Virus record (IMG/VR): IMGVR_UViG_3300028601_000032
Span: 7,238-71,237 of that record
Strand: one strand, 5' to 3'
DNA: 64,000 nt
From: a virus
Part shown: in pieces, positions 1 to 64,000 of the stretch
Numbering within the stretch: the first letter of the stretch is position 1
Layout of the letters: each line of letters starts with the position of its first letter
The notes under the pieces: model-generated
Databases searched by the model: none
Told to the model about the DNA's origin: nothing
The model's input: the letters and a program-made list of their open reading frames with translations, nothing else
Position numbers and translations under genes: made by a program

Positions 1-37
1 AAGCCGAAGTCACTTGATATTGCAGATGTTGCCATGT

Positions 38-1051
38 TTAGACCCTCCCCAGCCTAGCGTCCCATTCCTGTTTCATGGACCCGTAATTTTCAGGCGGTTC
101 AGTGGACTCGGCTGAACTTCCAACACCCTTAGACGCCGAGACCTTCATGATTGCAGCTATACTTTTGATCTGCTCGATAGTCGGATTAGTTGCGAGATAT
201 TTCCCCGCGGCCTCTTCGCTCATTACAGTTTTGAGTTCAGCTTTTGCAGAATCGAGTTCAGCTTTTGCTTTGAATTCAGCGTCCCGCTTTGCACGGTCTT
301 CAGAGATGGCAATTTCAATCCTCTGAGCTTCTCCAGATTCGAGTTCACTGTATTTTGTTTTCCAGGAAGCAAGTTCAGTCTCCAATGTTTTCTTTTCACT
401 TTCAAGAGTCTGAATCTGACTCCTGAGCTCAACCTTTTCCAGGGCGATACTTTCATACGCCTCTGTGCTGATGGCGGATGAACCGCCTCCGGTTTTTTCT
501 GACATAACAAAATCCTCTGTAGGATATTTTGATTGTAAAATCGAAGCAAGATCCGGCCTGATCCCAACACCCGTTTCCTGATTTGCAGCAGGTGTATAGG
601 GACTCGTCACAATAGTGACACCAGTGCCAAAACCGCGTATTACATCACTAGAATTCTTCGCGAATTTTACCGGGATACATTCTTGCGAAAGTCCCTGGTA
701 ATCTTCCGAATAGATAAGGCTCTGAACCCAATCTGGTAAGCCTGAAAAAGAGCAGATAACAAGATCAGTTTCCTTGTCGTAGGTAGGATTATAGAGGGTA
801 GCTTTTACCCAATCGTGATTATTTTCGTGATTAATTGATACTTCCCCGCCTTCCCATGTAGGAAAGTCTTTGCTGAGAAAATCTTTTGTTAGGGTTGCCT
901 CTTCACCCCATAAGGAATAGGCTTTTTGTCCGGCTTTGGCTATTGCCATGCGGATGTCTCCGTTTTCGAGTTTTTCAGGAGCAAAGGAGCGTAAGGGTTC
1001 GGTGATGTAATGTTTAGGAGGATCAGAAGTACAACTAATTGTTGCCGACAT
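38..1051 (-). CDS. Probable prohead protease/scaffold protein
   Basis: N-terminal globular domain with GEVSINH motif (DUF2213/Mu gpI-like), then a long coiled coil typical of scaffolds; capsid gene expected downstream, outside the window. Confidence 0.5.
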   Translation of the reverse strand: MSATISCTSDPPKHYITEPLRSFAPEKLENGDIRMAIAKAGQKAYSLWGEEATLTKDFLSKDFPTWEGGEVSINHENNHDWVKATLYNPTYDKETDLVICSFSGLPDWVQSLIYSEDYQGLSQECIPVKFAKNSSDVIRGFGTGVTIVTSPYTPAANQETGVGIRPDLASILQSKYPTEDFVMSEKTGGGSSAISTEAYESIALEKVELRSQIQTLESEKKTLETELASWKTKYSELESGEAQRIEIAISEDRAKRDAEFKAKAELDSAKAELKTVMSEEAAGKYLATNPTIEQIKSIAAIMKVSASKGVGSSAESTEPPENYGSMKQEWDARLGRV

Positions 1052-1094
1052 AGTTAAAAAAAAGTCAAGTAGATATAAAAGGGAAAATCAAAAA

Positions 1095-1145
1095 GTCAAT
1101 TACCCCCCACTAAAGTAGAGGGCCTGTAACTAACTTACAATTGTT
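1095..1145 (+). repeat. Hairpin resembling the left end/omegaRNA 5' domain of IscB-type IS200/IS605 elements (remnant)
   Basis: gtcaattaccccccactaaagtagagggcctgt resembles the GTCAACTACCCC..CTAAAG..GGGCTTG start pattern; no associated ORF. Confidence 0.3.
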
Positions 1146-1217
1146 AACGCTATTAACTGTTATAAAATCAACTGTATAATATTCTGAATATGAAAAAAGG
1201 ATAAGCTCAAAAAAGGT

Positions 1218-1290
1218 ATCTCTCTATATCTCTCTATTATATTATACTTATACGTATTAGTATAATTATTAATTAGAGATATAGATAGAT
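1218..1290. repeat. Imperfect 16-bp inverted repeat around an AT-rich spacer
   Basis: atctctctatatctct (1218-1233) and agagatatagatagat (1275-1290), 1 mismatch. Confidence 0.7.
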
Positions 1291-1409
1291 CGTTTTTTGG
1301 AGTGGAAATATAGGTAATTTAAAAAAGAGAAGTACAAAATCTAACTAATTCTAAGCCCCAACATTAAACGATCTATACAAGCCTAATGCAATCCCCTTGA
1401 TGGCGTGAA

Positions 1410-1751
1410 TTAAAGCTTATCTGTGACAAGATGTGAAGCCACCGGAAACACTCCACCCAACACCCAAGCACCTAAGAAATAATACTCAACTCCAAACAGG
1501 ACAATCCAAAATAGAGGGTTATGCAGGGTTTTACGATGCCCGAAGAGTTTGTTTATAATCCAGCCTATCAAGCCTAATCTTTTTGTTGCTCTTGAATGGG
1601 TGTCTACGTCAGGCGTGAAATAGTAAGTATTCCAGATCCATTTTGAGATAAATAAAAGTGAGAATATAATAGACGCTCTGTAATACCCTAATAAAAAGAG
1701 AGTAGGAAATAGAGCAATGAGGTTAAGGGTTTCATGCTGTTTTCCGTTCAT
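1410..1751 (-). CDS. Membrane-bound metal-binding protein (DUF2227-like)
   Basis: Motifs H(6), PDVD, HRxxxH and HLVTD with hydrophobic helices. Confidence 0.6.
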   Translation of the reverse strand: MNGKQHETLNLIALFPTLFLLGYYRASIIFSLLFISKWIWNTYYFTPDVDTHSRATKRLGLIGWIINKLFGHRKTLHNPLFWIVLFGVEYYFLGAWVLGGVFPVASHLVTDKL

Positions 1752-2101
1752 TCATCCTCTGGAAGTTCAAAAATCGACCAAACAATCGCGCCTCTTGGTG
1801 GTTTGTAAGAGATAGGTGTCTCAAATTCAACAGGTCTTCTCAAATGCCAGAAACATGTTTTCCCCTCTTGATAATACTCTGATGGTGCTAAATGTTCATT
1901 TTTGTATATTTCATATTCAATATCATCATTGCAGCGAGAAGATGCAACAATCTCAACTGTGCCTATTATTTTTTGTTCTGGGCTTGTTGCGTAGATAGCA
2001 ATTCTTTCTCGGATTCGTGTCTCTCTACTTCGTACTTCTATTGTTTTTTTACCATCTATAATGTTATGGGCATATTTTGGTTTTACCGCTAAAACTCTCA
2101 T
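1748..2101 (-). CDS. ASCH-domain protein
   Basis: VKPKYAHNIIDGKKTIEVRS fits the ASCH GxKxxExR motif. Confidence 0.85.
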   Translation of the reverse strand: MRVLAVKPKYAHNIIDGKKTIEVRSRETRIRERIAIYATSPEQKIIGTVEIVASSRCNDDIEYEIYKNEHLAPSEYYQEGKTCFWHLRRPVEFETPISYKPPRGAIVWSIFELPEDE

Positions 2102-2292
2102 TTATTCACCCACCGCCCAAGCTTTTCATTGTAGGCATATCCTTCCTTTTCAGCGCCCCCCCTGAGAAATGCCATTTCTTCATCCAGCACGTTTAAGACG
2201 GTTTTGTACTCTTCTATTTTCTTTTCGTAGTAGAGGACTTCTACTGAGTAGTTCTCCCACCACCGATTTAATTCAGATAGATCCATTTCCAC
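2098..2292 (-). CDS. Hypothetical protein
   Basis: ORF overlapping the next gene in an operon-like run. Confidence 0.55.
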   Translation of the reverse strand: MEMDLSELNRWWENYSVEVLYYEKKIEEYKTVLNVLDEEMAFLRGGAEKEGYAYNEKLGRWVNK

Positions 2293-2403
2293 CCTCCTTC
2301 GGGCAGTTCTCTTTTCTGCAAGCTATCCCATACTTCTTACATTGTCCCTCGTAAGTGTCGAAATCCGGGCATGATGGGTTGTAAGTGTTTTCGTTTTCCC
2401 AGG

Positions 2404-2685
2404 TCATTGTGTTGCGCCTTCTTGGTCTTCTACACTATCAAGTTCATAATCTACCTCGCCAATAAGTACAGCATATTCGTCAGGTAGATCTGCGAATCCG
2501 TCCATCTGTGAGAGTGTCACCCCTCGTAATAAATTATATGTGATGTGTTCCACGATTTCGGACGGTGTTTCTAAGTTATAAAACATGGATCTCCATTCGT
2601 CGTCTACTTGCTCGAAAACGGCAGGATTTATTTTAAGAGTCGTTGAAACCATGAAGGTTACATTTATTTTGTAATCGGCTGACAT
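2404..2685 (-). CDS. Hypothetical acidic protein
   Basis: ORF with upstream RBS-like sequence in a co-directional cluster. Confidence 0.6.
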   Translation of the reverse strand: MSADYKINVTFMVSTTLKINPAVFEQVDDEWRSMFYNLETPSEIVEHITYNLLRGVTLSQMDGFADLPDEYAVLIGEVDYELDSVEDQEGATQ

Positions 2686-2688
2686 GGT

Positions 2689-2838
2689 TTACACCCTCGC
2701 AATAGCAGACGAAACTGTATCCAGCTTAACAGTCTTCCCGCAAGTCGGGCATTCTTGCGCCCATGTATCGGCAGTTACCGCCGTGTTTCCATCGACGGTT
2801 ATTATTTTTCTGGTCCCACATGAACATGGATAGTACAT
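2689..2838 (-). CDS. Small zinc-ribbon protein (49 aa, not in ORF track)
   Basis: Hand translation MYYPCSCGTRK...QECPTCGKTVK: CxC and CPxCG pairs. Confidence 0.55.
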   Translation of the reverse strand: MYYPCSCGTRKIITVDGNTAVTADTWAQECPTCGKTVKLDTVSSAIARV

Positions 2839-2856
2839 GTTATAGAGATGCATGTT

Positions 2857-3174
2857 TTAGTCCTCCTGCCTTTCCTTACCCTCATCAAATTCCTTCAATG
2901 CCTTTATAATCCGATCATGCCCAAAAGTCCCACACTTCGGTATTATCTGCATATGTCCACTTTCGAGTTTTGCAGGATCGAATCTTGTAGGCTCTTGTGT
3001 CATAAATCCAATCTGTTCAGGTTCATTTTTAGGAGGTCTGGAAGTGTGAAGCATTATCCTCATGAATTCCTCGACTTTCTCAGCGTGTTCTTCGCATAAT
3101 TTATCATAGTTTGGAAGATCTTTGTATTCCTTGCTTGTTTCTTTTACTGCTGCTAGAATGAAGTCGTCTACCAT
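2857..3174 (-). CDS. Hypothetical protein
   Basis: ORF with GGAGATGA RBS-like sequence. Confidence 0.6.
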   Translation of the reverse strand: MVDDFILAAVKETSKEYKDLPNYDKLCEEHAEKVEEFMRIMLHTSRPPKNEPEQIGFMTQEPTRFDPAKLESGHMQIIPKCGTFGHDRIIKALKEFDEGKERQED

Positions 3175-3292
3175 GTTATCTCATCTCCTCCATCGTCAAC
3201 TGCGTTTCCACATTCTTCAGGCAATGTATGACAATCTATTCCTGCATCACATTCTTTTCCCGTTACTGAGCAAATTATTAACGAAGAGTCTT

Positions 3293-3490
3293 TCATTTCA
3301 TCCACTTCCTCTTTAACATCTTTAGTTTCTCCGTTTGCGGTTCTTCGTCAAATATTAATATCCTGTCTAAATCGTCATCCTGATCCAGCAACGTCTTAAA
3401 AGCCGAATCCGCATCATCATCGCTTGTCCCTTTTTTACCAAGTCTTTTTAAATTGTTTTGATCGAGTCTTACCTGTTTTTTTACTGCCAT
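3293..3490 (-). CDS. Small putative DNA-binding regulator (ribbon-helix-helix-like)
   Basis: KKQVRLD strand followed by helices; divergent promoter upstream. Confidence 0.35.
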   Translation of the reverse strand: MAVKKQVRLDQNNLKRLGKKGTSDDDADSAFKTLLDQDDDLDRILIFDEEPQTEKLKMLKRKWMK

Positions 3491-3624
3491 GTTCTGTTAC
3501 TATGTAACTTCATATATATATAGTTTATCTACCGGTTGTTACAGCGTAACTGTTATATACTTAAAAGCCCTATACTAAGTATCAGAAAAGCGCGGGAAAT
3601 GCGCTGAGAAACAAGGTGAAAATA

Positions 3625-3786
3625 ATGGTACAAAAATATGAACTCTATACACTGACCGATCTGAACGGAAACAAATGGAATGTAATGGAAGTCCTCGAAT
3701 CAATGGCAGAGGACGAAATTGATACTGTTTGCAGAAAATACGGAATAGACGACTTGCGCTGGAAATGCGCGAAGGAAACAATTTAA
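3625..3786 (+). CDS. Small hypothetical protein (53 aa, not in ORF track)
   Basis: AGGTGA RBS, ATG at 3625, TAA at 3784-3786. Confidence 0.55.
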   Translation: MVQKYELYTLTDLNGNKWNVMEVLESMAEDEIDTVCRKYGIDDLRWKCAKETI

Positions 3787-3831
3787 AAATACTAGAAAAA
3801 ACGGGACTAAGATAACAAAGGAGAAAGAACA

Positions 3832-4626
3832 ATGACCACCGAACAAATTGAAACCATTAGAAAAGCACTCGAACAGAAATACGACTTTCCGTATTACTCG
3901 CTTATCCGAGTCCATACTCGCCACAATGGAACATTCCACATCCCTGCCCCAATGTTCAACGGGATGTCAAAAAGAGCAGTATGGGCTGGGAACCTGCCAA
4001 TTGCTCAGGATAAGAGGGATGGAAAATATTACGAATGTCCTTTCTGTGGGGAAACTTCGTTTTTCTCTGGGGTCTGTCAGGACTGCAAACGAGATTATGA
4101 AGTGTGGGAAGAAGACGAAGACGGCGATTTCGGAAATGATGGTCAATGGGTAGACGGACCACTGCCGCTTGAGTATAGAAACCACGAAGCTGTGAAAACT
4201 GCTGTGAAAGAAGAGTTTCTCAGGAGACTTGATTCAGGTCTTGAACTCGGAATAATTTCCGCAGAAATCGTTCTTTCAGATGGTCCGCATGACCACTGCG
4301 AAACCCAATCACCCTTCCTGAAGAGAAGGGAATACAGAGCAGAAGAAGCACTCAATTATATAGATCGCGTCATAAGATCCTACGCTCGTCATCAGGAACG
4401 GGAAGAGTATGAGAAAGTGATCCGAGAGTATGTCCCGGCTGATGGTATCCCCATCGATTACATAGAAGGGAATGTAATCGAAGTTGAAGGCACGGATGAA
4501 AAGAGGAGATACGTGGATGATATGTGGCAGCATATGCACGGAGATTATTGTTATTGGCATCCTATGGGACGAGTTCACAAGGAAAGAAAGATCTACCCGC
4601 TTTGTGAACCTTCAAATGAGGTATAA
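3832..4626 (+). CDS. Hypothetical zinc-finger protein
   Basis: CPFCG and CQDC pairs. Confidence 0.65.
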
Positions 4627-4652
4627 CATAAGATAACACAGGAGAAATAGAT

Positions 4653-4850
4653 ATGACAACAAAATCTTTTGAAATGATAGAATCAATTCCCTTAAAACTT
4701 ACAGAGAGAAAAAACATTCTCGGAAACAGAGTAATTTTTGAGCCTGAGATATTAGGGCTTATAGATGATGTCAAAGAATCAGAAATGAGAGTTACCACCG
4801 AGTCACTGAAAAGGCAGCACGAAAGGGAGATCAAGGGGCTGAAAGTATGA
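4653..4850 (+). CDS. Hypothetical protein
   Basis: RBS GGAG; stop overlaps the next start. Confidence 0.55.
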   Translation: MTTKSFEMIESIPLKLTERKNILGNRVIFEPEILGLIDDVKESEMRVTTESLKRQHEREIKGLKV

Positions 4851-5284
4851 CTCTTCTTAGCTTTTCAGATCCTAAACACGTCTCGCGAATTCTCTCGGGG
4901 GAAAAAGCGCAGACTACAAGGAAGCCACGTAAATATCCAATTAAAGCAGGGGGCACTCTTCAGGTCTATTTCAGGTCAAGGATGAAAAAGGACTGCGTAA
5001 ACTGTATTTTTGGACAATGTCCCGCTTCAGTTCAAACACATACACATGCTTTTCGAGGGCAGGTCTGCGCTCAACATCAAAATTTCTTCGGGACAGCGAA
5101 AGTAATAAAAGTAGAAGACTTCGATCCGCATCTATTAAGTCAATTTGCGCTTGAAGCATGGGCGAAAGCTGACGGATTTGAAAGCTTCGAGGAAGCCGAC
5201 GAATGGTTTGCAAAAGTTCACGGCCAGGACTGGACTTCGCAACCATGGGATATAATTTATTTTGAAGGGGACTGGTTAAAATAA
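4847..5284 (+). CDS. ASCH-like protein
   Basis: ILSGEKAQTTRK N-terminal motif and C-terminal AKADGFESF. Confidence 0.7.
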   Translation: MTLLSFSDPKHVSRILSGEKAQTTRKPRKYPIKAGGTLQVYFRSRMKKDCVNCIFGQCPASVQTHTHAFRGQVCAQHQNFFGTAKVIKVEDFDPHLLSQFALEAWAKADGFESFEEADEWFAKVHGQDWTSQPWDIIYFEGDWLK

Positions 5285-5406
5285 GAATTACCTCGGGGAG
5301 TGCGGATGCACAGCGGGAAGACCCATTCCTTTAGGGAGGGGAGAACGTCAATGCGGATTTTATGACTTGCGCGGGAAATGCGCGAAGGAATCGAGGTGAA
5401 AATAAA

Positions 5407-5742
5407 ATGTTACCTCTCATTTTAGGTTTAATGTGTGGTGCAAAACCCAAAGAAATCTCACGTTTAATGGACGAAACAACGAAACGACACCAGGAAGCAG
5501 CCGAAGAATTACGCAAAAAGGAAGAAGCAAAGAAAGCACAGATTGAATATGAACGTGAAAAGTTCGAGGCTGTTATTGATGAGGTTTACGAGGAACTTGA
5601 AAAGTATGAATGTTTAGTTGGATCTGAAAACATGCAGGAACGGCTGTTGGATGAGCTTGATAATGTGTGTTATAAGATGAAGATAGACAGGGTAGAATTC
5701 TTTGAGATGTTTTTGAAAGGATTGAGAGAAAATTACGATTGA
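5407..5742 (+). CDS. Hypothetical coiled-coil protein (start corrected to ATG 5407)
   Basis: GAGGTGA RBS just upstream of the in-frame ATG at 5407. Confidence 0.6.
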   Translation: MLPLILGLMCGAKPKEISRLMDETTKRHQEAAEELRKKEEAKKAQIEYEREKFEAVIDEVYEELEKYECLVGSENMQERLLDELDNVCYKMKIDRVEFFEMFLKGLRENYD

Positions 5743-5973
5743 AGGAGGAATAAAAACAATGGTACAGAAAATATTGAACTTGACACAACATGCAGCGACC
5801 CCCGAACAGATCGTAGTAAGGAAAGTACAGGTATTCAGGCACGCCGGATTTGTAGAGGTGTGAAAATGACCTCTAAAAACTTTATAGAATGGGTACTAAC
5901 AATACTGATAGTTTTCACACTAACTCTGACAATATACATATTAATGGAAATATATATATGGGGGGTATAATTA

Positions 5974-6273
5974 ATGTCATCTTACCGCCCATCGTCAGCT
6001 ATAAAATGGCCTGATAGACTCGGGCCAATCAAAATACCAATCTCGGGAAATGATATCATAGAATACAAAACCCCCAACAACGTCGGACAACTTCAAGCAG
6101 CTTCATTTTCAGGGAAAACAGGCATTGTAATCAGAGGAAAAAAAGAGAAAGCAGACGAAATAATAATAAGTCCAACTGATGAAGTTTGGACTGTTACATT
6201 TACCCCTCGCGGCGTGATGCCGTCTGTGGGGGTTTATAATGAGGTTATCACAATTATTATAAAACCATTGTAA
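5974..6273 (+). CDS. Hypothetical protein
   Basis: ORF track only. Confidence 0.5.
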   Translation: MSSYRPSSAIKWPDRLGPIKIPISGNDIIEYKTPNNVGQLQAASFSGKTGIVIRGKKEKADEIIISPTDEVWTVTFTPRGVMPSVGVYNEVITIIIKPL

Positions 6274-6275
6274 TA

Positions 6276-6307
6276 ATGCCCTAAAAGTATATATACTTTT
6301 AGGGCAT
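6276..6307. promoter_or_regulatory. Perfect 32-bp palindrome centred on a TATA box
   Basis: atgccctaaaagtatatatacttttagggcat equals its own reverse complement; about 50 bp upstream of the 6361 gene. Confidence 0.8.
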
Positions 6308-6360
6308 ATAGTATATTGTAGTAAGGGCATAAGGCCCTAATAAGAAGGAGGAAAAGACAA

Positions 6361-6942
6361 ATGATAAACCTTACAAAACTAGGAAAAGTAACAAAAACGT
6401 GGTGCAAAGACGGAAAACACAGAATGTATGTCAATGATCTATGTACATTAATTGGAATAGACCCAAAACATTTAAAAAGCGGAGAAGAGGGGAGAATTGC
6501 AAGAGAACTCGTGGCTGCCAAACTCTGGTACGATGTTGTAGCCGATGAATGGGTGAGCCAGGGGATAGGGCAGGCTAGAAAAGAACAACTCGTGGCAGAA
6601 ATACTGAAACAAACTGGAGCTGAAGAAGTTGATGAAGAAGTTGAACATGAAACAGTTGAAGAACTAGAAACCATAGAAGAAACTGAAGCTCCTGAATTCA
6701 CCGCAACAAGACCAAAAGATTCACCAATTGCAATAATCAACAGAATGCCAGAAAATAATGAAGACCTTGAAGCACTTTTCAAAGCTGAGAAAATAACAGA
6801 ATTCAAATCAAAAGTACTTTACCTGAATGGTGCGCTCCAAGTAGGGCGGATACATAATATACACTTCGACAAAGCAAAATATAAAGAAATATTCATGAAC
6901 TATCTTCTCGAAGAAAAGGAAAACAGTAATAAGAGGGCTTGA
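6361..6942 (+). CDS. Hypothetical protein with acidic linker
   Basis: GGAGG RBS; EEVDEEVEHETVEELE linker. Confidence 0.7.
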   Translation: MINLTKLGKVTKTWCKDGKHRMYVNDLCTLIGIDPKHLKSGEEGRIARELVAAKLWYDVVADEWVSQGIGQARKEQLVAEILKQTGAEEVDEEVEHETVEELETIEETEAPEFTATRPKDSPIAIINRMPENNEDLEALFKAEKITEFKSKVLYLNGALQVGRIHNIHFDKAKYKEIFMNYLLEEKENSNKRA

Positions 6943-7068
6943 AATGGCATTAGAACATATCCTGATAAAAGAAGATCAAAAAACCTGCTGGAAATGCGGG
7001 CAACCAAACCCAGGACACTCTTATCCATCCGAGCGCGGGGAGAAGAGAGTGTTTTTTGATAGAAAGGT

Positions 7069-7284
7069 GTGAGATACATGAACAATGAAAAAAGTATAAT
7101 ATCCAGAATAAAATCACATTTCTTTGATAAAATTTCATTATACGTATATGCTTACATAATATCAATATACATCGCAATATCACTGACTCAAAACGTTTAC
7201 ATTCATGCTACAGTGATATTGTTTTTTGCTTTAATTCCGATCAGGATCGTGTATAAAGATATAAAAGAGCACATGAAAAAATGA
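7069..7284 (+). CDS. Small two-TM membrane protein
   Basis: Two hydrophobic segments. Confidence 0.5.
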   Translation: MRYMNNEKSIISRIKSHFFDKISLYVYAYIISIYIAISLTQNVYIHATVILFFALIPIRIVYKDIKEHMKK

Positions 7285-7295
7285 AGAAAAAGATA

Positions 7296-7733
7296 TTAAT
7301 ATAATTCATTTTTTAATTTTATCATTTCAGTTAAATCCGGTTCCCCTCCTTCATAACAGATAACAACTACATTTGCAGCCTCATTGAGATATTCTCTGTA
7401 ATCCCGAATTACCTCTTTTTGAGATTCATCAAGAGTGTTATATCCATATTCTGTATCAAGCCTTTCGCTTTTGATCGTTGCCATAACACTCTCGCATAAC
7501 TGTTTATATTCAAGAGCGGTTAATGCACCCTGCTGTATCATAACCTCATTTACCGCATTTTCGACCTGATTCGATCTGTACTGTATATCTAATGCGAACT
7601 GGTCCCCGGTAGCATCTTCTTCAGCCACGAATGCAACTTCTTGATTCGAAGTTGAATACAGTGCCCCAAGTGCCATTACTGCAAATACGGCAAGCAGAAC
7701 CTTGATTTTAGCTGATTCTACGATTGTAATCAT
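7296..7733 (-). CDS. N-terminally anchored or secreted protein
   Basis: Hydrophobic N-terminal helix; last gene of the VirB4 operon. Confidence 0.6.
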   Translation of the reverse strand: MITIVESAKIKVLLAVFAVMALGALYSTSNQEVAFVAEEDATGDQFALDIQYRSNQVENAVNEVMIQQGALTALEYKQLCESVMATIKSERLDTEYGYNTLDESQKEVIRDYREYLNEAANVVVICYEGGEPDLTEMIKLKNELY

Positions 7734-8275
7734 AATTTATCATCCCTCTTTATAAACACCTTAACATATTTATTTTTATTAGTTTTTCCAAGCCACACGT
7801 CTCCACTTTTCTGAACTACAACTGGATCGCCCACATGTGCCTTTAATCTTGATTTCCTTATTTCAGTATAAATCGTTGATGGAAGCAGGATATAATGTTT
7901 GCATGTTTCTAATTCATATTCATTATCTGAAACAAAGACCCTGATTTCCTTCCCATAATTGAGTTCATTTACATGTATCCTCCCCCTTGAATCGGTTTTT
8001 CTATTTATTTCAATGGGTTTCCATATTTTAGAATTCACGTACCCCCCGTCTTCGTTTTCAATATTATTCATATTTGTTATAGAGTTAGACATATTGATAT
8101 ATTTATCTGAGTTAGACGTTTCAGTAATAATGGAGTCATAAGACCCAAAATCATGAAGCCCGGAGGGATTCATGCTAAATGCCATGCTATAAGTGACCGT
8201 ATGCCGCAGGCTATAGGGAACTGTATGCATGGCTGTCTGTCCTGAAATATTATTGAGGGACAGTGCCGGCAACAT
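7730..8275 (-). CDS. Protein with two DUF2080/AbrB-like repeats
   Basis: RKTDSRGRIHV..GKEIRVFV and VQKSGDVWLG..KYVKVFIK; true start may be downstream of 8275. Confidence 0.4.
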   Translation of the reverse strand: MLPALSLNNISGQTAMHTVPYSLRHTVTYSMAFSMNPSGLHDFGSYDSIITETSNSDKYINMSNSITNMNNIENEDGGYVNSKIWKPIEINRKTDSRGRIHVNELNYGKEIRVFVSDNEYELETCKHYILLPSTIYTEIRKSRLKAHVGDPVVVQKSGDVWLGKTNKNKYVKVFIKRDDKL

Positions 8276-10957
8276 TTAGACCGCCTCTACGCCGTTTTTG
8301 ACAAGCTGAGGGAGGATAGCACAGGAATTCTGTGCTTTTATGGATTCGAGCCATTTTGACACTGCTGCGCCCCTAACAAGCGTGTAATCGTCACCGAGTG
8401 CCTCAATTAGATGAGGGGTGTATTCCTTTTTAGAGATGAATATTACTTCGTCATAACAGCACGCGCCGGACGCATCACGCGCTAAAACCAAAGAATCGCG
8501 TTTTTCCTGGAGATCCTTGATTGAATGTTTGCATTCTTTTGTTTCGTATTCCCACGCAATTTTAATAATTTTACCGTTTGGCATCCTGAATTTAGCAACA
8601 CCATCGGCTTTCAGGTCCTTCCCATAGTTATTATCAGTTTCCACCGATTCAGCACCGGCGAGCATAAATTCCCCTGCAAGCAAAGCATTCATAAAATAGT
8701 GTTCTGTGGTCTGTCCTTTGATTTTGCCATCTTCTCCGAGCATAGATTTCTTGTAGAATACTACAGTGTTAAGCCCCGTGAATGGGTTTCTCTCGGTCTC
8801 TTTTTCCCATCCGTTTGGGTATTCTCTTAATTTGAGATCTTTATTATACCATGTTTTGCATGATACTTTCAGATTTTTAACTATCTCAGAAACCACAGGA
8901 TTCAGCACAATTTCACCACGCGCAGAGCCTTCGGTGTCTTCCTGTTCTTCGCATTCTACGCCAATCATCCGGTTTATTTCTTTTGCCAGTGGTCCTTTGT
9001 TTAAGATTGCTGCCTGTTCAAAATCATCAAGGTCATTGTAATATGGGACTCTGTGACCCTGGATAATAAGCAAGCCGTGACCTTTCCCTGGGGTTGTCAA
9101 TATCCTTACGCTCTGCTCATCAAGTCCGAATTCCGCTTTAATAGGTGCAACATTATCGGGCCGCATATTCGCGAAGAGTAGCACGTAAGCAGAATTCGCT
9201 TTCAGCATATCGAGCATGTCCCTCGGATACCCTGCGAGATCCTGGGATACTGTCTTTGTATAAAGCCCCCATGATCTACCCTGCCTGTAGAACTTTTCGA
9301 TGCTGTTTTTCATTGTTGGGTTCTTAACAAGGTCTGCGCCTTCATCGAGTGTTAACAACGTCCTTACTACAGGTGCTCCTGGTCTTGCCTGTGCGAGTTT
9401 CGTATAAACCACAGACATAATCATTAATGTGAGGGCTTCCTGTACGTTAGGAACTGCACTAAGCGCGGAAAGATCAGCTACAATATACGGGTTACTCAAA
9501 TCCATTATATTGTGATTTACGAGATATCCTAGGGGACCATTGGGCGTAAGCATTGCAGTGTTGTTATACAATGCTTCGATTGGGCCCGTCATTTTCTTAT
9601 GGGTTTCATCGTTAATCCATCCAAACAATAGATCCCTTAAGTCCGTAAAACACGGCCAGAACTCCCCGTCTTTCCACTTGTCTACATTGTCCATGCGAAC
9701 ATTTCCCCCGCCGTCAATGACGTGGAAATCTTCGTATAGTCTACTTAGTGCCTCCGTGAGCCAGTTTTTTTGTTGGTCTGAGTATCCAGAGCCGATTAAA
9801 AGCCCGATGCTTTCCAGAAGCATTGTAAAATGGGCTAAGTATGCGTCCTGGTATCCATCGACTGAGGTATCCATAGTCATTTCGTCAAAGAATACCTGGA
9901 ACATGTTCGGGTTTCTGCCATTTCTCCCAAATTTCCACAATAACCCATTAAGAACTTTACATACCCTGAGATGGTCAGTTATGCCATCTTTTTTCGGGAC
10001 AATATGAACAACGTGGTCACCGTCGAGATATGCTCGGATGTTATCTTTCAGCAGGTCTACCGATTTACCGCTTCCACTAACTCCTATTTCGAGAGCATTA
10101 GCGTTTGGGATGTTAGGATCATCAAAGTCAAAGTGAATAGGGTTTCCTGTCCTATCGTTCATCCCGATAAGTCTTCCTTTCCTTGCAAGGATTGGATCAG
10201 GAGATCGAAGGAGTGAAGTCTTAGCGCATAGGCTGGCCGGGACTGACTTTTTGAAAAGATTTGACCATATGTATGGAGTTGGTTGCATACTCTTCCATGT
10301 TTCAACCATTCCATACCTGGGGAGCTCATGTAAAATGCTTTTTTCATCACACACCGTTTCAATAGATTTTATGGTTTTTGTCACTGCCTTCTTAGAGAGT
10401 CCCTGAACTGCTGCTAAAAGGACATGGTGAAACAGCTTAGTGGTTCCATGATACAACTGCTTTTGATATTCGAATATGCCCTCTGCTGCAAGGTCATTAA
10501 TTACATCGTGCTGATGCAGGAATTTATCATCTTCTTCCTGTACTATATTAGCGATCTTAATGTTCCTGCGTGCTGTTTCAAGTGCTTCATTTTCATGGAG
10601 TGGATTAAGTGGGTACACTACCTGACAAAGTGAGATAGCTGTATCTTTCTGGGTTCCAATTTCAAAAAGCCTGTCCATAAAACGCTGATCGAGTTCTGTC
10701 GGGTAGTCCTGCCTATCTCCATATTTAGGGCTTATCCTGCCGATTACCATGCACTGAACCCAGGTATCATTAATCTCAATCCACCACCCATCTTTAGATG
10801 GCTTCAATGTAATGGGGAGGGATGTATCAATTACATCCTTTAACATTTTTTTGTTTTGTTCTTTTTCTTTTTCCTGCTTTTTAAATTTTTTATCCATTTT
10901 TATTTTATAAATTGAGTTCATAAACCCTGATTTTTTAATGTGGTCAAATATCATCAT
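8276..10957 (-). CDS. virB4: VirB4/CedB-like ATPase with extra C-terminal PD-(D/E)xK-like domain
   Basis: Walker A GVSGSGKS, Walker B LTLDEG, RQGRSWGL..SQD motif, N-terminal VirB4-type region; C-terminus has ADG..AWEYET..K. Confidence 0.8.
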   Translation of the reverse strand: MMIFDHIKKSGFMNSIYKIKMDKKFKKQEKEKEQNKKMLKDVIDTSLPITLKPSKDGWWIEINDTWVQCMVIGRISPKYGDRQDYPTELDQRFMDRLFEIGTQKDTAISLCQVVYPLNPLHENEALETARRNIKIANIVQEEDDKFLHQHDVINDLAAEGIFEYQKQLYHGTTKLFHHVLLAAVQGLSKKAVTKTIKSIETVCDEKSILHELPRYGMVETWKSMQPTPYIWSNLFKKSVPASLCAKTSLLRSPDPILARKGRLIGMNDRTGNPIHFDFDDPNIPNANALEIGVSGSGKSVDLLKDNIRAYLDGDHVVHIVPKKDGITDHLRVCKVLNGLLWKFGRNGRNPNMFQVFFDEMTMDTSVDGYQDAYLAHFTMLLESIGLLIGSGYSDQQKNWLTEALSRLYEDFHVIDGGGNVRMDNVDKWKDGEFWPCFTDLRDLLFGWINDETHKKMTGPIEALYNNTAMLTPNGPLGYLVNHNIMDLSNPYIVADLSALSAVPNVQEALTLMIMSVVYTKLAQARPGAPVVRTLLTLDEGADLVKNPTMKNSIEKFYRQGRSWGLYTKTVSQDLAGYPRDMLDMLKANSAYVLLFANMRPDNVAPIKAEFGLDEQSVRILTTPGKGHGLLIIQGHRVPYYNDLDDFEQAAILNKGPLAKEINRMIGVECEEQEDTEGSARGEIVLNPVVSEIVKNLKVSCKTWYNKDLKLREYPNGWEKETERNPFTGLNTVVFYKKSMLGEDGKIKGQTTEHYFMNALLAGEFMLAGAESVETDNNYGKDLKADGVAKFRMPNGKIIKIAWEYETKECKHSIKDLQEKRDSLVLARDASGACCYDEVIFISKKEYTPHLIEALGDDYTLVRGAAVSKWLESIKAQNSCAILPQLVKNGVEAV

Positions 10958-10958
10958 G

Positions 10959-11825
10959 TTAAAGCACCCCTTCGAGATTGTCCATGTGTCCCATCTGAGC
11001 GCATATAATCGCGTATTCGGTTGGATCAGTGACGATTCTTACACTGACACCATGCAGCTCTAACGACTCTCCATACTTCTCCCTAATCTCATCTATCAGA
11101 TCATTTGCTTCTGTATCGTTTGGGGTATATTCAATCCCTACAAAGATTACATGCATCCACCCTACACGGTTTTTAATATTTTCAAAATACTTCTTTTTCG
11201 CACTGTATCCAGCCCTTACAACAATTGGGAGATTCTTGTTTTTCAATTTTTCAGCATACACCTGTCCGATATTTGACAGGTGCTTGCTCTGTGCAGTTAT
11301 TGTTTTATGGATGCACTGTGTAGGGATAGTCCGGTATAGTTTTTCCATCCCGTCATAATATGCATCAGGATCGTTGGCATCTGAAGGGGACGCAAGCCAG
11401 CATGTCCCTCGGTTACAGTATACTCCTTCGTAGACCTTTGTTTTTTGGAAAGTTAATCGTCCCTGGTCATCTACGTTTTCAAGTCCTGTCCATGATGAAG
11501 TTTTTAAAAGTGTGTTTTTAGGGTCGAACTTGTGGATTTCATTCTTCTTAACTGCGTTTTTTGCTTTGAACGTGGTTTTAAGTTCAGCTTCATAGATTGC
11601 AGTTTTCGATCTTGCAAATTTATAAACCAGTCCCGCGATTACAAGCATCGAAATGATACACGAACAGACGAGCGGAGTATTATGCGGGTCTTTACTTATT
11701 ATGTTGATGAGTAGTACAATTATCGTGCCGGCAACTATGTATACTGCTATCTGTTTTTTGCCGTGTCTTGCTGTAACAGGGGTTTCAATTTTGATAAGTG
11801 AATTTGGAGTAGTTGTATCGGTCAT
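10959..11825 (-). CDS. VirB3/PrgI-like membrane protein
   Basis: Two N-terminal TM helices and position directly upstream of the VirB4-like gene. Confidence 0.45.
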   Translation of the reverse strand: MTDTTTPNSLIKIETPVTARHGKKQIAVYIVAGTIIVLLINIISKDPHNTPLVCSCIISMLVIAGLVYKFARSKTAIYEAELKTTFKAKNAVKKNEIHKFDPKNTLLKTSSWTGLENVDDQGRLTFQKTKVYEGVYCNRGTCWLASPSDANDPDAYYDGMEKLYRTIPTQCIHKTITAQSKHLSNIGQVYAEKLKNKNLPIVVRAGYSAKKKYFENIKNRVGWMHVIFVGIEYTPNDTEANDLIDEIREKYGESLELHGVSVRIVTDPTEYAIICAQMGHMDNLEGVL

Positions 11826-12937
11826 TAGAAATACCTCGCGAGTCTGACAGCCGTATTAAGTGTCTTTGGTGAGAGTACTTTCCAGAGTACAGGCCACGTG
11901 AGAAACAGGAATTCCATCATTACTACTGTTGCAAAAAGCCCAAGATAGATGAATGAAACGCTGTACCATGCAAGTGTTTGAGATGTGGTATAATCTACAA
12001 CTGTGCAACAAACCCATACAATCGCAAACTGTGAAAATATCATTACAATAATCGCAGAAGTTACAAGTATGGCAGCCCACCTCGTTTTCTTAAATGCGAA
12101 TGGTAGTCCGTACATAATCCAAATATGAGCTGAGATTAAGATCATCATTAATCTTATTGAAAAAAACAAAATTGAGCAGAGCCACAAAATACAAAATGTG
12201 AGATACAAACCGAGGCTGTCACTTGATAGAGTTACCTGGTCAAGAATTGATAACATCTGATCTTCTACAAGAGCATTATTGATTATTAACGAACCAAAAA
12301 ACAAAGCAGGACCAAAAAGTAGCCATGCACAAGTCTTAACAAAATAACTTCCCATTTCAGCAGGCGCAATATACTTTCTTCCATTGAAATCACTGAGGAA
12401 TTCAGCCGAATCTTCCGGGCAAGCAGACTGATAAATTAAGAATATCGCAAGTGCAGCCCCGAAAATAAGAATTGCTCTGATATAAATATCCCGCATCACA
12501 TTAATCCGGCTCATCATTTCGGGATCTTTTGTAGGGTCTATAGTGTGGGCAGTGACCGCAAAAATCGCCGTCTGTGTTTGGTCTTTCCCTTCAACATCCC
12601 CTAACTGCATCCCGCCTACAGAAACAAACAGAGTATTGATGTTATCAATAATGGTATTTTCAATCCCGTCTTTGATCATCTGTGCCCCGGCAGATATTTT
12701 AGTCGATTTTGTGACATATACATCATTTTTAGGGGATATCGTTGCAGTTTCGTTTAAGTCATCTACCCTGATTGATTGATGGGGGCTTGTTACATTTTCA
12801 AACACATCCGGTGATTTCATATCATCAACTGCGGCTTTGTGTGCAGCAGGGATAATCTTAAGGTGATCTTCTTCTGCGGCATGTGCAATCCCTGGAAGAA
12901 TTAGTATCAGCATCAAAAAAAAATACAGGGTTTTCAT
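11825..12937 (-). CDS. VirB6/CedA-like polytopic membrane protein
   Basis: Signal peptide, soluble N-domain and about 6-7 TM helices; position in the operon. Confidence 0.6.
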   Translation of the reverse strand: MKTLYFFLMLILILPGIAHAAEEDHLKIIPAAHKAAVDDMKSPDVFENVTSPHQSIRVDDLNETATISPKNDVYVTKSTKISAGAQMIKDGIENTIIDNINTLFVSVGGMQLGDVEGKDQTQTAIFAVTAHTIDPTKDPEMMSRINVMRDIYIRAILIFGAALAIFLIYQSACPEDSAEFLSDFNGRKYIAPAEMGSYFVKTCAWLLFGPALFFGSLIINNALVEDQMLSILDQVTLSSDSLGLYLTFCILWLCSILFFSIRLMMILISAHIWIMYGLPFAFKKTRWAAILVTSAIIVMIFSQFAIVWVCCTVVDYTTSQTLAWYSVSFIYLGLFATVVMMEFLFLTWPVLWKVLSPKTLNTAVRLARYF

Positions 12938-12944
12938 GCTAAAA

Positions 12945-13304
12945 TCACCAATTTGAGAGGATGGCCACGCCAGCAGAACCGAGCTTCAGGATTAAGAGCA
13001 CTCCGAGAATGCTAAAAAAACCCTTTCTGGTTTTTATTTCGTTTTCTACGTTGTCCCACCCACCAAAATAAAACTTCAGGGCAAGCCACCCGATAGCCAA
13101 GATAGCTATGTACGGGACCAAAGCATAAACGGTGTCAATTACCCACTTTAATTTATCAATATACGGGAGCTGGGATAAATTTTCCATGCCCTTAGCTGTA
13201 TCAGGTGTAAGAGAAATGTTTTTGCTTTCGTCGGCTGCATAAACTTTGCTTATCATTCCTGTTAGTGAGCCACTAACAGCCAATAACTTTGTTTTTATTG
13301 ACAT
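12945..13304 (-). CDS. VirB2/pilin-like protein
   Basis: 119 aa; cleavable-looking leader (VYA-ADE) and two hydrophobic helices separated by a short charged loop. Confidence 0.55.
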   Translation of the reverse strand: MSIKTKLLAVSGSLTGMISKVYAADESKNISLTPDTAKGMENLSQLPYIDKLKWVIDTVYALVPYIAILAIGWLALKFYFGGWDNVENEIKTRKGFFSILGVLLILKLGSAGVAILSNW

Positions 13305-13335
13305 ACAGTTAAATAAGACGTTTAAGTATATTAAC

Positions 13336-13361
13336 CTTGTTGAGTATATAAACTCAACAAG
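13336..13361 (-). promoter_or_regulatory. TATA box inside a perfect 10-6-10 inverted repeat, upstream of the pilin-like gene
   Basis: cttgttgagt-atataa-actcaacaag; minus strand reads TTTATATA. Confidence 0.7.
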
Positions 13362-13379
13362 TATTTACTTTTAAAAAAA

Positions 13380-16300
13380 TTAATTAAATGCTATATCCAG
13401 AATTTTATATCCGGCATACAGAGCCATTATTAACTGTACCACGAATGCAAATATTGATACAATGATCCCACGTTCTTCTTTATTATGTTCGATAATCTCT
13501 ACTTTTGCCGGGAATGATTCATATGGGGTAAAATACTCAACCTGAAGTTTTGACGGATCAAAATCCCCGTATATTACATATTCGTCTCCCATGAATGGTA
13601 TTGATCCTGTCCTTATGTCGCACCGGGACAACGTCGTATAAATCAAACCTTCGTCAGTTTCGGCCCTTTCTCCGAGCATTAACAACCTAGTAGATGTATT
13701 TTCCTCGTATGTAATTTCTATTTTTTGAATTGAGTCAGAGACAGGAATATTAATTCTCGTTACTGGATTCATAGTATCTTTAAAAACATGTACATAAACT
13801 GTAGCTTCCGTATCTCTTTTTAAAATATCATATGCAGGAGCAGAGTCTTCAAAAACGGTTTTTGAGGTTTTGGTCTTGCTCTTTTTCTTTTCACCTGTAA
13901 GCGTGTTCGTTTTTATTGTGTACCAACTGGTTTCGACTTTCAAAGATGCATATGCGATCCCGTCTTTAATTTCAACTGTTTCTTTTTTGTCTATTTTTTT
14001 AATATGACCTGTCCACCCCATTAGATCAGGGCTTCTAACTACTCTTGATTTAGTTAACACTGCGTTTTCATCAGGGATGTAGGGGACATCATCAATTACA
14101 ACGACGTCTTTAAATCCGATTATTTTGATATACCCTGCCACGATTCCCTGAGTTGTTTCGTATTTTTTAAAATTACTATATGAAAAACTATCTGATGTTT
14201 GCCCTGTTCTTCCAGTATCTGAGAACTCAACCTCTAAAATATCAAATATCGAATCAAACTCCCTCTCAGGCCCCGGCTCAAAGTCCTCGTCCTCGATATC
14301 CTCAACGCCAGTCCCGCCTCTCATAGTCATTTCCGCAGAAACATAATCACATTCCCATGCCGAACCTGTCCAGTACCATTCAGAAGACCCAGGGTTAACT
14401 CTAGGGTCCTGCTCGTAATCACTTCCAGAACATCTATTATAATTCCCCGCAGAATTCCCCCACAAAATATTATCTTTGGAAATTATTTTATGCGAGTTTT
14501 CAAGAGTGTTTGATATCCCATACCCTTTTCCGCTCCCTGTATTGTGTCCTGCCTTAGTATTTGTAATTATATTATCTTGAATATCAATGCAGAAATTAGC
14601 CCCATTAGCCCCTTTAGACAGCCCTTTAACTGAATACGTGACAATCCCCGCATTTGAACAGCCGTCGAACACGTTATTATAAATATTGACATTATGGACT
14701 CCTGAAATCAAGATACCTGCCTGCCAGTTTCTCCAATCCCATCCAGTCGAAAGGAAGGCATTATGATGTATTTTTATTTCCGAGTTCGACTCATCGTAAT
14801 TAGACTGTGTGCCCGCTATCCACATCCCAGGCCCGCCGGTCATTTTGAATACGTTATTGCAGACCTCGGCATTCATTACCATGTTTTTGTCGGTTTTATC
14901 AAGCTGCACCCCAGGTCCTGCACTTTCCCGCGCCGAGCAGGTGATGAAATTGTCATGAATATAGGCATGGTCGCTATCTCGGATACGGGCTGCGTTATTG
15001 ATCCTGCAATCTATATTACATCCTGACATTTCAACATAGTCGCTTTTGATCGCGAAAAGGGCTTCGTGACCTAGTTTATGCGCTTCAATGTCTTTGAACT
15101 CGACATTGCTGCATTTTGTAGCTCGTAGGAAGTCTCCCAGGGAGTTTGATCCTGTGCAGTCGTGGACGTTTACGCCGTCGCAACCTGTGGGCATGATGAA
15201 ATTATAAAAACCCCTACCCGTTATCAGATCGGTTTGCCTGTCTGCATTTCCATCAAAATGGATTCCGGTAATTTCAATATTTTTACAGTTGTTCGCACGG
15301 ATCAGAGGGACCATCTTGTTTGCATAGTCTTTCGTCGCTTTGTGTTGATATTCGCTCCCAGATAGCCGGTTTGCGTTGTCTGGAATGGTTATGGTTGTCT
15401 GTCCTTGCCCGTCTAAAACGGTGCCGGAGTCTAATATAATAGGATCATTGATGCAGAAATCTCCAGACAGTATAATATAGTCCCCTGCTTTGATAGCCTG
15501 ATTGATTTCTACCTGATCGGCTGTTCCGTCGCATCCTGTGACCTCTATTCTATCCGTTTCAGGAGCAGACCCCCCTACAGTATTTCCATCAATGACTATC
15601 TCATTGAATGAGACTTTCTTTCCAGAAGCCTGAGAAACCTCATTGACTCCAGAACCAAGTTTATTATTTTCAATTATGAGTTTATCCTTAGTGCCTCCTC
15701 CGTAAAGATAGCAGACATATCCTTTGTCTACATAATTATTTTTTATAGTATGAGTCCCGCCGTTAATGTTTCCTCGATAAACAACTCCTCCCCTGCCTCC
15801 ATAAACTTCGTTACCTGAGAAATCAGAATCAAGAGAGCCATCAATGAACGCAAAGAAGCTCTTAAACACTGTTATTTTATTATTTTTTACCTCATAATTG
15901 AGGGTTATCGCATGAGCATCAACCGGATTTGCGCCTTCAATGGTGGCTCCAATGAATTCATTATCATGGATTGATATGTCTCTCAGGAGTGTGAGCCGCT
16001 CATTGGTATTTCCTGTGATACAATGCCTGCAATTCTCAATGTAATTATCATGGATGTCTATGTTAGCCGATCCTGACCATGCGCCGACCCCATAGCCACT
16101 GCCAGATTTAATCGAGTTTCGTATGTCGCAGCCGGATACCTCAACATCATAACAGGAATACAACGAGAGAGCAGCTAATCCACTGTCCCTGATGTCTACG
16201 TTTTTTACACTGCTGTCTTTACAGGCTTCAAGGGTTATTGCCATTCTGTCGCCGATTGGGTCTGAGTCCTGTATTTTCAGATTTGTAATATGGATTTCAA

Positions 16301-16826
16301 CCGGTCTTAAGACGAGAACGCGGGAGTCATCGGAAAGCGGATAATCCCTCAGAAGTGGCTCGGTGAGTGTGATTGTGTTGTCTGAGACACTTCTAACCTC
16401 ATACATTTCTCCTGTTTTTTGTTCGGGGTAATCCTTTGGACACCACAGGACAGACTTGTAGATCTTGATTAGGTCGCCTGCTTGCACTTTGCCGGCATCT
16501 TGGAGAGTGACAGTGTATGAGCCTTCAGACGCACTTTCAGACAGTTTGGAAGACGTAACTGTATGACCTGAGAAGAGAAGTCCGTTCTTCAAGCCGTCAT
16601 CTGTTTTGATTGAGATCTGATGTCCGTTACCATCGAGAACGAAACTTTTTCCTGTTGTTGTTATGGGCTTCGATATGGTCAGATCCTGAGTTAGTATTAT
16701 AGTGTCTCCGTTTTCTGCGTCGTTTAGCGCGGCTTGGAGGTCATTTGATACGGTTCCCGCGTGAGCTATACAAGGGAATAATAAAAAAATAAATAATATA
16801 ATTATTGTGTGTCGCGTCAGCTTCAT
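13380..16826 (-). CDS. Large secreted, membrane-anchored right-handed beta-helix protein (disaggregatase/pectin-lyase-like)
   Basis: Signal peptide, two beta-helix regions, CDGTADQVEINQAI motif shared with 47822-52738, C-terminal TM helix. Confidence 0.7.
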   Translation of the reverse strand: MKLTRHTIIILFIFLLFPCIAHAGTVSNDLQAALNDAENGDTIILTQDLTISKPITTTGKSFVLDGNGHQISIKTDDGLKNGLLFSGHTVTSSKLSESASEGSYTVTLQDAGKVQAGDLIKIYKSVLWCPKDYPEQKTGEMYEVRSVSDNTITLTEPLLRDYPLSDDSRVLVLRPVEIHITNLKIQDSDPIGDRMAITLEACKDSSVKNVDIRDSGLAALSLYSCYDVEVSGCDIRNSIKSGSGYGVGAWSGSANIDIHDNYIENCRHCITGNTNERLTLLRDISIHDNEFIGATIEGANPVDAHAITLNYEVKNNKITVFKSFFAFIDGSLDSDFSGNEVYGGRGGVVYRGNINGGTHTIKNNYVDKGYVCYLYGGGTKDKLIIENNKLGSGVNEVSQASGKKVSFNEIVIDGNTVGGSAPETDRIEVTGCDGTADQVEINQAIKAGDYIILSGDFCINDPIILDSGTVLDGQGQTTITIPDNANRLSGSEYQHKATKDYANKMVPLIRANNCKNIEITGIHFDGNADRQTDLITGRGFYNFIMPTGCDGVNVHDCTGSNSLGDFLRATKCSNVEFKDIEAHKLGHEALFAIKSDYVEMSGCNIDCRINNAARIRDSDHAYIHDNFITCSARESAGPGVQLDKTDKNMVMNAEVCNNVFKMTGGPGMWIAGTQSNYDESNSEIKIHHNAFLSTGWDWRNWQAGILISGVHNVNIYNNVFDGCSNAGIVTYSVKGLSKGANGANFCIDIQDNIITNTKAGHNTGSGKGYGISNTLENSHKIISKDNILWGNSAGNYNRCSGSDYEQDPRVNPGSSEWYWTGSAWECDYVSAEMTMRGGTGVEDIEDEDFEPGPEREFDSIFDILEVEFSDTGRTGQTSDSFSYSNFKKYETTQGIVAGYIKIIGFKDVVVIDDVPYIPDENAVLTKSRVVRSPDLMGWTGHIKKIDKKETVEIKDGIAYASLKVETSWYTIKTNTLTGEKKKSKTKTSKTVFEDSAPAYDILKRDTEATVYVHVFKDTMNPVTRINIPVSDSIQKIEITYEENTSTRLLMLGERAETDEGLIYTTLSRCDIRTGSIPFMGDEYVIYGDFDPSKLQVEYFTPYESFPAKVEIIEHNKEERGIIVSIFAFVVQLIMALYAGYKILDIAFN

Positions 16827-16932
16827 AGTAATATCCTTACTTACACCGTTACTTATGCGTAAAGTATATTAAGTACGACATCCTATTAATAACTTACTTA
16901 CAGTTAAATAGAATCAACATGGATACACATAC

Positions 16933-17091
16933 ATGAAAAAATTAATACGCCGTTGGAAATGCAAATGTGAAAAATGTGGTCATGAGTGGGAATCGAGAAT
17001 GACGAATCCTAACATGTGCCCGAACTGTAAGACAACGTACTGGAATGAAAAGAAGGCAATTGTTACAAAGAAGGAGAATGACCAAAAATGA
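16933..17091 (+). CDS. Small zinc-ribbon protein (52 aa, not in ORF track)
   Basis: MKKLIRRWKCKCEKCGHEW...MCPNCKTTYWN. Confidence 0.65.
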   Translation: MKKLIRRWKCKCEKCGHEWESRMTNPNMCPNCKTTYWNEKKAIVTKKENDQK

Positions 17092-17355
17092 CAAAGTACA
17101 GAGTACTGGCAATCGTAGAACAGAAACGGGGAATAACAGATTAGTGTTTTTGAGGTGTCCCCGGACTGAATAAGGGATGGATTGAGAACTCAAAAGTAAA
17201 AGGTGAGGCTTGATAATATGACAACAGAATTTGCCAGAGAATTTTGTGCTCAGTCTTTTGATGAACTGAAAGAGACTATCGGATATTTAGGCTTCAATCC
17301 CGATCATTGGATATGAGATGAAATTAAGGCTACATATATTGTGTGAGGGTGAAGC

Positions 17356-17592
17356 ATGATTGAACCAAAAATAACAGTAATAGTAAATCCACTTTCTACA
17401 CTATGCGAGGAATTCACAGAGTATTCTCAAGAATTCGTTGAAAGATGTTCTAACTGTGGATCGTCTCTATTTTATTTATATAACGAACCTGTTCCTGAAG
17501 GAGAATATATTCAGAATGTTTGTGCTGTGTGCGGATCGAGGCAAGGCGGGTATGTAAATAACTTTAGGAAGACCGAGGCGAAAAATGAGTAA
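17356..17592 (+). CDS. Zinc-finger protein
   Basis: CSNCG and CAVCG pairs. Confidence 0.6.
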   Translation: MIEPKITVIVNPLSTLCEEFTEYSQEFVERCSNCGSSLFYLYNEPVPEGEYIQNVCAVCGSRQGGYVNNFRKTEAKNE

Positions 17593-17932
17593 AGTATCAT
17601 CTCACATCGTAAAAAGATCAGGGAACTCCTACAGAGCCCTGCGATATGGGCAATGGCATACAAAAGTTCGATACCTCGGAGGGATTGAAGCTCGTTTGAG
17701 TCCGTCCCTGGTGATGGTTGGAAGTGTAAGAAGATTATAAAATTAAGATGTCAAGGATTACTTGACAACTTAAAAGGGGATATGAGTATGAAAAGACAAT
17801 ATGAAAACAATGGAAAGACATTTTGGGAAGATATCGACTCAATAATGTCAATGAAATCGGAACAGTATAAAGAATCAATTAATAAAAATTGTGGTGGAGA
17901 GGGGTGGATGTGTTTAAGCTTGAGGTGAAAGC

Positions 17933-18436
17933 ATGAGAGAAATAAAATTCAGAGCATGGTATCCAGGATATAAAGCCACTTCGGGAAATGAAACATCAAT
18001 CCCTCCGATGATGTGTGATGTAGTGCGATTTGAAAAAACATCAGATAACTATGATACGTATGTTCTCGATTCGTATAAACAGACCGGATGTAGTCGTTTT
18101 GCTGTCCCTGTTTATAGAGTAGAGTCAGACGAACAGCAGAGTATTATAATGCAGTATACAGGGCACAAGGATAAAAACGGTAATGAAATCTATGAGGGTG
18201 ATATTCTAAAATGCCATGACAAGCTGCATGGAAAATATTTTGTTGGTGTTGTAAAAATGCAAGATGGGTGTTGGTCGATAGACTTATCACATTTGCCTGA
18301 TGGGCATAAACCATTTCACCCCGCTATCGGATGGAATAGAGACTCGGATTACCTGAAAATGTATCATCCTGTTCTTGGGAACTCAACTGAGATTATTGGG
18401 AATGTCTATGAAAATCCTGAGATGATTGTGAGGTGA
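17933..18436 (+). CDS. YopX family phage protein
   Basis: MREIKFRAW start, QYTGHKDKNGNEIYEGDIL, EIIGNVYENPE end. Confidence 0.9.
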   Translation: MREIKFRAWYPGYKATSGNETSIPPMMCDVVRFEKTSDNYDTYVLDSYKQTGCSRFAVPVYRVESDEQQSIIMQYTGHKDKNGNEIYEGDILKCHDKLHGKYFVGVVKMQDGCWSIDLSHLPDGHKPFHPAIGWNRDSDYLKMYHPVLGNSTEIIGNVYENPEMIVR

Positions 18437-18439
18437 AAA

Positions 18440-18802
18440 ATGAATTCAAGAGCACTCCTTAAGCAATGTTTCACATGCAAACATAATCTCAAATGCTGGC
18501 GTCTTGAAGAACAAAGCCCGGATGGGATAGAAGCACGTTATAAAAAGATTAAATTTGTTTCTCTTGTTAAGTGGATATGGGGGATGAGAGGACGCAGCCT
18601 AAAACAGTTTGAGTATTCCGGTATAAGAACTTGCATAGATGCAATTAATCCGTCTATCGCACTGAATCAGGGGCTTTCAGATGCTTATACTCAGCAGGTT
18701 ATGGCAGTCCTTGAAGCTCATGCAGGTTCTAAGGATGATTGGTGGTGTTGTCCTGGGGAGGATCCAGATGCAAATGAGGAATGGATTTATGAAATGAGGT
18801 AA
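18440..18802 (+). CDS. Hypothetical protein
   Basis: GAGGTGA RBS; CxxC near the N-terminus. Confidence 0.6.
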   Translation: MNSRALLKQCFTCKHNLKCWRLEEQSPDGIEARYKKIKFVSLVKWIWGMRGRSLKQFEYSGIRTCIDAINPSIALNQGLSDAYTQQVMAVLEAHAGSKDDWWCCPGEDPDANEEWIYEMR

Positions 18803-18805
18803 AAA

Positions 18806-19186
18806 ATGGACTACAGGATAATTGAATGTTTATTTTCCATAATAGGAGTCATTTTATCTAGCATATTAATCTGGGGCTGGACATATGAAATGCGATATAA
18901 ATTCAAAGTTAAATATTTTCTTCGCCCTAAATTCAAAAAAGGCGATTGTGTTTTAGTCCCAGACAGGAATAATAAACCCACTCTCGCACAAATTCGACAT
19001 GTGTTCACTGATTGGAAATATAGAGTAATAAGCTATGAAGTGTATCCTACGTTTTTTGGAAATAATTATGTCGATTTTGAGTATTTTGAACAGTTTAATT
19101 ATAATGAGAGTTTGGTATATGATGTGATGAATTATTATGATATGAAAATGTGGGACAAATGGATGGACGAAAAAAATAAAAGTTAA
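18806..19186 (+). CDS. Membrane-anchored protein with SH3/KOW-like domain
   Basis: N-terminal TM; PKFKKGDCVLV motif. Confidence 0.5.
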   Translation: MDYRIIECLFSIIGVILSSILIWGWTYEMRYKFKVKYFLRPKFKKGDCVLVPDRNNKPTLAQIRHVFTDWKYRVISYEVYPTFFGNNYVDFEYFEQFNYNESLVYDVMNYYDMKMWDKWMDEKNKS

Positions 19187-19332
19187 TTTTTGCTATACGT
19201 TTCTATCTGAGTTTCCCTTTTATTTACTCAGAATTATATATCTTTTTTTCGCTGTTTAAAACCGGTGTCTAGCGACACGGTTAAAAAGTGCCTATGTGTT
19301 TCTCGTTTTTAGGGAGAATAGCAAGCTTTTAT

Positions 19333-19457
19333 TTTAGTTTACAAAACAATAAGAAATGTAAACTAAACATATACATATTCTCTGTTTTTCCTCTTATTTT
19401 TACTCAAATTTAATTGAAATTCCATGTTTAGTTTACATTACTTCTATCTTGTAAACT
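19333..19457. repeat. Two palindromic sites built from a TTTAGTTTACA arm, in inverted arrangement
   Basis: tttagtttaca-13 nt-tgtaaactaaa (19333-19367) and atgtttagtttaca-12 nt-tgtaaact (19424-19457). Confidence 0.75.
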
Positions 19458-19500
19458 TTTATTTAATTAACTATTAATACTATTATTACTATTACTATGT

Positions 19501-19638
19501 ATGGAATACTTAACTATACATTGCTCAGGATGTGGGCAAAAATGGAACTACAAAGGTAAGAAATTGAAACTTATTGAAGAAGGAAAGCGGGTTTATGTTT
19601 CCTGCCCGACCTGTCATAAAAACATAAAAATTGATTGA
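19501..19638 (+). CDS. Small zinc-ribbon protein (45 aa, not in ORF track)
   Basis: MEYLTIHCSGCGQKW...SCPTCHKNIKID. Confidence 0.65.
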   Translation: MEYLTIHCSGCGQKWNYKGKKLKLIEEGKRVYVSCPTCHKNIKID

Positions 19639-19815
19639 AATATGAAACATTAGAACTTCAGGATAAAAATATTGCCATGTCAAAGCAAATGAAAAAACTC
19701 GAAAACGAACTTAGTCTGTATAAAGACTTCTTTGTAAATAACGAAGTTAAAGTTTTTCTGAAAGATAAAGAGAAATAAAACGTAAGGAGGGGTAGATATA
19801 AACTCGCTTGCAGTC

Positions 19816-20469
19816 TTGGGAGCCTCCGACGTCGTTCTAAAGAAACCCGTCGACTACTTGACAAGAGAAGAATTGGACACTCTTAAAAGAGCTTGCCTAA
19901 TAACCTATGAACGCTCTAAAAAGACTGAAAACGATGAATGGATAAAAGACAGGGATTCTTTGTTACTCTCTTTGATGTGGGTTACAGGTGGGCGCATAGC
20001 AGACTGTTTAACGTTCACAGATTACAACCTGAACATAAAAGAAAGAACTATAACATTCACTGTTAAAAAAAGGAAAGTTAGAGATTACAAATATGAAGAC
20101 CCTAAACCCTTTGTTCATACTGTTTCCCTCGATAATGAAACACTTTTTGAAGTGCTTGATTATACCCGAAAATGGGAAATAAAAGGGTTATTGTTCGCTT
20201 CGAGGAGGAAGAGTAATAAATCATTAACAAGACAGGCGATTAATAAAAAACTCAATGAATACTCAGATCTTGTAGGAATCCGGCATATTCACCCTCATAT
20301 GTTCCGGCATGGATTAGCTATGTTCTTGCAGTCTCAGGGCGTGCCTATAGAGGTTATTTCGTTTAGATTGGCACATTCGAGTACAAGGATTACTTTGGAG
20401 ACTTATGCGAGGATGTCGGCATCTCAGGAGAGGAGTATTATTGAGAGTTTGGGTGTGAGGTTGAGGTAA
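19816..20469 (+). CDS. Tyrosine recombinase/integrase, catalytic domain only
   Basis: GGR(R), HPHMFRH (HxxR), LAHS (H) and TY (Y) intact; only 217 aa. Confidence 0.9.
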   Translation: MGASDVVLKKPVDYLTREELDTLKRACLITYERSKKTENDEWIKDRDSLLLSLMWVTGGRIADCLTFTDYNLNIKERTITFTVKKRKVRDYKYEDPKPFVHTVSLDNETLFEVLDYTRKWEIKGLLFASRRKSNKSLTRQAINKKLNEYSDLVGIRHIHPHMFRHGLAMFLQSQGVPIEVISFRLAHSSTRITLETYARMSASQERSIIESLGVRLR

Positions 20470-20834
20470 TATTATAATTGAGAGATATTGAAAAAAGACT
20501 TACTGAATGGGGAATATTGAGGAAGTAAAGAATCTGAAGAGTGCTCTTCTTAACGTTTTTTAAAGAAGGAGTGTGAAAAGTAAATGAAAAAAGATTTAAT
20601 ATCTGTTAAAATTCCAGAAACAAAACAAGAGTGTAACTCAATGAGAAAATGTTGGAAATGTTCAATTTATATCAGTGCCGCTCAGGGAGACGACTTCTTT
20701 GGATGTTTTGATCCTGAAAAAATGAAAAGCAACGTTGAAGAATTATTTAATTGTTTCTGAAAACCAAGGTTGGAACAAGGGAGTGGAGATTGAAGGAAGA
20801 TTAAAAATTAATTGAATGATCGGAGCCACCAAAA

Positions 20835-21989
20835 ATGATTAATGTTTTAATTGGAGATTGCAGAGAAGTTCTCAAGACGCTTCCTGGAAAGTCCGTTCAT
20901 TGTTGTGTAACAAGCCCTCCTTATTACGGTTTGAGAGACTACGAAGTAGATGGACAAATAGGTTTAGAGCAGACCCCTGAAGAATATGTTTCTGAGCTTG
21001 TGGGAGTATTCAGAGAGGTTAAGCGGGTTTTAAGAGATGATGGGACGGTCTGGTTAAATTTGGGAGATTCTTATTCAGGTGGTGGGCGTGGTGGAGATCC
21101 TAAACATAAAAAAGATAGCAATTCAGCAGAGAAGACAGCACCGAGTTACAAAGGGATTCCAGCAAAAAATTTAATTGGTATCCCCTGGCGCGTAGCTTTC
21201 GCACTTCAAGCAGATGGTTGGTATCTCAGGCAAGATATTATCTGGCAAAAAAACAATCCGATGCCGGAAAGCGTAAGGGACAGATGCACTAAATCACATG
21301 AGTATATTTTTTTGTTGTCGAAATCTCAGAAGTATTATTTTGATAATGAAGCGATAAAAGAAGAAAGTGTCACGTGTGACCCAAGGCGACCATACACAAG
21401 CAATGGAGCGAAACAGTTAGATGGGAGAGATAACTGGCACTCAGGAGAACCAAGAGAGATGGGAGATTTCACAAAGAGAAATAAACGTTCTGTCTGGCAA
21501 GTAAACACAACGCCATATAAAGGCGCACACTTTGCAACATTTCCAAGTAAGTTAATTGAACCATGTATTTTAGCTGGAACTGCTGAACATGGAGTATGCT
21601 CTGTATGTGGAAGTCCATATAAAAGGGCGATTGAAAAAACAGGGGAATTTCAAAGAAGATGGTCTAAATCAAATGCTGACGGGTCGCCTTACAATTCTCA
21701 GGAAAGTATGCAGAACACATATGAAACCGTAGGCTGGAAACCATCTTGTTCTTGTAATGCTCCTTCTATCCCTGCAACGGTTCTGGACCCATTTGGAGGA
21801 TCTGGTACAGTAGGGCAGTGGTGTAATCAAAATAATAGAAATGCCATATTAATAGAGCTGAATCCTGAATACAAACAACTCATTGAAGATAGGATTAACT
21901 CTAAACCAAAGAATCACCACAAGAAAATTAAAGCTTCTCCGTTGGAAAAATGCACATTGCAACAGAATTTAATTCAATATTTCTCTTAA
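20835..21989 (+). CDS. Beta-class N4-C/N6-A DNA methyltransferase
   Basis: Motif IV VTSPPY precedes motif I DPFGGSGT; Cys-rich insert; no cognate restriction enzyme adjacent. Confidence 0.92.
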   Translation: MINVLIGDCREVLKTLPGKSVHCCVTSPPYYGLRDYEVDGQIGLEQTPEEYVSELVGVFREVKRVLRDDGTVWLNLGDSYSGGGRGGDPKHKKDSNSAEKTAPSYKGIPAKNLIGIPWRVAFALQADGWYLRQDIIWQKNNPMPESVRDRCTKSHEYIFLLSKSQKYYFDNEAIKEESVTCDPRRPYTSNGAKQLDGRDNWHSGEPREMGDFTKRNKRSVWQVNTTPYKGAHFATFPSKLIEPCILAGTAEHGVCSVCGSPYKRAIEKTGEFQRRWSKSNADGSPYNSQESMQNTYETVGWKPSCSCNAPSIPATVLDPFGGSGTVGQWCNQNNRNAILIELNPEYKQLIEDRINSKPKNHHKKIKASPLEKCTLQQNLIQYFS

Positions 21990-22162
21990 TGTCTCCTTTT
22001 GTACATTGTTCTCTAGTTAATGTTTTTGATATACGTTAACCCTTATAATATTCATTTCCTCTTTTTTCATAATTCTAATAATTTCTCATATTAATTTAGA
22101 GGCTATGCGTTTCTTAACAAAATTGTTCTATAGACTATAGAAATATAAAATGTTTGACCGAT

Positions 22163-22408
22163 TTAGTGATTATTAACCCACCTATCAATAGAACAAATGG
22201 CAGCCCCCGCAACATTTAACCCGCTGATGCTGCATACTCCAATAACATCCCAGAAATCTGTATCCTTCTGAAAATGCCCGCATGTCCGGCAGACCTGCAT
22301 TTCAAATGATTGAGATTTTTTTAATTGTTCGTGGTCATGTTTGATTTCTGCAAGAGTGGGAAAACAGTTCATGCACATATCGACCCTCTTAAGAGTATTA
22401 TACTTCAT
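22163..22408 (-). CDS. Cys-rich hypothetical protein
   Basis: CMNC, CRTCGH and two further Cys; overlaps the head protein gene. Confidence 0.55.
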   Translation of the reverse strand: MKYNTLKRVDMCMNCFPTLAEIKHDHEQLKKSQSFEMQVCRTCGHFQKDTDFWDVIGVCSISGLNVAGAAICSIDRWVNNH

Positions 22409-23213
22409 TGATTTTCATTTTCCATGCCTGTTCCTGTCCATCCCAGAACAAACCGGCTTCGTCCTTCAATCTCTGCCAGTATTTCGCATCATAGTCCTTC
22501 TCGGAATACTCCTGAGCGCGATGTCTGCAATGGGGTTCCCGGAGCACCTTCTCGGCGTAGTCGCTCTGAAGAGTTCCCCAGATGAATATCTGCCCCACAA
22601 GAGCTACATGGCTTGGGCGCGCTATCTCGTCTACAGGTCCCACAAAGACCCATCGTTCTTGCTGCAAGACAAGTGCCTGTTTTCGTCCTTCTTCATAAGC
22701 CCTGTGTGCTGCGATATCAGCGAGAAGAGAGGAATATACTAGGGTACTCGCTGAAAACGGCTTAGAGATGATCTTAGAGCGTTCCGAAATCGTGAGGTCT
22801 TTGTCAACATAGAGTTCTTTCTTTTTTTTGCCCACATTGTCAATTGTGATATTTTCTTTTCCTGAGAAAACATCTGAAACATATTTCTGGATTTCATCTT
22901 GAGTGCTGCCCGCTTCGGACATCTCTTTTACTTTGTTCAATATCTGATCTTGTGCGGAGGTATTGAATTTCTTGAGGGACCCCAAAAAGAGAGCTAACAG
23001 GATAGCGAGCTCGGCTTTTTCTTCGGTTGTTAGGCCGTCCTCTTCAGGATCTTCGGCTGAAATGAGAGGACGGGTAGATTTATGTTTTTGCCCTGCGCCC
23101 CGTCCTGCAAGATAGTTTTTTGCAAGTTCTTCGGTGAGGGCTTCGGCTTGGGTAGATTCTATTTTTTTAAAAGCTTTCTTAAGTGACTTCTTAAAGTCTT
23201 TGAGGTTAAACAT
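22398..23213 (-). CDS. Minor head morphogenesis protein (SPP1 gp7/Mu F-like)
   Basis: VDEIARPSH..G..REPHCRH motif; directly after portal. Confidence 0.75.
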   Translation of the reverse strand: MFNLKDFKKSLKKAFKKIESTQAEALTEELAKNYLAGRGAGQKHKSTRPLISAEDPEEDGLTTEEKAELAILLALFLGSLKKFNTSAQDQILNKVKEMSEAGSTQDEIQKYVSDVFSGKENITIDNVGKKKKELYVDKDLTISERSKIISKPFSASTLVYSSLLADIAAHRAYEEGRKQALVLQQERWVFVGPVDEIARPSHVALVGQIFIWGTLQSDYAEKVLREPHCRHRAQEYSEKDYDAKYWQRLKDEAGLFWDGQEQAWKMKINEV

Positions 23214-23215
23214 TG

Positions 23216-25000
23216 TTATTCCTCAAAAACGGTTTTCATTCCTTCTTCATATGCCTCTTGCAGTTTCTTAACTAATTCCGTTTCATCAAAATTCGAGGGA
23301 GCCGTAGGATCGGCAGAAATTAGCCCTCCATCCTGCATGGCTCCAAATAAACAAGCCTTCAAAATCGCATTAACCTCCTGGACCTGCTCCGGCCAGAGTG
23401 GATTGATCTGGGCCTCGTAGTTATCCAATCCCAACAGCCCGAACCCATACTCCTCTCCGAGTGCCTGAGAATCCATCTGGGAGGCTCCTACGCCCTTGAC
23501 TATAGCGAGCGTTTCAGCGTAAGTTTTCGCGACCTGAGCTTCAGTCAAAATGTCTTTTGTATCCGGTGTATCGAGGGTGAAGTGGGCCTTAATGTCCTCG
23601 AAAGAATAAGCTCCCTCTTCACCGTTCCATGTTTTTCCTGAAAACATCAATTTGATAAGCCGGTCTGCCGCTCCTTCATATTCAGTCCTCTCCCCTGTGT
23701 GAACTGAGTTGAAAATCTGTAAAATATTTCGAGAGCTGGCCAATTCCGTACCTGTCGCATCAATAAGAGATATTGGAAAACCGAATGCTTGACCGATCTC
23801 TTCATTAAGTTGATCGATGAGCATTTTTATGAAGTTCTCCGAAACCGATTTCGCACTTTCGACGGGCTCTAATGAGACATCAGGAGGAGTTGTAAGGACG
23901 CCTCCCTCTTTCATACTGCTAAGAACATTGTTTGAAAGTGTCTTCATTGAGTCCACCCACGAGTTGTAGGCTGCGATTTCGGCGGAATAATTAAAAGAGT
24001 TCTCGGCGGGTTTCCGGGGAGTTGACGTGACGAAAAACGGATTCCCGGACATGTCCTTTCCGAGCTGAACCATACCGTTCTTCGCGTGGATGAATGGGCT
24101 CAGGATAGAATAGATCAAGTTGGGAGAATTTGTAAGAAGTAATCTTTTCAACCAGATAGCCAGGATAACAGAATCTATCGGCGCATGATCCGTTTTTGTC
24201 TCACACTCGTCATAATAAACATTGTGAGGCTGTCTAACTTCTGTATTATGCATTGCCACAATGCGCTCGGCTGCTGCTATTCTCAGATTGTTGATATCTG
24301 AAATGCTATAATCAGTTTTGTATTTTTCAAAGAGAGCTTTAACCGCGTCACTGTTTCCTGTTTCCCGCTTGTCGATAAAAGTTGCATAGTGATCGAGGGT
24401 CCCGAAGGGAATAAACCATGAATCAACCTCTTCGGCGGTTCCATAAGACGAAAATGATTTATTAACGCGGGCTTTCTGATGATAAAAAATTATAGATGAG
24501 TCCCAGGGATCAGTATAAGTTCTGACTGTTGCCGGGGTGATCCTTTCGAGGTGGTGGATATTTCCGTCGGTATCCCGGTCAATTCTTCGGAATGAGTGCC
24601 CGACGAGGATGCCGTAATCTTTGTAGTCTTCCCGGAATACCTGCATTAGTTTGATGGATTCGACCCAATCTGTTATCTCTTCTATAGCCTGATAGTAGAG
24701 TTTGTTGTCCTTTGTTTGGATTGTAAACCCCTGAAGCAATGTATTTTTTAGATATGGATAGATTGTGCCGGATAGGAGCGGATCAGCTTCAAATGCTTCC
24801 TGCCGGAGTTTAGGGGTTGCATGTGGGATTTTGTTTTTTGTTTCCTGAATCCATTTTAGGAGGTTTTCGTGGGAGAGATAATGGTTTTCTAGGGGTTCTG
24901 ATGAGGACGCGCCTACGGTGGATGAGGATTTATCTGTTTGTGGTTGGGGGGATTGTTTGGAGGTTGTGGAAAAAAGAGAGGATATTTTAGGGAGTTGCAT
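23216..25000 (-). CDS. Portal protein
   Basis: 594 aa helical protein upstream of the gp7-like gene, with portal-like EIGQAFGFPISL segment. Confidence 0.7.
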   Translation of the reverse strand: MQLPKISSLFSTTSKQSPQPQTDKSSSTVGASSSEPLENHYLSHENLLKWIQETKNKIPHATPKLRQEAFEADPLLSGTIYPYLKNTLLQGFTIQTKDNKLYYQAIEEITDWVESIKLMQVFREDYKDYGILVGHSFRRIDRDTDGNIHHLERITPATVRTYTDPWDSSIIFYHQKARVNKSFSSYGTAEEVDSWFIPFGTLDHYATFIDKRETGNSDAVKALFEKYKTDYSISDINNLRIAAAERIVAMHNTEVRQPHNVYYDECETKTDHAPIDSVILAIWLKRLLLTNSPNLIYSILSPFIHAKNGMVQLGKDMSGNPFFVTSTPRKPAENSFNYSAEIAAYNSWVDSMKTLSNNVLSSMKEGGVLTTPPDVSLEPVESAKSVSENFIKMLIDQLNEEIGQAFGFPISLIDATGTELASSRNILQIFNSVHTGERTEYEGAADRLIKLMFSGKTWNGEEGAYSFEDIKAHFTLDTPDTKDILTEAQVAKTYAETLAIVKGVGASQMDSQALGEEYGFGLLGLDNYEAQINPLWPEQVQEVNAILKACLFGAMQDGGLISADPTAPSNFDETELVKKLQEAYEEGMKTVFEE

Positions 25001-25045
25001 ATATTAGACTGTATCAAAAAGAGATATAAGGGAAAATTAAAAATG

Positions 25046-25747
25046 TTACCAATCGCTCGGTTTCTCATTACGATATTCCGGCATCATAACACAGTCAATA
25101 TAATAACCTCCTTTATGTACCATGCCCTGACTGAATCGACTTGTGAGTCGTACCTTATCATATCCTCCCTCTACTGCTGCGTATTTGTCATAGTAAGACA
25201 GATACCTGATATTGTTTGTGATGAGGTATGCCCAGATGTCCCTCCAATCAAGATCACGAAGCGGAAAGGCCACACGTCTACTACCATCCATTTGTATGAG
25301 AGGTCCCTTAACTCGTCTTGTCCTACGTGTACTTTCCTGTCCCCTGATGCCAAGTAATTCAACCGTGCAATTATGTTTTTTCATGACTCTAAAAAGGTTC
25401 CCAAAAAATCTTTTTGAGTTTGGGGTTTTGTGCCCACAACTATATAGGATTTTTGCTCCTGCTTCCCTGCCGATCTTGACAATATCATCAGTCATTGCCT
25501 TTGGCATCTTGATCTGTTGAGATTCATAATCATATCCGGAGTCGCTGTAATAGACAGGGATCTGATTGTTCTGCCGCATGACCATATGGAGCAGAACAAG
25601 GCTGTCCTTGCCTCCGCTGTAGAGGACGACAGGCCATTCTGCCATAAGGATTTGTTTGATATTGTTTTCAGCCTCTTTGATCCGTGCAGCATATTCTGGC
25701 AATTCCGCCCATAATTCAAATAGTTCACGCCATTCGTCCGGCATCAT
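25046..25747 (-). CDS. cysH: CysH/PAPS-reductase-like protein of type IV-B Cas locus
   Basis: PP-loop YSGGKDS, GIRGQESTRR, PLRDLDWRDIWAY; lacks the C-terminal ECGLH tail. Confidence 0.85.
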   Translation of the reverse strand: MMPDEWRELFELWAELPEYAARIKEAENNIKQILMAEWPVVLYSGGKDSLVLLHMVMRQNNQIPVYYSDSGYDYESQQIKMPKAMTDDIVKIGREAGAKILYSCGHKTPNSKRFFGNLFRVMKKHNCTVELLGIRGQESTRRTRRVKGPLIQMDGSRRVAFPLRDLDWRDIWAYLITNNIRYLSYYDKYAAVEGGYDKVRLTSRFSQGMVHKGGYYIDCVMMPEYRNEKPSDW

Positions 25748-25756
25748 AGGACAACC

Positions 25757-26479
25757 TCAAAAATGTGAATAGAATATAGACCCCGGAGCTGCACACATGG
25801 TAATGTTTTTCTTATCCCAATACGGAGCTTTCCAGGCGAGCCTTTGAGCCACCGAAGGGATACCATACAGGTCCTTAAAATCTTTTGCTGGAAAGGGCCT
25901 CATACACTTCCCATCTTTCACAAAAGAATAGTCCTCTTCTGTTTCTTCAATTGATATTTTTCTGACAATCCCATAACCAATATCCGTTTTTTTTCCAAGT
26001 GCGGTGAGGTCTTCAAGGATTGAGCTGCATTCTTTTATATTTCCGTTATAATAAAATGTAACTGTTCTTGTAGGGATTACAGGAAATTTCATCATATAGT
26101 TCTTGAAAAACCCTTGCCCTAAACGGATTCTTTTGATTTTTGATTTCACATGGTCCAGGTGTTCCTCGTCAAATCTTTTGTAAACTGACTCTGTTTTCAC
26201 GACATCCGTGTCAAATTGAGAGACTGAAGAGTGATAAACTCCTTTTGTCTGTTTTAGAGGCAACTTTAGAATGTTATGGACAGGGAGCGGGTTTTTTGCA
26301 GGGAGGTTGTAATATTCATCTCTGAGAAGTTTTCTCATAAGTAGAGCCATTAGAACGCTGTCCCCGTGAATATACGGGTTTGCCAGGAGAAGAGGAGATC
26401 CTAGTTTGATTTCCACTTTGAAAGGTTGAAAGTTTGAAGGGGGGTTATATCCCTTCAACTTTCTATAGATAGACTGCAT
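25757..26479 (-). CDS. csf3: Csf3 (type IV Cas5-like RAMP)
   Basis: IHGDSVL, LPL..YHSS, KRFD, LGKKTDIGYG glycine loop, RPFP, APYW. Confidence 0.88.
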   Translation of the reverse strand: MQSIYRKLKGYNPPSNFQPFKVEIKLGSPLLLANPYIHGDSVLMALLMRKLLRDEYYNLPAKNPLPVHNILKLPLKQTKGVYHSSVSQFDTDVVKTESVYKRFDEEHLDHVKSKIKRIRLGQGFFKNYMMKFPVIPTRTVTFYYNGNIKECSSILEDLTALGKKTDIGYGIVRKISIEETEEDYSFVKDGKCMRPFPAKDFKDLYGIPSVAQRLAWKAPYWDKKNITMCAAPGSIFYSHF

Positions 26480-27297
26480 TATCTTGTCTCCAGCTCGCTT
26501 AGAGTATTGCAGATCTGCTCTTTGTTGTCTTCAATGAATTTCAGATACGCTGAATCATCATCAAGTTCATAATTCAGCTTCACAGTTCCGTATCCTACCC
26601 CAGACTTTCCCCCGATCCACGGGTGTTCTCTCCAAAGATTCAGGGCGCGAGCCAGGACAGCTTTCTCTACATCATTTGGATTGTCCAGGGCAAAGGAATG
26701 GACAAAGATGGTCCCCGGATTGATTACCTCAAAGCTCATAAGCATCTGGTGTGCGGCTTCTCCTTCTTGCCTTGCTTCTTTGATGTCGTCAAGCCGTGTC
26801 ATGAAATCGAATGATACAAGCTCATATATGCTTGTTGTTGGCTGTACTGGAAGGTCATCCGGCAGGAACTCCTTAAGCTCTGAACAGATAGGCTGAGCAA
26901 TTGCACATTTCAGTTTTCCCTCAAACATCTGGTTTCCGAGAGCTGTGCCTAGGACAGCGAGAGGGGGTAATTCGGCCCGAAGTCTTTTTTTCATGTCGAT
27001 ATCGATGAGCCCGGAGTCCTTGCTGTCAACAGCTTCAAGAATTCCACCTGTAAACAACATATGATATATTTTCATGTTTGCAAGGGTGTACCCGACTCTT
27101 TCAAGTAGATCGTCCCAGATCATCCGGCGTAATACCCCTCTTATGGCATTGCCAGAGATCACCGGAATTTCAATGACAGAATTGTCCACAATGTAAGCCT
27201 GTCTTCTGATAAGGCTCTGATTACCTGCTTTCTCGTCTCCTCCGTGATGAATAGGCGACTGTGCGGTAATGAATCCGGGTACTCGTAATACTGTCAT
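26479..27297 (-). CDS. csf2: Csf2 (type IV Cas7-like backbone)
   Basis: SPIHHG, IPVISGNAIRGVLRR, LFTGG, LGTALGNQMFEGKL, PICSE, IGGKSGVGYG. Confidence 0.93.
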   Translation of the reverse strand: MTVLRVPGFITAQSPIHHGGDEKAGNQSLIRRQAYIVDNSVIEIPVISGNAIRGVLRRMIWDDLLERVGYTLANMKIYHMLFTGGILEAVDSKDSGLIDIDMKKRLRAELPPLAVLGTALGNQMFEGKLKCAIAQPICSELKEFLPDDLPVQPTTSIYELVSFDFMTRLDDIKEARQEGEAAHQMLMSFEVINPGTIFVHSFALDNPNDVEKAVLARALNLWREHPWIGGKSGVGYGTVKLNYELDDDSAYLKFIEDNKEQICNTLSELETR

Positions 27298-27674
27298 TAG
27301 AATCCCTCCAAACTTGTATTACCTTTCATTTTCTTAGCTGTTTCAAACTGTTCTTTAGCTTCCTTCTGAGTCAAGAGGGCAACAAGCACTGATTCTTTCC
27401 CTATCATTTTCCTTACCCTTTCCCTTTCGTCTTCAAGCATTTCAATGTCAATAGTATCCATAGTTGCCGATGGCAGCCCTAATCCCTTACAAACCTTCTC
27501 AAGCATCTGAGGCACATTCTCCATTCCGGCCGCCGCCCTGAGTCTTTCTGAGAAAACATCAACTGAAGATCTTTTCATAGATGTCATATCTTTCCAGGAA
27601 ACTCTTTTCCAGATTCCAGAAAGTGTTTTTGCCAACAGCCCTCTTAATTCTTTGTCTGTGATTTCCATTCCCAT
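27297..27674 (-). CDS. Cas11-like small subunit of type IV-B
   Basis: 125-aa all-helical protein between csf1 and csf2, translationally coupled. Confidence 0.7.
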   Translation of the reverse strand: MGMEITDKELRGLLAKTLSGIWKRVSWKDMTSMKRSSVDVFSERLRAAAGMENVPQMLEKVCKGLGLPSATMDTIDIEMLEDERERVRKMIGKESVLVALLTQKEAKEQFETAKKMKGNTSLEGF

Positions 27675-27678
27675 TTTA

Positions 27679-28290
27679 TCAGCTCACGAATATAGCCAGA
27701 TCCCAGAGAGGGTTCCCGGCCAATAGTTTAACTTTTTCAATAAGTTCTATGTCGTACCCAAGCTTTTCATAGCTTTTCGCTTTGAAATTACCGGTGCTAA
27801 GTTCTGTTTTTGTGATTTTCTTTTCAAGGATGTCGGTGATAATATCACAATATTCTTTCAGTTTTTCAGTGTTCACCTCGATAAGATCATAATCAAGTCC
27901 AATCGTATAGTCAGTTTTTGACTCTTGCACTCGATTGATAAGATTAAGCCATCCCTGCTTTTTCCAGGTCTGGGTAAGGTATATCACGAAAGGGGGTTCA
28001 GGTGGGTTCAGTAAGAGTTCCTTCGCTCCGTCCCGCTTAACTTCGGTGAATGTTTCGTGGGTAACTGCCCATGCCTTCTTTCTATACATCTGCTCATTGT
28101 AGACGTGCCAGCATTCTGGGCAAATACAAGAGCCTCCTTGTATTAGGTCGTAAGCTGTGAATGTGTCTTTCAGTTCGGCTTTGTGTCCGGCTGTAGTCCC
28201 AAGCCCACATAAAATACAAGAACCTGTAAGCGTTCCTTGTTCTGGTTCGATGTTTCGAGCAGAGCATAAGAGTTTTGAAAGTGTTGTCAT
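27679..28290 (-). CDS. csf1: Csf1 (type IV Cas8-like large subunit)
   Basis: CILCG...ICPEC zinc site, FTAYD, LLNPPEPPFVIY..KKQGW. Confidence 0.85.
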   Translation of the reverse strand: MTTLSKLLCSARNIEPEQGTLTGSCILCGLGTTAGHKAELKDTFTAYDLIQGGSCICPECWHVYNEQMYRKKAWAVTHETFTEVKRDGAKELLLNPPEPPFVIYLTQTWKKQGWLNLINRVQESKTDYTIGLDYDLIEVNTEKLKEYCDIITDILEKKITKTELSTGNFKAKSYEKLGYDIELIEKVKLLAGNPLWDLAIFVS

Positions 28291-28637
28291 GATTCGACCT
28301 CATGCAAAATAATTAAAACTGTATCACCATCCTTGATTTTTTTAAAAAATGGAGTCTTAACCGGAAGCTTACCTGCTTCCAGATAAGTCCTAGGGAGTGA
28401 GGGAAAACACCTTCTTGTATCTTTTCTAATATCATCTTCAAAAACTGAGAAAGAGCCGTCACATATGAGAGTAGGCAATGTTTTCAAAACTATGACTTCT
28501 ATTCTAAGCCCTGGGGCTAGTCTGTTGACAATACTTCTTGCATAGAGTTTTCCTGAACTTCGCTCTGTGTCCGTAATGTCAGAAGATGCTTTCACGATTG
28601 TGTGTTTGATATTTGAAAAAGTGATTTCTGAGGTCAT
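28287..28637 (-). CDS. Hypothetical protein coupled to csf1 (possible AbrB-like C-terminus)
   Basis: Stop overlaps the csf1 start (ATGA); ends KIKDGDTVLIILH. Confidence 0.55.
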   Translation of the reverse strand: MTSEITFSNIKHTIVKASSDITDTERSSGKLYARSIVNRLAPGLRIEVIVLKTLPTLICDGSFSVFEDDIRKDTRRCFPSLPRTYLEAGKLPVKTPFFKKIKDGDTVLIILHEVES

Positions 28638-28694
28638 TTTTCAAACTCACATCCGCATCCCCCTTTCACGCATTTTGCTTTCATTTTTTCCACC

Positions 28695-29081
28695 TCAGCC
28701 CAGGTTTCCACTGAGATAAGCAAGTTCTTCAGTTTCATAGCATTTTGCGTTTGCTCCGTAAGTCGTGGTCTTCCCCTCAACTGAATCGTAGATCAGGAAA
28801 ACCTCTTCATCGAGAGCACTTTCAATGAGGAAACTTTCAGCATCGCTGTCGTCCTCGCCGAAGTTCACGCGAACATAGGTATTTCCTTCATATTTGAGGT
28901 CATAATTGATCCAAATCCAAAAGTTTGAATCTTCTTGTGGTTTCACTGCTTCAACGAAAGGAGTTTTTCTGACTTTTCCGTCCTGAATTTCGTAGTACCC
29001 GAAATCCGCATCTTCAACGTAGTCGTACATGCTTCGGTAGAGTCTTACATTTCGTCCATCTATCGTGATTTCGTTTGTCAT
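28695..29081 (-). CDS. Hypothetical acidic protein, first gene after the internal promoter
   Basis: AGGTGA RBS; TATA upstream. Confidence 0.7.
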   Translation of the reverse strand: MTNEITIDGRNVRLYRSMYDYVEDADFGYYEIQDGKVRKTPFVEAVKPQEDSNFWIWINYDLKYEGNTYVRVNFGEDDSDAESFLIESALDEEVFLIYDSVEGKTTTYGANAKCYETEELAYLSGNLG

Positions 29082-29109
29082 CTTATTTCACCTGTATATA
29101 TTACTATGC

Positions 29110-29134
29110 GTACAAAGTATATAAATGTTTGTAC
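29110..29134 (-). promoter_or_regulatory. Internal promoter of the type IV-B operon with flanking inverted repeat
   Basis: Minus strand gtacaaa-caTTTATATAc-tttgtac. Confidence 0.65.
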
Positions 29135-29153
29135 TCACCAACACCGAAAAAAA

Positions 29154-30479
29154 TTAGATTCTCATTCCTCCCGAACTCGAAGCCCCGACAAACGAAGTTT
29201 CATATACCTGTTGAGAAAGCAGCTTAATAAGCTCATTATAAGCACCGCTCGAAGCATCTACAGCATCATCATGTACGCCCTTCTGAGGAAACGGACACAA
29301 GAAATTAATAAGAGTAGAATTCCAAGGAGCCCGCTTAAGAAATACCAATCCGTTTGATACTGCCCCTGAAAAGCCTCTTGCCCGTATTTCCTTAGAACCT
29401 GAAGACTTTATACCTTGAAAGCCGGTCCCTTGGAAAAGTGTTTTTGCAAAATTAAACACATCGTCCTTCCCGGAAGCTCCGCCTTCCTGTTCCATTCGTT
29501 GAAGTACCTGTGAGCCGTCCATCTTGATAGTTGCCTTAATTACTTCGTCCCTCTGTGCAGGATTTAACCGGACCAGAACCATATCAGCAATATAGAAGAG
29601 TCCGTTAAGTTCTCCCATTAGAACCCCGGCTGTATAGTCTGGATCTTGATAACCATGAGAAGGTTCCGAGGCTGCCATATCCCAGAATCTAACCCACTTT
29701 GTTATTCCTCTTGGGATTTCATCAACAAATTTAAACCACTCTCTTTTAAACATGTTGCCATTTGCAATAATATCCCAATCACCGTATTTTAGTTGGGCTT
29801 TTGTGATTGGATCAAGAGCGTTAAGGGATTCCTCATAAGCGGCCTGATCTATGAAAGGGTTGTCTTCCAGGCTGGCAGGAATAAAGAATCTATCGTTTGC
29901 TTTCATTTCTTCAGGTGATGGAGTGATAAAGCGAGCTTTCACCCACTCATGTCCCACGCCTCCAGGGTTTGAAGCCGCTCTTATCCTGAGAGGGATAACT
30001 GAGTTTTCCAACCTACGAAGCCTGGAAAAAAGATAAGAGTACTGAGTCTCAGAAAATTGAGTAAGTTCATCAAAGGCGATAAACTGGAACTCCGCACCTT
30101 GGTATCTGTACTTGTCATTTTCATGTTCAAGATATCCGAATGTTAGTGTAGCACCTGAAGGAAATTTCCAAGTCTTTGTTTGTTCATTCCATTTTGCATC
30201 TGAATTTCTAAGCCATTCATTGGCCCTATCCATTATAGCGCCAGGGAGGGACAGATCTGCATAAGAACGCCTTAAAATGAGAGCTGAATATTTTGGTTCC
30301 GAAACATACTGAAGGGCGGCCATTAAGATGGTGCTGGACTTGCCTCCTCCTGCTTGCCCCCCGAATAAGCCTTCCTTTTCGGTTCGCTGTAAAAAAAGAG
30401 ATTGTTTATAAGTAGGATCTTGAGGGAGATATTTATTATCTAAAACAGTTCCTATGAAAGTATTGTCATCAAGAACCAT
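29154..30479 (-). CDS. terL: Terminase large subunit
   Basis: Walker A GGQAGGGKS, Walker B FDELTQF, nuclease motifs RFWDMA, DYTAG, HDDAVDA. Confidence 0.95.
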   Translation of the reverse strand: MVLDDNTFIGTVLDNKYLPQDPTYKQSLFLQRTEKEGLFGGQAGGGKSSTILMAALQYVSEPKYSALILRRSYADLSLPGAIMDRANEWLRNSDAKWNEQTKTWKFPSGATLTFGYLEHENDKYRYQGAEFQFIAFDELTQFSETQYSYLFSRLRRLENSVIPLRIRAASNPGGVGHEWVKARFITPSPEEMKANDRFFIPASLEDNPFIDQAAYEESLNALDPITKAQLKYGDWDIIANGNMFKREWFKFVDEIPRGITKWVRFWDMAASEPSHGYQDPDYTAGVLMGELNGLFYIADMVLVRLNPAQRDEVIKATIKMDGSQVLQRMEQEGGASGKDDVFNFAKTLFQGTGFQGIKSSGSKEIRARGFSGAVSNGLVFLKRAPWNSTLINFLCPFPQKGVHDDAVDASSGAYNELIKLLSQQVYETSFVGASSSGGMRI

Positions 30480-30963
30480 TTAAAATCCCCATTTCCTTAT
30501 AACGTTGGATTTTATCTTTAAGAGTAAGGTTATTATTTGTTACATTAATTAGAGTTCCGCCGGGATTAATTACAGTTTGTCCCTGGTTTACAGATAATTT
30601 ACCTAAACGTTTGTCGAGACTGTCAAGCGCATTATTAGCCTCCTTGAATGCTAACACCCTAGCATGTTCATTTTCTGCGCACTGAGCGAGTCCTAAGAGC
30701 CCGTCTATAACCTGCTTGCGTTGTTCAATAGTTGAGATTTCAGCCTCTACAACTTTAGCCTTAAGTTGTGATTTGCTTTCGACAATTTCAGCCGTGTATT
30801 TTTCATCTGATTTCAAAAAAGAGAATACTGAATCCTTGCTTATTTTGTGTCCTGATTCTGTCGTTAAAGTGTCGGCAATGTCTCTTAATGATAACCCATT
30901 TTCATTAAGTTCTCTTGTCCTTTGTTCAAGGTTATATTTGTTGATTCTGTTAACGGCTGACAT
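30469..30963 (-). CDS. Probable terminase small subunit
   Basis: N-terminal HTH (LSLRDIADTL) and coiled coil; overlaps terL start. Confidence 0.7.
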   Translation of the reverse strand: MSAVNRINKYNLEQRTRELNENGLSLRDIADTLTTESGHKISKDSVFSFLKSDEKYTAEIVESKSQLKAKVVEAEISTIEQRKQVIDGLLGLAQCAENEHARVLAFKEANNALDSLDKRLGKLSVNQGQTVINPGGTLINVTNNNLTLKDKIQRYKEMGILNGS

Positions 30964-31163
30964 TGTTTAGTCCTGTCTTGAATTGTCGGGGGTTGTCGAG
31001 ATATATTTCAGTGGTATCAAATATAAATGAAAATTGTTAACTCATAACCTTCCGATAAATATAAGCCCGCTCACCAACTGCAATCCCAGCAGTGCAATCT
31101 GCATCCTTGAATGAAAATTCGCAAGAATCGCATTTTGTCTCTTCCTCGCCGGTGAATCGGTGA

Positions 31164-31500
31164 TTACACCCTATTATCTTGTAGGTGATTGATTTTTTCA
31201 ATTTGTGTCACCTTTGAGAGTCTAACTGATGGATCTGTTTCTAATGTGGTATTACATTGAGCGAGAACGTCCTCTGTGACCTCTATGATAATTGCTGTGA
31301 TATCTGCGTCTGATAGTGTACCTGTGTATACAAGAGTTTCCAACATTGCTACCCTAGCCTCATCATATGTATTTTTCGTAATTATAATCCCGCGCTCTTT
31401 GCATTCGGCTTTGAATTTTCCTGTACCGAATCCCGCGCTCTTTGCATTCGGCTTTGAAAATTCCTGTACCATACTCGCGTGATATTGTCCATTCTACCAT
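31164..31500 (-). CDS. Small gene with an internal 43-bp duplication (HicB-like N-terminus in the pre-duplication frame)
   Basis: The ATG at 31500 frame joins the 31164 frame only if one repeat copy is removed; the alternative ATG at 31472 gives a 102-aa product. Confidence 0.5.
31386..31470. repeat. Tandem duplication, period 43 bp, 2 mismatches
   Basis: aatcccgcgctctttgcattcggctttgaa(tt/aa)ttcctgtacc at 31386 and 31429. Confidence 0.95.
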
Positions 31501-31757
31501 TTTATCAACTCCACTAAAATCCCTGGTAAATCCCATCCCATTAAATGAGCTACTACTCCAAAAACAGCCATCATCCAGATAATAATAAAATAACGTGCGT
31601 GCATCTTATCATTTCTTTTGAGATTGATTATTATAAACGGAATGAATCCCAAGCTGAAAAGTATATTAGCATGAAAAGCAAGCCCGAACATGCACATTAA
31701 ACTAGCAAGGATGTTCGGAGTAGAAAGAAGGAATTCTAATTTTTCATGCTGGTTCAT
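31494..31757 (-). CDS. Small membrane protein (about 3 TM)
   Basis: Hydrophobic segments throughout. Confidence 0.6.
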   Translation of the reverse strand: MNQHEKLEFLLSTPNILASLMCMFGLAFHANILFSLGFIPFIIINLKRNDKMHARYFIIIWMMAVFGVVAHLMGWDLPGILVELIKW

Positions 31758-31762
31758 GCTGC

Positions 31763-31978
31763 TCAGTCGTCCGTTTCGGTATCGTCTTCTTCGATATATT
31801 CATCAAAATCAATTTCATCTCGCTTTTTCCCTGCAAAAGTCCTTTCTACGTAATCAGGATGTCTCGACGGGAACGGGTTTGCGAGAGGTGTTGAGAAGAC
31901 ATAAGCTTCCTTCGGGGGGTAGGTCATTTTGAAGGACATTGTTCGACCTCCCTGAGTGGACCGGCTGCATTCCCGCAA
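31763..31978 (-). CDS. Hypothetical protein
   Basis: Likely start at MSFKMTYP after a GGAGG RBS. Confidence 0.5.
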   Translation of the reverse strand: MRECSRSTQGGRTMSFKMTYPPKEAYVFSTPLANPFPSRHPDYVERTFAGKKRDEIDFDEYIEEDDTETDD

Positions 31979-32155
31979 TAAACGAATGTTGGAATGTTTT
32001 GGATTGTGTTCTCGAAAAGAGTTTGTTGTTTAGACTGTTGGTTCATATTGTGGCTCCGACATACATTTAATTATTTATACTGATAGAGTTATAAAGTTGA
32101 ATTATATTTATATACTAGATTCCTGAAAATCTCTTATTATTGATTATTATTTAGA

Positions 32156-32469
32156 AAAATGTACACTACTACTACTGTACATTTTTACTCTAACTATATC
32201 TATACATCTGTGGAGTAGAAACACCCCTTTTTTAAGTATATAAACAATTTCTTTTTTCATTATGTATCGCTCCATTTCCATTAGAACATTTTTAGCAGTT
32301 TTCGTTTAGACTGTTGCCTACAGTAACATATTATTAAAACTGTACATTTCTTTTAAAACTGTACATTTATTGGCACTTTTTGGTTCAAAACTGTACATTT
32401 TTTAGATAAATGTACAGTTCAAATTTAGTTTAAACTGTACACTTTTATTTTTTTATTAGTGTACAGTTT
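32156..32469. repeat. Iteron-like cluster, candidate viral replication origin
   Basis: AAAACTGTACATTT direct copies at 32336, 32355, 32387; variants at 32174, 32432; inverted copies at about 32156, 32408, 32458; AT-rich; abuts the mcm 3' end. Confidence 0.7.
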
Positions 32470-32479
32470 AATTTTGTAA

Positions 32480-34600
32480 TTATACAGTTTTCCACGCTCC
32501 GTTATCAATCTGGTATATTCTTCCCTTCTGTGACAGTCTCTTTAAATACTCCTTTGTTGTGCTCTCGTTGACTCCGGCCTTTCTCATCTCGTTTATTACA
32601 TCCATTTCATACGAAAAGTCTTTAATACATTTCAATAACAATTCCGTTTTTTCAACTTGACTTTTTGACTTCCCAAGATACGACACCCCGGCATCAAGAT
32701 ATCCGTCTTCATTCATCCCTACCTGCTTCAGAGATTCAATCATAAGCCTCTTCGCTGCCTTCACGTCATCATAAGTAATCACATTTGATAATCTCATTCT
32801 CGCGTGTGCCTCTGAGAGCCTCTGTAAGTCTTCTATACTCCGAGGAGTGATTGGTACAGGAGAATCCTGTTTTGCTCCTTTCATGCGCCTCACGTCGAGG
32901 TAAAACCCTTTCATTTCTTCTATCATTTCCTCAGTGGCAACCGGAAAAATGTACATTCTCGAATACGCAATATACTTTCTCAAAAGCTCTTCCGAAATCG
33001 GAGCTTCAATGCTTTTTATTGCTTCCTGAACTTCACTTTCTGTAAATTCTGGATTTTTCGCGCGCTCCCTATTCTGAACCATTCCCCCAATACGGTGATT
33101 TTTCAAAATATGAGAAGCTATAGCCGAATCCTTTTCATCTTCTGGAGTATCCAACATTATAAACGATAATGCAACTCTTGACCATAATGCAGGAGGAATC
33201 CCCATCTGTTTTGCATAATCCTTGTCATTTTGGTCAAAATACCCGTTAACAGGGTTTCCCGCCATCAAAATAGCACATTCAGCTCTCAGGGTCGTAACAT
33301 TCCCGGCTTTTGCTACGCTGATTGATCCATTTTCCATCACTTCATGGAGCGCGCTTTTATCGTCTTCTCGCGCCTGCCCGATTTCATCTATCGCAAGAAT
33401 CCCACCTGATGCCATGACAGCCGCCCCACCTTCAAGTGTCCACGCACCATCATTTAGTGGATCTTTAACCGCTGCCGCAGTAAGCCCTGCCGCGCTCGTT
33501 TGCCTCCCACTCGCATAAATCCCACGCGGTGAAATCTGCACGACCCGCCTTAAGAATCTGGTTTTTGCTCCTCCGGGATCTCCTATCAGTTGTTCATGGA
33601 TTTCCCCACGCTGTATAGTTCCATCAGGAAGTATTTTTTTAACTCCTCCAAATAACTGAAGTGCAAGAGCTTCTTTAATATCCTCATTTCCATATATGGA
33701 AGGTGCTATACTTTGAATTATTTTAGTTTCGACATCAGGATCTTTTGATAATTGTATAATTTCGTCTTCATCAGACTGTGTTAATATATATTCATCGAAC
33801 CCCATGTCTTTCTTCTCAATCGACAGCGCATATATAATCTTTTCATTAATCGTAGACCTGCTTCCACTCGCATATTTAGGTTTTAATTTTAAGATACCTA
33901 CAACTGTAATCCTATCTCCAGGCTTTACGACATTTGTAAGATCTTCTTCACATTCTACAATTATATCTTGTGTCTTCGTGCCGGTTGTCGAGTCTGGCAA
34001 TTCCTGAATTTTCAACCGCTGAGCGTCCACATACCCATCAGACGTTTCTACTTCTGTGAACGGCCCCTTTTTCCCACACGTTTCATCTTCGCAATACGTT
34101 GGTTCAATAAACTTCCCGCCGGATTGATACACTTTCGTGACGTGCCCGCATCGGAGACATTCAAAAAGAGAGTACACACTTTTAGGTTCTGCATCCGAAA
34201 CAAGTCTGGCATACCCATCAACGCAAACAAGTTTCCCAATGTCCTTTTTTCCAAGGTCCTGTATAGACTGTTTCAACGCAGGAATAACAGAAGTTATCCT
34301 AATTTTAACAGTTTCAAGGAGTTCATCAGTATCATTCCGAAACTTCATAACTCCACTGTCAACTAATGCTTGTTTCAGAATGGGTTCAATCTTGTAAAAT
34401 TTATTCTCAATCGCATATGCAAGACCGGGGCTGAACTTCAAAACGTCGACGTGTTTGATATATAACGATGTTTTGTCTGGATATTCAGAAGCAAGTGTAT
34501 AAAGTTCATCCGCGCAGTACGTTTCTATAAAGTCCGATATATCCTTTAAATATGGAATTTTAACTCCAATATCTGCAAGATCCCACAGATCACGCTCCAA
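32480..34600 (-). CDS. mcm: MCM replicative helicase
   Basis: Zn finger CLRC..CEDETC, Walker A GDPGGAKT, GLTAA, IDEIG, Arg finger LWSR, RSIEDLQRLSEAHARMRL. Confidence 0.97.
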   Translation of the reverse strand: MERDLWDLADIGVKIPYLKDISDFIETYCADELYTLASEYPDKTSLYIKHVDVLKFSPGLAYAIENKFYKIEPILKQALVDSGVMKFRNDTDELLETVKIRITSVIPALKQSIQDLGKKDIGKLVCVDGYARLVSDAEPKSVYSLFECLRCGHVTKVYQSGGKFIEPTYCEDETCGKKGPFTEVETSDGYVDAQRLKIQELPDSTTGTKTQDIIVECEEDLTNVVKPGDRITVVGILKLKPKYASGSRSTINEKIIYALSIEKKDMGFDEYILTQSDEDEIIQLSKDPDVETKIIQSIAPSIYGNEDIKEALALQLFGGVKKILPDGTIQRGEIHEQLIGDPGGAKTRFLRRVVQISPRGIYASGRQTSAAGLTAAAVKDPLNDGAWTLEGGAAVMASGGILAIDEIGQAREDDKSALHEVMENGSISVAKAGNVTTLRAECAILMAGNPVNGYFDQNDKDYAKQMGIPPALWSRVALSFIMLDTPEDEKDSAIASHILKNHRIGGMVQNRERAKNPEFTESEVQEAIKSIEAPISEELLRKYIAYSRMYIFPVATEEMIEEMKGFYLDVRRMKGAKQDSPVPITPRSIEDLQRLSEAHARMRLSNVITYDDVKAAKRLMIESLKQVGMNEDGYLDAGVSYLGKSKSQVEKTELLLKCIKDFSYEMDVINEMRKAGVNESTTKEYLKRLSQKGRIYQIDNGAWKTV

Positions 34601-35129
34601 CTATCTCACCCTCTAAAAGATTGTATGCAATTCTTACAGCTTCATCATCTGAGGGTTTGGGCGTGGGTCTTCTTGGAAAAACAGTTTCAAGTTTATGCTT
34701 ATCAAGCCTTGTTGTATCAATATTTACAAGGCTCTCGATCATAGTTCTCTTATTCAAAATAGTAACATTGTCCCAGATTTCTATAATCCGGTGTGCCAAA
34801 ATCTGAACATTATTATTCTGCTCTGCTGCATCTGAAAGTTTAGCTTCCCGACTTGCTTCCATCATACGAAGCTGTTCTAATCGCATTCTTTCTTTTTGCT
34901 CAAGGGCAGCCCGTTGGGTTTTAATCTCTTCGATATCCTGCCTTATTATATCTTCTTCATTTTCTTCAAGCCCTAAAAGAATCCTGGCCCCAAGCTCCAA
35001 AGCCATAGTACAGGATATCAGCTTCCCGCCGTGTCTCTTCCCTGCTTTCCTCGCTGCCAAAAGTGCTTGATGTAGTTCAACGTCAGCAAGTACAGTAAAC
35101 GTTTCTTTTTGTGTGGCTCCGACTTTCAT
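34590..35129 (-). CDS. Coiled-coil protein coupled to mcm (possible initiator/loader)
   Basis: Overlaps the mcm start; function inferred from position only. Confidence 0.5.
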   Translation of the reverse strand: MKVGATQKETFTVLADVELHQALLAARKAGKRHGGKLISCTMALELGARILLGLEENEEDIIRQDIEEIKTQRAALEQKERMRLEQLRMMEASREAKLSDAAEQNNNVQILAHRIIEIWDNVTILNKRTMIESLVNIDTTRLDKHKLETVFPRRPTPKPSDDEAVRIAYNLLEGEIVGA

Positions 35130-35147
35130 AAAAAAGACCTCTACAGT

Positions 35148-35309
35148 TTAAGCTTTTGTTTCCTGTCCCATCCCAACCTCGGACAATTTCGCATTTATAG
35201 CGTCCTGCGCTATCTTACTTACATTTAATTTAAAGTACTCATTTGCTTTATTATACTCATCAATCCGGGTTTTAATCTCATCTGGAACCCATATATTCAT
35301 TCTCGGCAT
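35148..35309 (-). CDS. Ribbon-helix-helix (CopG-like) regulator (53 aa, not in ORF track)
   Basis: MPRMNIWVPDEIKTRIDEY...LNVSKIAQDAI; GGAGGT RBS. Confidence 0.75.
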   Translation of the reverse strand: MPRMNIWVPDEIKTRIDEYNKANEYFKLNVSKIAQDAINAKLSEVGMGQETKA

Positions 35310-35456
35310 TGATTTACCTCCATTGGTGTATATTGTGTATATTACACAATACTATATAAAACTTACTGACAATCAAAAAAATAATATAAAAAAGTTAGTT
35401 ATAAAAAAGAATTTTCTCCGTAAAATGCTTTATTATCTCTGTTTACTTCTATTATT

Positions 35457-36113
35457 TTACTCCACCACCCATCTTTTAATATTTGGTTTTTCCCCATGCT
35501 CAAACCTTGCGGATTTGGCGGCTCTATATGCTTGTATAAGAGAAACATGATTATAATCTATTTTTCTTTTTCCAAAATAATAAGGATTTGTGCTTTTACT
35601 CCACTCATCATTACATACAAAATCGTAGCCCCCCATGTCTATTTTTATGTTTGAGTTTATAGGCTCTACTCTGTGATCCTCCATAGAATTCCTAAGTTCT
35701 TCTATGTTTTTGCACCACCCCGGATTACAAAATCCAAATCTAACATTGCTAGAATTCACCTGTACGTATCCCTCGCTCCCTTGCCGTATTATGTATGTAG
35801 ATTTTCCAAGGTTCTCACCTGGCAATCCCCAAAAAAGAATCCCTACATTTCCAGTTTTAGATTCTAATTCTACTACTTTCAATACCTCGTCTAAAGACGG
35901 TTTCTCTCCTTTGATCTCAATCCAACATTTATATTCTGGAAGCCAAAAATCAGGTAAATACCACCCATTGACACCAAGATCGTACCCCTCTTTTTCATAC
36001 TCGTACTTAATCCCCAGAGTATCAAAGAAAACAGCCCACCGAGCTTCTAACCTGCTTCTAAAACGATACCCATTATAAACAGTTTCAATCGGCTTTAGAT
36101 CCATTCGCCTCAC
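35457..36113 (-). CDS. PD-(D/E)xK nuclease-like phage protein
   Basis: FRSRLEARWA..YLPDF..IEIKG. Confidence 0.8.
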   Translation of the reverse strand: MRRMDLKPIETVYNGYRFRSRLEARWAVFFDTLGIKYEYEKEGYDLGVNGWYLPDFWLPEYKCWIEIKGEKPSLDEVLKVVELESKTGNVGILFWGLPGENLGKSTYIIRQGSEGYVQVNSSNVRFGFCNPGWCKNIEELRNSMEDHRVEPINSNIKIDMGGYDFVCNDEWSKSTNPYYFGKRKIDYNHVSLIQAYRAAKSARFEHGEKPNIKRWVVE

Positions 36114-36244
36114 TCCAATGGATCAATTAACAAAATCTTAACCCGCTTGTCTATCCATTCAACGGGTAAATACACATGAGCGGAACTACCTGATTTTTTC
36201 ACTACCTTCTCTCTAGTGTCATACGCTTCTAGTTTTATTTCCAT
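36110..36244 (-). CDS. DUF2080-family small protein (44 aa, not in ORF track)
   Basis: EKVVKKSGSSAHVYLPVEWIDKRVKILL. Confidence 0.75.
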   Translation of the reverse strand: MEIKLEAYDTREKVVKKSGSSAHVYLPVEWIDKRVKILLIDPLE

Positions 36245-36898
36245 AGCATTTATTATATATCTATATTATAAATACTTATTCACTTCTACAAAAATAATAT
36301 AATAATCACTCTTATATTTTTAAATCCACAACATGCCGCAACTCACCAAAACCACCACCTTCTCTTTTTTCCCGCCCCCCTCTTCCAAAGCTTTCTGATT
36401 TATGAGAGTCTGAACCTGCAAGAAATAATTATTGTAAGTTACACAGTTAGAACAGATAAAAAGACTTTACATGCCTAATTATCAAAAATCGAGTTTGAGA
36501 GGATTATTATAAGACTTGAAAAAATAGTAATGTTAGTTTCATATGTATATATTATCCTACCAAACATATTAATATGAGAGGGGAGGTAATTATCACTTGC
36601 AGGTGTAAAATCTTGCAAAATAGGAGGAACAGGAAGCGGCATGTTTTCAAAGGGTGGCTCCGACTGAACTTTAGCCGTTTCCTGCCTATCTGACTCGTTT
36701 TTTATGTGGAAGAGAAAAAGGGTTTAGCCGTTTTTATGAGGAGGTTTGAAAAGTCCTTTTATCGGGGTAGATTCTAGGACATGTTACGATACTCTTCAAC
36801 AGTATATAAACTTTTTTGAATATGTTAAATTATATATATTGTCATTGGGTTAATAAAATAGCCGCCCCGGTCTGTGTAAGGGCATTTCTTTTTTACGA

Positions 36899-37906
36899 TC
36901 ATGCTGACACACCCAATGCCCCACAAACCGCCTTGTACTCTGCCTCAAGCATATCCTTCTTCTTCATGAGTTCCGCTCGATCGTCTCGCATGTCGAGCTT
37001 CAGAAGCTCCACGTAGTTCAGCTTAAGCCATTCCTCAATTCCTGCCCTATACTCCTCACATGCCGCCTCTCTGCTGCCCCTCCAAACAATCTGGAAGCCC
37101 TTTTCTAGACATTGACTCAAAATTCTTTTCTTCGTGGTCCTAATCCGTTGTAACTCACTACCATCCCTCTTTCGCGGGGAGAATCCTTCGTGACACTTGA
37201 AGTCAGGACCCGGATAAAACTCCAATATCTGCAATGTCCGAGGGCAGAAATACTCTCCAGAATCCATCTTTTGACGGTGTACCTCGCAAAACTTACATGT
37301 TTTGGGCCACGTAGGCAGGAAGTTCAGGAATTCGTCTTCTGTGCATTCAAGATCAAAACGGAAAATAGTAAACCTTGGATCTGCACGGAACCTCTCAAAC
37401 TCTTCATATAGGTTCTTCCGGTGGTCCCGGTCCATGAGAGTACCGTAAAGGTCTTCTAATGTCTTTCTTTCCCGGCACACAGGATACCAAACGCCTAGGC
37501 TTGGAATATGCGCGTTATAGTCCCCTACCTGCTTATATGGCCATTTCTTCGGGTCATACTGCTTCATTGGTTCGGTCTGACATCTTAATTCATCAGCCGA
37601 GTTTTCAAGCCCCTCATTGCTGGCAACCTGGGCAGTAATAGGTATTCTGGAAGCCCACATCTTTTTTAAGTAGCTCATGGACCGTTCTTTCTGTTCAAGT
37701 TCCTTCAGGGTCGATTCGTCTTCTGGATTTGCTTCGCAGTATGCTTTCAGGAGCTGGATAGTCGGATAGAGTTTTCGGATTTCGGATTCGTAATATTCAT
37801 AAGTGTAATGCCGTCTTGCCATCAAACTGCCTCCTTCGGGCAACTCGACATCATACGAGGAGATAAACCGGTTTCGGAGCAAACCGGCTTCCTGAACTTC
37901 GCACAA
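36899..37906 (-). CDS. Hypothetical Cys-containing protein
   Basis: Long ORF with CKFC..C..C; no family recognised. Confidence 0.7.
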   Translation of the reverse strand: MCEVQEAGLLRNRFISSYDVELPEGGSLMARRHYTYEYYESEIRKLYPTIQLLKAYCEANPEDESTLKELEQKERSMSYLKKMWASRIPITAQVASNEGLENSADELRCQTEPMKQYDPKKWPYKQVGDYNAHIPSLGVWYPVCRERKTLEDLYGTLMDRDHRKNLYEEFERFRADPRFTIFRFDLECTEDEFLNFLPTWPKTCKFCEVHRQKMDSGEYFCPRTLQILEFYPGPDFKCHEGFSPRKRDGSELQRIRTTKKRILSQCLEKGFQIVWRGSREAACEEYRAGIEEWLKLNYVELLKLDMRDDRAELMKKKDMLEAEYKAVCGALGVSA

Positions 37907-38032
37907 CTCACCATTACAAGTTTATTGCAGCCCATTTCTCGACATATACAAACGGTCAGCACTCAGAAAGCCCCCTGCCGCCGACCCTTCGATCTGATCT
38001 CAACAACCTCCCCCTTACACCCCTTAACTTCT

Positions 38033-38230
38033 TCAGTAAGTTTCACGAGTTTCAGCCTCCTCAGCACGTTCAATTAATCCCTGAAAAAATAAAGGGACTT
38101 CTTCGGGATTTTCATATTTCTGTGCAAACCCACACTGAGAACATTTTCCATCAGTATGACAAATTGCAGTCCCTCTTATTTTTGGGTCACACGCAAGGAG
38201 AGGGGTGCTGTATTGGTTATCTGTAGCCAC
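38033..38230 (-). CDS. Hypothetical protein
   Basis: AGGTGG RBS; CSQC motif. Confidence 0.5.
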   Translation of the reverse strand: MATDNQYSTPLLACDPKIRGTAICHTDGKCSQCGFAQKYENPEEVPLFFQGLIERAEEAETRETY

Positions 38231-38234
38231 CTTG

Positions 38235-38594
38235 TCACCCCTCCAACGGAGCTAAAACAACCCACCCAAACCGATATTTAGCAAAAAGAGGGAACAACAG
38301 TTCATTATCTCCCTGAAGCGGAACATTTGAGAGATAACATTCTATCTTTCCAAGACTTTTAATATAGTTGAAAAGATCCGAATCATAAATGGCCTTTTTA
38401 TCTTCGGTCCTGACAGTTACCCGGTCTATTCCACATTCAATTTTATTCCGAGTAAGTTTTATTTTATCTTCAAAATATGCCTGCACGTAACAGGGGAATA
38501 AATCAGGGGACCGGGCTTTCATTATTACTTTATCAGGAGTTCCTAATAGCCCGTCTGTAATTTCTACGAGTGGCTGCATTAATAAGCCCCCCAC
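38235..38594 (-). CDS. Hypothetical protein
   Basis: ORF track; co-directional cluster. Confidence 0.55.
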   Translation of the reverse strand: MGGLLMQPLVEITDGLLGTPDKVIMKARSPDLFPCYVQAYFEDKIKLTRNKIECGIDRVTVRTEDKKAIYDSDLFNYIKSLGKIECYLSNVPLQGDNELLFPLFAKYRFGWVVLAPLEG

Positions 38595-38792
38595 ACAGAA
38601 AAATTAAAATGGGAAGGATGATTAATTCCTTCTTGAGTGAAATCCCCCGGTACTTTTATTCGCTTGGCCTCGGATTTTTGACTGTGGAATTCACTCATGA
38701 TCTCACCATCTTTCTTGGTTTCATTATAAGATGAAAGGTATAGAGGACGGCAAGCCATCCAAATAAAAAACCGAGGGCGATATGTTCTGGAT

Positions 38793-39854
38793 TCACGCCC
38801 CCACCTCGTAAACGGCTTCTATGACTTCACCGCCCATCTCGGCAGCATCATACATACCGCCAAACTCAGACGGGAACGCCTCCCGCTTCCCCTGAACAAT
38901 TGCTACTTTCCTTATCATAGTAGCCGGCTTTGAAATCCAGAGAGACTTACCCGTATTATATTCGTGAAGTGCTACTTCTGAAACAAACGGCTGTCTCCTG
39001 TCTTTCCGGTAGATCTTGGCCCATCCTCCGACAAGTACTTCATTTTTCAAAATGAAAGTGCCTTCCCGCCTTTCGAGTGTCTTGTCTGCGTTCTGAATGA
39101 TTATCCCGGCCTCGTATCCATCAAACTGAGGGTGAGCTTCAGCACGCCTCATAAACGCTTCTTTCCCTACGGTCATTGTGGCTTTATCCCCGTATTTTAT
39201 GAGATATGCCTCATTCAGGAACGGGTTAAGCTGGCGTGCCTGGCACAGCTTCAAGAACAAAAAAGCTTCCTGATCTGTTGCAGCAGGACATATATACTGT
39301 TTGATGTCGTCTATGCTGAGTTCCTTGATCTGGATATCTCGCATACTAATGGGGATTACGGCGGGCATCCTCTGGACTGGCTTCTCATGTCTTACGGTCT
39401 TCTGTACTCTTGTTACAGGCTTTGTTTCAGGTTCTGCCTCTCCGTCCATTATCGCGTCAAGCTTTGCAAGCTTATCGGCTTCTTCTAAGGCTTTCTGAGC
39501 GTCTTCAGCTTCAGGACTTATAAGTGCTTCAGGCACTTCCGGAGGGAGTTCTACGGGGTTCTCGTGGTATTCTTCGACCTCATCAAGAGCAGCTTTCAGA
39601 GCTTCGGTATAGTCCTCTACAAGAGCCTCAATCATACCCTTTAGATTGGCGGGCATTTCCGGGCTTTTCACCCAATCGAGAGTTTTCCCTGCGTGCTTTG
39701 CTTCCCATAGTTCAGGAGGAAACGACACATCAATAAGAAGCTCATCGTCGGAAACCATTCTCCAAAGGGCTGTTTTTTCTGTTAGTTTCACAATTGAAAA
39801 TCCGCGAAGACCTAACAAGATATTCATCCGGGTATTGATTTCTTCCGGGGTCAT
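38793..39854 (-). CDS. bet: Bet/RecT-family single-strand annealing protein with acidic N-terminal extension
   Basis: LCQARQLNPF..EAYLIKY, GGWAKIYRKD, W..KPATMIRKVA...REAFP; start set to the ATG after GGGAGG. Confidence 0.88.
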   Translation of the reverse strand: MTPEEINTRMNILLGLRGFSIVKLTEKTALWRMVSDDELLIDVSFPPELWEAKHAGKTLDWVKSPEMPANLKGMIEALVEDYTEALKAALDEVEEYHENPVELPPEVPEALISPEAEDAQKALEEADKLAKLDAIMDGEAEPETKPVTRVQKTVRHEKPVQRMPAVIPISMRDIQIKELSIDDIKQYICPAATDQEAFLFLKLCQARQLNPFLNEAYLIKYGDKATMTVGKEAFMRRAEAHPQFDGYEAGIIIQNADKTLERREGTFILKNEVLVGGWAKIYRKDRRQPFVSEVALHEYNTGKSLWISKPATMIRKVAIVQGKREAFPSEFGGMYDAAEMGGEVIEAVYEVGA

Positions 39855-40577
39855 ATTTAGTCCTCCCTGCACTCTGGACAGTTAATTTCCCCGCTCTCAA
39901 TCTCGACGTCGAAAGGTTTCCCGCAAAAACCACAAAACCTCTTTTCGATCTTGTCCGCTGCCATAAGAGCATCTACCGCAGCGGCTTGATTGAATCCTGA
40001 CATTAATCTTCCTCCTGTGGAGTTAGTAGGTCAGGCGATACTTCAAGGGTTATCCCTTGGACTGGCTTTTCAGCAAGAATCTTAAGCGATTCCGCGATAC
40101 TCTTAAGATATTCCGCGTTCTGCTTCAAAACAGTCAAAAATTTATACTCTAAACAATCTTCACAGTCTGACATTCTTTTTGGCTCCGTTGAACTTTAAAA
40201 TTCTTCTCTTGGAAATGCCCCGTTTTCGAGGGGGAGGAAATTAAATACTAATTGTTTTTCGATTGGATCCCCCGACAGTGCTTTTAGGATAGGTTTTTTC
40301 ATATCGTGGCTCCGAACTGTTTAAAAAGAATAATAAGCCCATGCCGGGATTTTAACCCGTTGTTTATTTATTACTACATGGACATTTAGGCCCCTGCCGG
40401 CTTAAAAGCAGGGGTGTTCCTCAAAGATAGATTTGATTTCGTGTTTCCCGGTCTGTTCTTCTTATCGTGGCTCCTTTTTTTATATCACCTTCAGCCGTTC
40501 ACGGGACTTGAACCCGCTAAAACGACATTATGACCCGTCTGAGGAGGAGGCAGACGGGATTATTATCTTAAAGTCTC

Positions 40578-40868
40578 TTAAAATGATGTCTTTTTACTCT
40601 TTTCTTTGTCTGTTTTATCATCATCAGTCACCTTTTTTATTTCTGCTATTCTCCTGCTTATTGTTGCCTGATCTACATTTATATCATGTTTTCTATAATA
40701 ATCCGCCATCTGTTCTTGTGTTTTACCTTCTTTTAGAAGTGTTTTCAGCCCTTTTATTTTTACATCTTTTAAAGGGATTTGCTTTTTGGGCCTTGACATA
40801 CTATACAATTGGTATGCATAATATAAATAGTTATGCATAGAAAATATGATTAAAAATATATTATTCAT
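40578..40868 (-). CDS. HTH DNA-binding protein
   Basis: GKTQEQMADYY..NVDQATISRRI. Confidence 0.7.
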   Translation of the reverse strand: MNNIFLIIFSMHNYLYYAYQLYSMSRPKKQIPLKDVKIKGLKTLLKEGKTQEQMADYYRKHDINVDQATISRRIAEIKKVTDDDKTDKEKSKKTSF

Positions 40869-40979
40869 TGGTTTTTTTCAATCCATTTTCTCAAATCACA
40901 AATAGAATAAAACGCAACGTTCTATAATTAATATATCAGTAAAAGAATTAAAAAAAAAGAATTAAAAGAGTAAAGGAAT

Positions 40980-41447
40980 TTATATTTTGACGGAATGCAC
41001 AACATAAGCCGCCAGGGATTCACTCATTCTATGCAGCCGCGAAACATATTTCACAATGTCGTCCGGTTTTGTTCCGTCTTCTTTCATTTCTTTGATTTTG
41101 TCCGTGATATAAGAGGGAACAACATAATAAGGATGCAGGTCTTTTCGATGCCCTCCTACATCTCCCTCTAACAGTTGTATTTTCTGCATTCTGAGAAATA
41201 TTTGAATAGATTTTGAAATGCTGACGAAATACGACGGCGGTACTTGTATTGCCTCTATTTTCGGGCAGGATTCACAGATACTATATATATCTTCAGCAGA
41301 CGGTCTAAATCCGATATGGACTATTTTTTCATTTGGCAATAATAGAGGGATCTCGTCCCGTCCTGAGATTACTTTTATTTGCATTTGGGATGGCTCCTTA
41401 ATGTTTTTATCACTGTTAATTATTTTTAGTTGTATATAAATTTTCAC
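40980..41447 (-). CDS. DUF1699 family protein
   Basis: IKVISGRDEI..NEKIVHIGFRPS..CPKIEAIQVPPSY..GDVGGHRKDL. Confidence 0.85.
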   Translation of the reverse strand: MKIYIQLKIINSDKNIKEPSQMQIKVISGRDEIPLLLPNEKIVHIGFRPSAEDIYSICESCPKIEAIQVPPSYFVSISKSIQIFLRMQKIQLLEGDVGGHRKDLHPYYVVPSYITDKIKEMKEDGTKPDDIVKYVSRLHRMSESLAAYVVHSVKI

Positions 41448-41497
41448 ATATGAAAGTAATTTATCCAGGTGAACTGCGCAGCAGTTTTTGTTACATG

Positions 41498-41540
41498 ACA
41501 GTAAACTATAAATAATATAATGTATTATTACTATATACAG
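41498..41540 (+). promoter_or_regulatory. 43-bp promoter block, copy 1
   Basis: acagtaaactataaataatataatgtattattactatatacag; 40/43 identical to 42141-42183. Confidence 0.75.
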
Positions 41541-41567
41541 AGTAACGGTTTAAACAGGTGAACAAAC

Positions 41568-41804
41568 ATGGAATTTACAAATGAATCACAAGAAACCCTG
41601 ATTGATACGCTGAACACACTAAAGAAGAAGCTTGACAAACTAATTGAAGAAATAAAAGAAATCCCTGTAAATGCTAGATCACTAGATTACTCACCGGCAG
41701 TGTTGGAAATAATCCACATAGAAAGCGAACTGCATTTCGTAAAATATGCCATAAAGGAATTCCAATCGGTTGCTGAACTGACGGAATACTCAGAGGACCC
41801 ATAA
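41568..41804 (+). CDS. Hypothetical coiled-coil protein
   Basis: AGGTGA RBS after promoter copy 1. Confidence 0.65.
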   Translation: MEFTNESQETLIDTLNTLKKKLDKLIEEIKEIPVNARSLDYSPAVLEIIHIESELHFVKYAIKEFQSVAELTEYSEDP

Positions 41805-41826
41805 CCAATTTTTAGAGGTTCCATCA

Positions 41827-42123
41827 ATGGCAAGACCTTCAGACAGTAAAAAATGGACTCACTCTTCGGATATGACTCTCGAAATAAAACCAGAAGAAGA
41901 GTACGGATATTCAAAAACAGATCAAAACGGATACCCGAAATTAACGAAATCTAAATGGAAAACATGCACAGTAATTTTAGGTGTATCCCTTATATCAGAG
42001 TCCAAAATAAAAATATCTTCTAAAGATCACGTTTGGACGTGTAAAATAAATTACAGAGGGAATCCTTCTTCAATTGGGATCGATTTTAAAAATAAGGATA
42101 TAACTTATATTTTGCATAATTAA
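41827..42123 (+). CDS. Hypothetical protein
   Basis: GAGGT RBS. Confidence 0.55.
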   Translation: MARPSDSKKWTHSSDMTLEIKPEEEYGYSKTDQNGYPKLTKSKWKTCTVILGVSLISESKIKISSKDHVWTCKINYRGNPSSIGIDFKNKDITYILHN

Positions 42124-42140
42124 TTTTTTTCAAACCGACT

Positions 42141-42183
42141 ACAGTAAACTATAAATAGTATAATGTACTATTGCTATATACAG
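42141..42183 (+). promoter_or_regulatory. 43-bp promoter block, copy 2
   Basis: acagtaaactataaatagtataatgtactattgctatatacag. Confidence 0.75.
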
Positions 42184-42236
42184 GGCTAAAATAGTGTCCT
42201 GCGTTAAGATAACGAAAGTTCAAAGGAGCCACAAAC

Positions 42237-42521
42237 ATGACAGAAATACAAATCCAAGTTGTAGCACCAAGCGAACCAATCGCGAAAGCGTGGGTTCAGA
42301 AGAGAAACGCGGATGTAAAAAACTGCACCTTCTACGGGAAAGTAAGAAGATGGCATGATAATATCTTTGATAAGGACGCAAGAACAGACTTAGGCTGTCT
42401 TCAGGATGTCTATAAAATGACAGTTGACGGCGGGGACGATGAGGAGCCTTTCGAGGAAAATGCCATGTATATCCCTACAAAATCCGAAATTATTATTCTT
42501 GGGGGGGAATGGATCGCATGA
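42237..42521 (+). CDS. Hypothetical protein
   Basis: GGAGCCAC leader motif before ATG. Confidence 0.6.
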   Translation: MTEIQIQVVAPSEPIAKAWVQKRNADVKNCTFYGKVRRWHDNIFDKDARTDLGCLQDVYKMTVDGGDDEEPFEENAMYIPTKSEIIILGGEWIA

Positions 42522-42822
42522 TCCTCCCTAATTATATTTTTGAGGCTTAAAATGTCCTCCGAAACTGATAACCTCTCATATACTGGTTTATGCCTGTGGG
42601 ACAGTTGCCTAGACTGCCCACATATGTACGATTGCGAGGATTCTACATTCTTGGAAACAGACGACTGAGGGGCGGTATGGGGTCATGTGGGGCATGTATC
42701 AACTGGCGGCAGCCTGGACTCATGCAAGGAAAAAACGGGGTATGTGTGAATCAAGAATCATTTTATTTCATGAGGAAAATAATAAAAAGTGGATATTGTA
42801 GAAACGGGGATGATATTAACAC

Positions 42823-43041
42823 ATGTCAAACATTATCGAAAAGATTAAACATTTTCATTTAAAAATGTATATATATTCCACAATCAAGTCGTTTGACAGT
42901 GGAATCTCCATATACGAACTAGCACTTCATTGTCCTAACAAATCTAAATCAGAAGACGTTGCGCACTGTTTAGAGGAACTTATTAAAGAGAACAGGATAA
43001 AGTACGAAGGATGTTTATTAAAATGTATTTTGGAGGTATAA
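42823..43041 (+). CDS. Small winged-helix-like protein
   Basis: ISIYELA..VAHCLEELIKENRIKY. Confidence 0.4.
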   Translation: MSNIIEKIKHFHLKMYIYSTIKSFDSGISIYELALHCPNKSKSEDVAHCLEELIKENRIKYEGCLLKCILEV

Positions 43042-43045
43042 TAAA

Positions 43046-43417
43046 ATGTTAGTTGATCCAATTGACCCCTACGGCAAAATAAAAGTGTATGTGGACGGGA
43101 TTGAAATAGCAGGTGTTCAGGACGATGGAATCCCGGTTCCCCACCTGCGCTCAGAAACAGCAACACTGAGCTATAACACAGTTTTAGAAGACGAGGGACA
43201 ACGAATTATAGACACCGCCGCACATTCAGATAATGAAATCCATGAATATACTGTGAAAATCGCAGATATTTACACATGGATTTATGAAGGAAAAATTATA
43301 AACTATAAGCTATTGGACGGCACGATATTAGGCGCAGACGTGAAAATTAAATTATGTGGTAAGTTAAAATATATTCGTGGGGCTGAAGAGGTTAATAGGT
43401 GGATGAGTGAATGGTAA
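43046..43417 (+). CDS. Hypothetical protein
   Basis: GGAGGT RBS. Confidence 0.6.
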   Translation: MLVDPIDPYGKIKVYVDGIEIAGVQDDGIPVPHLRSETATLSYNTVLEDEGQRIIDTAAHSDNEIHEYTVKIADIYTWIYEGKIINYKLLDGTILGADVKIKLCGKLKYIRGAEEVNRWMSEW

Positions 43418-43587
43418 TTGTTTTAGAGGTGTGAACTTTGAGAATCAAAATAAATAGGCTTAGAAAATATTCTGGAAAAATGCTTAATATTGTTGCTGAT
43501 ACTCTTGAAAGTATCCGTCCAAAAAAGAACTAAGTTTCATATACTTATTTCATCAGAAAAAACTATTTCACTTTATCAAAATGAACT

Positions 43588-43620
43588 CGCCCGACTATTC
43601 TGGGGGGTATAGTCAGGCGA
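43588..43620. terminator. Hairpin at a convergent gene junction
   Basis: cgcccgactat...atagtcaggcg stem. Confidence 0.4.
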
Positions 43621-43629
43621 TCTCCTATC

Positions 43630-43962
43630 TTATTTCTTTTCTTCAGTCGTCACCGCTTCAAATAACATTTTTCCAACTGTGGCGACATCCTCAACAGTTA
43701 TCGAATCCTTCTTCTCTTTCATTTCAACTACAGTTGACACAATAGTAAGAAATTCCTTTTTTGAGATGTTGTTTGAGAGTATCCCGGCAACTTCTTTGAG
43801 TTCTCGGTACTCTTCTACCTTGTCAAATGTTGCCAGCTTAATTCCCTTTTTCTTAATATAAGCCTGTAGCCCGCAAGCAAACGAAATAAAACCGATAGCA
43901 AACGACACAAACAGCTCAAAAAGTTCTTCTAAATTCTGATAGTCAATTACCAACTGTTCCAT
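43630..43962 (-). CDS. Single-TM membrane protein (holin-like candidate)
   Basis: One TM helix; follows the putative lysis enzyme genes. Confidence 0.45.
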   Translation of the reverse strand: MEQLVIDYQNLEELFELFVSFAIGFISFACGLQAYIKKKGIKLATFDKVEEYRELKEVAGILSNNISKKEFLTIVSTVVEMKEKKDSITVEDVATVGKMLFEAVTTEEKK

Positions 43963-44055
43963 TAGATCACCTCATTTCAATGAAAATCCCAGGTATGCGA
44001 CCTTTTCAGGGTCTACATTCTCTTTTTTCCGCGTTCCTTCAAAAAACACTTCTTA

Positions 44056-44229
44056 TCACTCCTTTTTCAATAGAGTTCCCGGAAGAGGGATTCCAACCCC
44101 TACCCCCAATAAAAACAGAATAGCTTTCAGTAAAAAACCGTCCTGATGTGTCAGGATCAGGCAAACGCCCAATAAGATAGCCCCGATGATTGAAATGAGG
44201 AAGATTGGATTACATTTTTCAAATTCCAT
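44056..44229 (-). CDS. Small two-TM holin-like protein (57 aa, not in ORF track)
   Basis: MEFEKCNPIFLISIIGAILLGVCLILTHQDGFLLKAILFLLGVGVGIPLPGTLLKKE. Confidence 0.6.
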   Translation of the reverse strand: MEFEKCNPIFLISIIGAILLGVCLILTHQDGFLLKAILFLLGVGVGIPLPGTLLKKE

Positions 44230-44379
44230 TCACATACCGTCCGTTTTTTCTCTGCGTAGGAAGTACTGACATAATAATAAAAAATATGAAAATTGTATTC
44301 AAAAAGGAAAATTGTTCTCTACTAATCGTCGAGTATCTCTTTTTAGGTCACTTCGTACGACCGCTGCGAAGCCGTTCTC

Positions 44380-45057
44380 TCAGACCTTTGAGTATATTTC
44401 TATCTCCAGGCTCCCAATGTGCGCTCTGAGATCCTCTGCTAAGATCTTCGCTTCGTCAAGGCTCTTGCACTGAATCATTAGCGATGCTTCTGCCTGGTCT
44501 TCAGCGATCGTGGTTTTCAGCATAGGTTTTTTGTCCTCCCCGCCAGCCTTCGCGCTGTAAAATGCAATATAATTACTGTCTTCCGTCCGAGCCTTCAGGA
44601 GAAGCCCGGTATTCTCGTATTTCCCTTCTGCGTATCCTTTGATAAGCTCGGTAATGTCAAGCTCATAATAGCGGTTGTCGGGGAGGTCCATACCTCTAAT
44701 TTCAAAAGATGCAAATGGGGTGTTGCCCTGCGGGATACCTATTTTGTCAATCCAATCACCGCCAGGGTTTGCCCAGGAAGTATTTTTCTCTCGATTGTTC
44801 CAGCTTACAAAATCAGAGTTCCAGGATGAAGCAGGGCGGTACACTTCGACGATTGTATTTTCGAGTCTTGAAACCCCGGCAGGATAATACCAGTATAAAG
44901 AGAGGGTTGCCTTTTCGATTTTCGCGCCTTCGTACTCCCCAAGGTCGAAAAAGAGAAGATCGCGGTATCTGGCCCCGCCCAGCCCTCCGATATCGAGAAA
45001 GGCGGGAGCTTTTAAAACTGCACTCGGAGATTGTTCACGGAGTCTATTTTCATTCAT
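44380..45057 (-). CDS. DNRLRE/disaggregatase-related repeat protein
   Basis: ENRLREQSP..RYRDLLFFDL..ATLSLYWYYP..ENTGLLLKARTE..NYIAFYS. Confidence 0.85.
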   Translation of the reverse strand: MNENRLREQSPSAVLKAPAFLDIGGLGGARYRDLLFFDLGEYEGAKIEKATLSLYWYYPAGVSRLENTIVEVYRPASSWNSDFVSWNNREKNTSWANPGGDWIDKIGIPQGNTPFASFEIRGMDLPDNRYYELDITELIKGYAEGKYENTGLLLKARTEDSNYIAFYSAKAGGEDKKPMLKTTIAEDQAEASLMIQCKSLDEAKILAEDLRAHIGSLEIEIYSKV

Positions 45058-46279
45058 TGTTAAGCCTCTTATAGATATTGTATTTCACTTTCAGACCGTC
45101 AATTTCAGATTCAGGACACTCAAATTTCACATATGCCGGGCCGTCAGGTTCTTCCGGTGTTTTTACCTGCTCGGTGACATTATACAAATCTCGTACGTTT
45201 CCAGAATATGAATTCCCCCACGCCTCAACTGTATATTTTTTCGGAATCAAATTACAAAGAGCAGTCCCGGAAGCCTCACCCGCCGTTATGCTCTTACCAG
45301 TATTTTTAAAAACGTTATCTCTTACCACTGCCTTGTACCCAGAACTCGCTGAAGTCACCGCAACATAAGACCCAAACAGCACCCCGTAACCATTGCAACT
45401 GTCAAACAGATTATTATAAATCTCAATATCGTTAATTCCATCACAGACTATACCGCCCACCCCTGCTATGTGTTTCATCTGACCACATTTATAAAAAGTA
45501 TTATTTCTTATGATAACGCCTTTTGCTGCATCCCTTGACGTGTTCAGCCTGCCCATCGCCCAGATCCCCGGTCCGTACACCCCTTCTAAATAATTTTCCT
45601 CAATGAGTACATCAGACAGCGTTCCCTGCTTTGTTGAAACTTCGATCTGAATTCCCGGGCACGATGCAGCCCCGGCGACTTTGTTGTATATTTTATTATC
45701 GTGAACGTGTGCCCGTGTTATGTGTCTGACTCTTACGAGGTTGTTTGTACGGATTTCTCCATAGTTCCCCCAGGCATGAGCGTCTGAGCCGCCGTCAAAA
45801 TATACCCCTTCGTGACCGGGGCGCACGATTCTATTGTTGTAAAAGTCTGAATTCTTGCAGTATGTGAGTCGTGCTCCATCTCCTGCGGTATCATGGATAT
45901 AACAGTCATGAACTTTTATGCCAGTGCCCTTGTAGATGTATATAAAATTGTGAAATCCTTTTCCCAGAGAGACATTTTGATTATTGTAATTTCCATCGAA
46001 AGTGAGTCCTGAAAATTCTAAATTTATAGCTCCGGGCGATGTTTTTGAAGTTAAAATGGGTGTCATTGTCGGAAAGACCGATTCAGAAACTTTATCTTTG
46101 AGATGGAGATTTACGCCGTTCCCCGTGAGTTTTGTATTATTATAAAATTTAACTGTTGAATTAATTTCGATGTCGTTTTCTGAAAAAACATATTCTGTAG
46201 GGGTGTTGCCGGTGTCGTTTATGAGGGTTTGGAGTTTTTGAGAGGAATCAACTGAGGAACCTACAGTAACCGATTTCAT
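45050..46279 (-). CDS. Disaggregatase-like right-handed beta-helix protein, no signal peptide
   Basis: FDGNYNNQ..GKGFHNFI..GDGAR..HEGVY repeats; overlaps the DNRLRE gene. Confidence 0.75.
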   Translation of the reverse strand: MKSVTVGSSVDSSQKLQTLINDTGNTPTEYVFSENDIEINSTVKFYNNTKLTGNGVNLHLKDKVSESVFPTMTPILTSKTSPGAINLEFSGLTFDGNYNNQNVSLGKGFHNFIYIYKGTGIKVHDCYIHDTAGDGARLTYCKNSDFYNNRIVRPGHEGVYFDGGSDAHAWGNYGEIRTNNLVRVRHITRAHVHDNKIYNKVAGAASCPGIQIEVSTKQGTLSDVLIEENYLEGVYGPGIWAMGRLNTSRDAAKGVIIRNNTFYKCGQMKHIAGVGGIVCDGINDIEIYNNLFDSCNGYGVLFGSYVAVTSASSGYKAVVRDNVFKNTGKSITAGEASGTALCNLIPKKYTVEAWGNSYSGNVRDLYNVTEQVKTPEEPDGPAYVKFECPESEIDGLKVKYNIYKRLNNE

Positions 46280-46643
46280 GTGTTAAAATTCGCGGATTAC
46301 GTTTTAATGGAAAATTAAAATACTCACAACTCTTTAATATTGGTTATGCAGGACATGAACACAGAACGAATTTCAACTCCTGAGGATTGGCTTGGGGTTG
46401 GTGGCTTTGTCGAACTCGATGGTAAATGTTTTATGGCGACTGATCGAGGATGGTACATCAAAACAGAAGCGGGATATAGAAAAGCAACCGAGGAAGAAAT
46501 TAAACCATATGAAAAAAAGTTAAACGTTTTGGATTTATGGGAGGACGATGAAATCAACTCTCAACCCTAATATCTACCTGCTGAAAATTCGCTCCGTCTT
46601 TCCCGTCGAGTCTGCAATATGAACCTACAGTAACCGATTTCAT
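46257..46643. repeat. 23-bp exact direct repeat bracketing an inserted cassette
   Basis: gaacctacagtaaccgatttcat at 46257-46279 and 46621-46643. Confidence 0.95.
46340..46570 (+). CDS. Hypothetical protein in the inserted cassette, opposite strand
   Basis: Only plus-strand gene within the late operon; GRKATEEE-like motif YRKATEEE. Confidence 0.55.
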   Translation: MVMQDMNTERISTPEDWLGVGGFVELDGKCFMATDRGWYIKTEAGYRKATEEEIKPYEKKLNVLDLWEDDEINSQP

Positions 46644-46644
46644 T

Positions 46645-47817
46645 TCACTTCACCAGGCTCTTTTTACAGAGTTTAGTTGTTGCCGATACCCGTGCTATAT
46701 AATCCTCTGCCTCCGGTCTTACTTTCCCAAAATCAAGAAGAGTATGAAATTTAGCACGATCAATCAAATGTTGAATCCTCTTAACATAAAAATAACCAAC
46801 AACGGAAGCCCCGTTCAATTCTTCAGAAGGAATTTTAACATAAACATAATCACCTAGTTTCGCTTGCGGAGTCCCTATTAATAATACCTGCCCGGAGATT
46901 TCAGGATCTTTTTCAGCACTCAACAGCCCCTCCGCGACAGAATTACATAAATCCGATGATTTAATCCAGGGGTAAGTATCCACTGCACTCCTTCGCCCAT
47001 ATATAGAAGACAGTGCATCATCTACAGCCGATCCCTTATACTGATTTCCACTTTCAGGAGTCGCCCCGTAAACTCTATGAAACGTAAAAACCCCCTCGCC
47101 GTCCACGTCAAAATCAGCAGCTATCAACCTCTGAGTACCTTCTACAACTTTGTATGAATTTACCGGAGTCGCCGTAAAAGATCCTGCTGTAACAAATTGT
47201 CTCCAGGAAACATATCGGGTACTCAGGTTTTTTGATGAATCATACGTGGGAACTACTTCAAATATCCACTTTAGCCCGCTATTTGTCTCCATGTCGCTTA
47301 TCAAGTCCATCAAATTCATTTGATCTGCATTTGTATCATAGGTAGGGAAAACGACCCCAGTTGATGCTCTTGAATCTGAATATGTGAGGCGGTTAAAATA
47401 TTTTGAGAAATACGATAAGAGAGTTTTTGCGTCGGTTGGAGTTGCATATTCTTTCGTTTCTTCAATGAGATCTGTTCTGATTTCTGCTTCATGCCCGACA
47501 GCATAAATACGAAGTTGATTTCCGGTTCCGTATTCGGAGCTTAAATTTTCAATTCTTCCATGAAATATATCTTGCCATACAGTTTTTTCAGTTCTATCCA
47601 TTTTTACGGATACCTGCAACCTGATTATATCGTCAAAATTGATAGGGGAAGCATATCCCGAACTTGCTGGGGAATTATTTGAAACTACATCTATGCTTGC
47701 ACCTGATACCGAAAAAGGATAACTCTGCTGAGTAGTAGCCGCGATTACTTGAGGATAATATTTCGCATGAGTTGAAGGTTTTTCAACTACCAGCCGGATA
47801 TTCACAATCCTGATCAT
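46645..47817 (-). CDS. Baseplate hub/Tal-like tail protein
   Basis: Position after the distal tail gene; DIFHGRIE, AVGHE, C-terminal RIQHLI..FHTLLDFG. Confidence 0.6.
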   Translation of the reverse strand: MIRIVNIRLVVEKPSTHAKYYPQVIAATTQQSYPFSVSGASIDVVSNNSPASSGYASPINFDDIIRLQVSVKMDRTEKTVWQDIFHGRIENLSSEYGTGNQLRIYAVGHEAEIRTDLIEETKEYATPTDAKTLLSYFSKYFNRLTYSDSRASTGVVFPTYDTNADQMNLMDLISDMETNSGLKWIFEVVPTYDSSKNLSTRYVSWRQFVTAGSFTATPVNSYKVVEGTQRLIAADFDVDGEGVFTFHRVYGATPESGNQYKGSAVDDALSSIYGRRSAVDTYPWIKSSDLCNSVAEGLLSAEKDPEISGQVLLIGTPQAKLGDYVYVKIPSEELNGASVVGYFYVKRIQHLIDRAKFHTLLDFGKVRPEAEDYIARVSATTKLCKKSLVK

Positions 47818-47821
47818 AATA

Positions 47822-50800
47822 TCACGTCGCTGGATCTAAATCGCGATACCGCAAGGTTGCAATCAGTGATGATTTCCCAGCAACCTGAATACCAATCACA
47901 TTCGCTTTTTTATTTGCGTAGATCTTGAATCGTTCGCAGTCAATAGTTGCCAGGGCTGCCGATATTTTGAGTTCTCCAAACTCGCAGCTTTCCCCGGAAT
48001 CAGGGGCGATTTTTACGAAAAACGACGTTTTATTTACAAGATTTAGACTGTTGTCATTAATCAGTTCCCTGTTCATCTCAGAATTCAGTATCTCGGTTGT
48101 TTGATTCCCATCTATCCCGTAATAAGTTCCAGACTGCGTTTCTGAAATTGAGATCTGAGGAGCCCCAGAATATACAAAGGCTTTCATATATGGAATCCCG
48201 GTCACCGGATATTTGCAGGGCATCCTAAATATGACATATCCCCCGCTTGCGATAACTATTGATTTGTTTACAGAGTTGTAAGTTACTCCAGAGGTGTCAA
48301 CGGCTGTAATAGTATAATTATCATCCATGAAATCTTCCGCATAAGTGAGGCTACCGCTTCCGTCTGCATTAATTTCCATCCGGTATTTTGGGAGGAGAAT
48401 ATCACAGCAATCCATTACTAGCGAGGTGTCAGCCGTATTCCACATGTAGACATTGCTTGATGTCACCACGCCCGCAGTCATTTCCGTTATCTTGTATCCT
48501 ATTTCAGTAGCAACTGCCTTATAGCTCGCTGAACCGGATCTCATATAATACCTGAACGTTAGGGGCTGCCCTGTAGCTGATTCCTTCGAGATTACTGCCG
48601 ATTTTGACACGAAATCATCATCAGAAGTTGTCCACTCTGCAAGAGTTACTTCGCTTCCTGATCCTGTCTGCATAGTTACTTTCATGTAAGCAACAGTTCC
48701 GGAATGCTCGTTTCTAAGTTTTGCATGGATTTCTTCAATTCTGTATATTGCTCCATCTGAGAGGGCGGGCAGAACATGAATAGGTGCAGCAGAGGCAGTA
48801 TAAGAAGTTGATTTGGTGGTGTATGTAGTTCCCACATCAGTTGAATATTGTGTTGAATTCCCTGAGATCGTTGTATCTGGAGCAGAGGTAACCCCAGTCA
48901 AAATCACATCAGGGGTAGTGTCTACCGTTCCATATGTTGTTATATTTGCGCCTGTTTGGGACAGTTCAAAGTCACTTGCTCTCTCTATCAGCATTTTGTC
49001 AATGTATCCCACTGCGCCGGAATTAAGATTTGACCCCCTTATTCTAACATACGCATCAGATGGTCGGACATCGAAAGAAAATGTTATTTTTCTCTGGTTC
49101 CAATCTGTATTAGAGTCCCAAGTTAATTCTTTGATTACTGAATTTCCTGAGATTATATCCGCTTTCAGACTTCCCTCAGTCAATCCTTCGACTTTTCCAA
49201 ATCCTGAAATGACATATCGAGTGTTCGCCTCAAAAGACTGTTTCTGAGTAATTACGCCCCTGTTTGCTGAGCCGTCGCCCTCGATCTTGACTGAATATAG
49301 CCCATCCTTGGCGGTCTCAGAGCTTCTGGATTGCCCTGCGCTTACGTATGTCCATCCATTCGGGGCCACGTCTGATACACTACCATAATTGCTGCATACC
49401 ATAGCTCTACTGCCTGAAATTCCACCTCTCGAAACTGCCACAAATTTATTGAGGTCGTCGGCATAAGCGACTGATGTATATAAGTTGTAGACTCCACCGG
49501 AAGAAGGAAGAACCGCAGGAAGCCACGAAACTGAATCAACTGATAATATAGCTCCGTTTGCAGTTCCTCCGGCGGCGTCTCCCTCGCTCACTGCCATCAG
49601 CACACCCCTTTCTCTCGCCCACACCAACGACCTTAATTTGTTGTAAGTGTATGCAACTGATCCCCCCGTACTGCCCGCTTCTGTAATCACAAATCCAGTA
49701 TCCGTATTAATTGCTTTGTAGCTTCCGTTACTGGTTTTCATATAACATCTCACAGTAACAGACTCGTTTGCACCTGAAACGAGGGCAACATTCAAAGATT
49801 TTGAAGCGTAGGTGGTCGTTGAATTAGTCCATTCTTTGATTAGAGTTTCGGGTCCTGATCCAAATTGGACCGTAAATTTGATGCTCGCGACCACACCCGA
49901 ATATTCGCTTTTTAGCTTGCAGAAAACTCTATCAATTCTATAATAGTGACCATTATCAAGAGCAGGGACAGTAAACGACGGACCCCCGCCTGCACTCCAA
50001 TCTGTTGTTTTCGCTGAGTAAACATACCCATCCGGTGTCTGTATAGTTTCCGTTGAAATGTCACCTTCTGCCGGGGTCACAGTTTGAGTGGCCACAGGGA
50101 CATCTCTAAGAGTCCATGTATCTCCAAGACCTGAAGGAGAGGTCATTATTTGTGAAAAAGTTTCCGGAAGTGGAGCATCGGCACATGCCACAAACAGACC
50201 CAGAGTATCAGCCCAGACAACCGAAGTAAGAGCAAGTGCAGGGCATGTTTGAGCAATGTAGCTCACTCCATAATCGTCTGAGGTCATTACTCTCTGAGTT
50301 GCGTGACTACCATAGGCGACTACAACAATTCTTCTAAGTTCCGGCGCATATGCCGCGCTTATCCAGTTGTTGTATTCGATAGGAGTCGCCACTTCGGTCC
50401 ACGTTTCACACTTATCATCTGAGTACATGGATCTTGGTTGACCCGGAGTAGTCCCCGACTGAGCGTAAATTATAACCCTGCCAGTTGTTACCGTGTCATT
50501 TGGAGGTATCCATAAAACATACGTCCACGCGTTGTCATTTACAGGAGTCGTTTTCGAGGTCCAGGTATCCCCGTTATCACTTGAGACCATAACTTTATTC
50601 GAGGTCCCAGCGAGCGAGCAGGCGACCCACATACTCCATTCAGGACACCATGCTAACCCATTCCATCCGGTTCCAAAAGAATTACTACCAGACGGCAGTC
50701 TCCATGTAGTCCCGTCACTTAGAATCACTTTTGTGGTTGTCCCGGTTCTCGATACTGCACAAAAAGTCTGCGTCTCTTTTGCGTATCGTACACACCTGTA

Positions 50801-52738
50801 TTCATTATCTTCGGGAGTTGTTTGCAGGGTCCATGTAGGGATTTGGTTAGGAGTCCAGTCCTCAAAACTTGCATTCCTGATTAGATTCCCTGTATAACAA
50901 TCATCTGCCGAAAACTGCATAGAATTGTAAATGTACCTACTTCTCATTCTCTGGATAACGCTTTCATAATAAGGCCGGTCCATGACGAGAAGAAATGAAT
51001 AAGTATTATAGTCTTCTGGAATATCCCCTGATCTTAATCTTAAATCCGTCGAATAATCGCCCATTGAGCCGGTAGCCTGCCAATTTGCATATGCTCCTCC
51101 AAATTCAACAGTCACCCTCCCGGCCTTTGTGAATTCAGCAATGGCTTCATGGGTTTCCCGAAGGGTTTCGGCTCCACAGTCAAGAGTAAGTTCAGCCCCT
51201 TCAATTTCTAAATCAGTTAATGCCCAGCCCTCGACACCCGGACATTTATCTTGAGCAATAGATTTCCCTACGTCCACCTGTTTAGCGTACCAGTTAAATG
51301 GTTTATGGTTGATGTATGCGGTTCTGCCGGGAACATAATAATTATCATCTAAATCTTTTTGGTACTGAATTATAACAGGATCGAGAACTGGTTCTGTACC
51401 GGGATCAAGACCGGGATCTTGAATTGGATCAGAACCGCTTCCGGTATCGTCTGATCCAGTACTATCCCCAGGAAGTGTCTCAGTTATAGGACCCGATGCT
51501 TCAGAAATGGGGAATACCTGATAGTAATTCCCGGCTGAATTATTTGAAACGTAATTCGTTTCAGCAATTACACTCATTTTAGAGGGCACGACGTTCCAAA
51601 TACCGTATCCGCCGCCCCCCTGTGTAATGGTGGATGTGACATTATTATTTTTAATGGTGCAGGTGACGCCTGAAGCAGTTGCATCTAAGATTTTTATTCC
51701 GGCATGATAGTTCCCATTAATAGTATTATTCTCAATTTTTAGCCCATTGCCCCATTTATAGACCGCAATTCCGGCTCTTCTAGTGACTCCTGTGTTTCCC
51801 CATCCACAACCTGTAATCAAATTATTATAAATATGAACATTCTGTTCAGTGGTCCCGCTTGAACTGCTTGTATCCATCAGGCAGATGCCGCCTATACCAC
51901 TGCTCCGAATTGTGTTATTATAAATAGAAATATCTTTTGTGAGTAAGGGCATATTATATGAATCTGGCTCATTTCCTACCTGGATTGCATTGTCACCCCC
52001 GTCCGGTGCGCTTGTGGGACCGTCAGGTGTTCCAAAAATCGCGCGCTCCATCCAGGGTACTATTGTATTATCTCTGATTTTGATAGACTGACAGTTATCC
52101 AGCCGGACCCCCGCATTCGTGATATATTTTATATCATTGCTATAGATGTCTCCCCCGACAACATCTATAAAAAATACACTTGAATGCATTAAATTGTATT
52201 GAGTATTATTGTGAATTCTCACATTTTTAGCATGGACTATACGGCATCCATCGCCCATACTGTCTTTGAAATCAATGTCGTGAATGTGAATGTCTTCAAC
52301 CGGAACTGAAGCGGTTCCTTGAAAATGAATACAGTTATAATATCCCTTCCCATGTATTCGTTCAGGATCTCCCTCTCCGTCATGGTATAGATTAGCCTCA
52401 TTCCCGTTAATTTTGAATCCTGAGATTTCAACCCCGGCAATATACGAGCCACTGCCATTAATCTGAGCAATAATAGGCGTCATTGAAGCCCACATGCATG
52501 AATCATCGAGTTTAATTTCTGCTGTAGCATCTCCTGTAAAAACAGTGTAACTTCCCATCAGGAGCTTATCTGAAATTCTGTAGGTATAGGGACCACGAAT
52601 GTAAACGGTATTGCCCGGATTGGCCGCCGCCCACGCAAGAGCCTGATTTATCTGAACATGGTCGTCCACTCCATCACAAACATATGTAGAATCCCCTGCA
52701 CTCCATCCAATATATCGAGTTTCGGCCATCTCAGACAC
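47822..52738 (-). CDS. Large distal-tail/receptor-binding protein with beta-helix, CBM and BNR-propeller domains
   Basis: Follows TMP; beta-helix N-terminus, NLIRNASFEDW CBM start, Asp-boxes SDNGDTW/SDDKCETW/SDDYGVSY, duplicated module. Confidence 0.7.
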   Translation of the reverse strand: MSEMAETRYIGWSAGDSTYVCDGVDDHVQINQALAWAAANPGNTVYIRGPYTYRISDKLLMGSYTVFTGDATAEIKLDDSCMWASMTPIIAQINGSGSYIAGVEISGFKINGNEANLYHDGEGDPERIHGKGYYNCIHFQGTASVPVEDIHIHDIDFKDSMGDGCRIVHAKNVRIHNNTQYNLMHSSVFFIDVVGGDIYSNDIKYITNAGVRLDNCQSIKIRDNTIVPWMERAIFGTPDGPTSAPDGGDNAIQVGNEPDSYNMPLLTKDISIYNNTIRSSGIGGICLMDTSSSSGTTEQNVHIYNNLITGCGWGNTGVTRRAGIAVYKWGNGLKIENNTINGNYHAGIKILDATASGVTCTIKNNNVTSTITQGGGGYGIWNVVPSKMSVIAETNYVSNNSAGNYYQVFPISEASGPITETLPGDSTGSDDTGSGSDPIQDPGLDPGTEPVLDPVIIQYQKDLDDNYYVPGRTAYINHKPFNWYAKQVDVGKSIAQDKCPGVEGWALTDLEIEGAELTLDCGAETLRETHEAIAEFTKAGRVTVEFGGAYANWQATGSMGDYSTDLRLRSGDIPEDYNTYSFLLVMDRPYYESVIQRMRSRYIYNSMQFSADDCYTGNLIRNASFEDWTPNQIPTWTLQTTPEDNEYRCVRYAKETQTFCAVSRTGTTTKVILSDGTTWRLPSGSNSFGTGWNGLAWCPEWSMWVACSLAGTSNKVMVSSDNGDTWTSKTTPVNDNAWTYVLWIPPNDTVTTGRVIIYAQSGTTPGQPRSMYSDDKCETWTEVATPIEYNNWISAAYAPELRRIVVVAYGSHATQRVMTSDDYGVSYIAQTCPALALTSVVWADTLGLFVACADAPLPETFSQIMTSPSGLGDTWTLRDVPVATQTVTPAEGDISTETIQTPDGYVYSAKTTDWSAGGGPSFTVPALDNGHYYRIDRVFCKLKSEYSGVVASIKFTVQFGSGPETLIKEWTNSTTTYASKSLNVALVSGANESVTVRCYMKTSNGSYKAINTDTGFVITEAGSTGGSVAYTYNKLRSLVWARERGVLMAVSEGDAAGGTANGAILSVDSVSWLPAVLPSSGGVYNLYTSVAYADDLNKFVAVSRGGISGSRAMVCSNYGSVSDVAPNGWTYVSAGQSRSSETAKDGLYSVKIEGDGSANRGVITQKQSFEANTRYVISGFGKVEGLTEGSLKADIISGNSVIKELTWDSNTDWNQRKITFSFDVRPSDAYVRIRGSNLNSGAVGYIDKMLIERASDFELSQTGANITTYGTVDTTPDVILTGVTSAPDTTISGNSTQYSTDVGTTYTTKSTSYTASAAPIHVLPALSDGAIYRIEEIHAKLRNEHSGTVAYMKVTMQTGSGSEVTLAEWTTSDDDFVSKSAVISKESATGQPLTFRYYMRSGSASYKAVATEIGYKITEMTAGVVTSSNVYMWNTADTSLVMDCCDILLPKYRMEINADGSGSLTYAEDFMDDNYTITAVDTSGVTYNSVNKSIVIASGGYVIFRMPCKYPVTGIPYMKAFVYSGAPQISISETQSGTYYGIDGNQTTEILNSEMNRELINDNSLNLVNKTSFFVKIAPDSGESCEFGELKISAALATIDCERFKIYANKKANVIGIQVAGKSSLIATLRYRDLDPAT

Positions 52739-54863
52739 CTGCTTTCTTTAATTTTGTTTTAGACGTTGACGTTCCGTTATTGTTTACGGTGTTAATTTTC
52801 ACATTTGTTTCCCCGGTTCCCTTCCCACCCGAAGATGTGATACCCATTTTTATATTGCTGGGAGCCCTTTTCCCCGCGTATGTTGGATCATTATAAAAAT
52901 CTTCGACTGAATTCCATTTCGGCTGAATCATGTTTATTCTGGTGATTGCTTGCCCAAGACCGTTAACAGACACCGTGGCCTTATCAGCATCTCCCTTCAC
53001 CCCGATCAACCCCGCTCTAGTACCTGCAAGTGGTTGATTTCCGGCAGTCTGAAGAAGAGTTATCATTTGACCCGCAGTCAGATTTACGACTTTCCCGTTT
53101 TGGTCTACAAGGGCAAGTTGTCCGGCAGTACCTGCCTGAGACACGTTCCCGGACTCCTGAAGATATTGAGTGAGTTGATTGATTGTAAGGGATGTTGTCT
53201 TCCCGTTCTGATCTACGAGGGATATCTGGGCATTTGTACCGTCCATCCTGACATTTCCAGCATCTGAAATGATGTGAGTGAAATTCGTTCCGGTTGCAGA
53301 AGCAGCATTAAGAGAAGCATCGACTGTTTGTACCTGCCCTACAGTACCTCCCATATCCACGTTTCCCAGTGTAGTTAATTCATCAGTCCCGGCTGAAACA
53401 GTGGGGATCATAGATGATATTCCAGAACTGATATTTTCAATCCCGCTCTGCGTCCCGCTAGTGTCAATATTGGCGAAATCTTCAAAAGACCTTGTTACCT
53501 GCCCGGAATCGTTTCTTATCTCCTCAGCCTGTTCATGGAATCCCACCCCCATTTTTGAGAACTGGGACACAACACCGTCTACAAAATCGCCAACTTTTCC
53601 CAAAAACTCCATTGGGAGAATACTTTCAATTGCTTTTCGTATTTCTCCGGCGACGTAAACGATTCCTTCCCACAATATCGTGAACGCTGTCTTCACGTCA
53701 TGAGCTACGATGGTAAAAATATCTTTCAAAAGATTCCATGAATATGTGATTACCCCGGTCTTTTCATTGAGATAAACGAGCCCAGCCGCCACAAGTGCAA
53801 GCGTTCCGACAACGAGAGTCGCAGGCCAGATTGCCGCAGAAATCGCAGCCCCCAAGGTAAGGGTACTTGTTACCATGATTCCAGTAATGGCAGAATATGC
53901 AGCAGCAGCACTTGTATATACTACCAATCCAGCCGCAAGAAGTCCTACGGCAGCGACCCCGGTTGCTGATACGATTACAAATGTCTGCATAGGCTCTGAC
54001 ATGCCAGCAAAAGCATCAGCAACAACCACACCTACGCCGGCAAGTTCTTTAAGGACCCCCAATAAACTCCATGTTTCAATTGTTTTGGTTCCGAGATCAA
54101 AACCTGCCAGTTCAGCCAACCCGCTTTTTAGACTGTCCTGAATATTTGATAACATCCCGGAGAAAGATTTTGAGCGTTCCTCCATTGCTCCGGCATATTT
54201 ATCATTCCAAATTGCCGAAATAGTGGAGGTAATCATTTCTTTGTTATTTCGATCAATGACTTCAATCTGCTGCTTGCCGTTTTTGTCCATGAACGTGAGT
54301 GCAGTTCTGCCAGCATCCTCCACGGAAGCACCCAACTGTTCATAATTCTTTTTTGTGATTTCAACAGCTTTGATACCAAACTCTTTCATTCTTTCAAATT
54401 CGCCCTGCTGAGCGTCTGCTATCGCTTCCACAACTGCCATTATAGGCTTTCCCATTGCTGCGGCTGTGTCTCCTAGCGTTCTCCCGTACTGTTCAACATC
54501 CATCCCGTAAGCTTTGAGTTGGATTGCTGCATCCATTAGTTCGGGAAACTCAAATGGAGTCGTGGCAGCGAAGTCCGCCAACCATTCAAACTTTTCCTGT
54601 GCAGCTTCCTGGCTTCCATATAGTGTTTTTAGAGTTAACGTAGCGTCTTCATAAGAAGAGGCAATAGTAGCCCCATAAGATGCTATCCCGGTAAGTGCTG
54701 CCGCCGGAAGGGCAAAAGCTGAAGCTAATGCTGCCTGGGATCCGGTTGAAAAATCCCCGATCTGGTTTTCTGCTGACTTTAGAGCGGAACCATACTCGGA
54801 AAAACTCCCTTTATCAATGTGGAGTCCCGCAAGTGCAAAAATTTCTCCAACCTGTCCCATCAA
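52731..54863 (-). CDS. Tape measure protein
   Basis: LKTLYGSQEAAQEKF..FAATTPFEFPEL..LKAYG tape-measure domain, Ala/Gly-rich hydrophobic middle. Confidence 0.92.
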   Translation of the reverse strand: MMGQVGEIFALAGLHIDKGSFSEYGSALKSAENQIGDFSTGSQAALASAFALPAAALTGIASYGATIASSYEDATLTLKTLYGSQEAAQEKFEWLADFAATTPFEFPELMDAAIQLKAYGMDVEQYGRTLGDTAAAMGKPIMAVVEAIADAQQGEFERMKEFGIKAVEITKKNYEQLGASVEDAGRTALTFMDKNGKQQIEVIDRNNKEMITSTISAIWNDKYAGAMEERSKSFSGMLSNIQDSLKSGLAELAGFDLGTKTIETWSLLGVLKELAGVGVVVADAFAGMSEPMQTFVIVSATGVAAVGLLAAGLVVYTSAAAAYSAITGIMVTSTLTLGAAISAAIWPATLVVGTLALVAAGLVYLNEKTGVITYSWNLLKDIFTIVAHDVKTAFTILWEGIVYVAGEIRKAIESILPMEFLGKVGDFVDGVVSQFSKMGVGFHEQAEEIRNDSGQVTRSFEDFANIDTSGTQSGIENISSGISSMIPTVSAGTDELTTLGNVDMGGTVGQVQTVDASLNAASATGTNFTHIISDAGNVRMDGTNAQISLVDQNGKTTSLTINQLTQYLQESGNVSQAGTAGQLALVDQNGKVVNLTAGQMITLLQTAGNQPLAGTRAGLIGVKGDADKATVSVNGLGQAITRINMIQPKWNSVEDFYNDPTYAGKRAPSNIKMGITSSGGKGTGETNVKINTVNNNGTSTSKTKLKKAGV

Positions 54864-54864
54864 A

Positions 54865-55161
54865 TCACCTATAATTTACAGTTCCGCCCGCCGCAATTGT
54901 TTTCTGTATCATCATTAATTGATACTGTTCAGGAGTTAGTTTCTTTATTTTTGATTTTTCTTCCGGCATGAAATCCTTGATCTCAAACCGCTTCTTGTTT
55001 TCTTTTGTAGCCCCGTTTGCATTTAGAATGACAGTGCATAGCCTCGCAGAAATCAACTGTTCAAACTCAAATCTGGAATTTGCTTCCGTAATCATGAGGG
55101 TGGTTTCTGCCGGGGTGTACTTCCAAAAATCAAGAGGGGATATGTTGCAAAAACTGTACAA
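54865..55161 (-). CDS. Tail assembly chaperone, T part (probably made by -1 frameshift)
   Basis: FWKYTPAE motif; frame stays open upstream to the slippery site. Confidence 0.75.
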   Translation of the reverse strand: MYSFCNISPLDFWKYTPAETTLMITEANSRFEFEQLISARLCTVILNANGATKENKKRFEIKDFMPEEKSKIKKLTPEQYQLMMIQKTIAAGGTVNYR

Positions 55162-55181
55162 TGACCGTTGAACGTCGTTGA

Positions 55182-55538
55182 TTAGGTCTTCGATTGTTCC
55201 GGCACTTCCCCCGTATCAGCCCCCGTTGATTCTGTTCCAAGCAGCCCAGATGCTATCAACGCTTTGCTGATTGTCAATGACAGGTCTTTGAGGGTGTGGT
55301 TTTCGAGGTATGTATCAATTATTTTTGACACTTCCTCTTTTTTCAGATCGGGATGTTTGTGAAGCAGCCCAGCCCACAGAATGAGACGAACCGAGACAGG
55401 CCCAAAATTGCCCTTTGATATGATTCTGTCAATGTCCGTAAATGCAGGAGCATCAAGGGCAATGGTCATTGACTCGATTCCGTTCCAGTCAAACCTGAGT
55501 GGATACCCTGAAACAAATTCAACCTCTTTTGTTACCAT
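55182..55538 (-). CDS. Tail assembly chaperone, G part
   Basis: LRFDWNGIE..LWAGLLH; between tube and TMP. Confidence 0.8.
   Translation of the reverse strand: MVTKEVEFVSGYPLRFDWNGIESMTIALDAPAFTDIDRIISKGNFGPVSVRLILWAGLLHKHPDLKKEEVSKIIDTYLENHTLKDLSLTISKALIASGLLGTESTGADTGEVPEQSKT
55206..55212 (-). other. Programmed -1 frameshift slippery sequence GGGGGAA
   Basis: ACG GGG GAA near the end of G; the -1 frame reads GSAGTIEDLINDVQRSLYSFCN into T. Confidence 0.75.
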
Positions 55539-55547
55539 TTATCCGCC

Positions 55548-56279
55548 TCACTCGCCTGGCCTTATGATGATTACAGTGTAGACCGTTACAGCTTTTGAGG
55601 GCTCAGCGACAACGACAGCTACCGACCTTACTACATCTGTGCCAGCCGCCCCGATTGTGATTGTACCATTCCCCCCGGAGGCAACTGTTTTCCCATCGAC
55701 AGTAATAGTAGTTCCGGGTGCTGCCTGAACTGGCACAATCACCGCTTGTGTATCTGCTGCTGCGATAGTAGTCGTATAGACATAAGTCGTGCCCGCGAAA
55801 GACGAGGGTATTAAAGTTTCTCCAGTCACTGTAAGGCCGGTAAGCGCACTCTTAGAAGTTGAATAAATCGGCTCGCCTGATACCTTTACTTTTGAAGATA
55901 TAAGCAAAAGCTGTCCTTCGACGATGTGGTCAAAGGTTTTGACTGTTCCATAGAATGTCAGATATGACCCGTCCGAAAATGTGACGGTAAACAGCGCTGT
56001 AGACCCATTTGCCGAAGCATACGCAAGTTCAATCTGCCCCAGGTCTCCGGCTATTGCGTGGCATTTGATTTCACATTCTCCTCCATCTTTCCTACCGGCT
56101 TTGTACTCTTTCCAGTCTCCGGAATCTTGATTGGTCACATCAATATCATCCGTGCTGGTCTGCGGAATCGGGATTCCGTCATCAAGTGGTTCGCCTATTT
56201 TCTGCTCAGTACGTCCAGGAATCAAAATTTTAACTTCAATTCCTCTTGCGACTGATGCAAGACTGTTAACATATGTCAT
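55548..56279 (-). CDS. Major tail tube protein with C-terminal Ig/cadherin-like domain
   Basis: DIDVTNQDS.DWKEYKAGRKDGG tube motif; C-terminal beta-sandwich. Confidence 0.85.
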   Translation of the reverse strand: MTYVNSLASVARGIEVKILIPGRTEQKIGEPLDDGIPIPQTSTDDIDVTNQDSGDWKEYKAGRKDGGECEIKCHAIAGDLGQIELAYASANGSTALFTVTFSDGSYLTFYGTVKTFDHIVEGQLLLISSKVKVSGEPIYSTSKSALTGLTVTGETLIPSSFAGTTYVYTTTIAAADTQAVIVPVQAAPGTTITVDGKTVASGGNGTITIGAAGTDVVRSVAVVVAEPSKAVTVYTVIIIRPGE

Positions 56280-56294
56280 TTTTTTAGCTCCTGT

Positions 56295-56684
56295 TCATTG
56301 AATCAATAATGAAAAATTAACTGTAAAAATGAAAGAATACCCTGCACTCACCGAAACAAAGCCGGGGGATGTGTCTGCTACTATGTAAATAAATTTTGTA
56401 GAACCAATATACTGATTGGAAACTGTTCTCAAAAGTTCATAAATAGACGTGATCTTATTAAACGCCGTTTCCGCGTCTGAATTTCTAACAGCTACCTCCA
56501 AACCGCTTGGTTTTGGATTCGTGGTTTCTTTAGAAATGACCCTGTTATATTCTCCTATGGAAAAAGGGATTAATGCGACATCGTTTTGTGTGAGAGAATC
56601 AAAATTATAAAAATGAATCGAAGCCCCTACTGTGCCGTATCCTGCCGTTTGAAGATAATCTCCAATATCAGAGAGCCAAGTCAT
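56295..56684 (-). CDS. Tail terminator/completion protein
   Basis: Size and position; LEVAVRN motif. Confidence 0.6.
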   Translation of the reverse strand: MTWLSDIGDYLQTAGYGTVGASIHFYNFDSLTQNDVALIPFSIGEYNRVISKETTNPKPSGLEVAVRNSDAETAFNKITSIYELLRTVSNQYIGSTKFIYIVADTSPGFVSVSAGYSFIFTVNFSLLIQ

Positions 56685-57034
56685 AGCGCGTCCCTCACTT
56701 CACTTTCTAATTTTTTCATTAAGTAGTGAGTCTGCACATTAAAGGGGGTACTCAAATATTTCATCGACCCCCACCGGTGATGCATGGGGATTTCATGAAC
56801 TTTGGCTGCGTACGGAGTCGAATAGGACAACCTAACATAAAATTCAGTGAAAGTGTTTTTCTGGATCTTGACTTCCGCCGACCCTCTCAGCCGACCTGTA
56901 TCCACGGGACAGTACACAGACCTTGATATTGTCATGGTCTTATTTGCCCATTCTACAAGCCCTTTCCTACTTAATTTCTCAAATTTGCTTTCTGTCACTT
57001 TGAGATTAGTAAGACATCTTTGGAGTCCAGGCAT
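56681..57034 (-). CDS. HK97 gp10-like neck protein (start corrected to ATG 57034)
   Basis: CPVDTGRLRGS, YAAKVHE, KYLSTPF. Confidence 0.8.
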   Translation of the reverse strand: MPGLQRCLTNLKVTESKFEKLSRKGLVEWANKTMTISRSVYCPVDTGRLRGSAEVKIQKNTFTEFYVRLSYSTPYAAKVHEIPMHHRWGSMKYLSTPFNVQTHYLMKKLESEVRDAL

Positions 57035-57342
57035 CAGATGGAGCCCTCCCCATAATAGACTTCGACACATTGCTCAACTCCAATGTGATTATTTATCCTG
57101 TTGATCTTTACAATTTTGGAGAAAGAGCCATCAGGCAAAACGATCTTATCATTGTATCCTATTGTTGTCCCTGCCGGGAATTGAGTGACAGCAACCGCAA
57201 GGACTTCAGTATTATCCTGTCCTGACATCAGTTTAGACAGTTTGGCATACTTGCAGGAAATGCTTGAAGACGTGCCGTATGTAATTTTGTGATGGGCATC
57301 CTTCGAAACATACGGATACCGGGTTACTGTCGAGGGGAACAT
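57034..57342 (-). CDS. Head closure protein
   Basis: Size and position; IGYNDKIVLPDG. Confidence 0.6.
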   Translation of the reverse strand: MFPSTVTRYPYVSKDAHHKITYGTSSSISCKYAKLSKLMSGQDNTEVLAVAVTQFPAGTTIGYNDKIVLPDGSFSKIVKINRINNHIGVEQCVEVYYGEGSI

Positions 57343-57451
57343 TCACATTCCTCCGACACTGATAAGAAAAATAAAGCATCTCCTGACAGGGAGAACGAGC
57401 GATAAGGGGAACACTGCCAGGAGCTAAAGAAGAGGTTTTCATCGGGAATTG

Positions 57452-57844
57452 TTACCCCCTCCTACACTGATACCCTTGAATGAATCCTGCGTGATACGAG
57501 GGGCTTGAATATGCATAGGACGGATTAGCTGCCGCGTATGATTTTAGATATTCATCCCTTAGTTCTTCATGCTGTTTGATTTCTTCAATTATCCCGGTGA
57601 AACTGATCTCAAATTCTGGTGTTTTGTTTGACGAGAGTTCGCCGATAGCTCTTGCTCGTTTTAGTGTGATGGCTGCTGCCGCGTGTATTGCTGCTATTTT
57701 GAGATAAGGGTGTGTTTCATCGGTAGTATTGGCCTTTATGAGTATTTCTGTAGTGACGACTGATATTATACTTGTTATATCTGCATCTGATATTTTATTA
57801 GGGTCCGCATGTGCCCGGACATCCGCTACACTACATAAAGCCAT
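57452..57844 (-). CDS. Head-tail connector/adaptor (start corrected to ATG 57844)
   Basis: MALCSVADVR start typical of adaptors; the longer track start lies inside the IS end. Confidence 0.65.
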   Translation of the reverse strand: MALCSVADVRAHADPNKISDADITSIISVVTTEILIKANTTDETHPYLKIAAIHAAAAITLKRARAIGELSSNKTPEFEISFTGIIEEIKQHEELRDEYLKSYAAANPSYAYSSPSYHAGFIQGYQCRRG

Positions 57845-57911
57845 CAAAAAGAAAGAGGACCTTTTCAGATATAAACAAAAATCCGAATAAACACCACTAT
57901 CAAAAACATCT

Positions 57912-59145
57912 GTGACTACTCCCCTCATTTCAATGAGGGGCATCTTCCGATTTTACGGTCAGATTGTAATCCCAATCTGAGAATATTAATAGAAGCATTA
58001 AGATCGCGGTCAATAGACAGACCACAGAAATGACAATTATGAGTTCTTTCTGATAGGTCTTTTTCTACCAACATCCCACAATTTGAACACATCTTTGAAG
58101 TATTCTTAGGGTTAACAAGTATTACTTTTCTACCAGCATTTTCAGCTTTGTAGGAAGTATAAGTTACAAGTTTACTCCAAGCGGCATCAAGGATGTGCTT
58201 TGCCAGATTGTGATTTTTTGTCATGTTCTTAATGTTAAGATCTTCAAAACAGATTATACCGTAATTATCAATGAGACTTTTACTGATTTTTTGGGTAAAG
58301 TCTTCTCTCTTGTTAGCAATCCTTTCATAGACTCTACACAACGTTTTAAGGCATTTTTTTCTTTCAGGAGTACCTTTTTCGGCTTTAGATAGTTTCCTAT
58401 TAGCTCTTGCGAGTGCCTTTTCTTCTTGAATATAGAATCTAGGATTGGGAACATAAGTACCATTTGATAATGTAGCAAAAGTGAGGATTCCAACATCAAT
58501 GCCTACTGACTTATCAGATGGTTCAAGTGGTTGATAAGTTTCAGTATCAGTAAGTATTGATACAAACCATTTACCAGTTGAAGTTCTTCTTATGGTCAAA
58601 CGTTTAATATTACCTTCAAGTGGTCTATGCAATTTGATTTTTATATCCCCTATTTTTGATAGAGTTAACATGTTACCGTTTAAGGTAAATCCAGATTGCA
58701 GGTAAGTAATACTATCATACCAACCTTTACCTTTAAATCTAGGATAACCTGCCTTTTCTCCATTTTTCACTCTACGGAAAAAGGCTTGAAAGGCAAGGTC
58801 TACACGCATAGTTACATCTTGAAGAGTATGAGAATGAACGTTTTTCAGTTCGGGTTTATCTTTCTTCCAGATAGGTATCATTTTCTTAGAATCATAATAA
58901 CTGATTCTTTTCTGTTCTAATTCCCAAGCGTTCTTTCTTAATGCCAGAGTTTCGTTATAAACCCATCTACAAAGTTCCAAAGTAGAATTAAGCTTTGTAA
59001 CTTGTGATTTTGTTGGATAGATTCTATAACGATTTACTTTAGGCATAATACTATACTATGTAATTTTACCTAAATAAAGGTTGTTATGCAGAGGTTGACG
59101 GCTGTATCCCGCCATTAAAATGACGGGGATTAGCCTTAGACGCTC
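57912..59145 (-). mobile_element. Non-autonomous IS200/IS605-family element (tnpB only)
   Basis: Right end gcccctcattgaaatgaggggagtagTCAC ending at 57912; left-end hairpin 59106-59130 (left boundary approximate); visibly more AT-rich than flanks. Confidence 0.8.
57925..59046 (-). CDS. tnpB: RNA-guided endonuclease TnpB
   Basis: YRIYPT HTH start, RuvC GIDVG, FEDL, DRDLNA, Zn finger CSNC..CHFC; D-E-D intact. Confidence 0.96.
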   Translation of the reverse strand: MPKVNRYRIYPTKSQVTKLNSTLELCRWVYNETLALRKNAWELEQKRISYYDSKKMIPIWKKDKPELKNVHSHTLQDVTMRVDLAFQAFFRRVKNGEKAGYPRFKGKGWYDSITYLQSGFTLNGNMLTLSKIGDIKIKLHRPLEGNIKRLTIRRTSTGKWFVSILTDTETYQPLEPSDKSVGIDVGILTFATLSNGTYVPNPRFYIQEEKALARANRKLSKAEKGTPERKKCLKTLCRVYERIANKREDFTQKISKSLIDNYGIICFEDLNIKNMTKNHNLAKHILDAAWSKLVTYTSYKAENAGRKVILVNPKNTSKMCSNCGMLVEKDLSERTHNCHFCGLSIDRDLNASINILRLGLQSDRKIGRCPSLK

Positions 59146-59312
59146 CTAAAAAATAGAGGCAACTCGGTATAACAGTACTCAGAATCATAAATATTAAAAT
59201 ATGTTTCGTAATAAATACAATTTAGGCGATATATAAAAAAGTAATTTATATACATCTTACGCCAACACGTAAGATAAGTTTTACGTTCTGACGTAACATA
59301 ATTATATAATAA

Positions 59313-59885
59313 TCATTTTATGCTTACTAAAACCCTATCTTTTTTATTGATCCACTCAATAGAAACCACATCTGGAAACATCTCTGTACTTTTCGTCATG
59401 ATCTCCGATGCGGTGACTTGAATTCGTTCAGGATTTACCCTAATTCCTTCATCGACTTCCATTAATAGAAAAGATTGAATTTCTTTTGGAGTGATATACT
59501 TCATTTTGAGGAACTGATTTCCATTGAATAGTTTGATTCTTCGCTCGCTCATTGAAAGGAGCTTTTCCACGACGCATCGAATTCGTTGTTCAGTTTCGTT
59601 TCCTGTGATGAGATGGACTTCCTTCTCCTTGAGTCTCTTTGATACGTCCGCACCGTGCACAATGAGAGCATATTCTCTATTTTTCAGGGTCCCTTTTCTC
59701 AAGAATTCCGCTTCAGACAAGTCTTTAAGGTGTTTCTCCTGGCAGTCTTTTGAACAATATACATCTGCCGTTTTCCCATATTTTAGATAATGAAACGTCT
59801 TAAGCTCTCGTTTTTGTTCTACTGTGATGTAAAACACATTGTTACACTCAGGATAAGAACAATTAACAAGTGTTAGGGGCTGCAT
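59313..59885 (-). CDS. Zinc-finger (MYM-like) hypothetical protein
   Basis: CSYPEC..YCSKDC. Confidence 0.6.
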   Translation of the reverse strand: MQPLTLVNCSYPECNNVFYITVEQKRELKTFHYLKYGKTADVYCSKDCQEKHLKDLSEAEFLRKGTLKNREYALIVHGADVSKRLKEKEVHLITGNETEQRIRCVVEKLLSMSERRIKLFNGNQFLKMKYITPKEIQSFLLMEVDEGIRVNPERIQVTASEIMTKSTEMFPDVVSIEWINKKDRVLVSIK

Positions 59886-60102
59886 CTATGACTCCGTTAA
59901 TATATGCTTCCGGGGATAGACAATAAGTTTCATAATCAATTGTAAAAAGTCCGTTGAGTTCCGAGGAATATACCTCGTCAGCCAGGCGGTCAACTGCTTC
60001 GATTAGAAAAGGAATTCTATGTTGATGGCATGTTGGTCTTTCAGGACAGCGATTAGTACAGATCTCACCCATCGAATTAGTTGAATGAGTATGACATAAC
60101 AT
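59863..60102 (-). CDS. Cys/His-rich hypothetical protein
   Basis: ORF overlapping the next gene. Confidence 0.45.
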   Translation of the reverse strand: MLCHTHSTNSMGEICTNRCPERPTCHQHRIPFLIEAVDRLADEVYSSELNGLFTIDYETYCLSPEAYINGVIDAAPNTC

Positions 60103-60159
60103 ATTAAACTAATATTATATCAATGATATAAAAAATTTGTCAAGTATAAGATAATACTC

Positions 60160-60969
60160 TTATACCTGATTAACCACTATCATAATTTTATCAGTATTTG
60201 CCGCGTCCGAATCGGAAGAATCGAAAGACAAAACATGAGTGTTGGGGGCAGCCCCGAATCTTATCGGAAGAGTCTGATATCCTGCATACCGACAGTCCCA
60301 GATTATATAATTTGTGGTCAGGTTTTTAATAAATGTGACCTGTTCGACTGTCAAAGTATCATACGGACTTGAGAAAGTTAGTGTTTTTGCAGATGCATCG
60401 AAAACGTACTTATCGGCAGGGACTATCTTTTCCGCGCCCACTGCTGCAATATTTGAAAGTGCAGTAATTTCTGCCGATGTCGCCAAGTTGGAAATGTCAG
60501 CCTTAAAATTGTCAGGAGTCTCGAGGGCTGTTGCAATCCCGTCTGACACGGTTTTTACCTCTCCTATTTCGACCATTGCGTCTGACACGCTATAGCCTAC
60601 ACCATCAACTTTTAGTTCCAATGCTGAAATTGCACCCGCTCCGGCAAAATAAGCGTCATCGTGAACGGTTTTAAATTCGATCGTCACCGGGGCAATCCCG
60701 TCTTTTGTAATAAATATCAATCCGTATCCATACTGTGTGACATTTGCAACCGGGACAACTAATTTCCATTTTCCGAGAGCCTGCACCCAGGAAATAACAG
60801 GAGACGAAATTGAGGCTGTAGCAACCTTATATTCCTTCACTGCAACCGTCGCCCCTGTCATTAATTCCCCGTCTGATGAGCCTACCAGCCGAACAGCGAA
60901 TTCTCCTGAAACATCAACAGCATCAAAATATACCTCTTGATCGGTTGAATCATTGTAAATTTCTTGCAT
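60160..60969 (-). CDS. Probable virion structural/fibre protein
   Basis: Beta-rich N-terminus, coiled segment, C-terminal YVFDASAKTLTF...IIWD fibre-like module. Confidence 0.45.
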   Translation of the reverse strand: MQEIYNDSTDQEVYFDAVDVSGEFAVRLVGSSDGELMTGATVAVKEYKVATASISSPVISWVQALGKWKLVVPVANVTQYGYGLIFITKDGIAPVTIEFKTVHDDAYFAGAGAISALELKVDGVGYSVSDAMVEIGEVKTVSDGIATALETPDNFKADISNLATSAEITALSNIAAVGAEKIVPADKYVFDASAKTLTFSSPYDTLTVEQVTFIKNLTTNYIIWDCRYAGYQTLPIRFGAAPNTHVLSFDSSDSDAANTDKIMIVVNQV

Positions 60970-63195
60970 TTATACCGCCTCCTCTAACCAGTACGTAATC
61001 TGCCATCTCATGCCCCACCATGCCCAGAATGAGTTCCAGTATGATGTAATAATCGACGGAGATTCGACTGATATGTAGAGTTCTTTCACTTCACTGTCTG
61101 TATTTTCTCCGTTTACAACTGTGAGATTAACAGTGTACGTTCCAGCCGTTGAATATGTGTATTCAGGGTTCTGGGTGCTGTTGTCAACTGTCCCGTCGTT
61201 GTCAAAATCCCAATACCATGACAGTGCATTTTCGGAGAGGTCAGTGAACTGAACAGTAAGCGGAGCAGTACCACTTGTCACATCTGCGGAAAATTCGGCA
61301 ACTGGTAGAGCTTCGGGGTTGTAATCCCAGGTATACGAAACGTCACCGTTTGCGTCTGTTGCTGAGAACGAGACTGTTAGAGGATCGCCTGTGTAGGTAT
61401 CCGTATAAGTTAATCCCGATGTTGCAACCTCAACGCCGTTCTTTTTCCAAGAAACAGAATCAACCGGCTCAGACACCCAAACCTTGTATGTTACCGGATC
61501 CCCGCTTTCAAAAGTATTGTAGTCTGTAGAGGGGGCATAGCCTGTGATATGAGTATTCTCAGAATCGTTGAAAAGTGCTGTAAGTGTATATTCCGATAAA
61601 GAAGTGTACGGGCGATACCATTCAGCCGAAGGAATGATTTTATCGAGAGTTAGAATGTCAGTGCCATTCGAAACTGAGATAATACTCTCAATATTTTTCA
61701 CATCAGTCACCACCCCAGCTGTCTGGGATCTGTGTTTTTCCTGGATTGCAGCAACCTCACTTCGTGCAAATGCTGGGGTTGCCGTGCGTCCTGATGTGAT
61801 GTCAAAAACCGACCTGAAGTTCCCATTGCCATCTCTGCTTGGAAACGCCCCATTACTAACTGTTGCGGTTCCTGTTACAGGCGAGCCATCAGCGTTTTTT
61901 GCTACAAGATCAAGATAGTAATAAAAATTCGAATCGTAATCATATATTGTATTTTGGTAATATAAACCATTATATTTTATATTTAGGAAGTGCGTGTTCG
62001 TTGTGTTTTGGGTCCATATGTCAGCAGTTGACCCATTTGAAATTACTGTATCAAAAACTTTTAAATCTGTTACACCGGGAACAGTGACCCCGGCTACCAC
62101 AGCATTTGATGGCTTTATAGCAAAATCTTTTGAACCATTTATATTTCCACCTATCAGGGTGATGTTTACTGCATCGAATGATCCAAATGCACACCCGTCG
62201 TTGTCAGATGTATAATTTTCTATATATATATCTCTAACGAATCTAGCCACCTGTAGCCCCTTTGATGTCCCCGAATTATATGACGTCAGGTTCTTCATCG
62301 TATAATTATTTACACCGGATAAAAATATATTATTTCCGTCAGAGTGTGGGTTGTCATGGGATGTAATATTGTATATATACGCATTCCCTCCAGAATGGAA
62401 ATCAAAACCATTGTGCCCGGAATAACTTGCAGTCATGTTTTGAAACGTGACGTTCGATGTTGGTATCCCTGGTTCAGCTGTGATTTCAATTGTGGACCAT
62501 GCTGTATCATTCGCATAGACATCATGAGCTATACAATCGTTACAACTCGACATTATAAATCCAAATTTTTCAGATGTTGGCGTCAAGTGAAATCCTTTTG
62601 TGTAGTCGCCTATTTTCTCAACCCGAATGTCATAAACTTCAGTATTATTACACTTTGTAAAAATGACTCCCTGCCCGGTTGAGTTCGTGACAGATATGTT
62701 ATATACATTTATCCAAGTTGAATTATAAAAATATAATCCACCGCTTGTTGTATTTTCGGTAGTGATGTTATATACATCGGTGGATATTTTGTCCAACCTG
62801 AAACGCCCTCCGTCATGAAGATAAACGTCGTGTAGCTCCCCGATGGTACCAATTTCGGAACCACCAACAATTTCAATGTTATTAATGTTGAAATCATGCC
62901 CGTATGGGAGTTTTACGGTCTTAGGCATTATTAATTTTTTACAGACCGTATCGTTAATATGGAAATCTGCACTGCCTGAATATAGATATATTGATGCATT
63001 GAGGTAACAAGTGTCACCATCGAATCTAATAATAGACTCATTATTTATTTGTTCTACGACCCATGCTAAGTCAGCGTCCTGTTGTGCGTAGACGCCTATC
63101 GAATTGTATCCGCCTGAGTAGGTTGCATATCCTGCACTCGCACACCCAATCAACAACCCCCCCAACACTAAAAATAAAATTAATCTGCGAATCAT
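60970..63195 (-). CDS. Secreted beta-helix plus PKD-domain surface protein
   Basis: Signal peptide; PVAEFSADVTSGTAPLTVQFTDLS..WYWDFDNDG..NPEYTY PKD motif; aromatic C-terminal tail. Confidence 0.85.
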   Translation of the reverse strand: MIRRLILFLVLGGLLIGCASAGYATYSGGYNSIGVYAQQDADLAWVVEQINNESIIRFDGDTCYLNASIYLYSGSADFHINDTVCKKLIMPKTVKLPYGHDFNINNIEIVGGSEIGTIGELHDVYLHDGGRFRLDKISTDVYNITTENTTSGGLYFYNSTWINVYNISVTNSTGQGVIFTKCNNTEVYDIRVEKIGDYTKGFHLTPTSEKFGFIMSSCNDCIAHDVYANDTAWSTIEITAEPGIPTSNVTFQNMTASYSGHNGFDFHSGGNAYIYNITSHDNPHSDGNNIFLSGVNNYTMKNLTSYNSGTSKGLQVARFVRDIYIENYTSDNDGCAFGSFDAVNITLIGGNINGSKDFAIKPSNAVVAGVTVPGVTDLKVFDTVISNGSTADIWTQNTTNTHFLNIKYNGLYYQNTIYDYDSNFYYYLDLVAKNADGSPVTGTATVSNGAFPSRDGNGNFRSVFDITSGRTATPAFARSEVAAIQEKHRSQTAGVVTDVKNIESIISVSNGTDILTLDKIIPSAEWYRPYTSLSEYTLTALFNDSENTHITGYAPSTDYNTFESGDPVTYKVWVSEPVDSVSWKKNGVEVATSGLTYTDTYTGDPLTVSFSATDANGDVSYTWDYNPEALPVAEFSADVTSGTAPLTVQFTDLSENALSWYWDFDNDGTVDNSTQNPEYTYSTAGTYTVNLTVVNGENTDSEVKELYISVESPSIITSYWNSFWAWWGMRWQITYWLEEAV

Positions 63196-63587
63196 ATGTC
63201 CTCCGTGAGTGAGACTGTACCCTCGAAATCAATACCTGTGGTCTGATTCAAAGCGGTAACAAGTGACCGGACAATACTTTTGTCTGCCATGTCGTTCGCC
63301 CTTTTCTGAGCCTGAACCTTTGCAACCTCTAAAGCCTGATCCTTGAGGGCTGTAATGAGTGCCGTTCTTTCTGCTGTCGTTGCTGGCAGATTGTAGGGGA
63401 TCTGAACAGGCACAGAGAACTCCTTATACAGTGGGAGAGGTTTCCCGTTTTGTCCGAGAACATCAGTATAAATAATATTGCCCTCTGAATCTTTCATGGG
63501 GTTTCCTCGATCTTCCCAAACTAAGACAATATTACGTCCTTCGTCTGGCATATTTGCGCGAAGTCTTCTCATTTTTATTGTTGCCAT
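63192..63587 (-). CDS. Hypothetical protein
   Basis: Coupled to neighbouring genes. Confidence 0.6.
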   Translation of the reverse strand: MATIKMRRLRANMPDEGRNIVLVWEDRGNPMKDSEGNIIYTDVLGQNGKPLPLYKEFSVPVQIPYNLPATTAERTALITALKDQALEVAKVQAQKRANDMADKSIVRSLVTALNQTTGIDFEGTVSLTEDI

Positions 63588-63588
63588 G

Positions 63589-64000
63589 TTAAATCACCAT
63601 TCCATAAGCTTGTAAAAATTTAGTAAGTGAACCTTCGACGGATGCTTCTAGGCAGTCTGGAATTCCATCAGAATTAGAGTCGGCTGTCAAATTCGCATAG
63701 GTAATTTGTCCGTGATAGATTAGGCCGTTTCCTGGATACAGAGTAACCTCGTGGATTGTCCCGTCGTCGTTTCGTTTGAATGACAGATTTTTAGGGCGAT
63801 GTGTAAAAAGATAAAAATCAATTAGTGAGTCGGTGGGAGAATATAACGCTATCCAGGGTTTTGAGAGGTTTTGCAGTCCGTAGCTGGTGTTTGTTGAGTC
63901 TGCAAAATCAAAAGAGGCTGAATAATTGTTCTCTGCATCAGGAGCATAGGTAAGAATCGTTTTCAGTCGGATTTTATTGAAATTCGTCCTCCCTCCATCA
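63589..64000 (-). CDS. Partial CDS running off the window edge
   Basis: Open frame of at least 136 codons ending ...DSNSDGIPDCLEASVEGSLTKFLQAYGMVI. Confidence 0.7.
   Translation of the reverse strand, partial: DGGRTNFNKIRLKTILTYAPDAENNYSASFDFADSTNTSYGLQNLSKPWIALYSPTDSLIDFYLFTHRPKNLSFKRNDDGTIHEVTLYPGNGLIYHGQITYANLTADSNSDGIPDCLEASVEGSLTKFLQAYGMVI

Follow-up and report, generated by a model that had tools for sequence, protein, structure and literature searches.

A conserved T4SS-derived gene cassette in tailed viruses of probable Methanosarcina hosts

The cassette and its tailed-virus setting

The DNA analysed here (the window) is a stretch of 64,000 nucleotides from a 71,237-bp IMG/VR entry typed as virus. 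Six close-set genes on the minus strand (13304-7296) encode, in order, a pilin-like protein, a polytopic protein, a two-TM protein, an ATPase and two small proteins, with junctions of a 7-nt gap, a 1-nt overlap, a 1-nt gap, an abutting pair and a 4-nt overlap; the tight operon of pilin-like, VirB6-like, VirB3-like and VirB4-like genes described in an earlier, sequence-only reading is therefore present. The conserved unit comprises seven genes, namely the upstream gene for an anchored beta-helix protein and these six, including the two small downstream genes. The features are:

13380 to 16826, minus strand: anchored beta-helix/disaggregatase-type surface protein, 1148 aa, cassette gene 1 (Pfam, PHROG, TM scan)
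13305 to 13379, minus strand: intergenic control region (sequence, hairpin, layout conserved in 8 loci)
12945 to 13304, minus strand: VirB2/TrbC-like pilin candidate, 119 aa (weak Pfam TrbC match, alignment, TM scan)
11825 to 12937, minus strand: VirB6/TrbL-like polytopic channel candidate, 370 aa (TM scan, ESM Atlas)
10959 to 11825, minus strand: predicted two-TM VirB3-type hairpin with soluble domain, 288 aa (HMM, hhalign, complex model)
8276 to 10957, minus strand: whole ATPase-nuclease-like protein, 893 aa
8891 to 10957, minus strand: VirB4-type ATPase portion of that 893-aa protein, residues 1-689 (NCBIfam, Pfam, PDB, hhalign)
8276 to 8890, minus strand: PD-(D/E)xK-like C-terminal domain of the same 893-aa protein, ~200 aa (AF2 model, fold matches, residue conservation)
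7730 to 8275, minus strand: soluble protein, 181 aa, cassette gene 6 (conserved position)
7296 to 7733, minus strand: bitopic protein, 145 aa, last cassette gene (TM scan, conserved position)
7255 to 7295, minus strand: T-rich tracts (sequence)

In the control region, the stop codon of the upstream gene is followed by a T-run and then by a 10-bp inverted repeat (13336-13361) with a TTTATATA box between its arms; another A/T box lies ~25 nt ahead of the pilin-gene ATG. Because this layout of T-run, inverted repeat and TTTATATA is kept in 8 loci, it is plausible that the six-gene operon has its own promoter here. The T-tracts directly 3' of the last stop codon would be terminator-like for an archaeal operon.

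Pfam-type scans of the same record identified genes for TerL (Terminase_6N/6C), tail tube, tape measure and tail terminator, as well as a capsid gene (Phage_capsid_4, E 1.6e-6), while portal and MuF gave weak matches only. Head and tail genes thus share one element with the operon, as had been claimed, and the combination of large terminase, portal, HK97-type capsid and tail genes on one replicon is that of a Caudoviricetes-type tailed virus. The host of this 71-kb head-tail virus is probably the methane-producing archaeon Methanosarcina. The head module is divided by ~21 kb of cargo (MuF at 22398, scaffold at 1051), and in the window and three other loci (L021, L036 and L037) the cassette lies between MuF and the scaffold/capsid genes in the same orientation. 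An integrase gene lies inside this cargo. GC content ranges from 35 to 43% along the DNA, and the same virus genome encodes a type IV-B-like Cas set (RAMP match) and, apart from the cassette, a disaggregatase pair accompanied by small TM proteins (43630-46279).

Surface protein, pilin and channel candidates

The product of cassette gene 1 matches Disaggr_assoc (2e-31) and Beta_helix (4e-14) in Pfam and a tail spike in PHROG. It has an N-terminal signal peptide and a C-terminal TM anchor (TM at 8-26 and 1120-1138); the ~300 C-terminal residues (about 840-1148) are conserved, and variation is found in the beta-helix part at the N-terminus. The topology of the 119-aa protein is compatible with a VirB2/TrbC-type pilin: a signal peptide ending in VYA (followed by AD), two hydrophobic helices (TM 58-76 and 98-116), a C-terminal W and, in the family alignment, a basic loop (GGWD..E..K.RK). 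Its match to Pfam TrbC/VirB2 (E 3.2e-4) falls under the 27.9-bit gathering cut-off, TrbC is matched by 4 of the 8 members of its family, and no PDB sequence match was found. The 370-aa protein, encoded between the pilin gene and the VirB3/VirB4 genes, has a signal peptide, an outer domain of ~130 aa and 5-6 TM segments (TM scan). HMMER searches against Pfam and PDB gave no match for it; its top ESM Atlas match is TrbL_4 (0.93), and the best named matches fall in the TrbL clan (10/10). Both the pilin and the VirB6 assignments are under family thresholds and are treated here as candidates.

The 181-aa protein has homologues at the equivalent position in all loci, and the position of the 145-aa protein is conserved too. 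Family searches returned no match for either the soluble 181-aa protein or the 145-aa protein, whose single TM segment at 4-28 (TM scan) makes it a VirB8-like candidate by topology alone.

The VirB4-type motor, its partner and its nuclease-like end

Sequence comparison groups the 893-aa ATPase with VirB4 and not with HerA/FtsK, in agreement with the sequence-only reading. The NCBIfam models CD1110 VirB4 (E 7.8e-23), Mbov_0397 VirB4 (1.7e-17) and TraC (4e-7) all match under their equivalog cut-offs, Pfam P-loop_TraG (4e-8) and PDB 4AG5 (E 6.9e-9) match as well, and a HerA/FtsK match was absent from the PDB sequence search. Alignment to canonical VirB4 with hhalign extended over 578 columns (prob 100, E 9e-40). 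Walker A (GVSGSGKS, residues 291-298) and Walker B (TLDEG, 536-540) are both invariant, and the protein belongs to the VirB4 family of ATPases, which is defined by these motifs plus a VirB4-type N-terminal domain.

The label "VirB3-like" had to be amended. The 288-aa protein has two TM at residues 22-70 and its gene ends 1 nt ahead of the virB4-like gene, and it exceeds the usual VirB3 size of 10-15 kDa (PMC12857230) because the two TM are joined to a 210-aa soluble domain. The HMM of its family matches N-terminal extensions of the longer VirB4-like proteins P0095, P0100, P0066 and P0077 (E 7e-9 to 2e-6), hhalign against VirB3-VirB4 fusions is collinear but weak, and a canonical relative has PrgI/VirB3 fused to VirB4. 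A complex model of the protein with the ATPase scored 0.69 vs 0.00 for the best control. Of 80 solved complexes, 58 reach that mark, as do 2 of 110 mismatched pairs; the two halves of a split gene can also pass because they resemble VirB3-VirB4 complexes with solved structures. Runs agreed in 85% or more of the contacts, with a partner pLDDT of at least 71. Gene fusions in relatives and the complex model both support an association between the motor and its partner. The protein thus appears to be a VirB3-type hairpin plus the split-off N-terminal part of VirB4. The earlier label fits the two-TM hairpin that adjoins virB4 and is predicted to bind it, and does not cover the larger size or the added VirB4 part.

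The C-terminal ~200 aa of the ATPase, a PD-(D/E)xK-like domain of predicted restriction-endonuclease fold, were modelled with an AF2 pLDDT of 83.6, and the best structural matches of this domain, though middling, are nucleases (Bax1 Z 7.0, Cdn1 6.9, Can2 6.8, Hjc 6.1, also HindIII and BamHI; no Z above 7 and no Foldseek E below 0.05). Residues H753, D785, E803-x-E805 and K819 are conserved among 65 family members. The ATPase-nuclease family is large, numbering 66 representatives down to an E-value of 1e-30, most of them without annotation. Among the best 150 matches, 149 more distant representatives were examined, and about half of these carry the domain. The family can be tied to DNA transfer because a relative in a non-viral conjugative-type element (locus L022) adjoins a VirD4/TraG coupling protein and ArdC. 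On VirB4, the domain is a candidate relaxase substitute only.

A membrane-tethered ATPase with a nuclease-like domain could also serve superinfection exclusion or defence, degrading the DNA of competing viruses or plasmids as it enters an infected or lysogenic cell. Rapid diversification and module swapping, the Cas set in the same genome and a weak PADLOC match of the ATPase to mad8 (E 2.5e-4) would fit such a device, but the mad8 match spans the generic P-loop region only (18.7 bits), PADLOC gave no match for the other six cassette proteins, and the ATPase itself matches conjugation VirB4 families best. A pilin, a VirB6-like channel and an anchored depolymerase would moreover be unexpected in an exclusion system, and we consider this explanation rather improbable.

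Conservation, proposed function and known systems

The earlier reading had called for a search of related viral genomes, and seven-gene synteny was found in more than 15 independent contigs, with the cassette at the same place in JGI, ENA, Logan, NCBI and IMG/VR assemblies; one cassette-bearing IMG/VR genome, 54,099 bp long, is bounded by direct terminal repeats and encodes a terminase. Relative to a 96%-identical copy, dN/dS is 0.057 for VirB4, with further cassette values of 0.13, 0.27 and 0.48; the cassette is under purifying selection, i.e., selectively maintained. Cassette types are exchanged between related virus backbones, and cassettes and backbones have been reshuffled against one another. 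Misassembly, or an integrated plasmid with bounds and att sites of its own, had been named as what would overturn the earlier reading. The division of the head module by cargo, the integrase within it and the GC range could be taken as signs of a chimeric assembly or of an inserted plasmid or ICE, but the recurrence of the cassette in independent assemblies, including the terminal-repeat record, and the failure to find fitting att-like flanking direct repeats of at least 16 nt make such an artefact very unlikely.

Across the 92 ORFs of this genome, Pfam scans gave no T4CP match (T4SS-DNA_transf, TrwB, TraG-D_C) and no known relaxase family. The proposed virus-conjugative hybrid holds insofar as a minimal T4SS/Ced-like set is integral to, and conserved in, a virion-forming virus, and falls short in that VirD4 and a recognised relaxase are missing: the cassette comprises pilin and channel candidates and VirB4, not the full apparatus of a conjugative plasmid. 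These absences are consistent with a pilus/adhesion or protein-secretion machine that transfers no DNA, by which the virus would have its host put a VirB2-type pilus on its surface, together with an anchored adhesin or depolymerase of beta-helix type, altering aggregation, attachment or access to neighbouring cells. VirB2, VirB3, VirB4 and VirB6 are the parts required for pilus biogenesis (PMC12857230), the surface protein carries a variable beta-helix on a conserved anchor, and cassette types are exchanged like receptor/specificity modules. We nonetheless judge this unlikely; a motor-fused nuclease-like domain with H/D/ExE/K conserved across the family makes little sense unless the machine acts on nucleic acid, and one member of the family is encoded beside VirD4 in a conjugative-type element.

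Whether the cassette is a functional T4SS-derived envelope machine, kept as a conserved accessory module of Methanosarcina tailed viruses, we regard as about evenly balanced. From its gene content we infer a Ced/Ted-like contact-dependent DNA translocator, which suggests that viruses with the cassette could also pass DNA directly between touching cells. The anchored beta-helix/disaggregatase-type enzyme, as a functional analogue of VirB1, would open methanochondroitin/S-layer locally. The VirB2-like pilin would then be extracted from the membrane and polymerised on the VirB6-like channel by the VirB4 motor, which its two-TM VirB3-like partner would tether to the membrane. Finally, the nuclease-like domain may nick or resect DNA at the channel mouth, and a single strand would be moved between adjacent cells, either outwards, so that the viral genome would spread within aggregates of cells, or inwards. 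A bolder reading, which we consider rather unlikely, is that a lineage of archaeal tailed viruses has a second, virion-independent mode of spread, in which a reduced conjugation machine, its VirB4 bearing its own relaxase-like nuclease, would pass the viral genome between cells in Methanosarcina aggregates, with cassette types swapped as specificity modules.

Like the missing coupling protein and relaxase, the sub-threshold pilin and VirB6 matches and the middling fold scores of the nuclease-like domain, the co-orientation of the cassette within the head-gene block counts against a DNA translocator, since it might instead reflect a late role tied to lysis. Nor is it obvious why a virus that already spreads as virions would need conjugation. 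A late envelope-opening or egress device (or entry aid), co-expressed with the head genes, would use depolymerase and membrane complex to breach S-layer and methanochondroitin for virion release. The position of the cassette between MuF and scaffold/capsid genes and the disaggregatase-type enzyme in gene 1 agree with this, and to our knowledge the lysis systems of Methanosarcina tailed viruses are not known. The explanation has little probability: the virus encodes the other disaggregatase pair at 43630-46279; VirB4 motor, pilin and nuclease domain would be superfluous for lysis; and no precedent is known.

Viruses and conjugative elements are customarily treated as two separate DNA-moving routes. 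That distinction would become blurred if complete genomes of tailed viruses infecting a key methanogen harboured a selected, conserved conjugation-type machine, and the cassette would offer a candidate, open to testing, for the passage of DNA from cell to cell in Methanosarcina. We know of no relaxases in archaeal T4SS-like systems, and a natural VirB4-nuclease fusion may reveal how DNA substrates are prepared there. No paper describing such a cassette was found in the literature; new here are the VirB3/VirB4 split, the PD-(D/E)xK-like end, the purifying selection, the cassette-backbone shuffling and the lack of a coupling protein or known relaxase.

By composition the cassette resembles Ced (Sulfolobales, Aeropyrum) and Ted (Thermoproteales), archaeal systems of VirB2-like CedA1/TedC, VirB6-like CedA/TedA and VirB4-like CedB/TedB that have no T4CP or relaxase and no recognisable mutual sequence similarity (PMC9905601); the pilin candidate shares a cleavable signal peptide with TedC. 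Ced and Ted are host-chromosomal and import DNA for repair, whereas the cassette is virus-borne, has a nuclease-like domain on VirB4 and the N-terminal VirB4 part as a separate two-TM protein, and adds an anchored beta-helix depolymerase and two small genes. The best ATPase sequence matches lie in the minimal T4SS of monoderm bacteria and of mycoplasma ICEs (MPF-FA/FATA, with CD1110- and Mbov_0397-type VirB4; pCF10 PrgH/PrgI/PrgJ), which also share the order VirB6-VirB3-VirB4 with overlapping junctions and a membrane-anchored wall-degrading enzyme in the VirB1 role (PMC12857230). Unlike these, the cassette has an ATPase far from the equivalog cut-off (80.6 vs 325 bits) with an extra nuclease-like domain, lacks T4CP, relaxase and a recognisable VirB8, includes a candidate pilin gene, a component absent from most monoderm systems, and has a wall enzyme of beta-helix/disaggregatase type, not a peptidoglycan hydrolase.

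MOBC relaxases (TraX of pAD1, MobC of CloDF13) are PD-(D/E)xK-related (PMC12857230), so a restriction-endonuclease-fold enzyme can process conjugation DNA; the modelled cassette domain appears to have such a fold and a conserved acidic motif, but is fused to VirB4, and a Pfam scan of the whole 893-aa protein gave no match to relaxase families. Bacterial phage-plasmids and phage-ICE tandems likewise combine virion and conjugation-type genes in one element or a joined pair (e.g. PMC13651849). Those are two complete elements accreted, or plasmid-like prophages, whereas the cassette is a reduced T4SS core inside an archaeal-virus head-gene block, conserved across divergent backbones.

The cassette within the virus genome

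The sequence-only reading had placed a small conjugation-like operon in the same element as virion head and tail genes, and this holds: terminase, portal, MuF-like, capsid and tail genes share with it a single contig of 71,237 bp, classed by tools as a virus record, of which the window covers bases 7238-71237.

Other genes of the virus contig (window coordinates unless marked)
38-1051, coiled-coil scaffold-like protein
22398-23213, MuF-like protein
23216-25000, portal
29154-30479, large terminase
Contig coordinates 5691-6659, HK97-type capsid protein
Same contig, tail terminator, tail tube and tape measure
Same contig, disaggregatase-bearing fibres
Same contig, MCM, RecT and tyrosine integrase

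The cassette comprises seven minus-strand genes, six of which follow one another from 13304 to 7296, the junctions between them measuring -4 to +7 nt.

Genes of the cassette
13380-16826, minus, 1148-aa surface protein directly upstream of the 119-aa gene (signal peptide, beta-helix and Disaggr_assoc domains, C-terminal membrane anchor)
12945-13304, minus, 119-aa pilin candidate
11825-12937, minus, 370-aa polytopic protein
10959-11825, minus, 288-aa two-TM protein
8276-10957, minus, 893-aa ATPase
7730-8275, minus, 181-aa protein
7296-7733, minus, 145-aa protein

The cassette recurs, with all seven genes in identical order, in more than 15 independent contigs (JGI, ENA, Logan, NCBI, IMG/VR). Scaffold, capsid, tail terminator, tail tube and tape measure genes come after it in the related locus L005. 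The order MuF, cassette, scaffold/capsid is common to the window and the related loci L021, L036 and L037, the last of which lies in a 54,099-bp IMG/VR record that has direct terminal repeats and encodes a terminase. Neither the cassette nor the 21-kb cargo has att-like direct repeats at its flanks. Given the synteny in independent contigs, the terminal-repeat record and the absence of flanking att-like repeats, a misassembly and an inserted plasmid with boundaries of its own are both very unlikely; the cassette belongs to the virus. Methanosarcina is indicated as the host by the disaggregatase domains and by relatives, which occur in two Methanosarcina MAGs and in 12 of 177 Methanosarcinaceae genomes. 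The block of head-tail/tail genes contains an IS605 OrfB/TnpB-type gene (57925-59046; OrfB_IS605 7e-25, Cas12f1-like TNB 8e-23). In a scan of further ORFs, RAMPs (8e-10) and PAPS_reduct (7e-15) were each matched by one ORF, perhaps within 25046-29134.

The operon had also been credited with its own promoter. Within the 75 nt between the surface-protein gene and the 119-aa gene lie a T-run, an inverted repeat of 10 bp that is perfect and encloses a TTTATATA box, and a further A/T box; eight related loci conserve the arrangement, and T-tracts lie directly 3′ of the last stop of the cassette. These features make a separate, probably regulated, transcription unit plausible, with the promoter itself a predicted element. 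A 55-nt element that includes a GCGCGGGAAATGCGC hairpin occurs three times (3571-3625, 3737-3791, 5350-5404; copies 62-80% alike), each time just 5′ of a plus-strand gene, and is likely a regulatory site common to the block of small genes beside the cassette. A DUF2227 (metal-binding) gene, at 1410-1751 here, lies no more than a few kb from the cassette, as it does in L005, L018, L020, L021 and L037, five related loci.

A VirB4-type ATPase with a nuclease-like domain

Against NCBIfam, the 893-aa ATPase matched CD1110-type VirB4 (E 7.8e-23, residues 20-645), Mbov_0397-type VirB4 (1.7e-17) and TraC (4e-7), all with scores far below the equivalog cut-offs, and in Pfam it matched P-loop_TraG (4e-8). 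A search of the PDB with the family profile found the Thermoanaerobacter VirB4 (4AG5, E 6.9e-9) and neither HerA nor FtsK, while hhalign against a canonical VirB4 alignment returned a probability of 100 (E 9e-40, 578 columns). By these searches VirB4 families are the only convincing matches of the ATPase. A HerA/FtsK identity is ruled out by the NCBIfam VirB4 matches and the PDB profile search, and the VirB4-like assignment of the sequence-only reading is borne out by NCBIfam, PDB and hhalign alike. The plasmid collection held only remote bacterial VirB4 matches (19-26% identity) and no archaeal ones. In P0089 (1259 aa), a VirB4-like protein from the representative search, the ATPase has an intein-like insert, with LAGLIDADG/Hom_end domains at residues 513-593.

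Residues ~690-893 fold confidently as a further domain (pLDDT 83.6). Its VIA-align matches include Bax1 (Z 7.0), Cdn1 (6.9), Can2 (6.8), AF1548 (6.3) and Hjc (6.1), and its Foldseek matches HindIII, PaqCI, FokI and BamHI (E >= 0.05); these scores are middling, and the best ones nearly all belong to PD-(D/E)xK nucleases. Among the best 150 matches, 149 more distant representatives were examined, and about half of them carry the domain at the C-terminus. Within it, H753 is kept in all 65 of 65 representatives, E803 in 64/65, D785 in 61/65, K819 in 52/65 and E805 in 49/65. BamHI has a D...ExE arrangement. In conjugation, the restriction-endonuclease fold has a precedent in MOBC relaxases (PMC12857230); the nuclease-like domain matched no relaxase family. 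A membrane nuclease serving exclusion or defence, in whose favor stands a weak match to mad8, the only one, is an improbable account of the cassette.

Candidate membrane partners and possible function

Alignments of the ATPase begin ~170-300 residues into canonical VirB4, and the part absent from its N-terminus appears to be the 288-aa protein, the "VirB3-like" product of the neighboring gene. This protein combines a two-TM hairpin (residues 22-70) with a soluble domain of 210 aa. The HMM of its family matches N-terminal extensions of longer VirB4-like proteins (P0095, E 7e-9; also P0100, P0066 and P0077), so that two genes here correspond to one in relatives, and in the canonical relative P0162 a PrgI (VirB3) domain is fused to VirB4. 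In a model of the complex, the soluble domain packs on ATPase residues 35-256 with strand pairing; the best of three controls scored 0.00 and the pair itself 0.69, a mark that 58 of 80 solved complexes attained, as did 2 of 110 mismatched pairs, and the runs shared at least 85% of contacts with a partner pLDDT of at least 71. Layout, HMM matches, the P0162 fusion and the complex model together argue for a detached VirB4 N-terminus. The model shows likeness, not binding, since split-gene halves or VirB3-VirB4-like pairs can pass through resemblance to solved structures. In hhalign the 288-aa family aligned collinearly to the N-terminal region of VirB3-VirB4 fusions, though not significantly (probability 1.5%), and a PDB sequence search with its profile gave no match. 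Its AF2 model was poor (pLDDT 60), and fold searches returned weak R388 T4SS rows (E 0.06-0.25) and generic helical hairpins.

The 119-aa protein is built like VirB2: its signal peptide is cleavable, it has two hydrophobic helices and a short basic loop, and an aromatic residue stands at its C-terminus. Even very divergent cassettes retain this layout. Pfam TrbC/VirB2 was matched by four of eight family members (best E 3.2e-4, below threshold), and the pilin profile matched nothing in a PDB sequence search. In the 370-aa protein, 5-6 TM segments are combined with a signal peptide and an outer domain. An ESM Atlas feature search gave TrbL_4 (0.93, 207 shared features), with the TrbL clan supplying all ten of the ten best named matches; HMMER with the polytopic family found no Pfam match and no PDB sequence match. 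The VirB2 and VirB6/TrbL assignments are good leads, candidate homologies backed by gene position. In the surface protein, the C-terminal ~300 aa and TM anchor are common to all cassettes (35-47% identity), and the N-terminal beta-helix part varies in length and sequence (whole proteins 614-1148 aa); compared across cassettes, the protein is modular. That the cassette is a pilus/adhesion conversion module seems unlikely.

Pfam scans of 92 ORFs of the viral genome revealed neither a VirD4-type coupling protein nor a relaxase. Ced and Ted have a three-part core, no coupling protein and no relaxase (PMC9905601), and the cassette resembles them in all these respects. A Ced/Ted-like contact-dependent DNA translocator is the most likely reading, with about an even chance of being right. 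Its parts would be a depolymerase, a pilus, a channel and a membrane-tethered VirB4 motor, whose built-in nuclease would prepare single-stranded DNA. The most exciting version, the virus-conjugative hybrid first proposed, moving DNA from cell to cell as well as by virions, is doubtful. A late egress device is highly improbable, and a packaging motor is ruled out by the terminase in the genome.

History of the cassette

In comparison with L040, a 96%-identical copy, dN/dS was lowest in VirB4 (0.057), followed by the two-TM protein (0.13), the channel protein (0.27) and the pilin (0.48); judged from such ratios, selection maintains the cassette genes. Synonymous divergence between 7296-13304 and L040:1952-6971 ranges from 0.04 (pilin) to 0.34 (VirB4), a spread that suggests recombination breakpoints within the cassette.

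The phage GenBank collection contained no DNA or protein match, and VirB4-type cassettes of archaeal tailed viruses are not described in the literature searched, to which the methanogen-virus compendium (Medvedeva et al.) did not belong. Among the related loci, L005 has head genes with no detectable similarity to those of the window and a VirB4 with 68% identity. Conversely, VirB4 identity to the window is 24% in L020 (scaffold 65%, spike 58%) and 38% in L039 (scaffold 63%), and L005 and L021 share 83% identity in capsid and 29% in VirB4. By these identities the histories of cassette and backbone differ, which makes the cassette an old module that can be swapped, one genomic site harboring several deep types of it. 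Swapping of this kind is more usual in specificity or immunity modules.

A non-viral relative, L022:3072-10913 (NCBI contig GCA_041643235.1, 42 kb), encodes a more distant member of the ATPase-nuclease family, 1066 aa long, in which the two-TM part, VirB4 and the nuclease-like domain are fused. It adjoins genes for a VirD4/TraG coupling protein, ArdC-N and toxin-antitoxin components (PIN, ParE). Judged from this neighborhood, conjugative-type elements also use the family, and the viral version looks like a reduced derivative.

Follow-up and report, generated by a model that had tools for sequence, protein, structure and literature searches.

An array-less type IV-B Cas effector module beside terL in a tailed virus of a Methanosarcina-like host

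The locus described here is almost certainly (we put the probability at about 95%) a complete type IV-B Cas effector module, without a CRISPR array and expressed as a unit, in a tailed virus of a Methanosarcina-like host. The virus record is 71,237 bp long; positions refer to a 64-kb stretch of it, called the window below, and 7.2 kb of the record lie outside. The order on the minus strand is orfA, orfB, csf1, cas11, csf2, csf3 and a cysH-like gene (Table 1). The five cas genes, at 25046-28290, are closely packed: neighbours overlap by 1-4 nt or are 4-9 nt apart. Ahead of them, at 28287-29134, are the small conserved genes orfA and orfB and a promoter that belongs to the unit.

Table 1. Features of the locus and its flanks, in the order in which the minus strand is read (E values are given after profile names)
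Feature	Position	Strand	Basis
terL, upstream flank	29154-30479	-	Terminase_6N 3e-14; Terminase_6C 5.4e-15
promoter with operator-like palindrome	29110-29134	-	GTACAAA / TTTGTAC arms around TTTATATA TATA box, read directly
orfA, 128 aa, first gene of the unit	28695-29081	-	conserved before the cassette in L002, L004, L005, L011, L025
orfB, 116 aa	28287-28637	-	conserved small gene; stop overlaps csf1 start by 4 nt
csf1, type IV large subunit, 203 aa	27679-28290	-	PADLOC Csf1_0_IV 1.4e-35; NCBIfam TIGR03114 1.3e-11 (below cut-off)
cas11-like small subunit, 125 aa	27297-27674	-	PADLOC Cas11_0_IV 1e-19
csf2 (Cas7 backbone), 272 aa	26479-27297	-	PADLOC Csf2_0_IV 3.8e-67; Pfam RAMPs 7.7e-10; TIGR03115 9e-16 (below curated cut-off)
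csf3 (Cas5), 240 aa	25757-26479	-	PADLOC Csf3_0_IV 2.2e-57; TIGR03116 4.6e-16
cysH-like (CasCysH), 233 aa	25046-25747	-	Pfam PAPS_reduct 6.7e-15
probable portal, downstream flank, 594 aa	23216-25000	-	weak Portal_Mu, 0.0033 (below cut-off)
Mu-F-like gene after portal	22398-23213	-	weak Phage_Mu_F, 0.0032 (below cut-off)

The module, its genes and its promoter

An initial annotation of this DNA had located five cas genes, and all five are present there, on the minus strand, each with a PADLOC or Pfam profile match. The HMM check that it proposed has been run: Csf1, Csf2 and Csf3 match PADLOC type IV profiles and the CysH-like protein matches Pfam PAPS_reduct. It also had the cas block separating terL from portal; the position is right, but seven genes lie between rather than five, orfA and orfB being part of the unit. 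The lack of an array, cas6, cas1 and dinG, reported for the window, extends to the whole record. Profile searches of the 71,237 bp found no dinG/csf4, cas6, cas1 or adaptation genes, and neither a CRISPR array nor a two-repeat mini-array occurs anywhere in them, the 7.2 kb beyond the window included. With Rfam models, neither CRISPR-DR nor any other family reached its gathering score anywhere in the record; near the cassette there were only two hits, both at chance level. The array-less type IV-B layout is supported. Features of type IV-A are missing (no TIGR03117 or PF01881 match, no Cas6/Csf5, no array), and so is the Cas10-like large subunit with an HD domain that marks type IV-C, no Cas10 or HD match being found with Pfam, NCBIfam or PADLOC. 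In the place of the large subunit is a 203-aa protein whose only profile matches are to Csf1.

Csf1 has four cysteines (C25, C28, C57, C60), invariant in 11 relatives, in a zinc-ribbon pattern, and Cas11 identity is 91-98% among those close relatives from Methanosarcina viruses that were compared. Searched against PDB sequences, Csf2 matches both Cas7c (11fs, 1.9e-16) and the type IV-B Csf2 (7JHY, 1e-14), and Csf3 matches the type IV-A Csf3 (8rc3_F, 3e-4). Csf2 groups with that of the Mycobacterium sp. JS623 plasmid, with support of 98 against a 320-aa Csf2 outgroup, in a quick tree that includes no IV-C reference. A profile built from the Csf2 clade matches type IV-C Cas7c (1.8e-36) better than it matches 7JHY, the Csf2 that serves as reference for IV-B (2.8e-26).

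The CysH-like protein keeps an invariant SGGKDS motif and has no conserved cysteine in its C-terminal part (eight relatives compared). Its fold is that of PP-loop ATP pyrophosphatases, and the catalytic cysteine found in true PAPS reductases is missing. It agrees in this with the published description of CasCysH, in which the nucleotide-binding loop is kept and the catalytic cysteine is absent (PMC8175902). In viruses of methanogens, cysH has been read as a gene of sulfur metabolism (PMC9723712). The present case calls for caution with that reading: the cysH here lacks the catalytic cysteine and is part of a Cas module.

The palindromic promoter of the unit lies just past a run of seven Ts (29147-29153) that follows the terL stop. 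It occurs once in the window, where none is expected by chance. It is nearly invariant ahead of the cassette in three related loci (L002, L004, L005; related loci carry L numbers here), where the DNA further upstream differs; its core is exact in a fourth (L003) and occurs twice in a 73-kb relative. The two genes behind the promoter are conserved (dN/dS ~0.09-0.11 for orfA, 0.10-0.23 for orfB), and in one locus (L027) both are present without adjacent cas genes. OrfA has no match in Pfam, NCBIfam, PADLOC or PHROG, an ESM Atlas feature search yielded nothing, and its AlphaFold model is poor (pLDDT 48.7) and unfit for fold search. OrfB has 59 homologous clusters, all of ~112-121 aa and none named. 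Its model is confident (pLDDT 86, pTM 0.80), and no convincing fold match was found with Foldseek (best E 0.25 in the PDB, 0.08 in BFVD), with VIA-align against 48,161 chains (best Z 4.6) or in the ESM Atlas (TM <=0.54, unnamed clusters). A predicted complex of OrfB with Csf1 scored 0.00, which counts neither for nor against an interaction.

On the downstream side the label portal is only probable, because it is based on size, gene order and the weak Portal_Mu and Mu-F matches. Of four homologues only one matches Portal_Mu, and the protein has no match in 50,697 phage records, in PHROGs or, by profile, in the PDB.

Conservation and mobility among related viruses

Among related viruses all five cas genes have dN/dS of 0.02-0.10 (cas11 0.02-0.075, csf2 0.03-0.05), and their synonymous sites are strongly diverged (dS 0.5 to saturated). 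A complete 73-kb virus with terminal repeats has a cassette 63-95% identical to the present one. The two viruses have otherwise only a handful of genes in common, mostly weakly similar, and no other protein-coding block that they share is nearly as well conserved as the cassette. In the 73-kb virus it sits between tail-fibre genes, not between terL and portal. The cassette is mobile among viruses and under strong selection. Recent transfer was considered as the sole cause of its conservation and rejected because synonymous divergence is high.

The cassette is viral, not cellular. A csf2 gene was found in one of 177 Methanosarcinaceae genomes, and its product is only 34% identical; none of the 177 contains an integrated copy. 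Mini-arrays are likewise missing from 18 related loci and from both full virus genomes, L009 having only low-complexity coding repeats. Related viruses show the cassette intact, moved, expanded by extra enzymes or by cas6, or, in the case of L027, not seen beside the leader genes.

The host and the possible functions of the module

The initial annotation took the carrier to be an archaeal tailed virus, which is supported, and guessed at Methanosarcina as the host, which is backed by CRISPR spacers of a Methanosarcinaceae genome (G124). The two arrays of this genome, one with 60 repeats and one with 73, adjoin type I-D and III-B cas genes. Matches to the virus were found for 24 of their 131 spacers, 12 of them perfect. 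At the protospacers matched by one array the 5' flank is GTG in 10 of 12 cases; at those matched by the second it is TTA in 11 of 12. The repeats of both arrays end in the same 8 nt, ATTGAAAC. None of the 24 spacers falls in the cassette. The host is a Methanosarcina-like methanogen that heavily targets this virus by CRISPR. Such targeting is expected for any virus and is by itself no sign of a counter-measure.

Three functions had been suggested for the locus, namely hijacking of host crRNAs, use of a non-CRISPR guide, and modification of nucleic acid through CysH; all three are hypotheses already in the literature. We lean, tentatively and at less than even odds, towards counter-defence through capture of host crRNAs. 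Csf2 and Cas11 would form a nuclease-free filament on a small RNA, with Csf3 and Csf1 as caps. We infer that this RNA would be the host's own crRNA, whose shared 8-nt tag (ATTGAAAC) could be recognized by a Cas5-type subunit. Captured crRNAs would be withdrawn from the type I-D and III-B effectors, or sites matching them would be masked, and the module would therefore act against CRISPR. The CysH-like enzyme may spend ATP on modifying the bound nucleic acid, by adenylylation or in some other way. The reference IV-B complex binds RNAs of ~55-60 nt, has no nuclease and was proposed to be an RNA sponge (PMC7937560). The cas6 found inside some cassettes of the same Csf2 clade (L020, Cas_Cas6_C 2.2e-18; a Thermococcus nautili plasmid) points towards an RNA substrate derived from repeats. 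On the other side, most of the RNA bound by the reference complex was non-CRISPR RNA, even in the presence of an array (PMC7937560), and the present virus has neither cas6 nor any repeat-like sequence above chance, its best matches to the host repeats (22-23 of 37 positions) equalling those of shuffled controls. Nor does a sponge explain what the universally linked CysH-like enzyme is for.

Somewhat less probable, though a serious contender, is a machine for nucleic-acid modification. The Csf filament would carry an RNA or RNA-DNA hybrid in which bases flip out at a regular spacing, and the PP-loop enzyme would adenylylate or otherwise modify these bases, aided in relatives by methyltransferase-like or IbrA/IbrB-like helpers; the purpose would be protection of viral nucleic acid or a late change to host RNA. 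This would account for the CysH-like protein, which has an intact ATP-binding PP-loop and is present in every related cassette seen complete except L009, where no CysH match was found, and the place beside terL and portal fits late expression, during DNA packaging. Extra genes tend to occur between csf3 and cysH. In L002, L011 and L026 this gap encodes a 134-138-aa protein with a weak SpoU methylase match (E 8e-4, 0.0099). L018, L019, L022 and a Natrinema plasmid have a second PAPS-reductase/DUF3440 (IbrA-like) gene inside the cassette or next to it, and a ParB_N protein is encoded close by in L019 and an Actinarchaeum plasmid. These accessory genes suggest modification of nucleic acid over simple sequestration. 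However, the SpoU-like matches are below the Pfam cut-off and a profile search of the PDB found none, the extra enzymes are absent from this virus, and the published complex carries RNA, not DNA.

It is improbable, but worth weighing, that the module is a weapon against competing mobile elements, one in which borrowed crRNAs or another guide would direct the complex to co-infecting viruses or plasmids, to be silenced by binding rather than by cutting. Type IV-A, which acts by transcriptional repression, offers a model for such silencing. Mobile elements in conflict with one another are thought to make use of type IV systems (PMC7038947; PMC13676074). Unrelated viruses that infect the same group of hosts share the mobile cassette, and the relatives with cas6 fit as well. 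The module nevertheless has no array, DinG-like helicase or adaptation genes at its disposal, and borrowed guides would mostly point home because the host spacers are so heavily directed at this virus.

Two further readings are unlikely. Captured by way of the tag derived from ATTGAAAC, host crRNAs might direct the Csf complex, which has no nuclease, to I-D and III-B target sites in the viral genome or transcripts, where the CysH-like enzyme would modify the nucleic acid or the complex would occupy the site. If so, the virus would be using the immune memory of its host as a map for self-protection, and expression alongside the packaging genes would let genomes be marked or shielded ahead of packaging. 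The other, with about the same small chance, is a role in packaging or in the structure of the particle, for which the complex, or the RNA in it, would be required during assembly or carried along with the virion. The cassette does adjoin terL and/or portal with three terminase families: Terminase_6 (here, L005, L006), Terminase_3 (L002, L007) and Lambda GpA, the last on a Nitratiruptor contig with a lambda-type portal (L024); in L002 and L024 the position between terL and portal is the same as here. But close relatives have it between tail-fibre genes (L004, L011, L025, L026), a 41,308-bp contig whose Csf2 is ~42% identical to ours has it ahead of protease and capsid genes (L015), the cassette has its own promoter, and IV-B is common on plasmids, which package nothing. 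The terL-portal junction may simply tolerate insertions. That the cassette is a decaying or selfish passenger would agree with the fact that no IV-B function has ever been demonstrated, but is very hard to reconcile with five intact genes under the constraint described above, at near-saturated synonymous sites, in what is the best-conserved block among otherwise very different viruses.

Comparison with known systems

To our knowledge, IV-B is the sole widespread CRISPR-Cas subtype without a demonstrated function. The present locus offers an unusually well-defined natural setting for the question, with an identified host genome, two typed CRISPR systems, 24 spacers, flank motifs and a common crRNA tag. 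The function of the cassette is open to testing because the host has been identified here and targets the virus heavily by CRISPR. Genetic tools exist for Methanosarcina species, and crRNA capture and interference assays are therefore feasible. As late as September 2026 the biological role and full architecture of IV-B were still called unclear (PMC13676074).

The novelty implied in the initial annotation is not upheld, IV-B in archaeal viruses having been published in 2023. A Methanoperedens virus, Mp_virus_41kb_42_49_complete, carries csf1, cas11, csf2, csf3 and a non-canonical cysH with no array nearby, for which the authors proposed an anti-defence role (bioRxiv 10.1101/2023.08.02.551345). 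It resembles the present virus in being archaeal (Methanosarcinales-related) and in its array-less five-gene set, and differs in its host and its smaller genome. The Fuxiviridae of Bathyarchaeia, also archaeal viruses, have the same genes, including a CysH-like gene of the Cas-associated branch. However, their IV-B comes with a two-repeat mini-array and a host spacer matches their cas7 (PMC10541130; PMC10848311), whereas neither this virus nor any relative examined has a mini-array and no host spacer falls on the cassette. An array-less IV-B module in an archaeal virus is thus already known, and the locus leaves the picture of IV-B unchanged. The Cas7c that the Csf2 clade profile matched better than 7JHY is that of type IV-C1 of Thermococcus and Pyrococcus (11fs; PMC13676074), from which the present module differs in having the 203-aa Csf1 as large subunit and a CysH-like protein. 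A close parallel is the IV-B locus of the Mycobacterium sp. JS623 plasmid (7JHY; PMC7937560), which likewise comprises csf1, cas11, csf2, csf3 and a cysH-like gene without an array, cas6, nuclease or adaptation genes. Csf2 identity between the two is only ~29%, and the carrier there is a bacterial megaplasmid rather than an archaeal virus. In the JS623 locus examined, the gene of the PAPS-reductase family is found upstream and in the opposite orientation, whereas here cysH follows csf3 on the same strand, and in this comparison the two leader genes and their conserved operator-promoter are specific to the group to which this virus belongs.

Gene content of the cassette

The IMG/VR virus record, of which the window covers bases 7238-71237, is 71,237 bp long, is rated 100% complete by CheckV and has no terminal repeats. 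Its genes from terL to the Mu-F-like gene form one tightly packed minus-strand row (see the table), within which the initial annotation had placed five Cas-type genes between terL and the portal gene. The five genes (csf1, cas11, csf2, csf3 and the cysH-like gene) are confirmed by PADLOC, NCBIfam and Pfam profile matches together with their motifs; the count of intervening genes needs correction to seven, orfA and orfB also lying there. NCBIfam type IV models match the three core proteins, the products of csf1, csf2 and csf3, with scores under the strict cut-offs. Four cysteines of Csf1 are invariant and arranged as in a zinc ribbon. Csf2 is similar in sequence to the IV-B Csf2 of known structure (PDB 7JHY; 1e-14) and to the newer IV-C Cas7c, and a profile of the Csf2 clade scores Cas7c above 7JHY. 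By its gene content, the locus is classified as type IV-B, neither IV-A nor IV-C.

The absence of an array, cas6, cas1 and dinG, first reported for the 64-kb window, extends to the whole 71-kb record, where neither a CRISPR array nor a two-repeat mini-array, and none of csf4/dinG, cas6 and cas1, was found; an Rfam search of the record returned zero families. A complete relative of 73,429 bp with 116-bp terminal repeats (the 73-kb virus) also has neither array nor cas6. A tandem repeat inside a 102-aa ORF is not CRISPR-like because it has no spacer.

Features of the virus and of related loci (window positions unless another sequence is named)
Feature	Position	Strand	Matches or remarks
terL	29154-30479	-	Terminase_6N/6C
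orfA, small ORF	28695-29081	-	
orfB, small ORF	28287-28637	-	
csf1	27679-28290	-	PADLOC Csf1 1.4e-35
cas11	27297-27674	-	PADLOC Cas11 1e-19
csf2	26479-27297	-	PADLOC Csf2 3.8e-67; Pfam RAMPs
csf3	25757-26479	-	PADLOC Csf3 2.2e-57
cysH-like gene	25046-25747	-	Pfam PAPS_reduct
Probable portal, 594 aa	23216-25000	-	weak matches, gene order and size
Mu-F-like gene		-	beyond probable portal, same row
Cargo, about 21 kb	1051-22398		parts portal and Mu-F genes from scaffold-like and capsid genes; includes N6/N4 DNA methylase, 1148-aa disaggregatase-domain protein, 893-aa TraG/VirB4-like ATPase
Capsid gene	record 5691-6659		outside the window
Tandem repeat	31386-31470		43-bp unit, two copies, 95% identical, within 102-aa ORF 31164-31472
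TnpB/IS605 OrfB-type gene	57925-59046	-	between tail-module genes; OrfB_IS605, Cas12f1-like TNB, HTH_OrfB_IS605
HTH protein, 165-182 aa	L004:6460-7008; L006:6517-7014		weak HTH_17 match; between orfB and csf1
cas6 (bona fide), uncultured archaeon contig	L020:2681-3475		in csf3-cysH gap
cas6, 103-kb plasmid of Thermococcus nautili 33-3	L032:6842-7585		adjoins csf2
terL with intein	L027:10177-12423		
Ribonucleotide reductase large subunit with intein	L013:2659-5265		LAGLIDADG domain
CRISPR array regions of G124	L046 (G124:C1:895000-912000); L047 (G124:C1:1614000-1630000)		
Split I-D cas3' of G124	L046:1589-4856		ORFs cover profile positions 1-281, later 318-357

The cassette has its own promoter. 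A palindrome with arms GTACAAA and TTTGTAC surrounds a TTTATATA box, lies 3' of the seven-T run that follows terL, and occurs once in the window. Four relatives have it in near-invariant form ahead of the unit, even where the DNA farther upstream differs. In the 73-kb virus it is found twice, before orfA and before a helix-turn-helix gene inserted ahead of csf1. The protein with a weak HTH_17 match, encoded between orfB and csf1 in two relatives (L004 and L006) and preceded in the 73-kb virus by the second copy of the palindrome, may be a regulator of the cassette. For orfB a confident fold model was obtained, yet no known fold matched it. In one relative (L027) the orfA-orfB pair stands beside a portal-sized gene and the intein-containing terL with no adjacent cas genes, so the pair counts as a detachable leader module and not as established subunits of the Csf complex.

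The virus and its host

Assignment to an archaeal tailed virus with a Methanosarcina-like host is upheld by several lines of evidence. The virus has HK97-type capsid matches, a tape-measure protein and a tail-tube protein. The named cellular relatives of its MCM helicase are all Methanosarcinaceae (40-46% identity). A disaggregatase-related domain is present in three viral proteins and, among 14 control genomes, found matches in Methanosarcina acetivorans only. When 177 Methanosarcinaceae genomes were searched at the DNA level, a single one (G124, 4.14 Mb), which encodes nine disaggregatase-domain proteins, had short matches to the virus, at 97-100% identity.

The matching regions of G124 contain two CRISPR arrays (60 and 73 repeats); in each, the repeat is 37 nt long and ends in ATTGAAAC. 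One array has type I-D genes (Csc1, Cas3', Cas4, Cas1d) as neighbours, the other genes of type III-B (Cmr1 and a protein resembling Cmr4/6). Spacers matching this virus number 24 of 131, 12 of them perfectly; only one matches the 73-kb virus. GTG lies 5' of the protospacers in 10/12 cases for the first, I-D-linked array, and TTA in 11/12 for the second, III-B-linked one. Such consistent flanks identify the matches as genuine acquisitions. None of the 24 protospacers falls inside the cassette; its length predicts about 1.4, a difference that is not significant. The I-D cas3' of G124 looks split, its parts being separated by two ORFs, of 207 and 164 aa, on the opposite strand; judging from this arrangement, an insertion may have disabled I-D interference in G124.

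Movement and variation of the cassette

IMG/VR, NCBI and Logan contigs contain close relatives of the entire unit, and the synteny check named in the initial annotation finds the same gene block recurring in related viruses at differing sites. Among close relatives Cas11 and Csf2 are 85-98% identical, and the neighbouring portal and Mu-F genes only 57-61%; the chief match of the L002 terminase is to a different Pfam family, Terminase_3. With the 73-kb virus a handful of genes are shared, mostly as weak matches (41-52% for two tail proteins, 74% for a single small ORF and 22-35% for the remainder), as against 63-95% identity for the cassette, there sited between tail-fibre genes. The five cas genes have dN/dS ratios of 0.02-0.10, and orfA and orfB have ratios of 0.09-0.23; dS ranges from 0.5 to saturation, unevenly along the cassette. 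The identity pattern, the low dN/dS and the high, uneven dS together indicate a unit that is old, moves among viruses of this host group, recombines and is under strong purifying selection.

Csf2 of any kind was found in one of the 177 Methanosarcinaceae genomes, at 34% identity. In a quick tree, Csf2 sequences of Methanosarcina viruses form a single clade (support 100) nested in a larger one (support 95) that is mostly archaeal and carried largely by viruses or plasmids; in this tree, built with the JS623 plasmid reference and a 320-aa Csf2 outgroup and without a IV-C reference, these clades and JS623 group against the outgroup (support 98).

The csf3-cysH gap varies in content among relatives. 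In L002, L011 and L026 it is occupied by two small genes, one of them weakly similar to SpoU, and in L025 by a transposase of the IS200 type. L018 and L019 have an IbrA-like PAPS-reductase/DUF3440 gene there, accompanied in L019 by a weakly ParB-like partner; a PAPS-reductase/DUF3440 gene of this kind lies just past cysH in L022. In haloarchaeal plasmids, IbrA/IbrB-like genes adjoin the cassette. Type IV-B is usually described as being without cas6. The cas6 genes of L020 and L032 are within otherwise IV-B-like cassettes that have cysH and belong to the same Csf2 clade.

Possible functions and known systems

We favor counter-defence, at a probability of roughly 0.35: the nuclease-free Csf complex would capture host crRNAs. 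The lack of a nuclease, heavy targeting of the virus by two systems whose crRNAs have one tag in common, and cas6 in sister cassettes are in keeping with such capture. However, the reference complex showed a preference for RNA other than CRISPR RNA (PMC7937560), and a sponge would leave the conserved CysH-like enzyme unexplained. Nucleic-acid modification centred on that enzyme is a somewhat doubtful reading. Its SGGKDS PP-loop is invariant and its C-terminal part is without any conserved cysteine, as described for Cas-associated CysH (PMC8175902). Viral cysH in methanogen viruses was treated in 2022 as a sulfur-assimilation auxiliary gene (PMC9723712), a reading that would not apply here, since the protein lacks the catalytic cysteine and is a member of a Cas module.

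That the cassette serves in competition against other mobile elements we consider unlikely. A packaging-linked role is improbable. The cassette does adjoin terL and/or portal in viruses of three terminase families: Terminase_6 (this virus, L005, L006), Terminase_3 (L002, L007), and Lambda GpA with a lambda-type portal (a Nitratiruptor contig). In other close relatives it is among tail-fibre genes, or before protease and capsid genes. The preference for terL-portal is real enough to merit a census, yet it is not obligatory. A passenger without function is scarcely credible, being disfavoured by the selection data.

GenBank phage records gave a single, distant Csf2 match, and a literature search found no publication tying IV-B to Methanosarcina viruses. 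The novelty first implied for an array-less IV-B in an archaeal virus does not stand, such a locus having been published (bioRxiv 10.1101/2023.08.02.551345); for viruses of Bathyarchaeia, a IV-B locus that has a mini-array is likewise published (PMC10541130). Beside these known systems, the main value of the present locus lies in its defined host and its natural variants.
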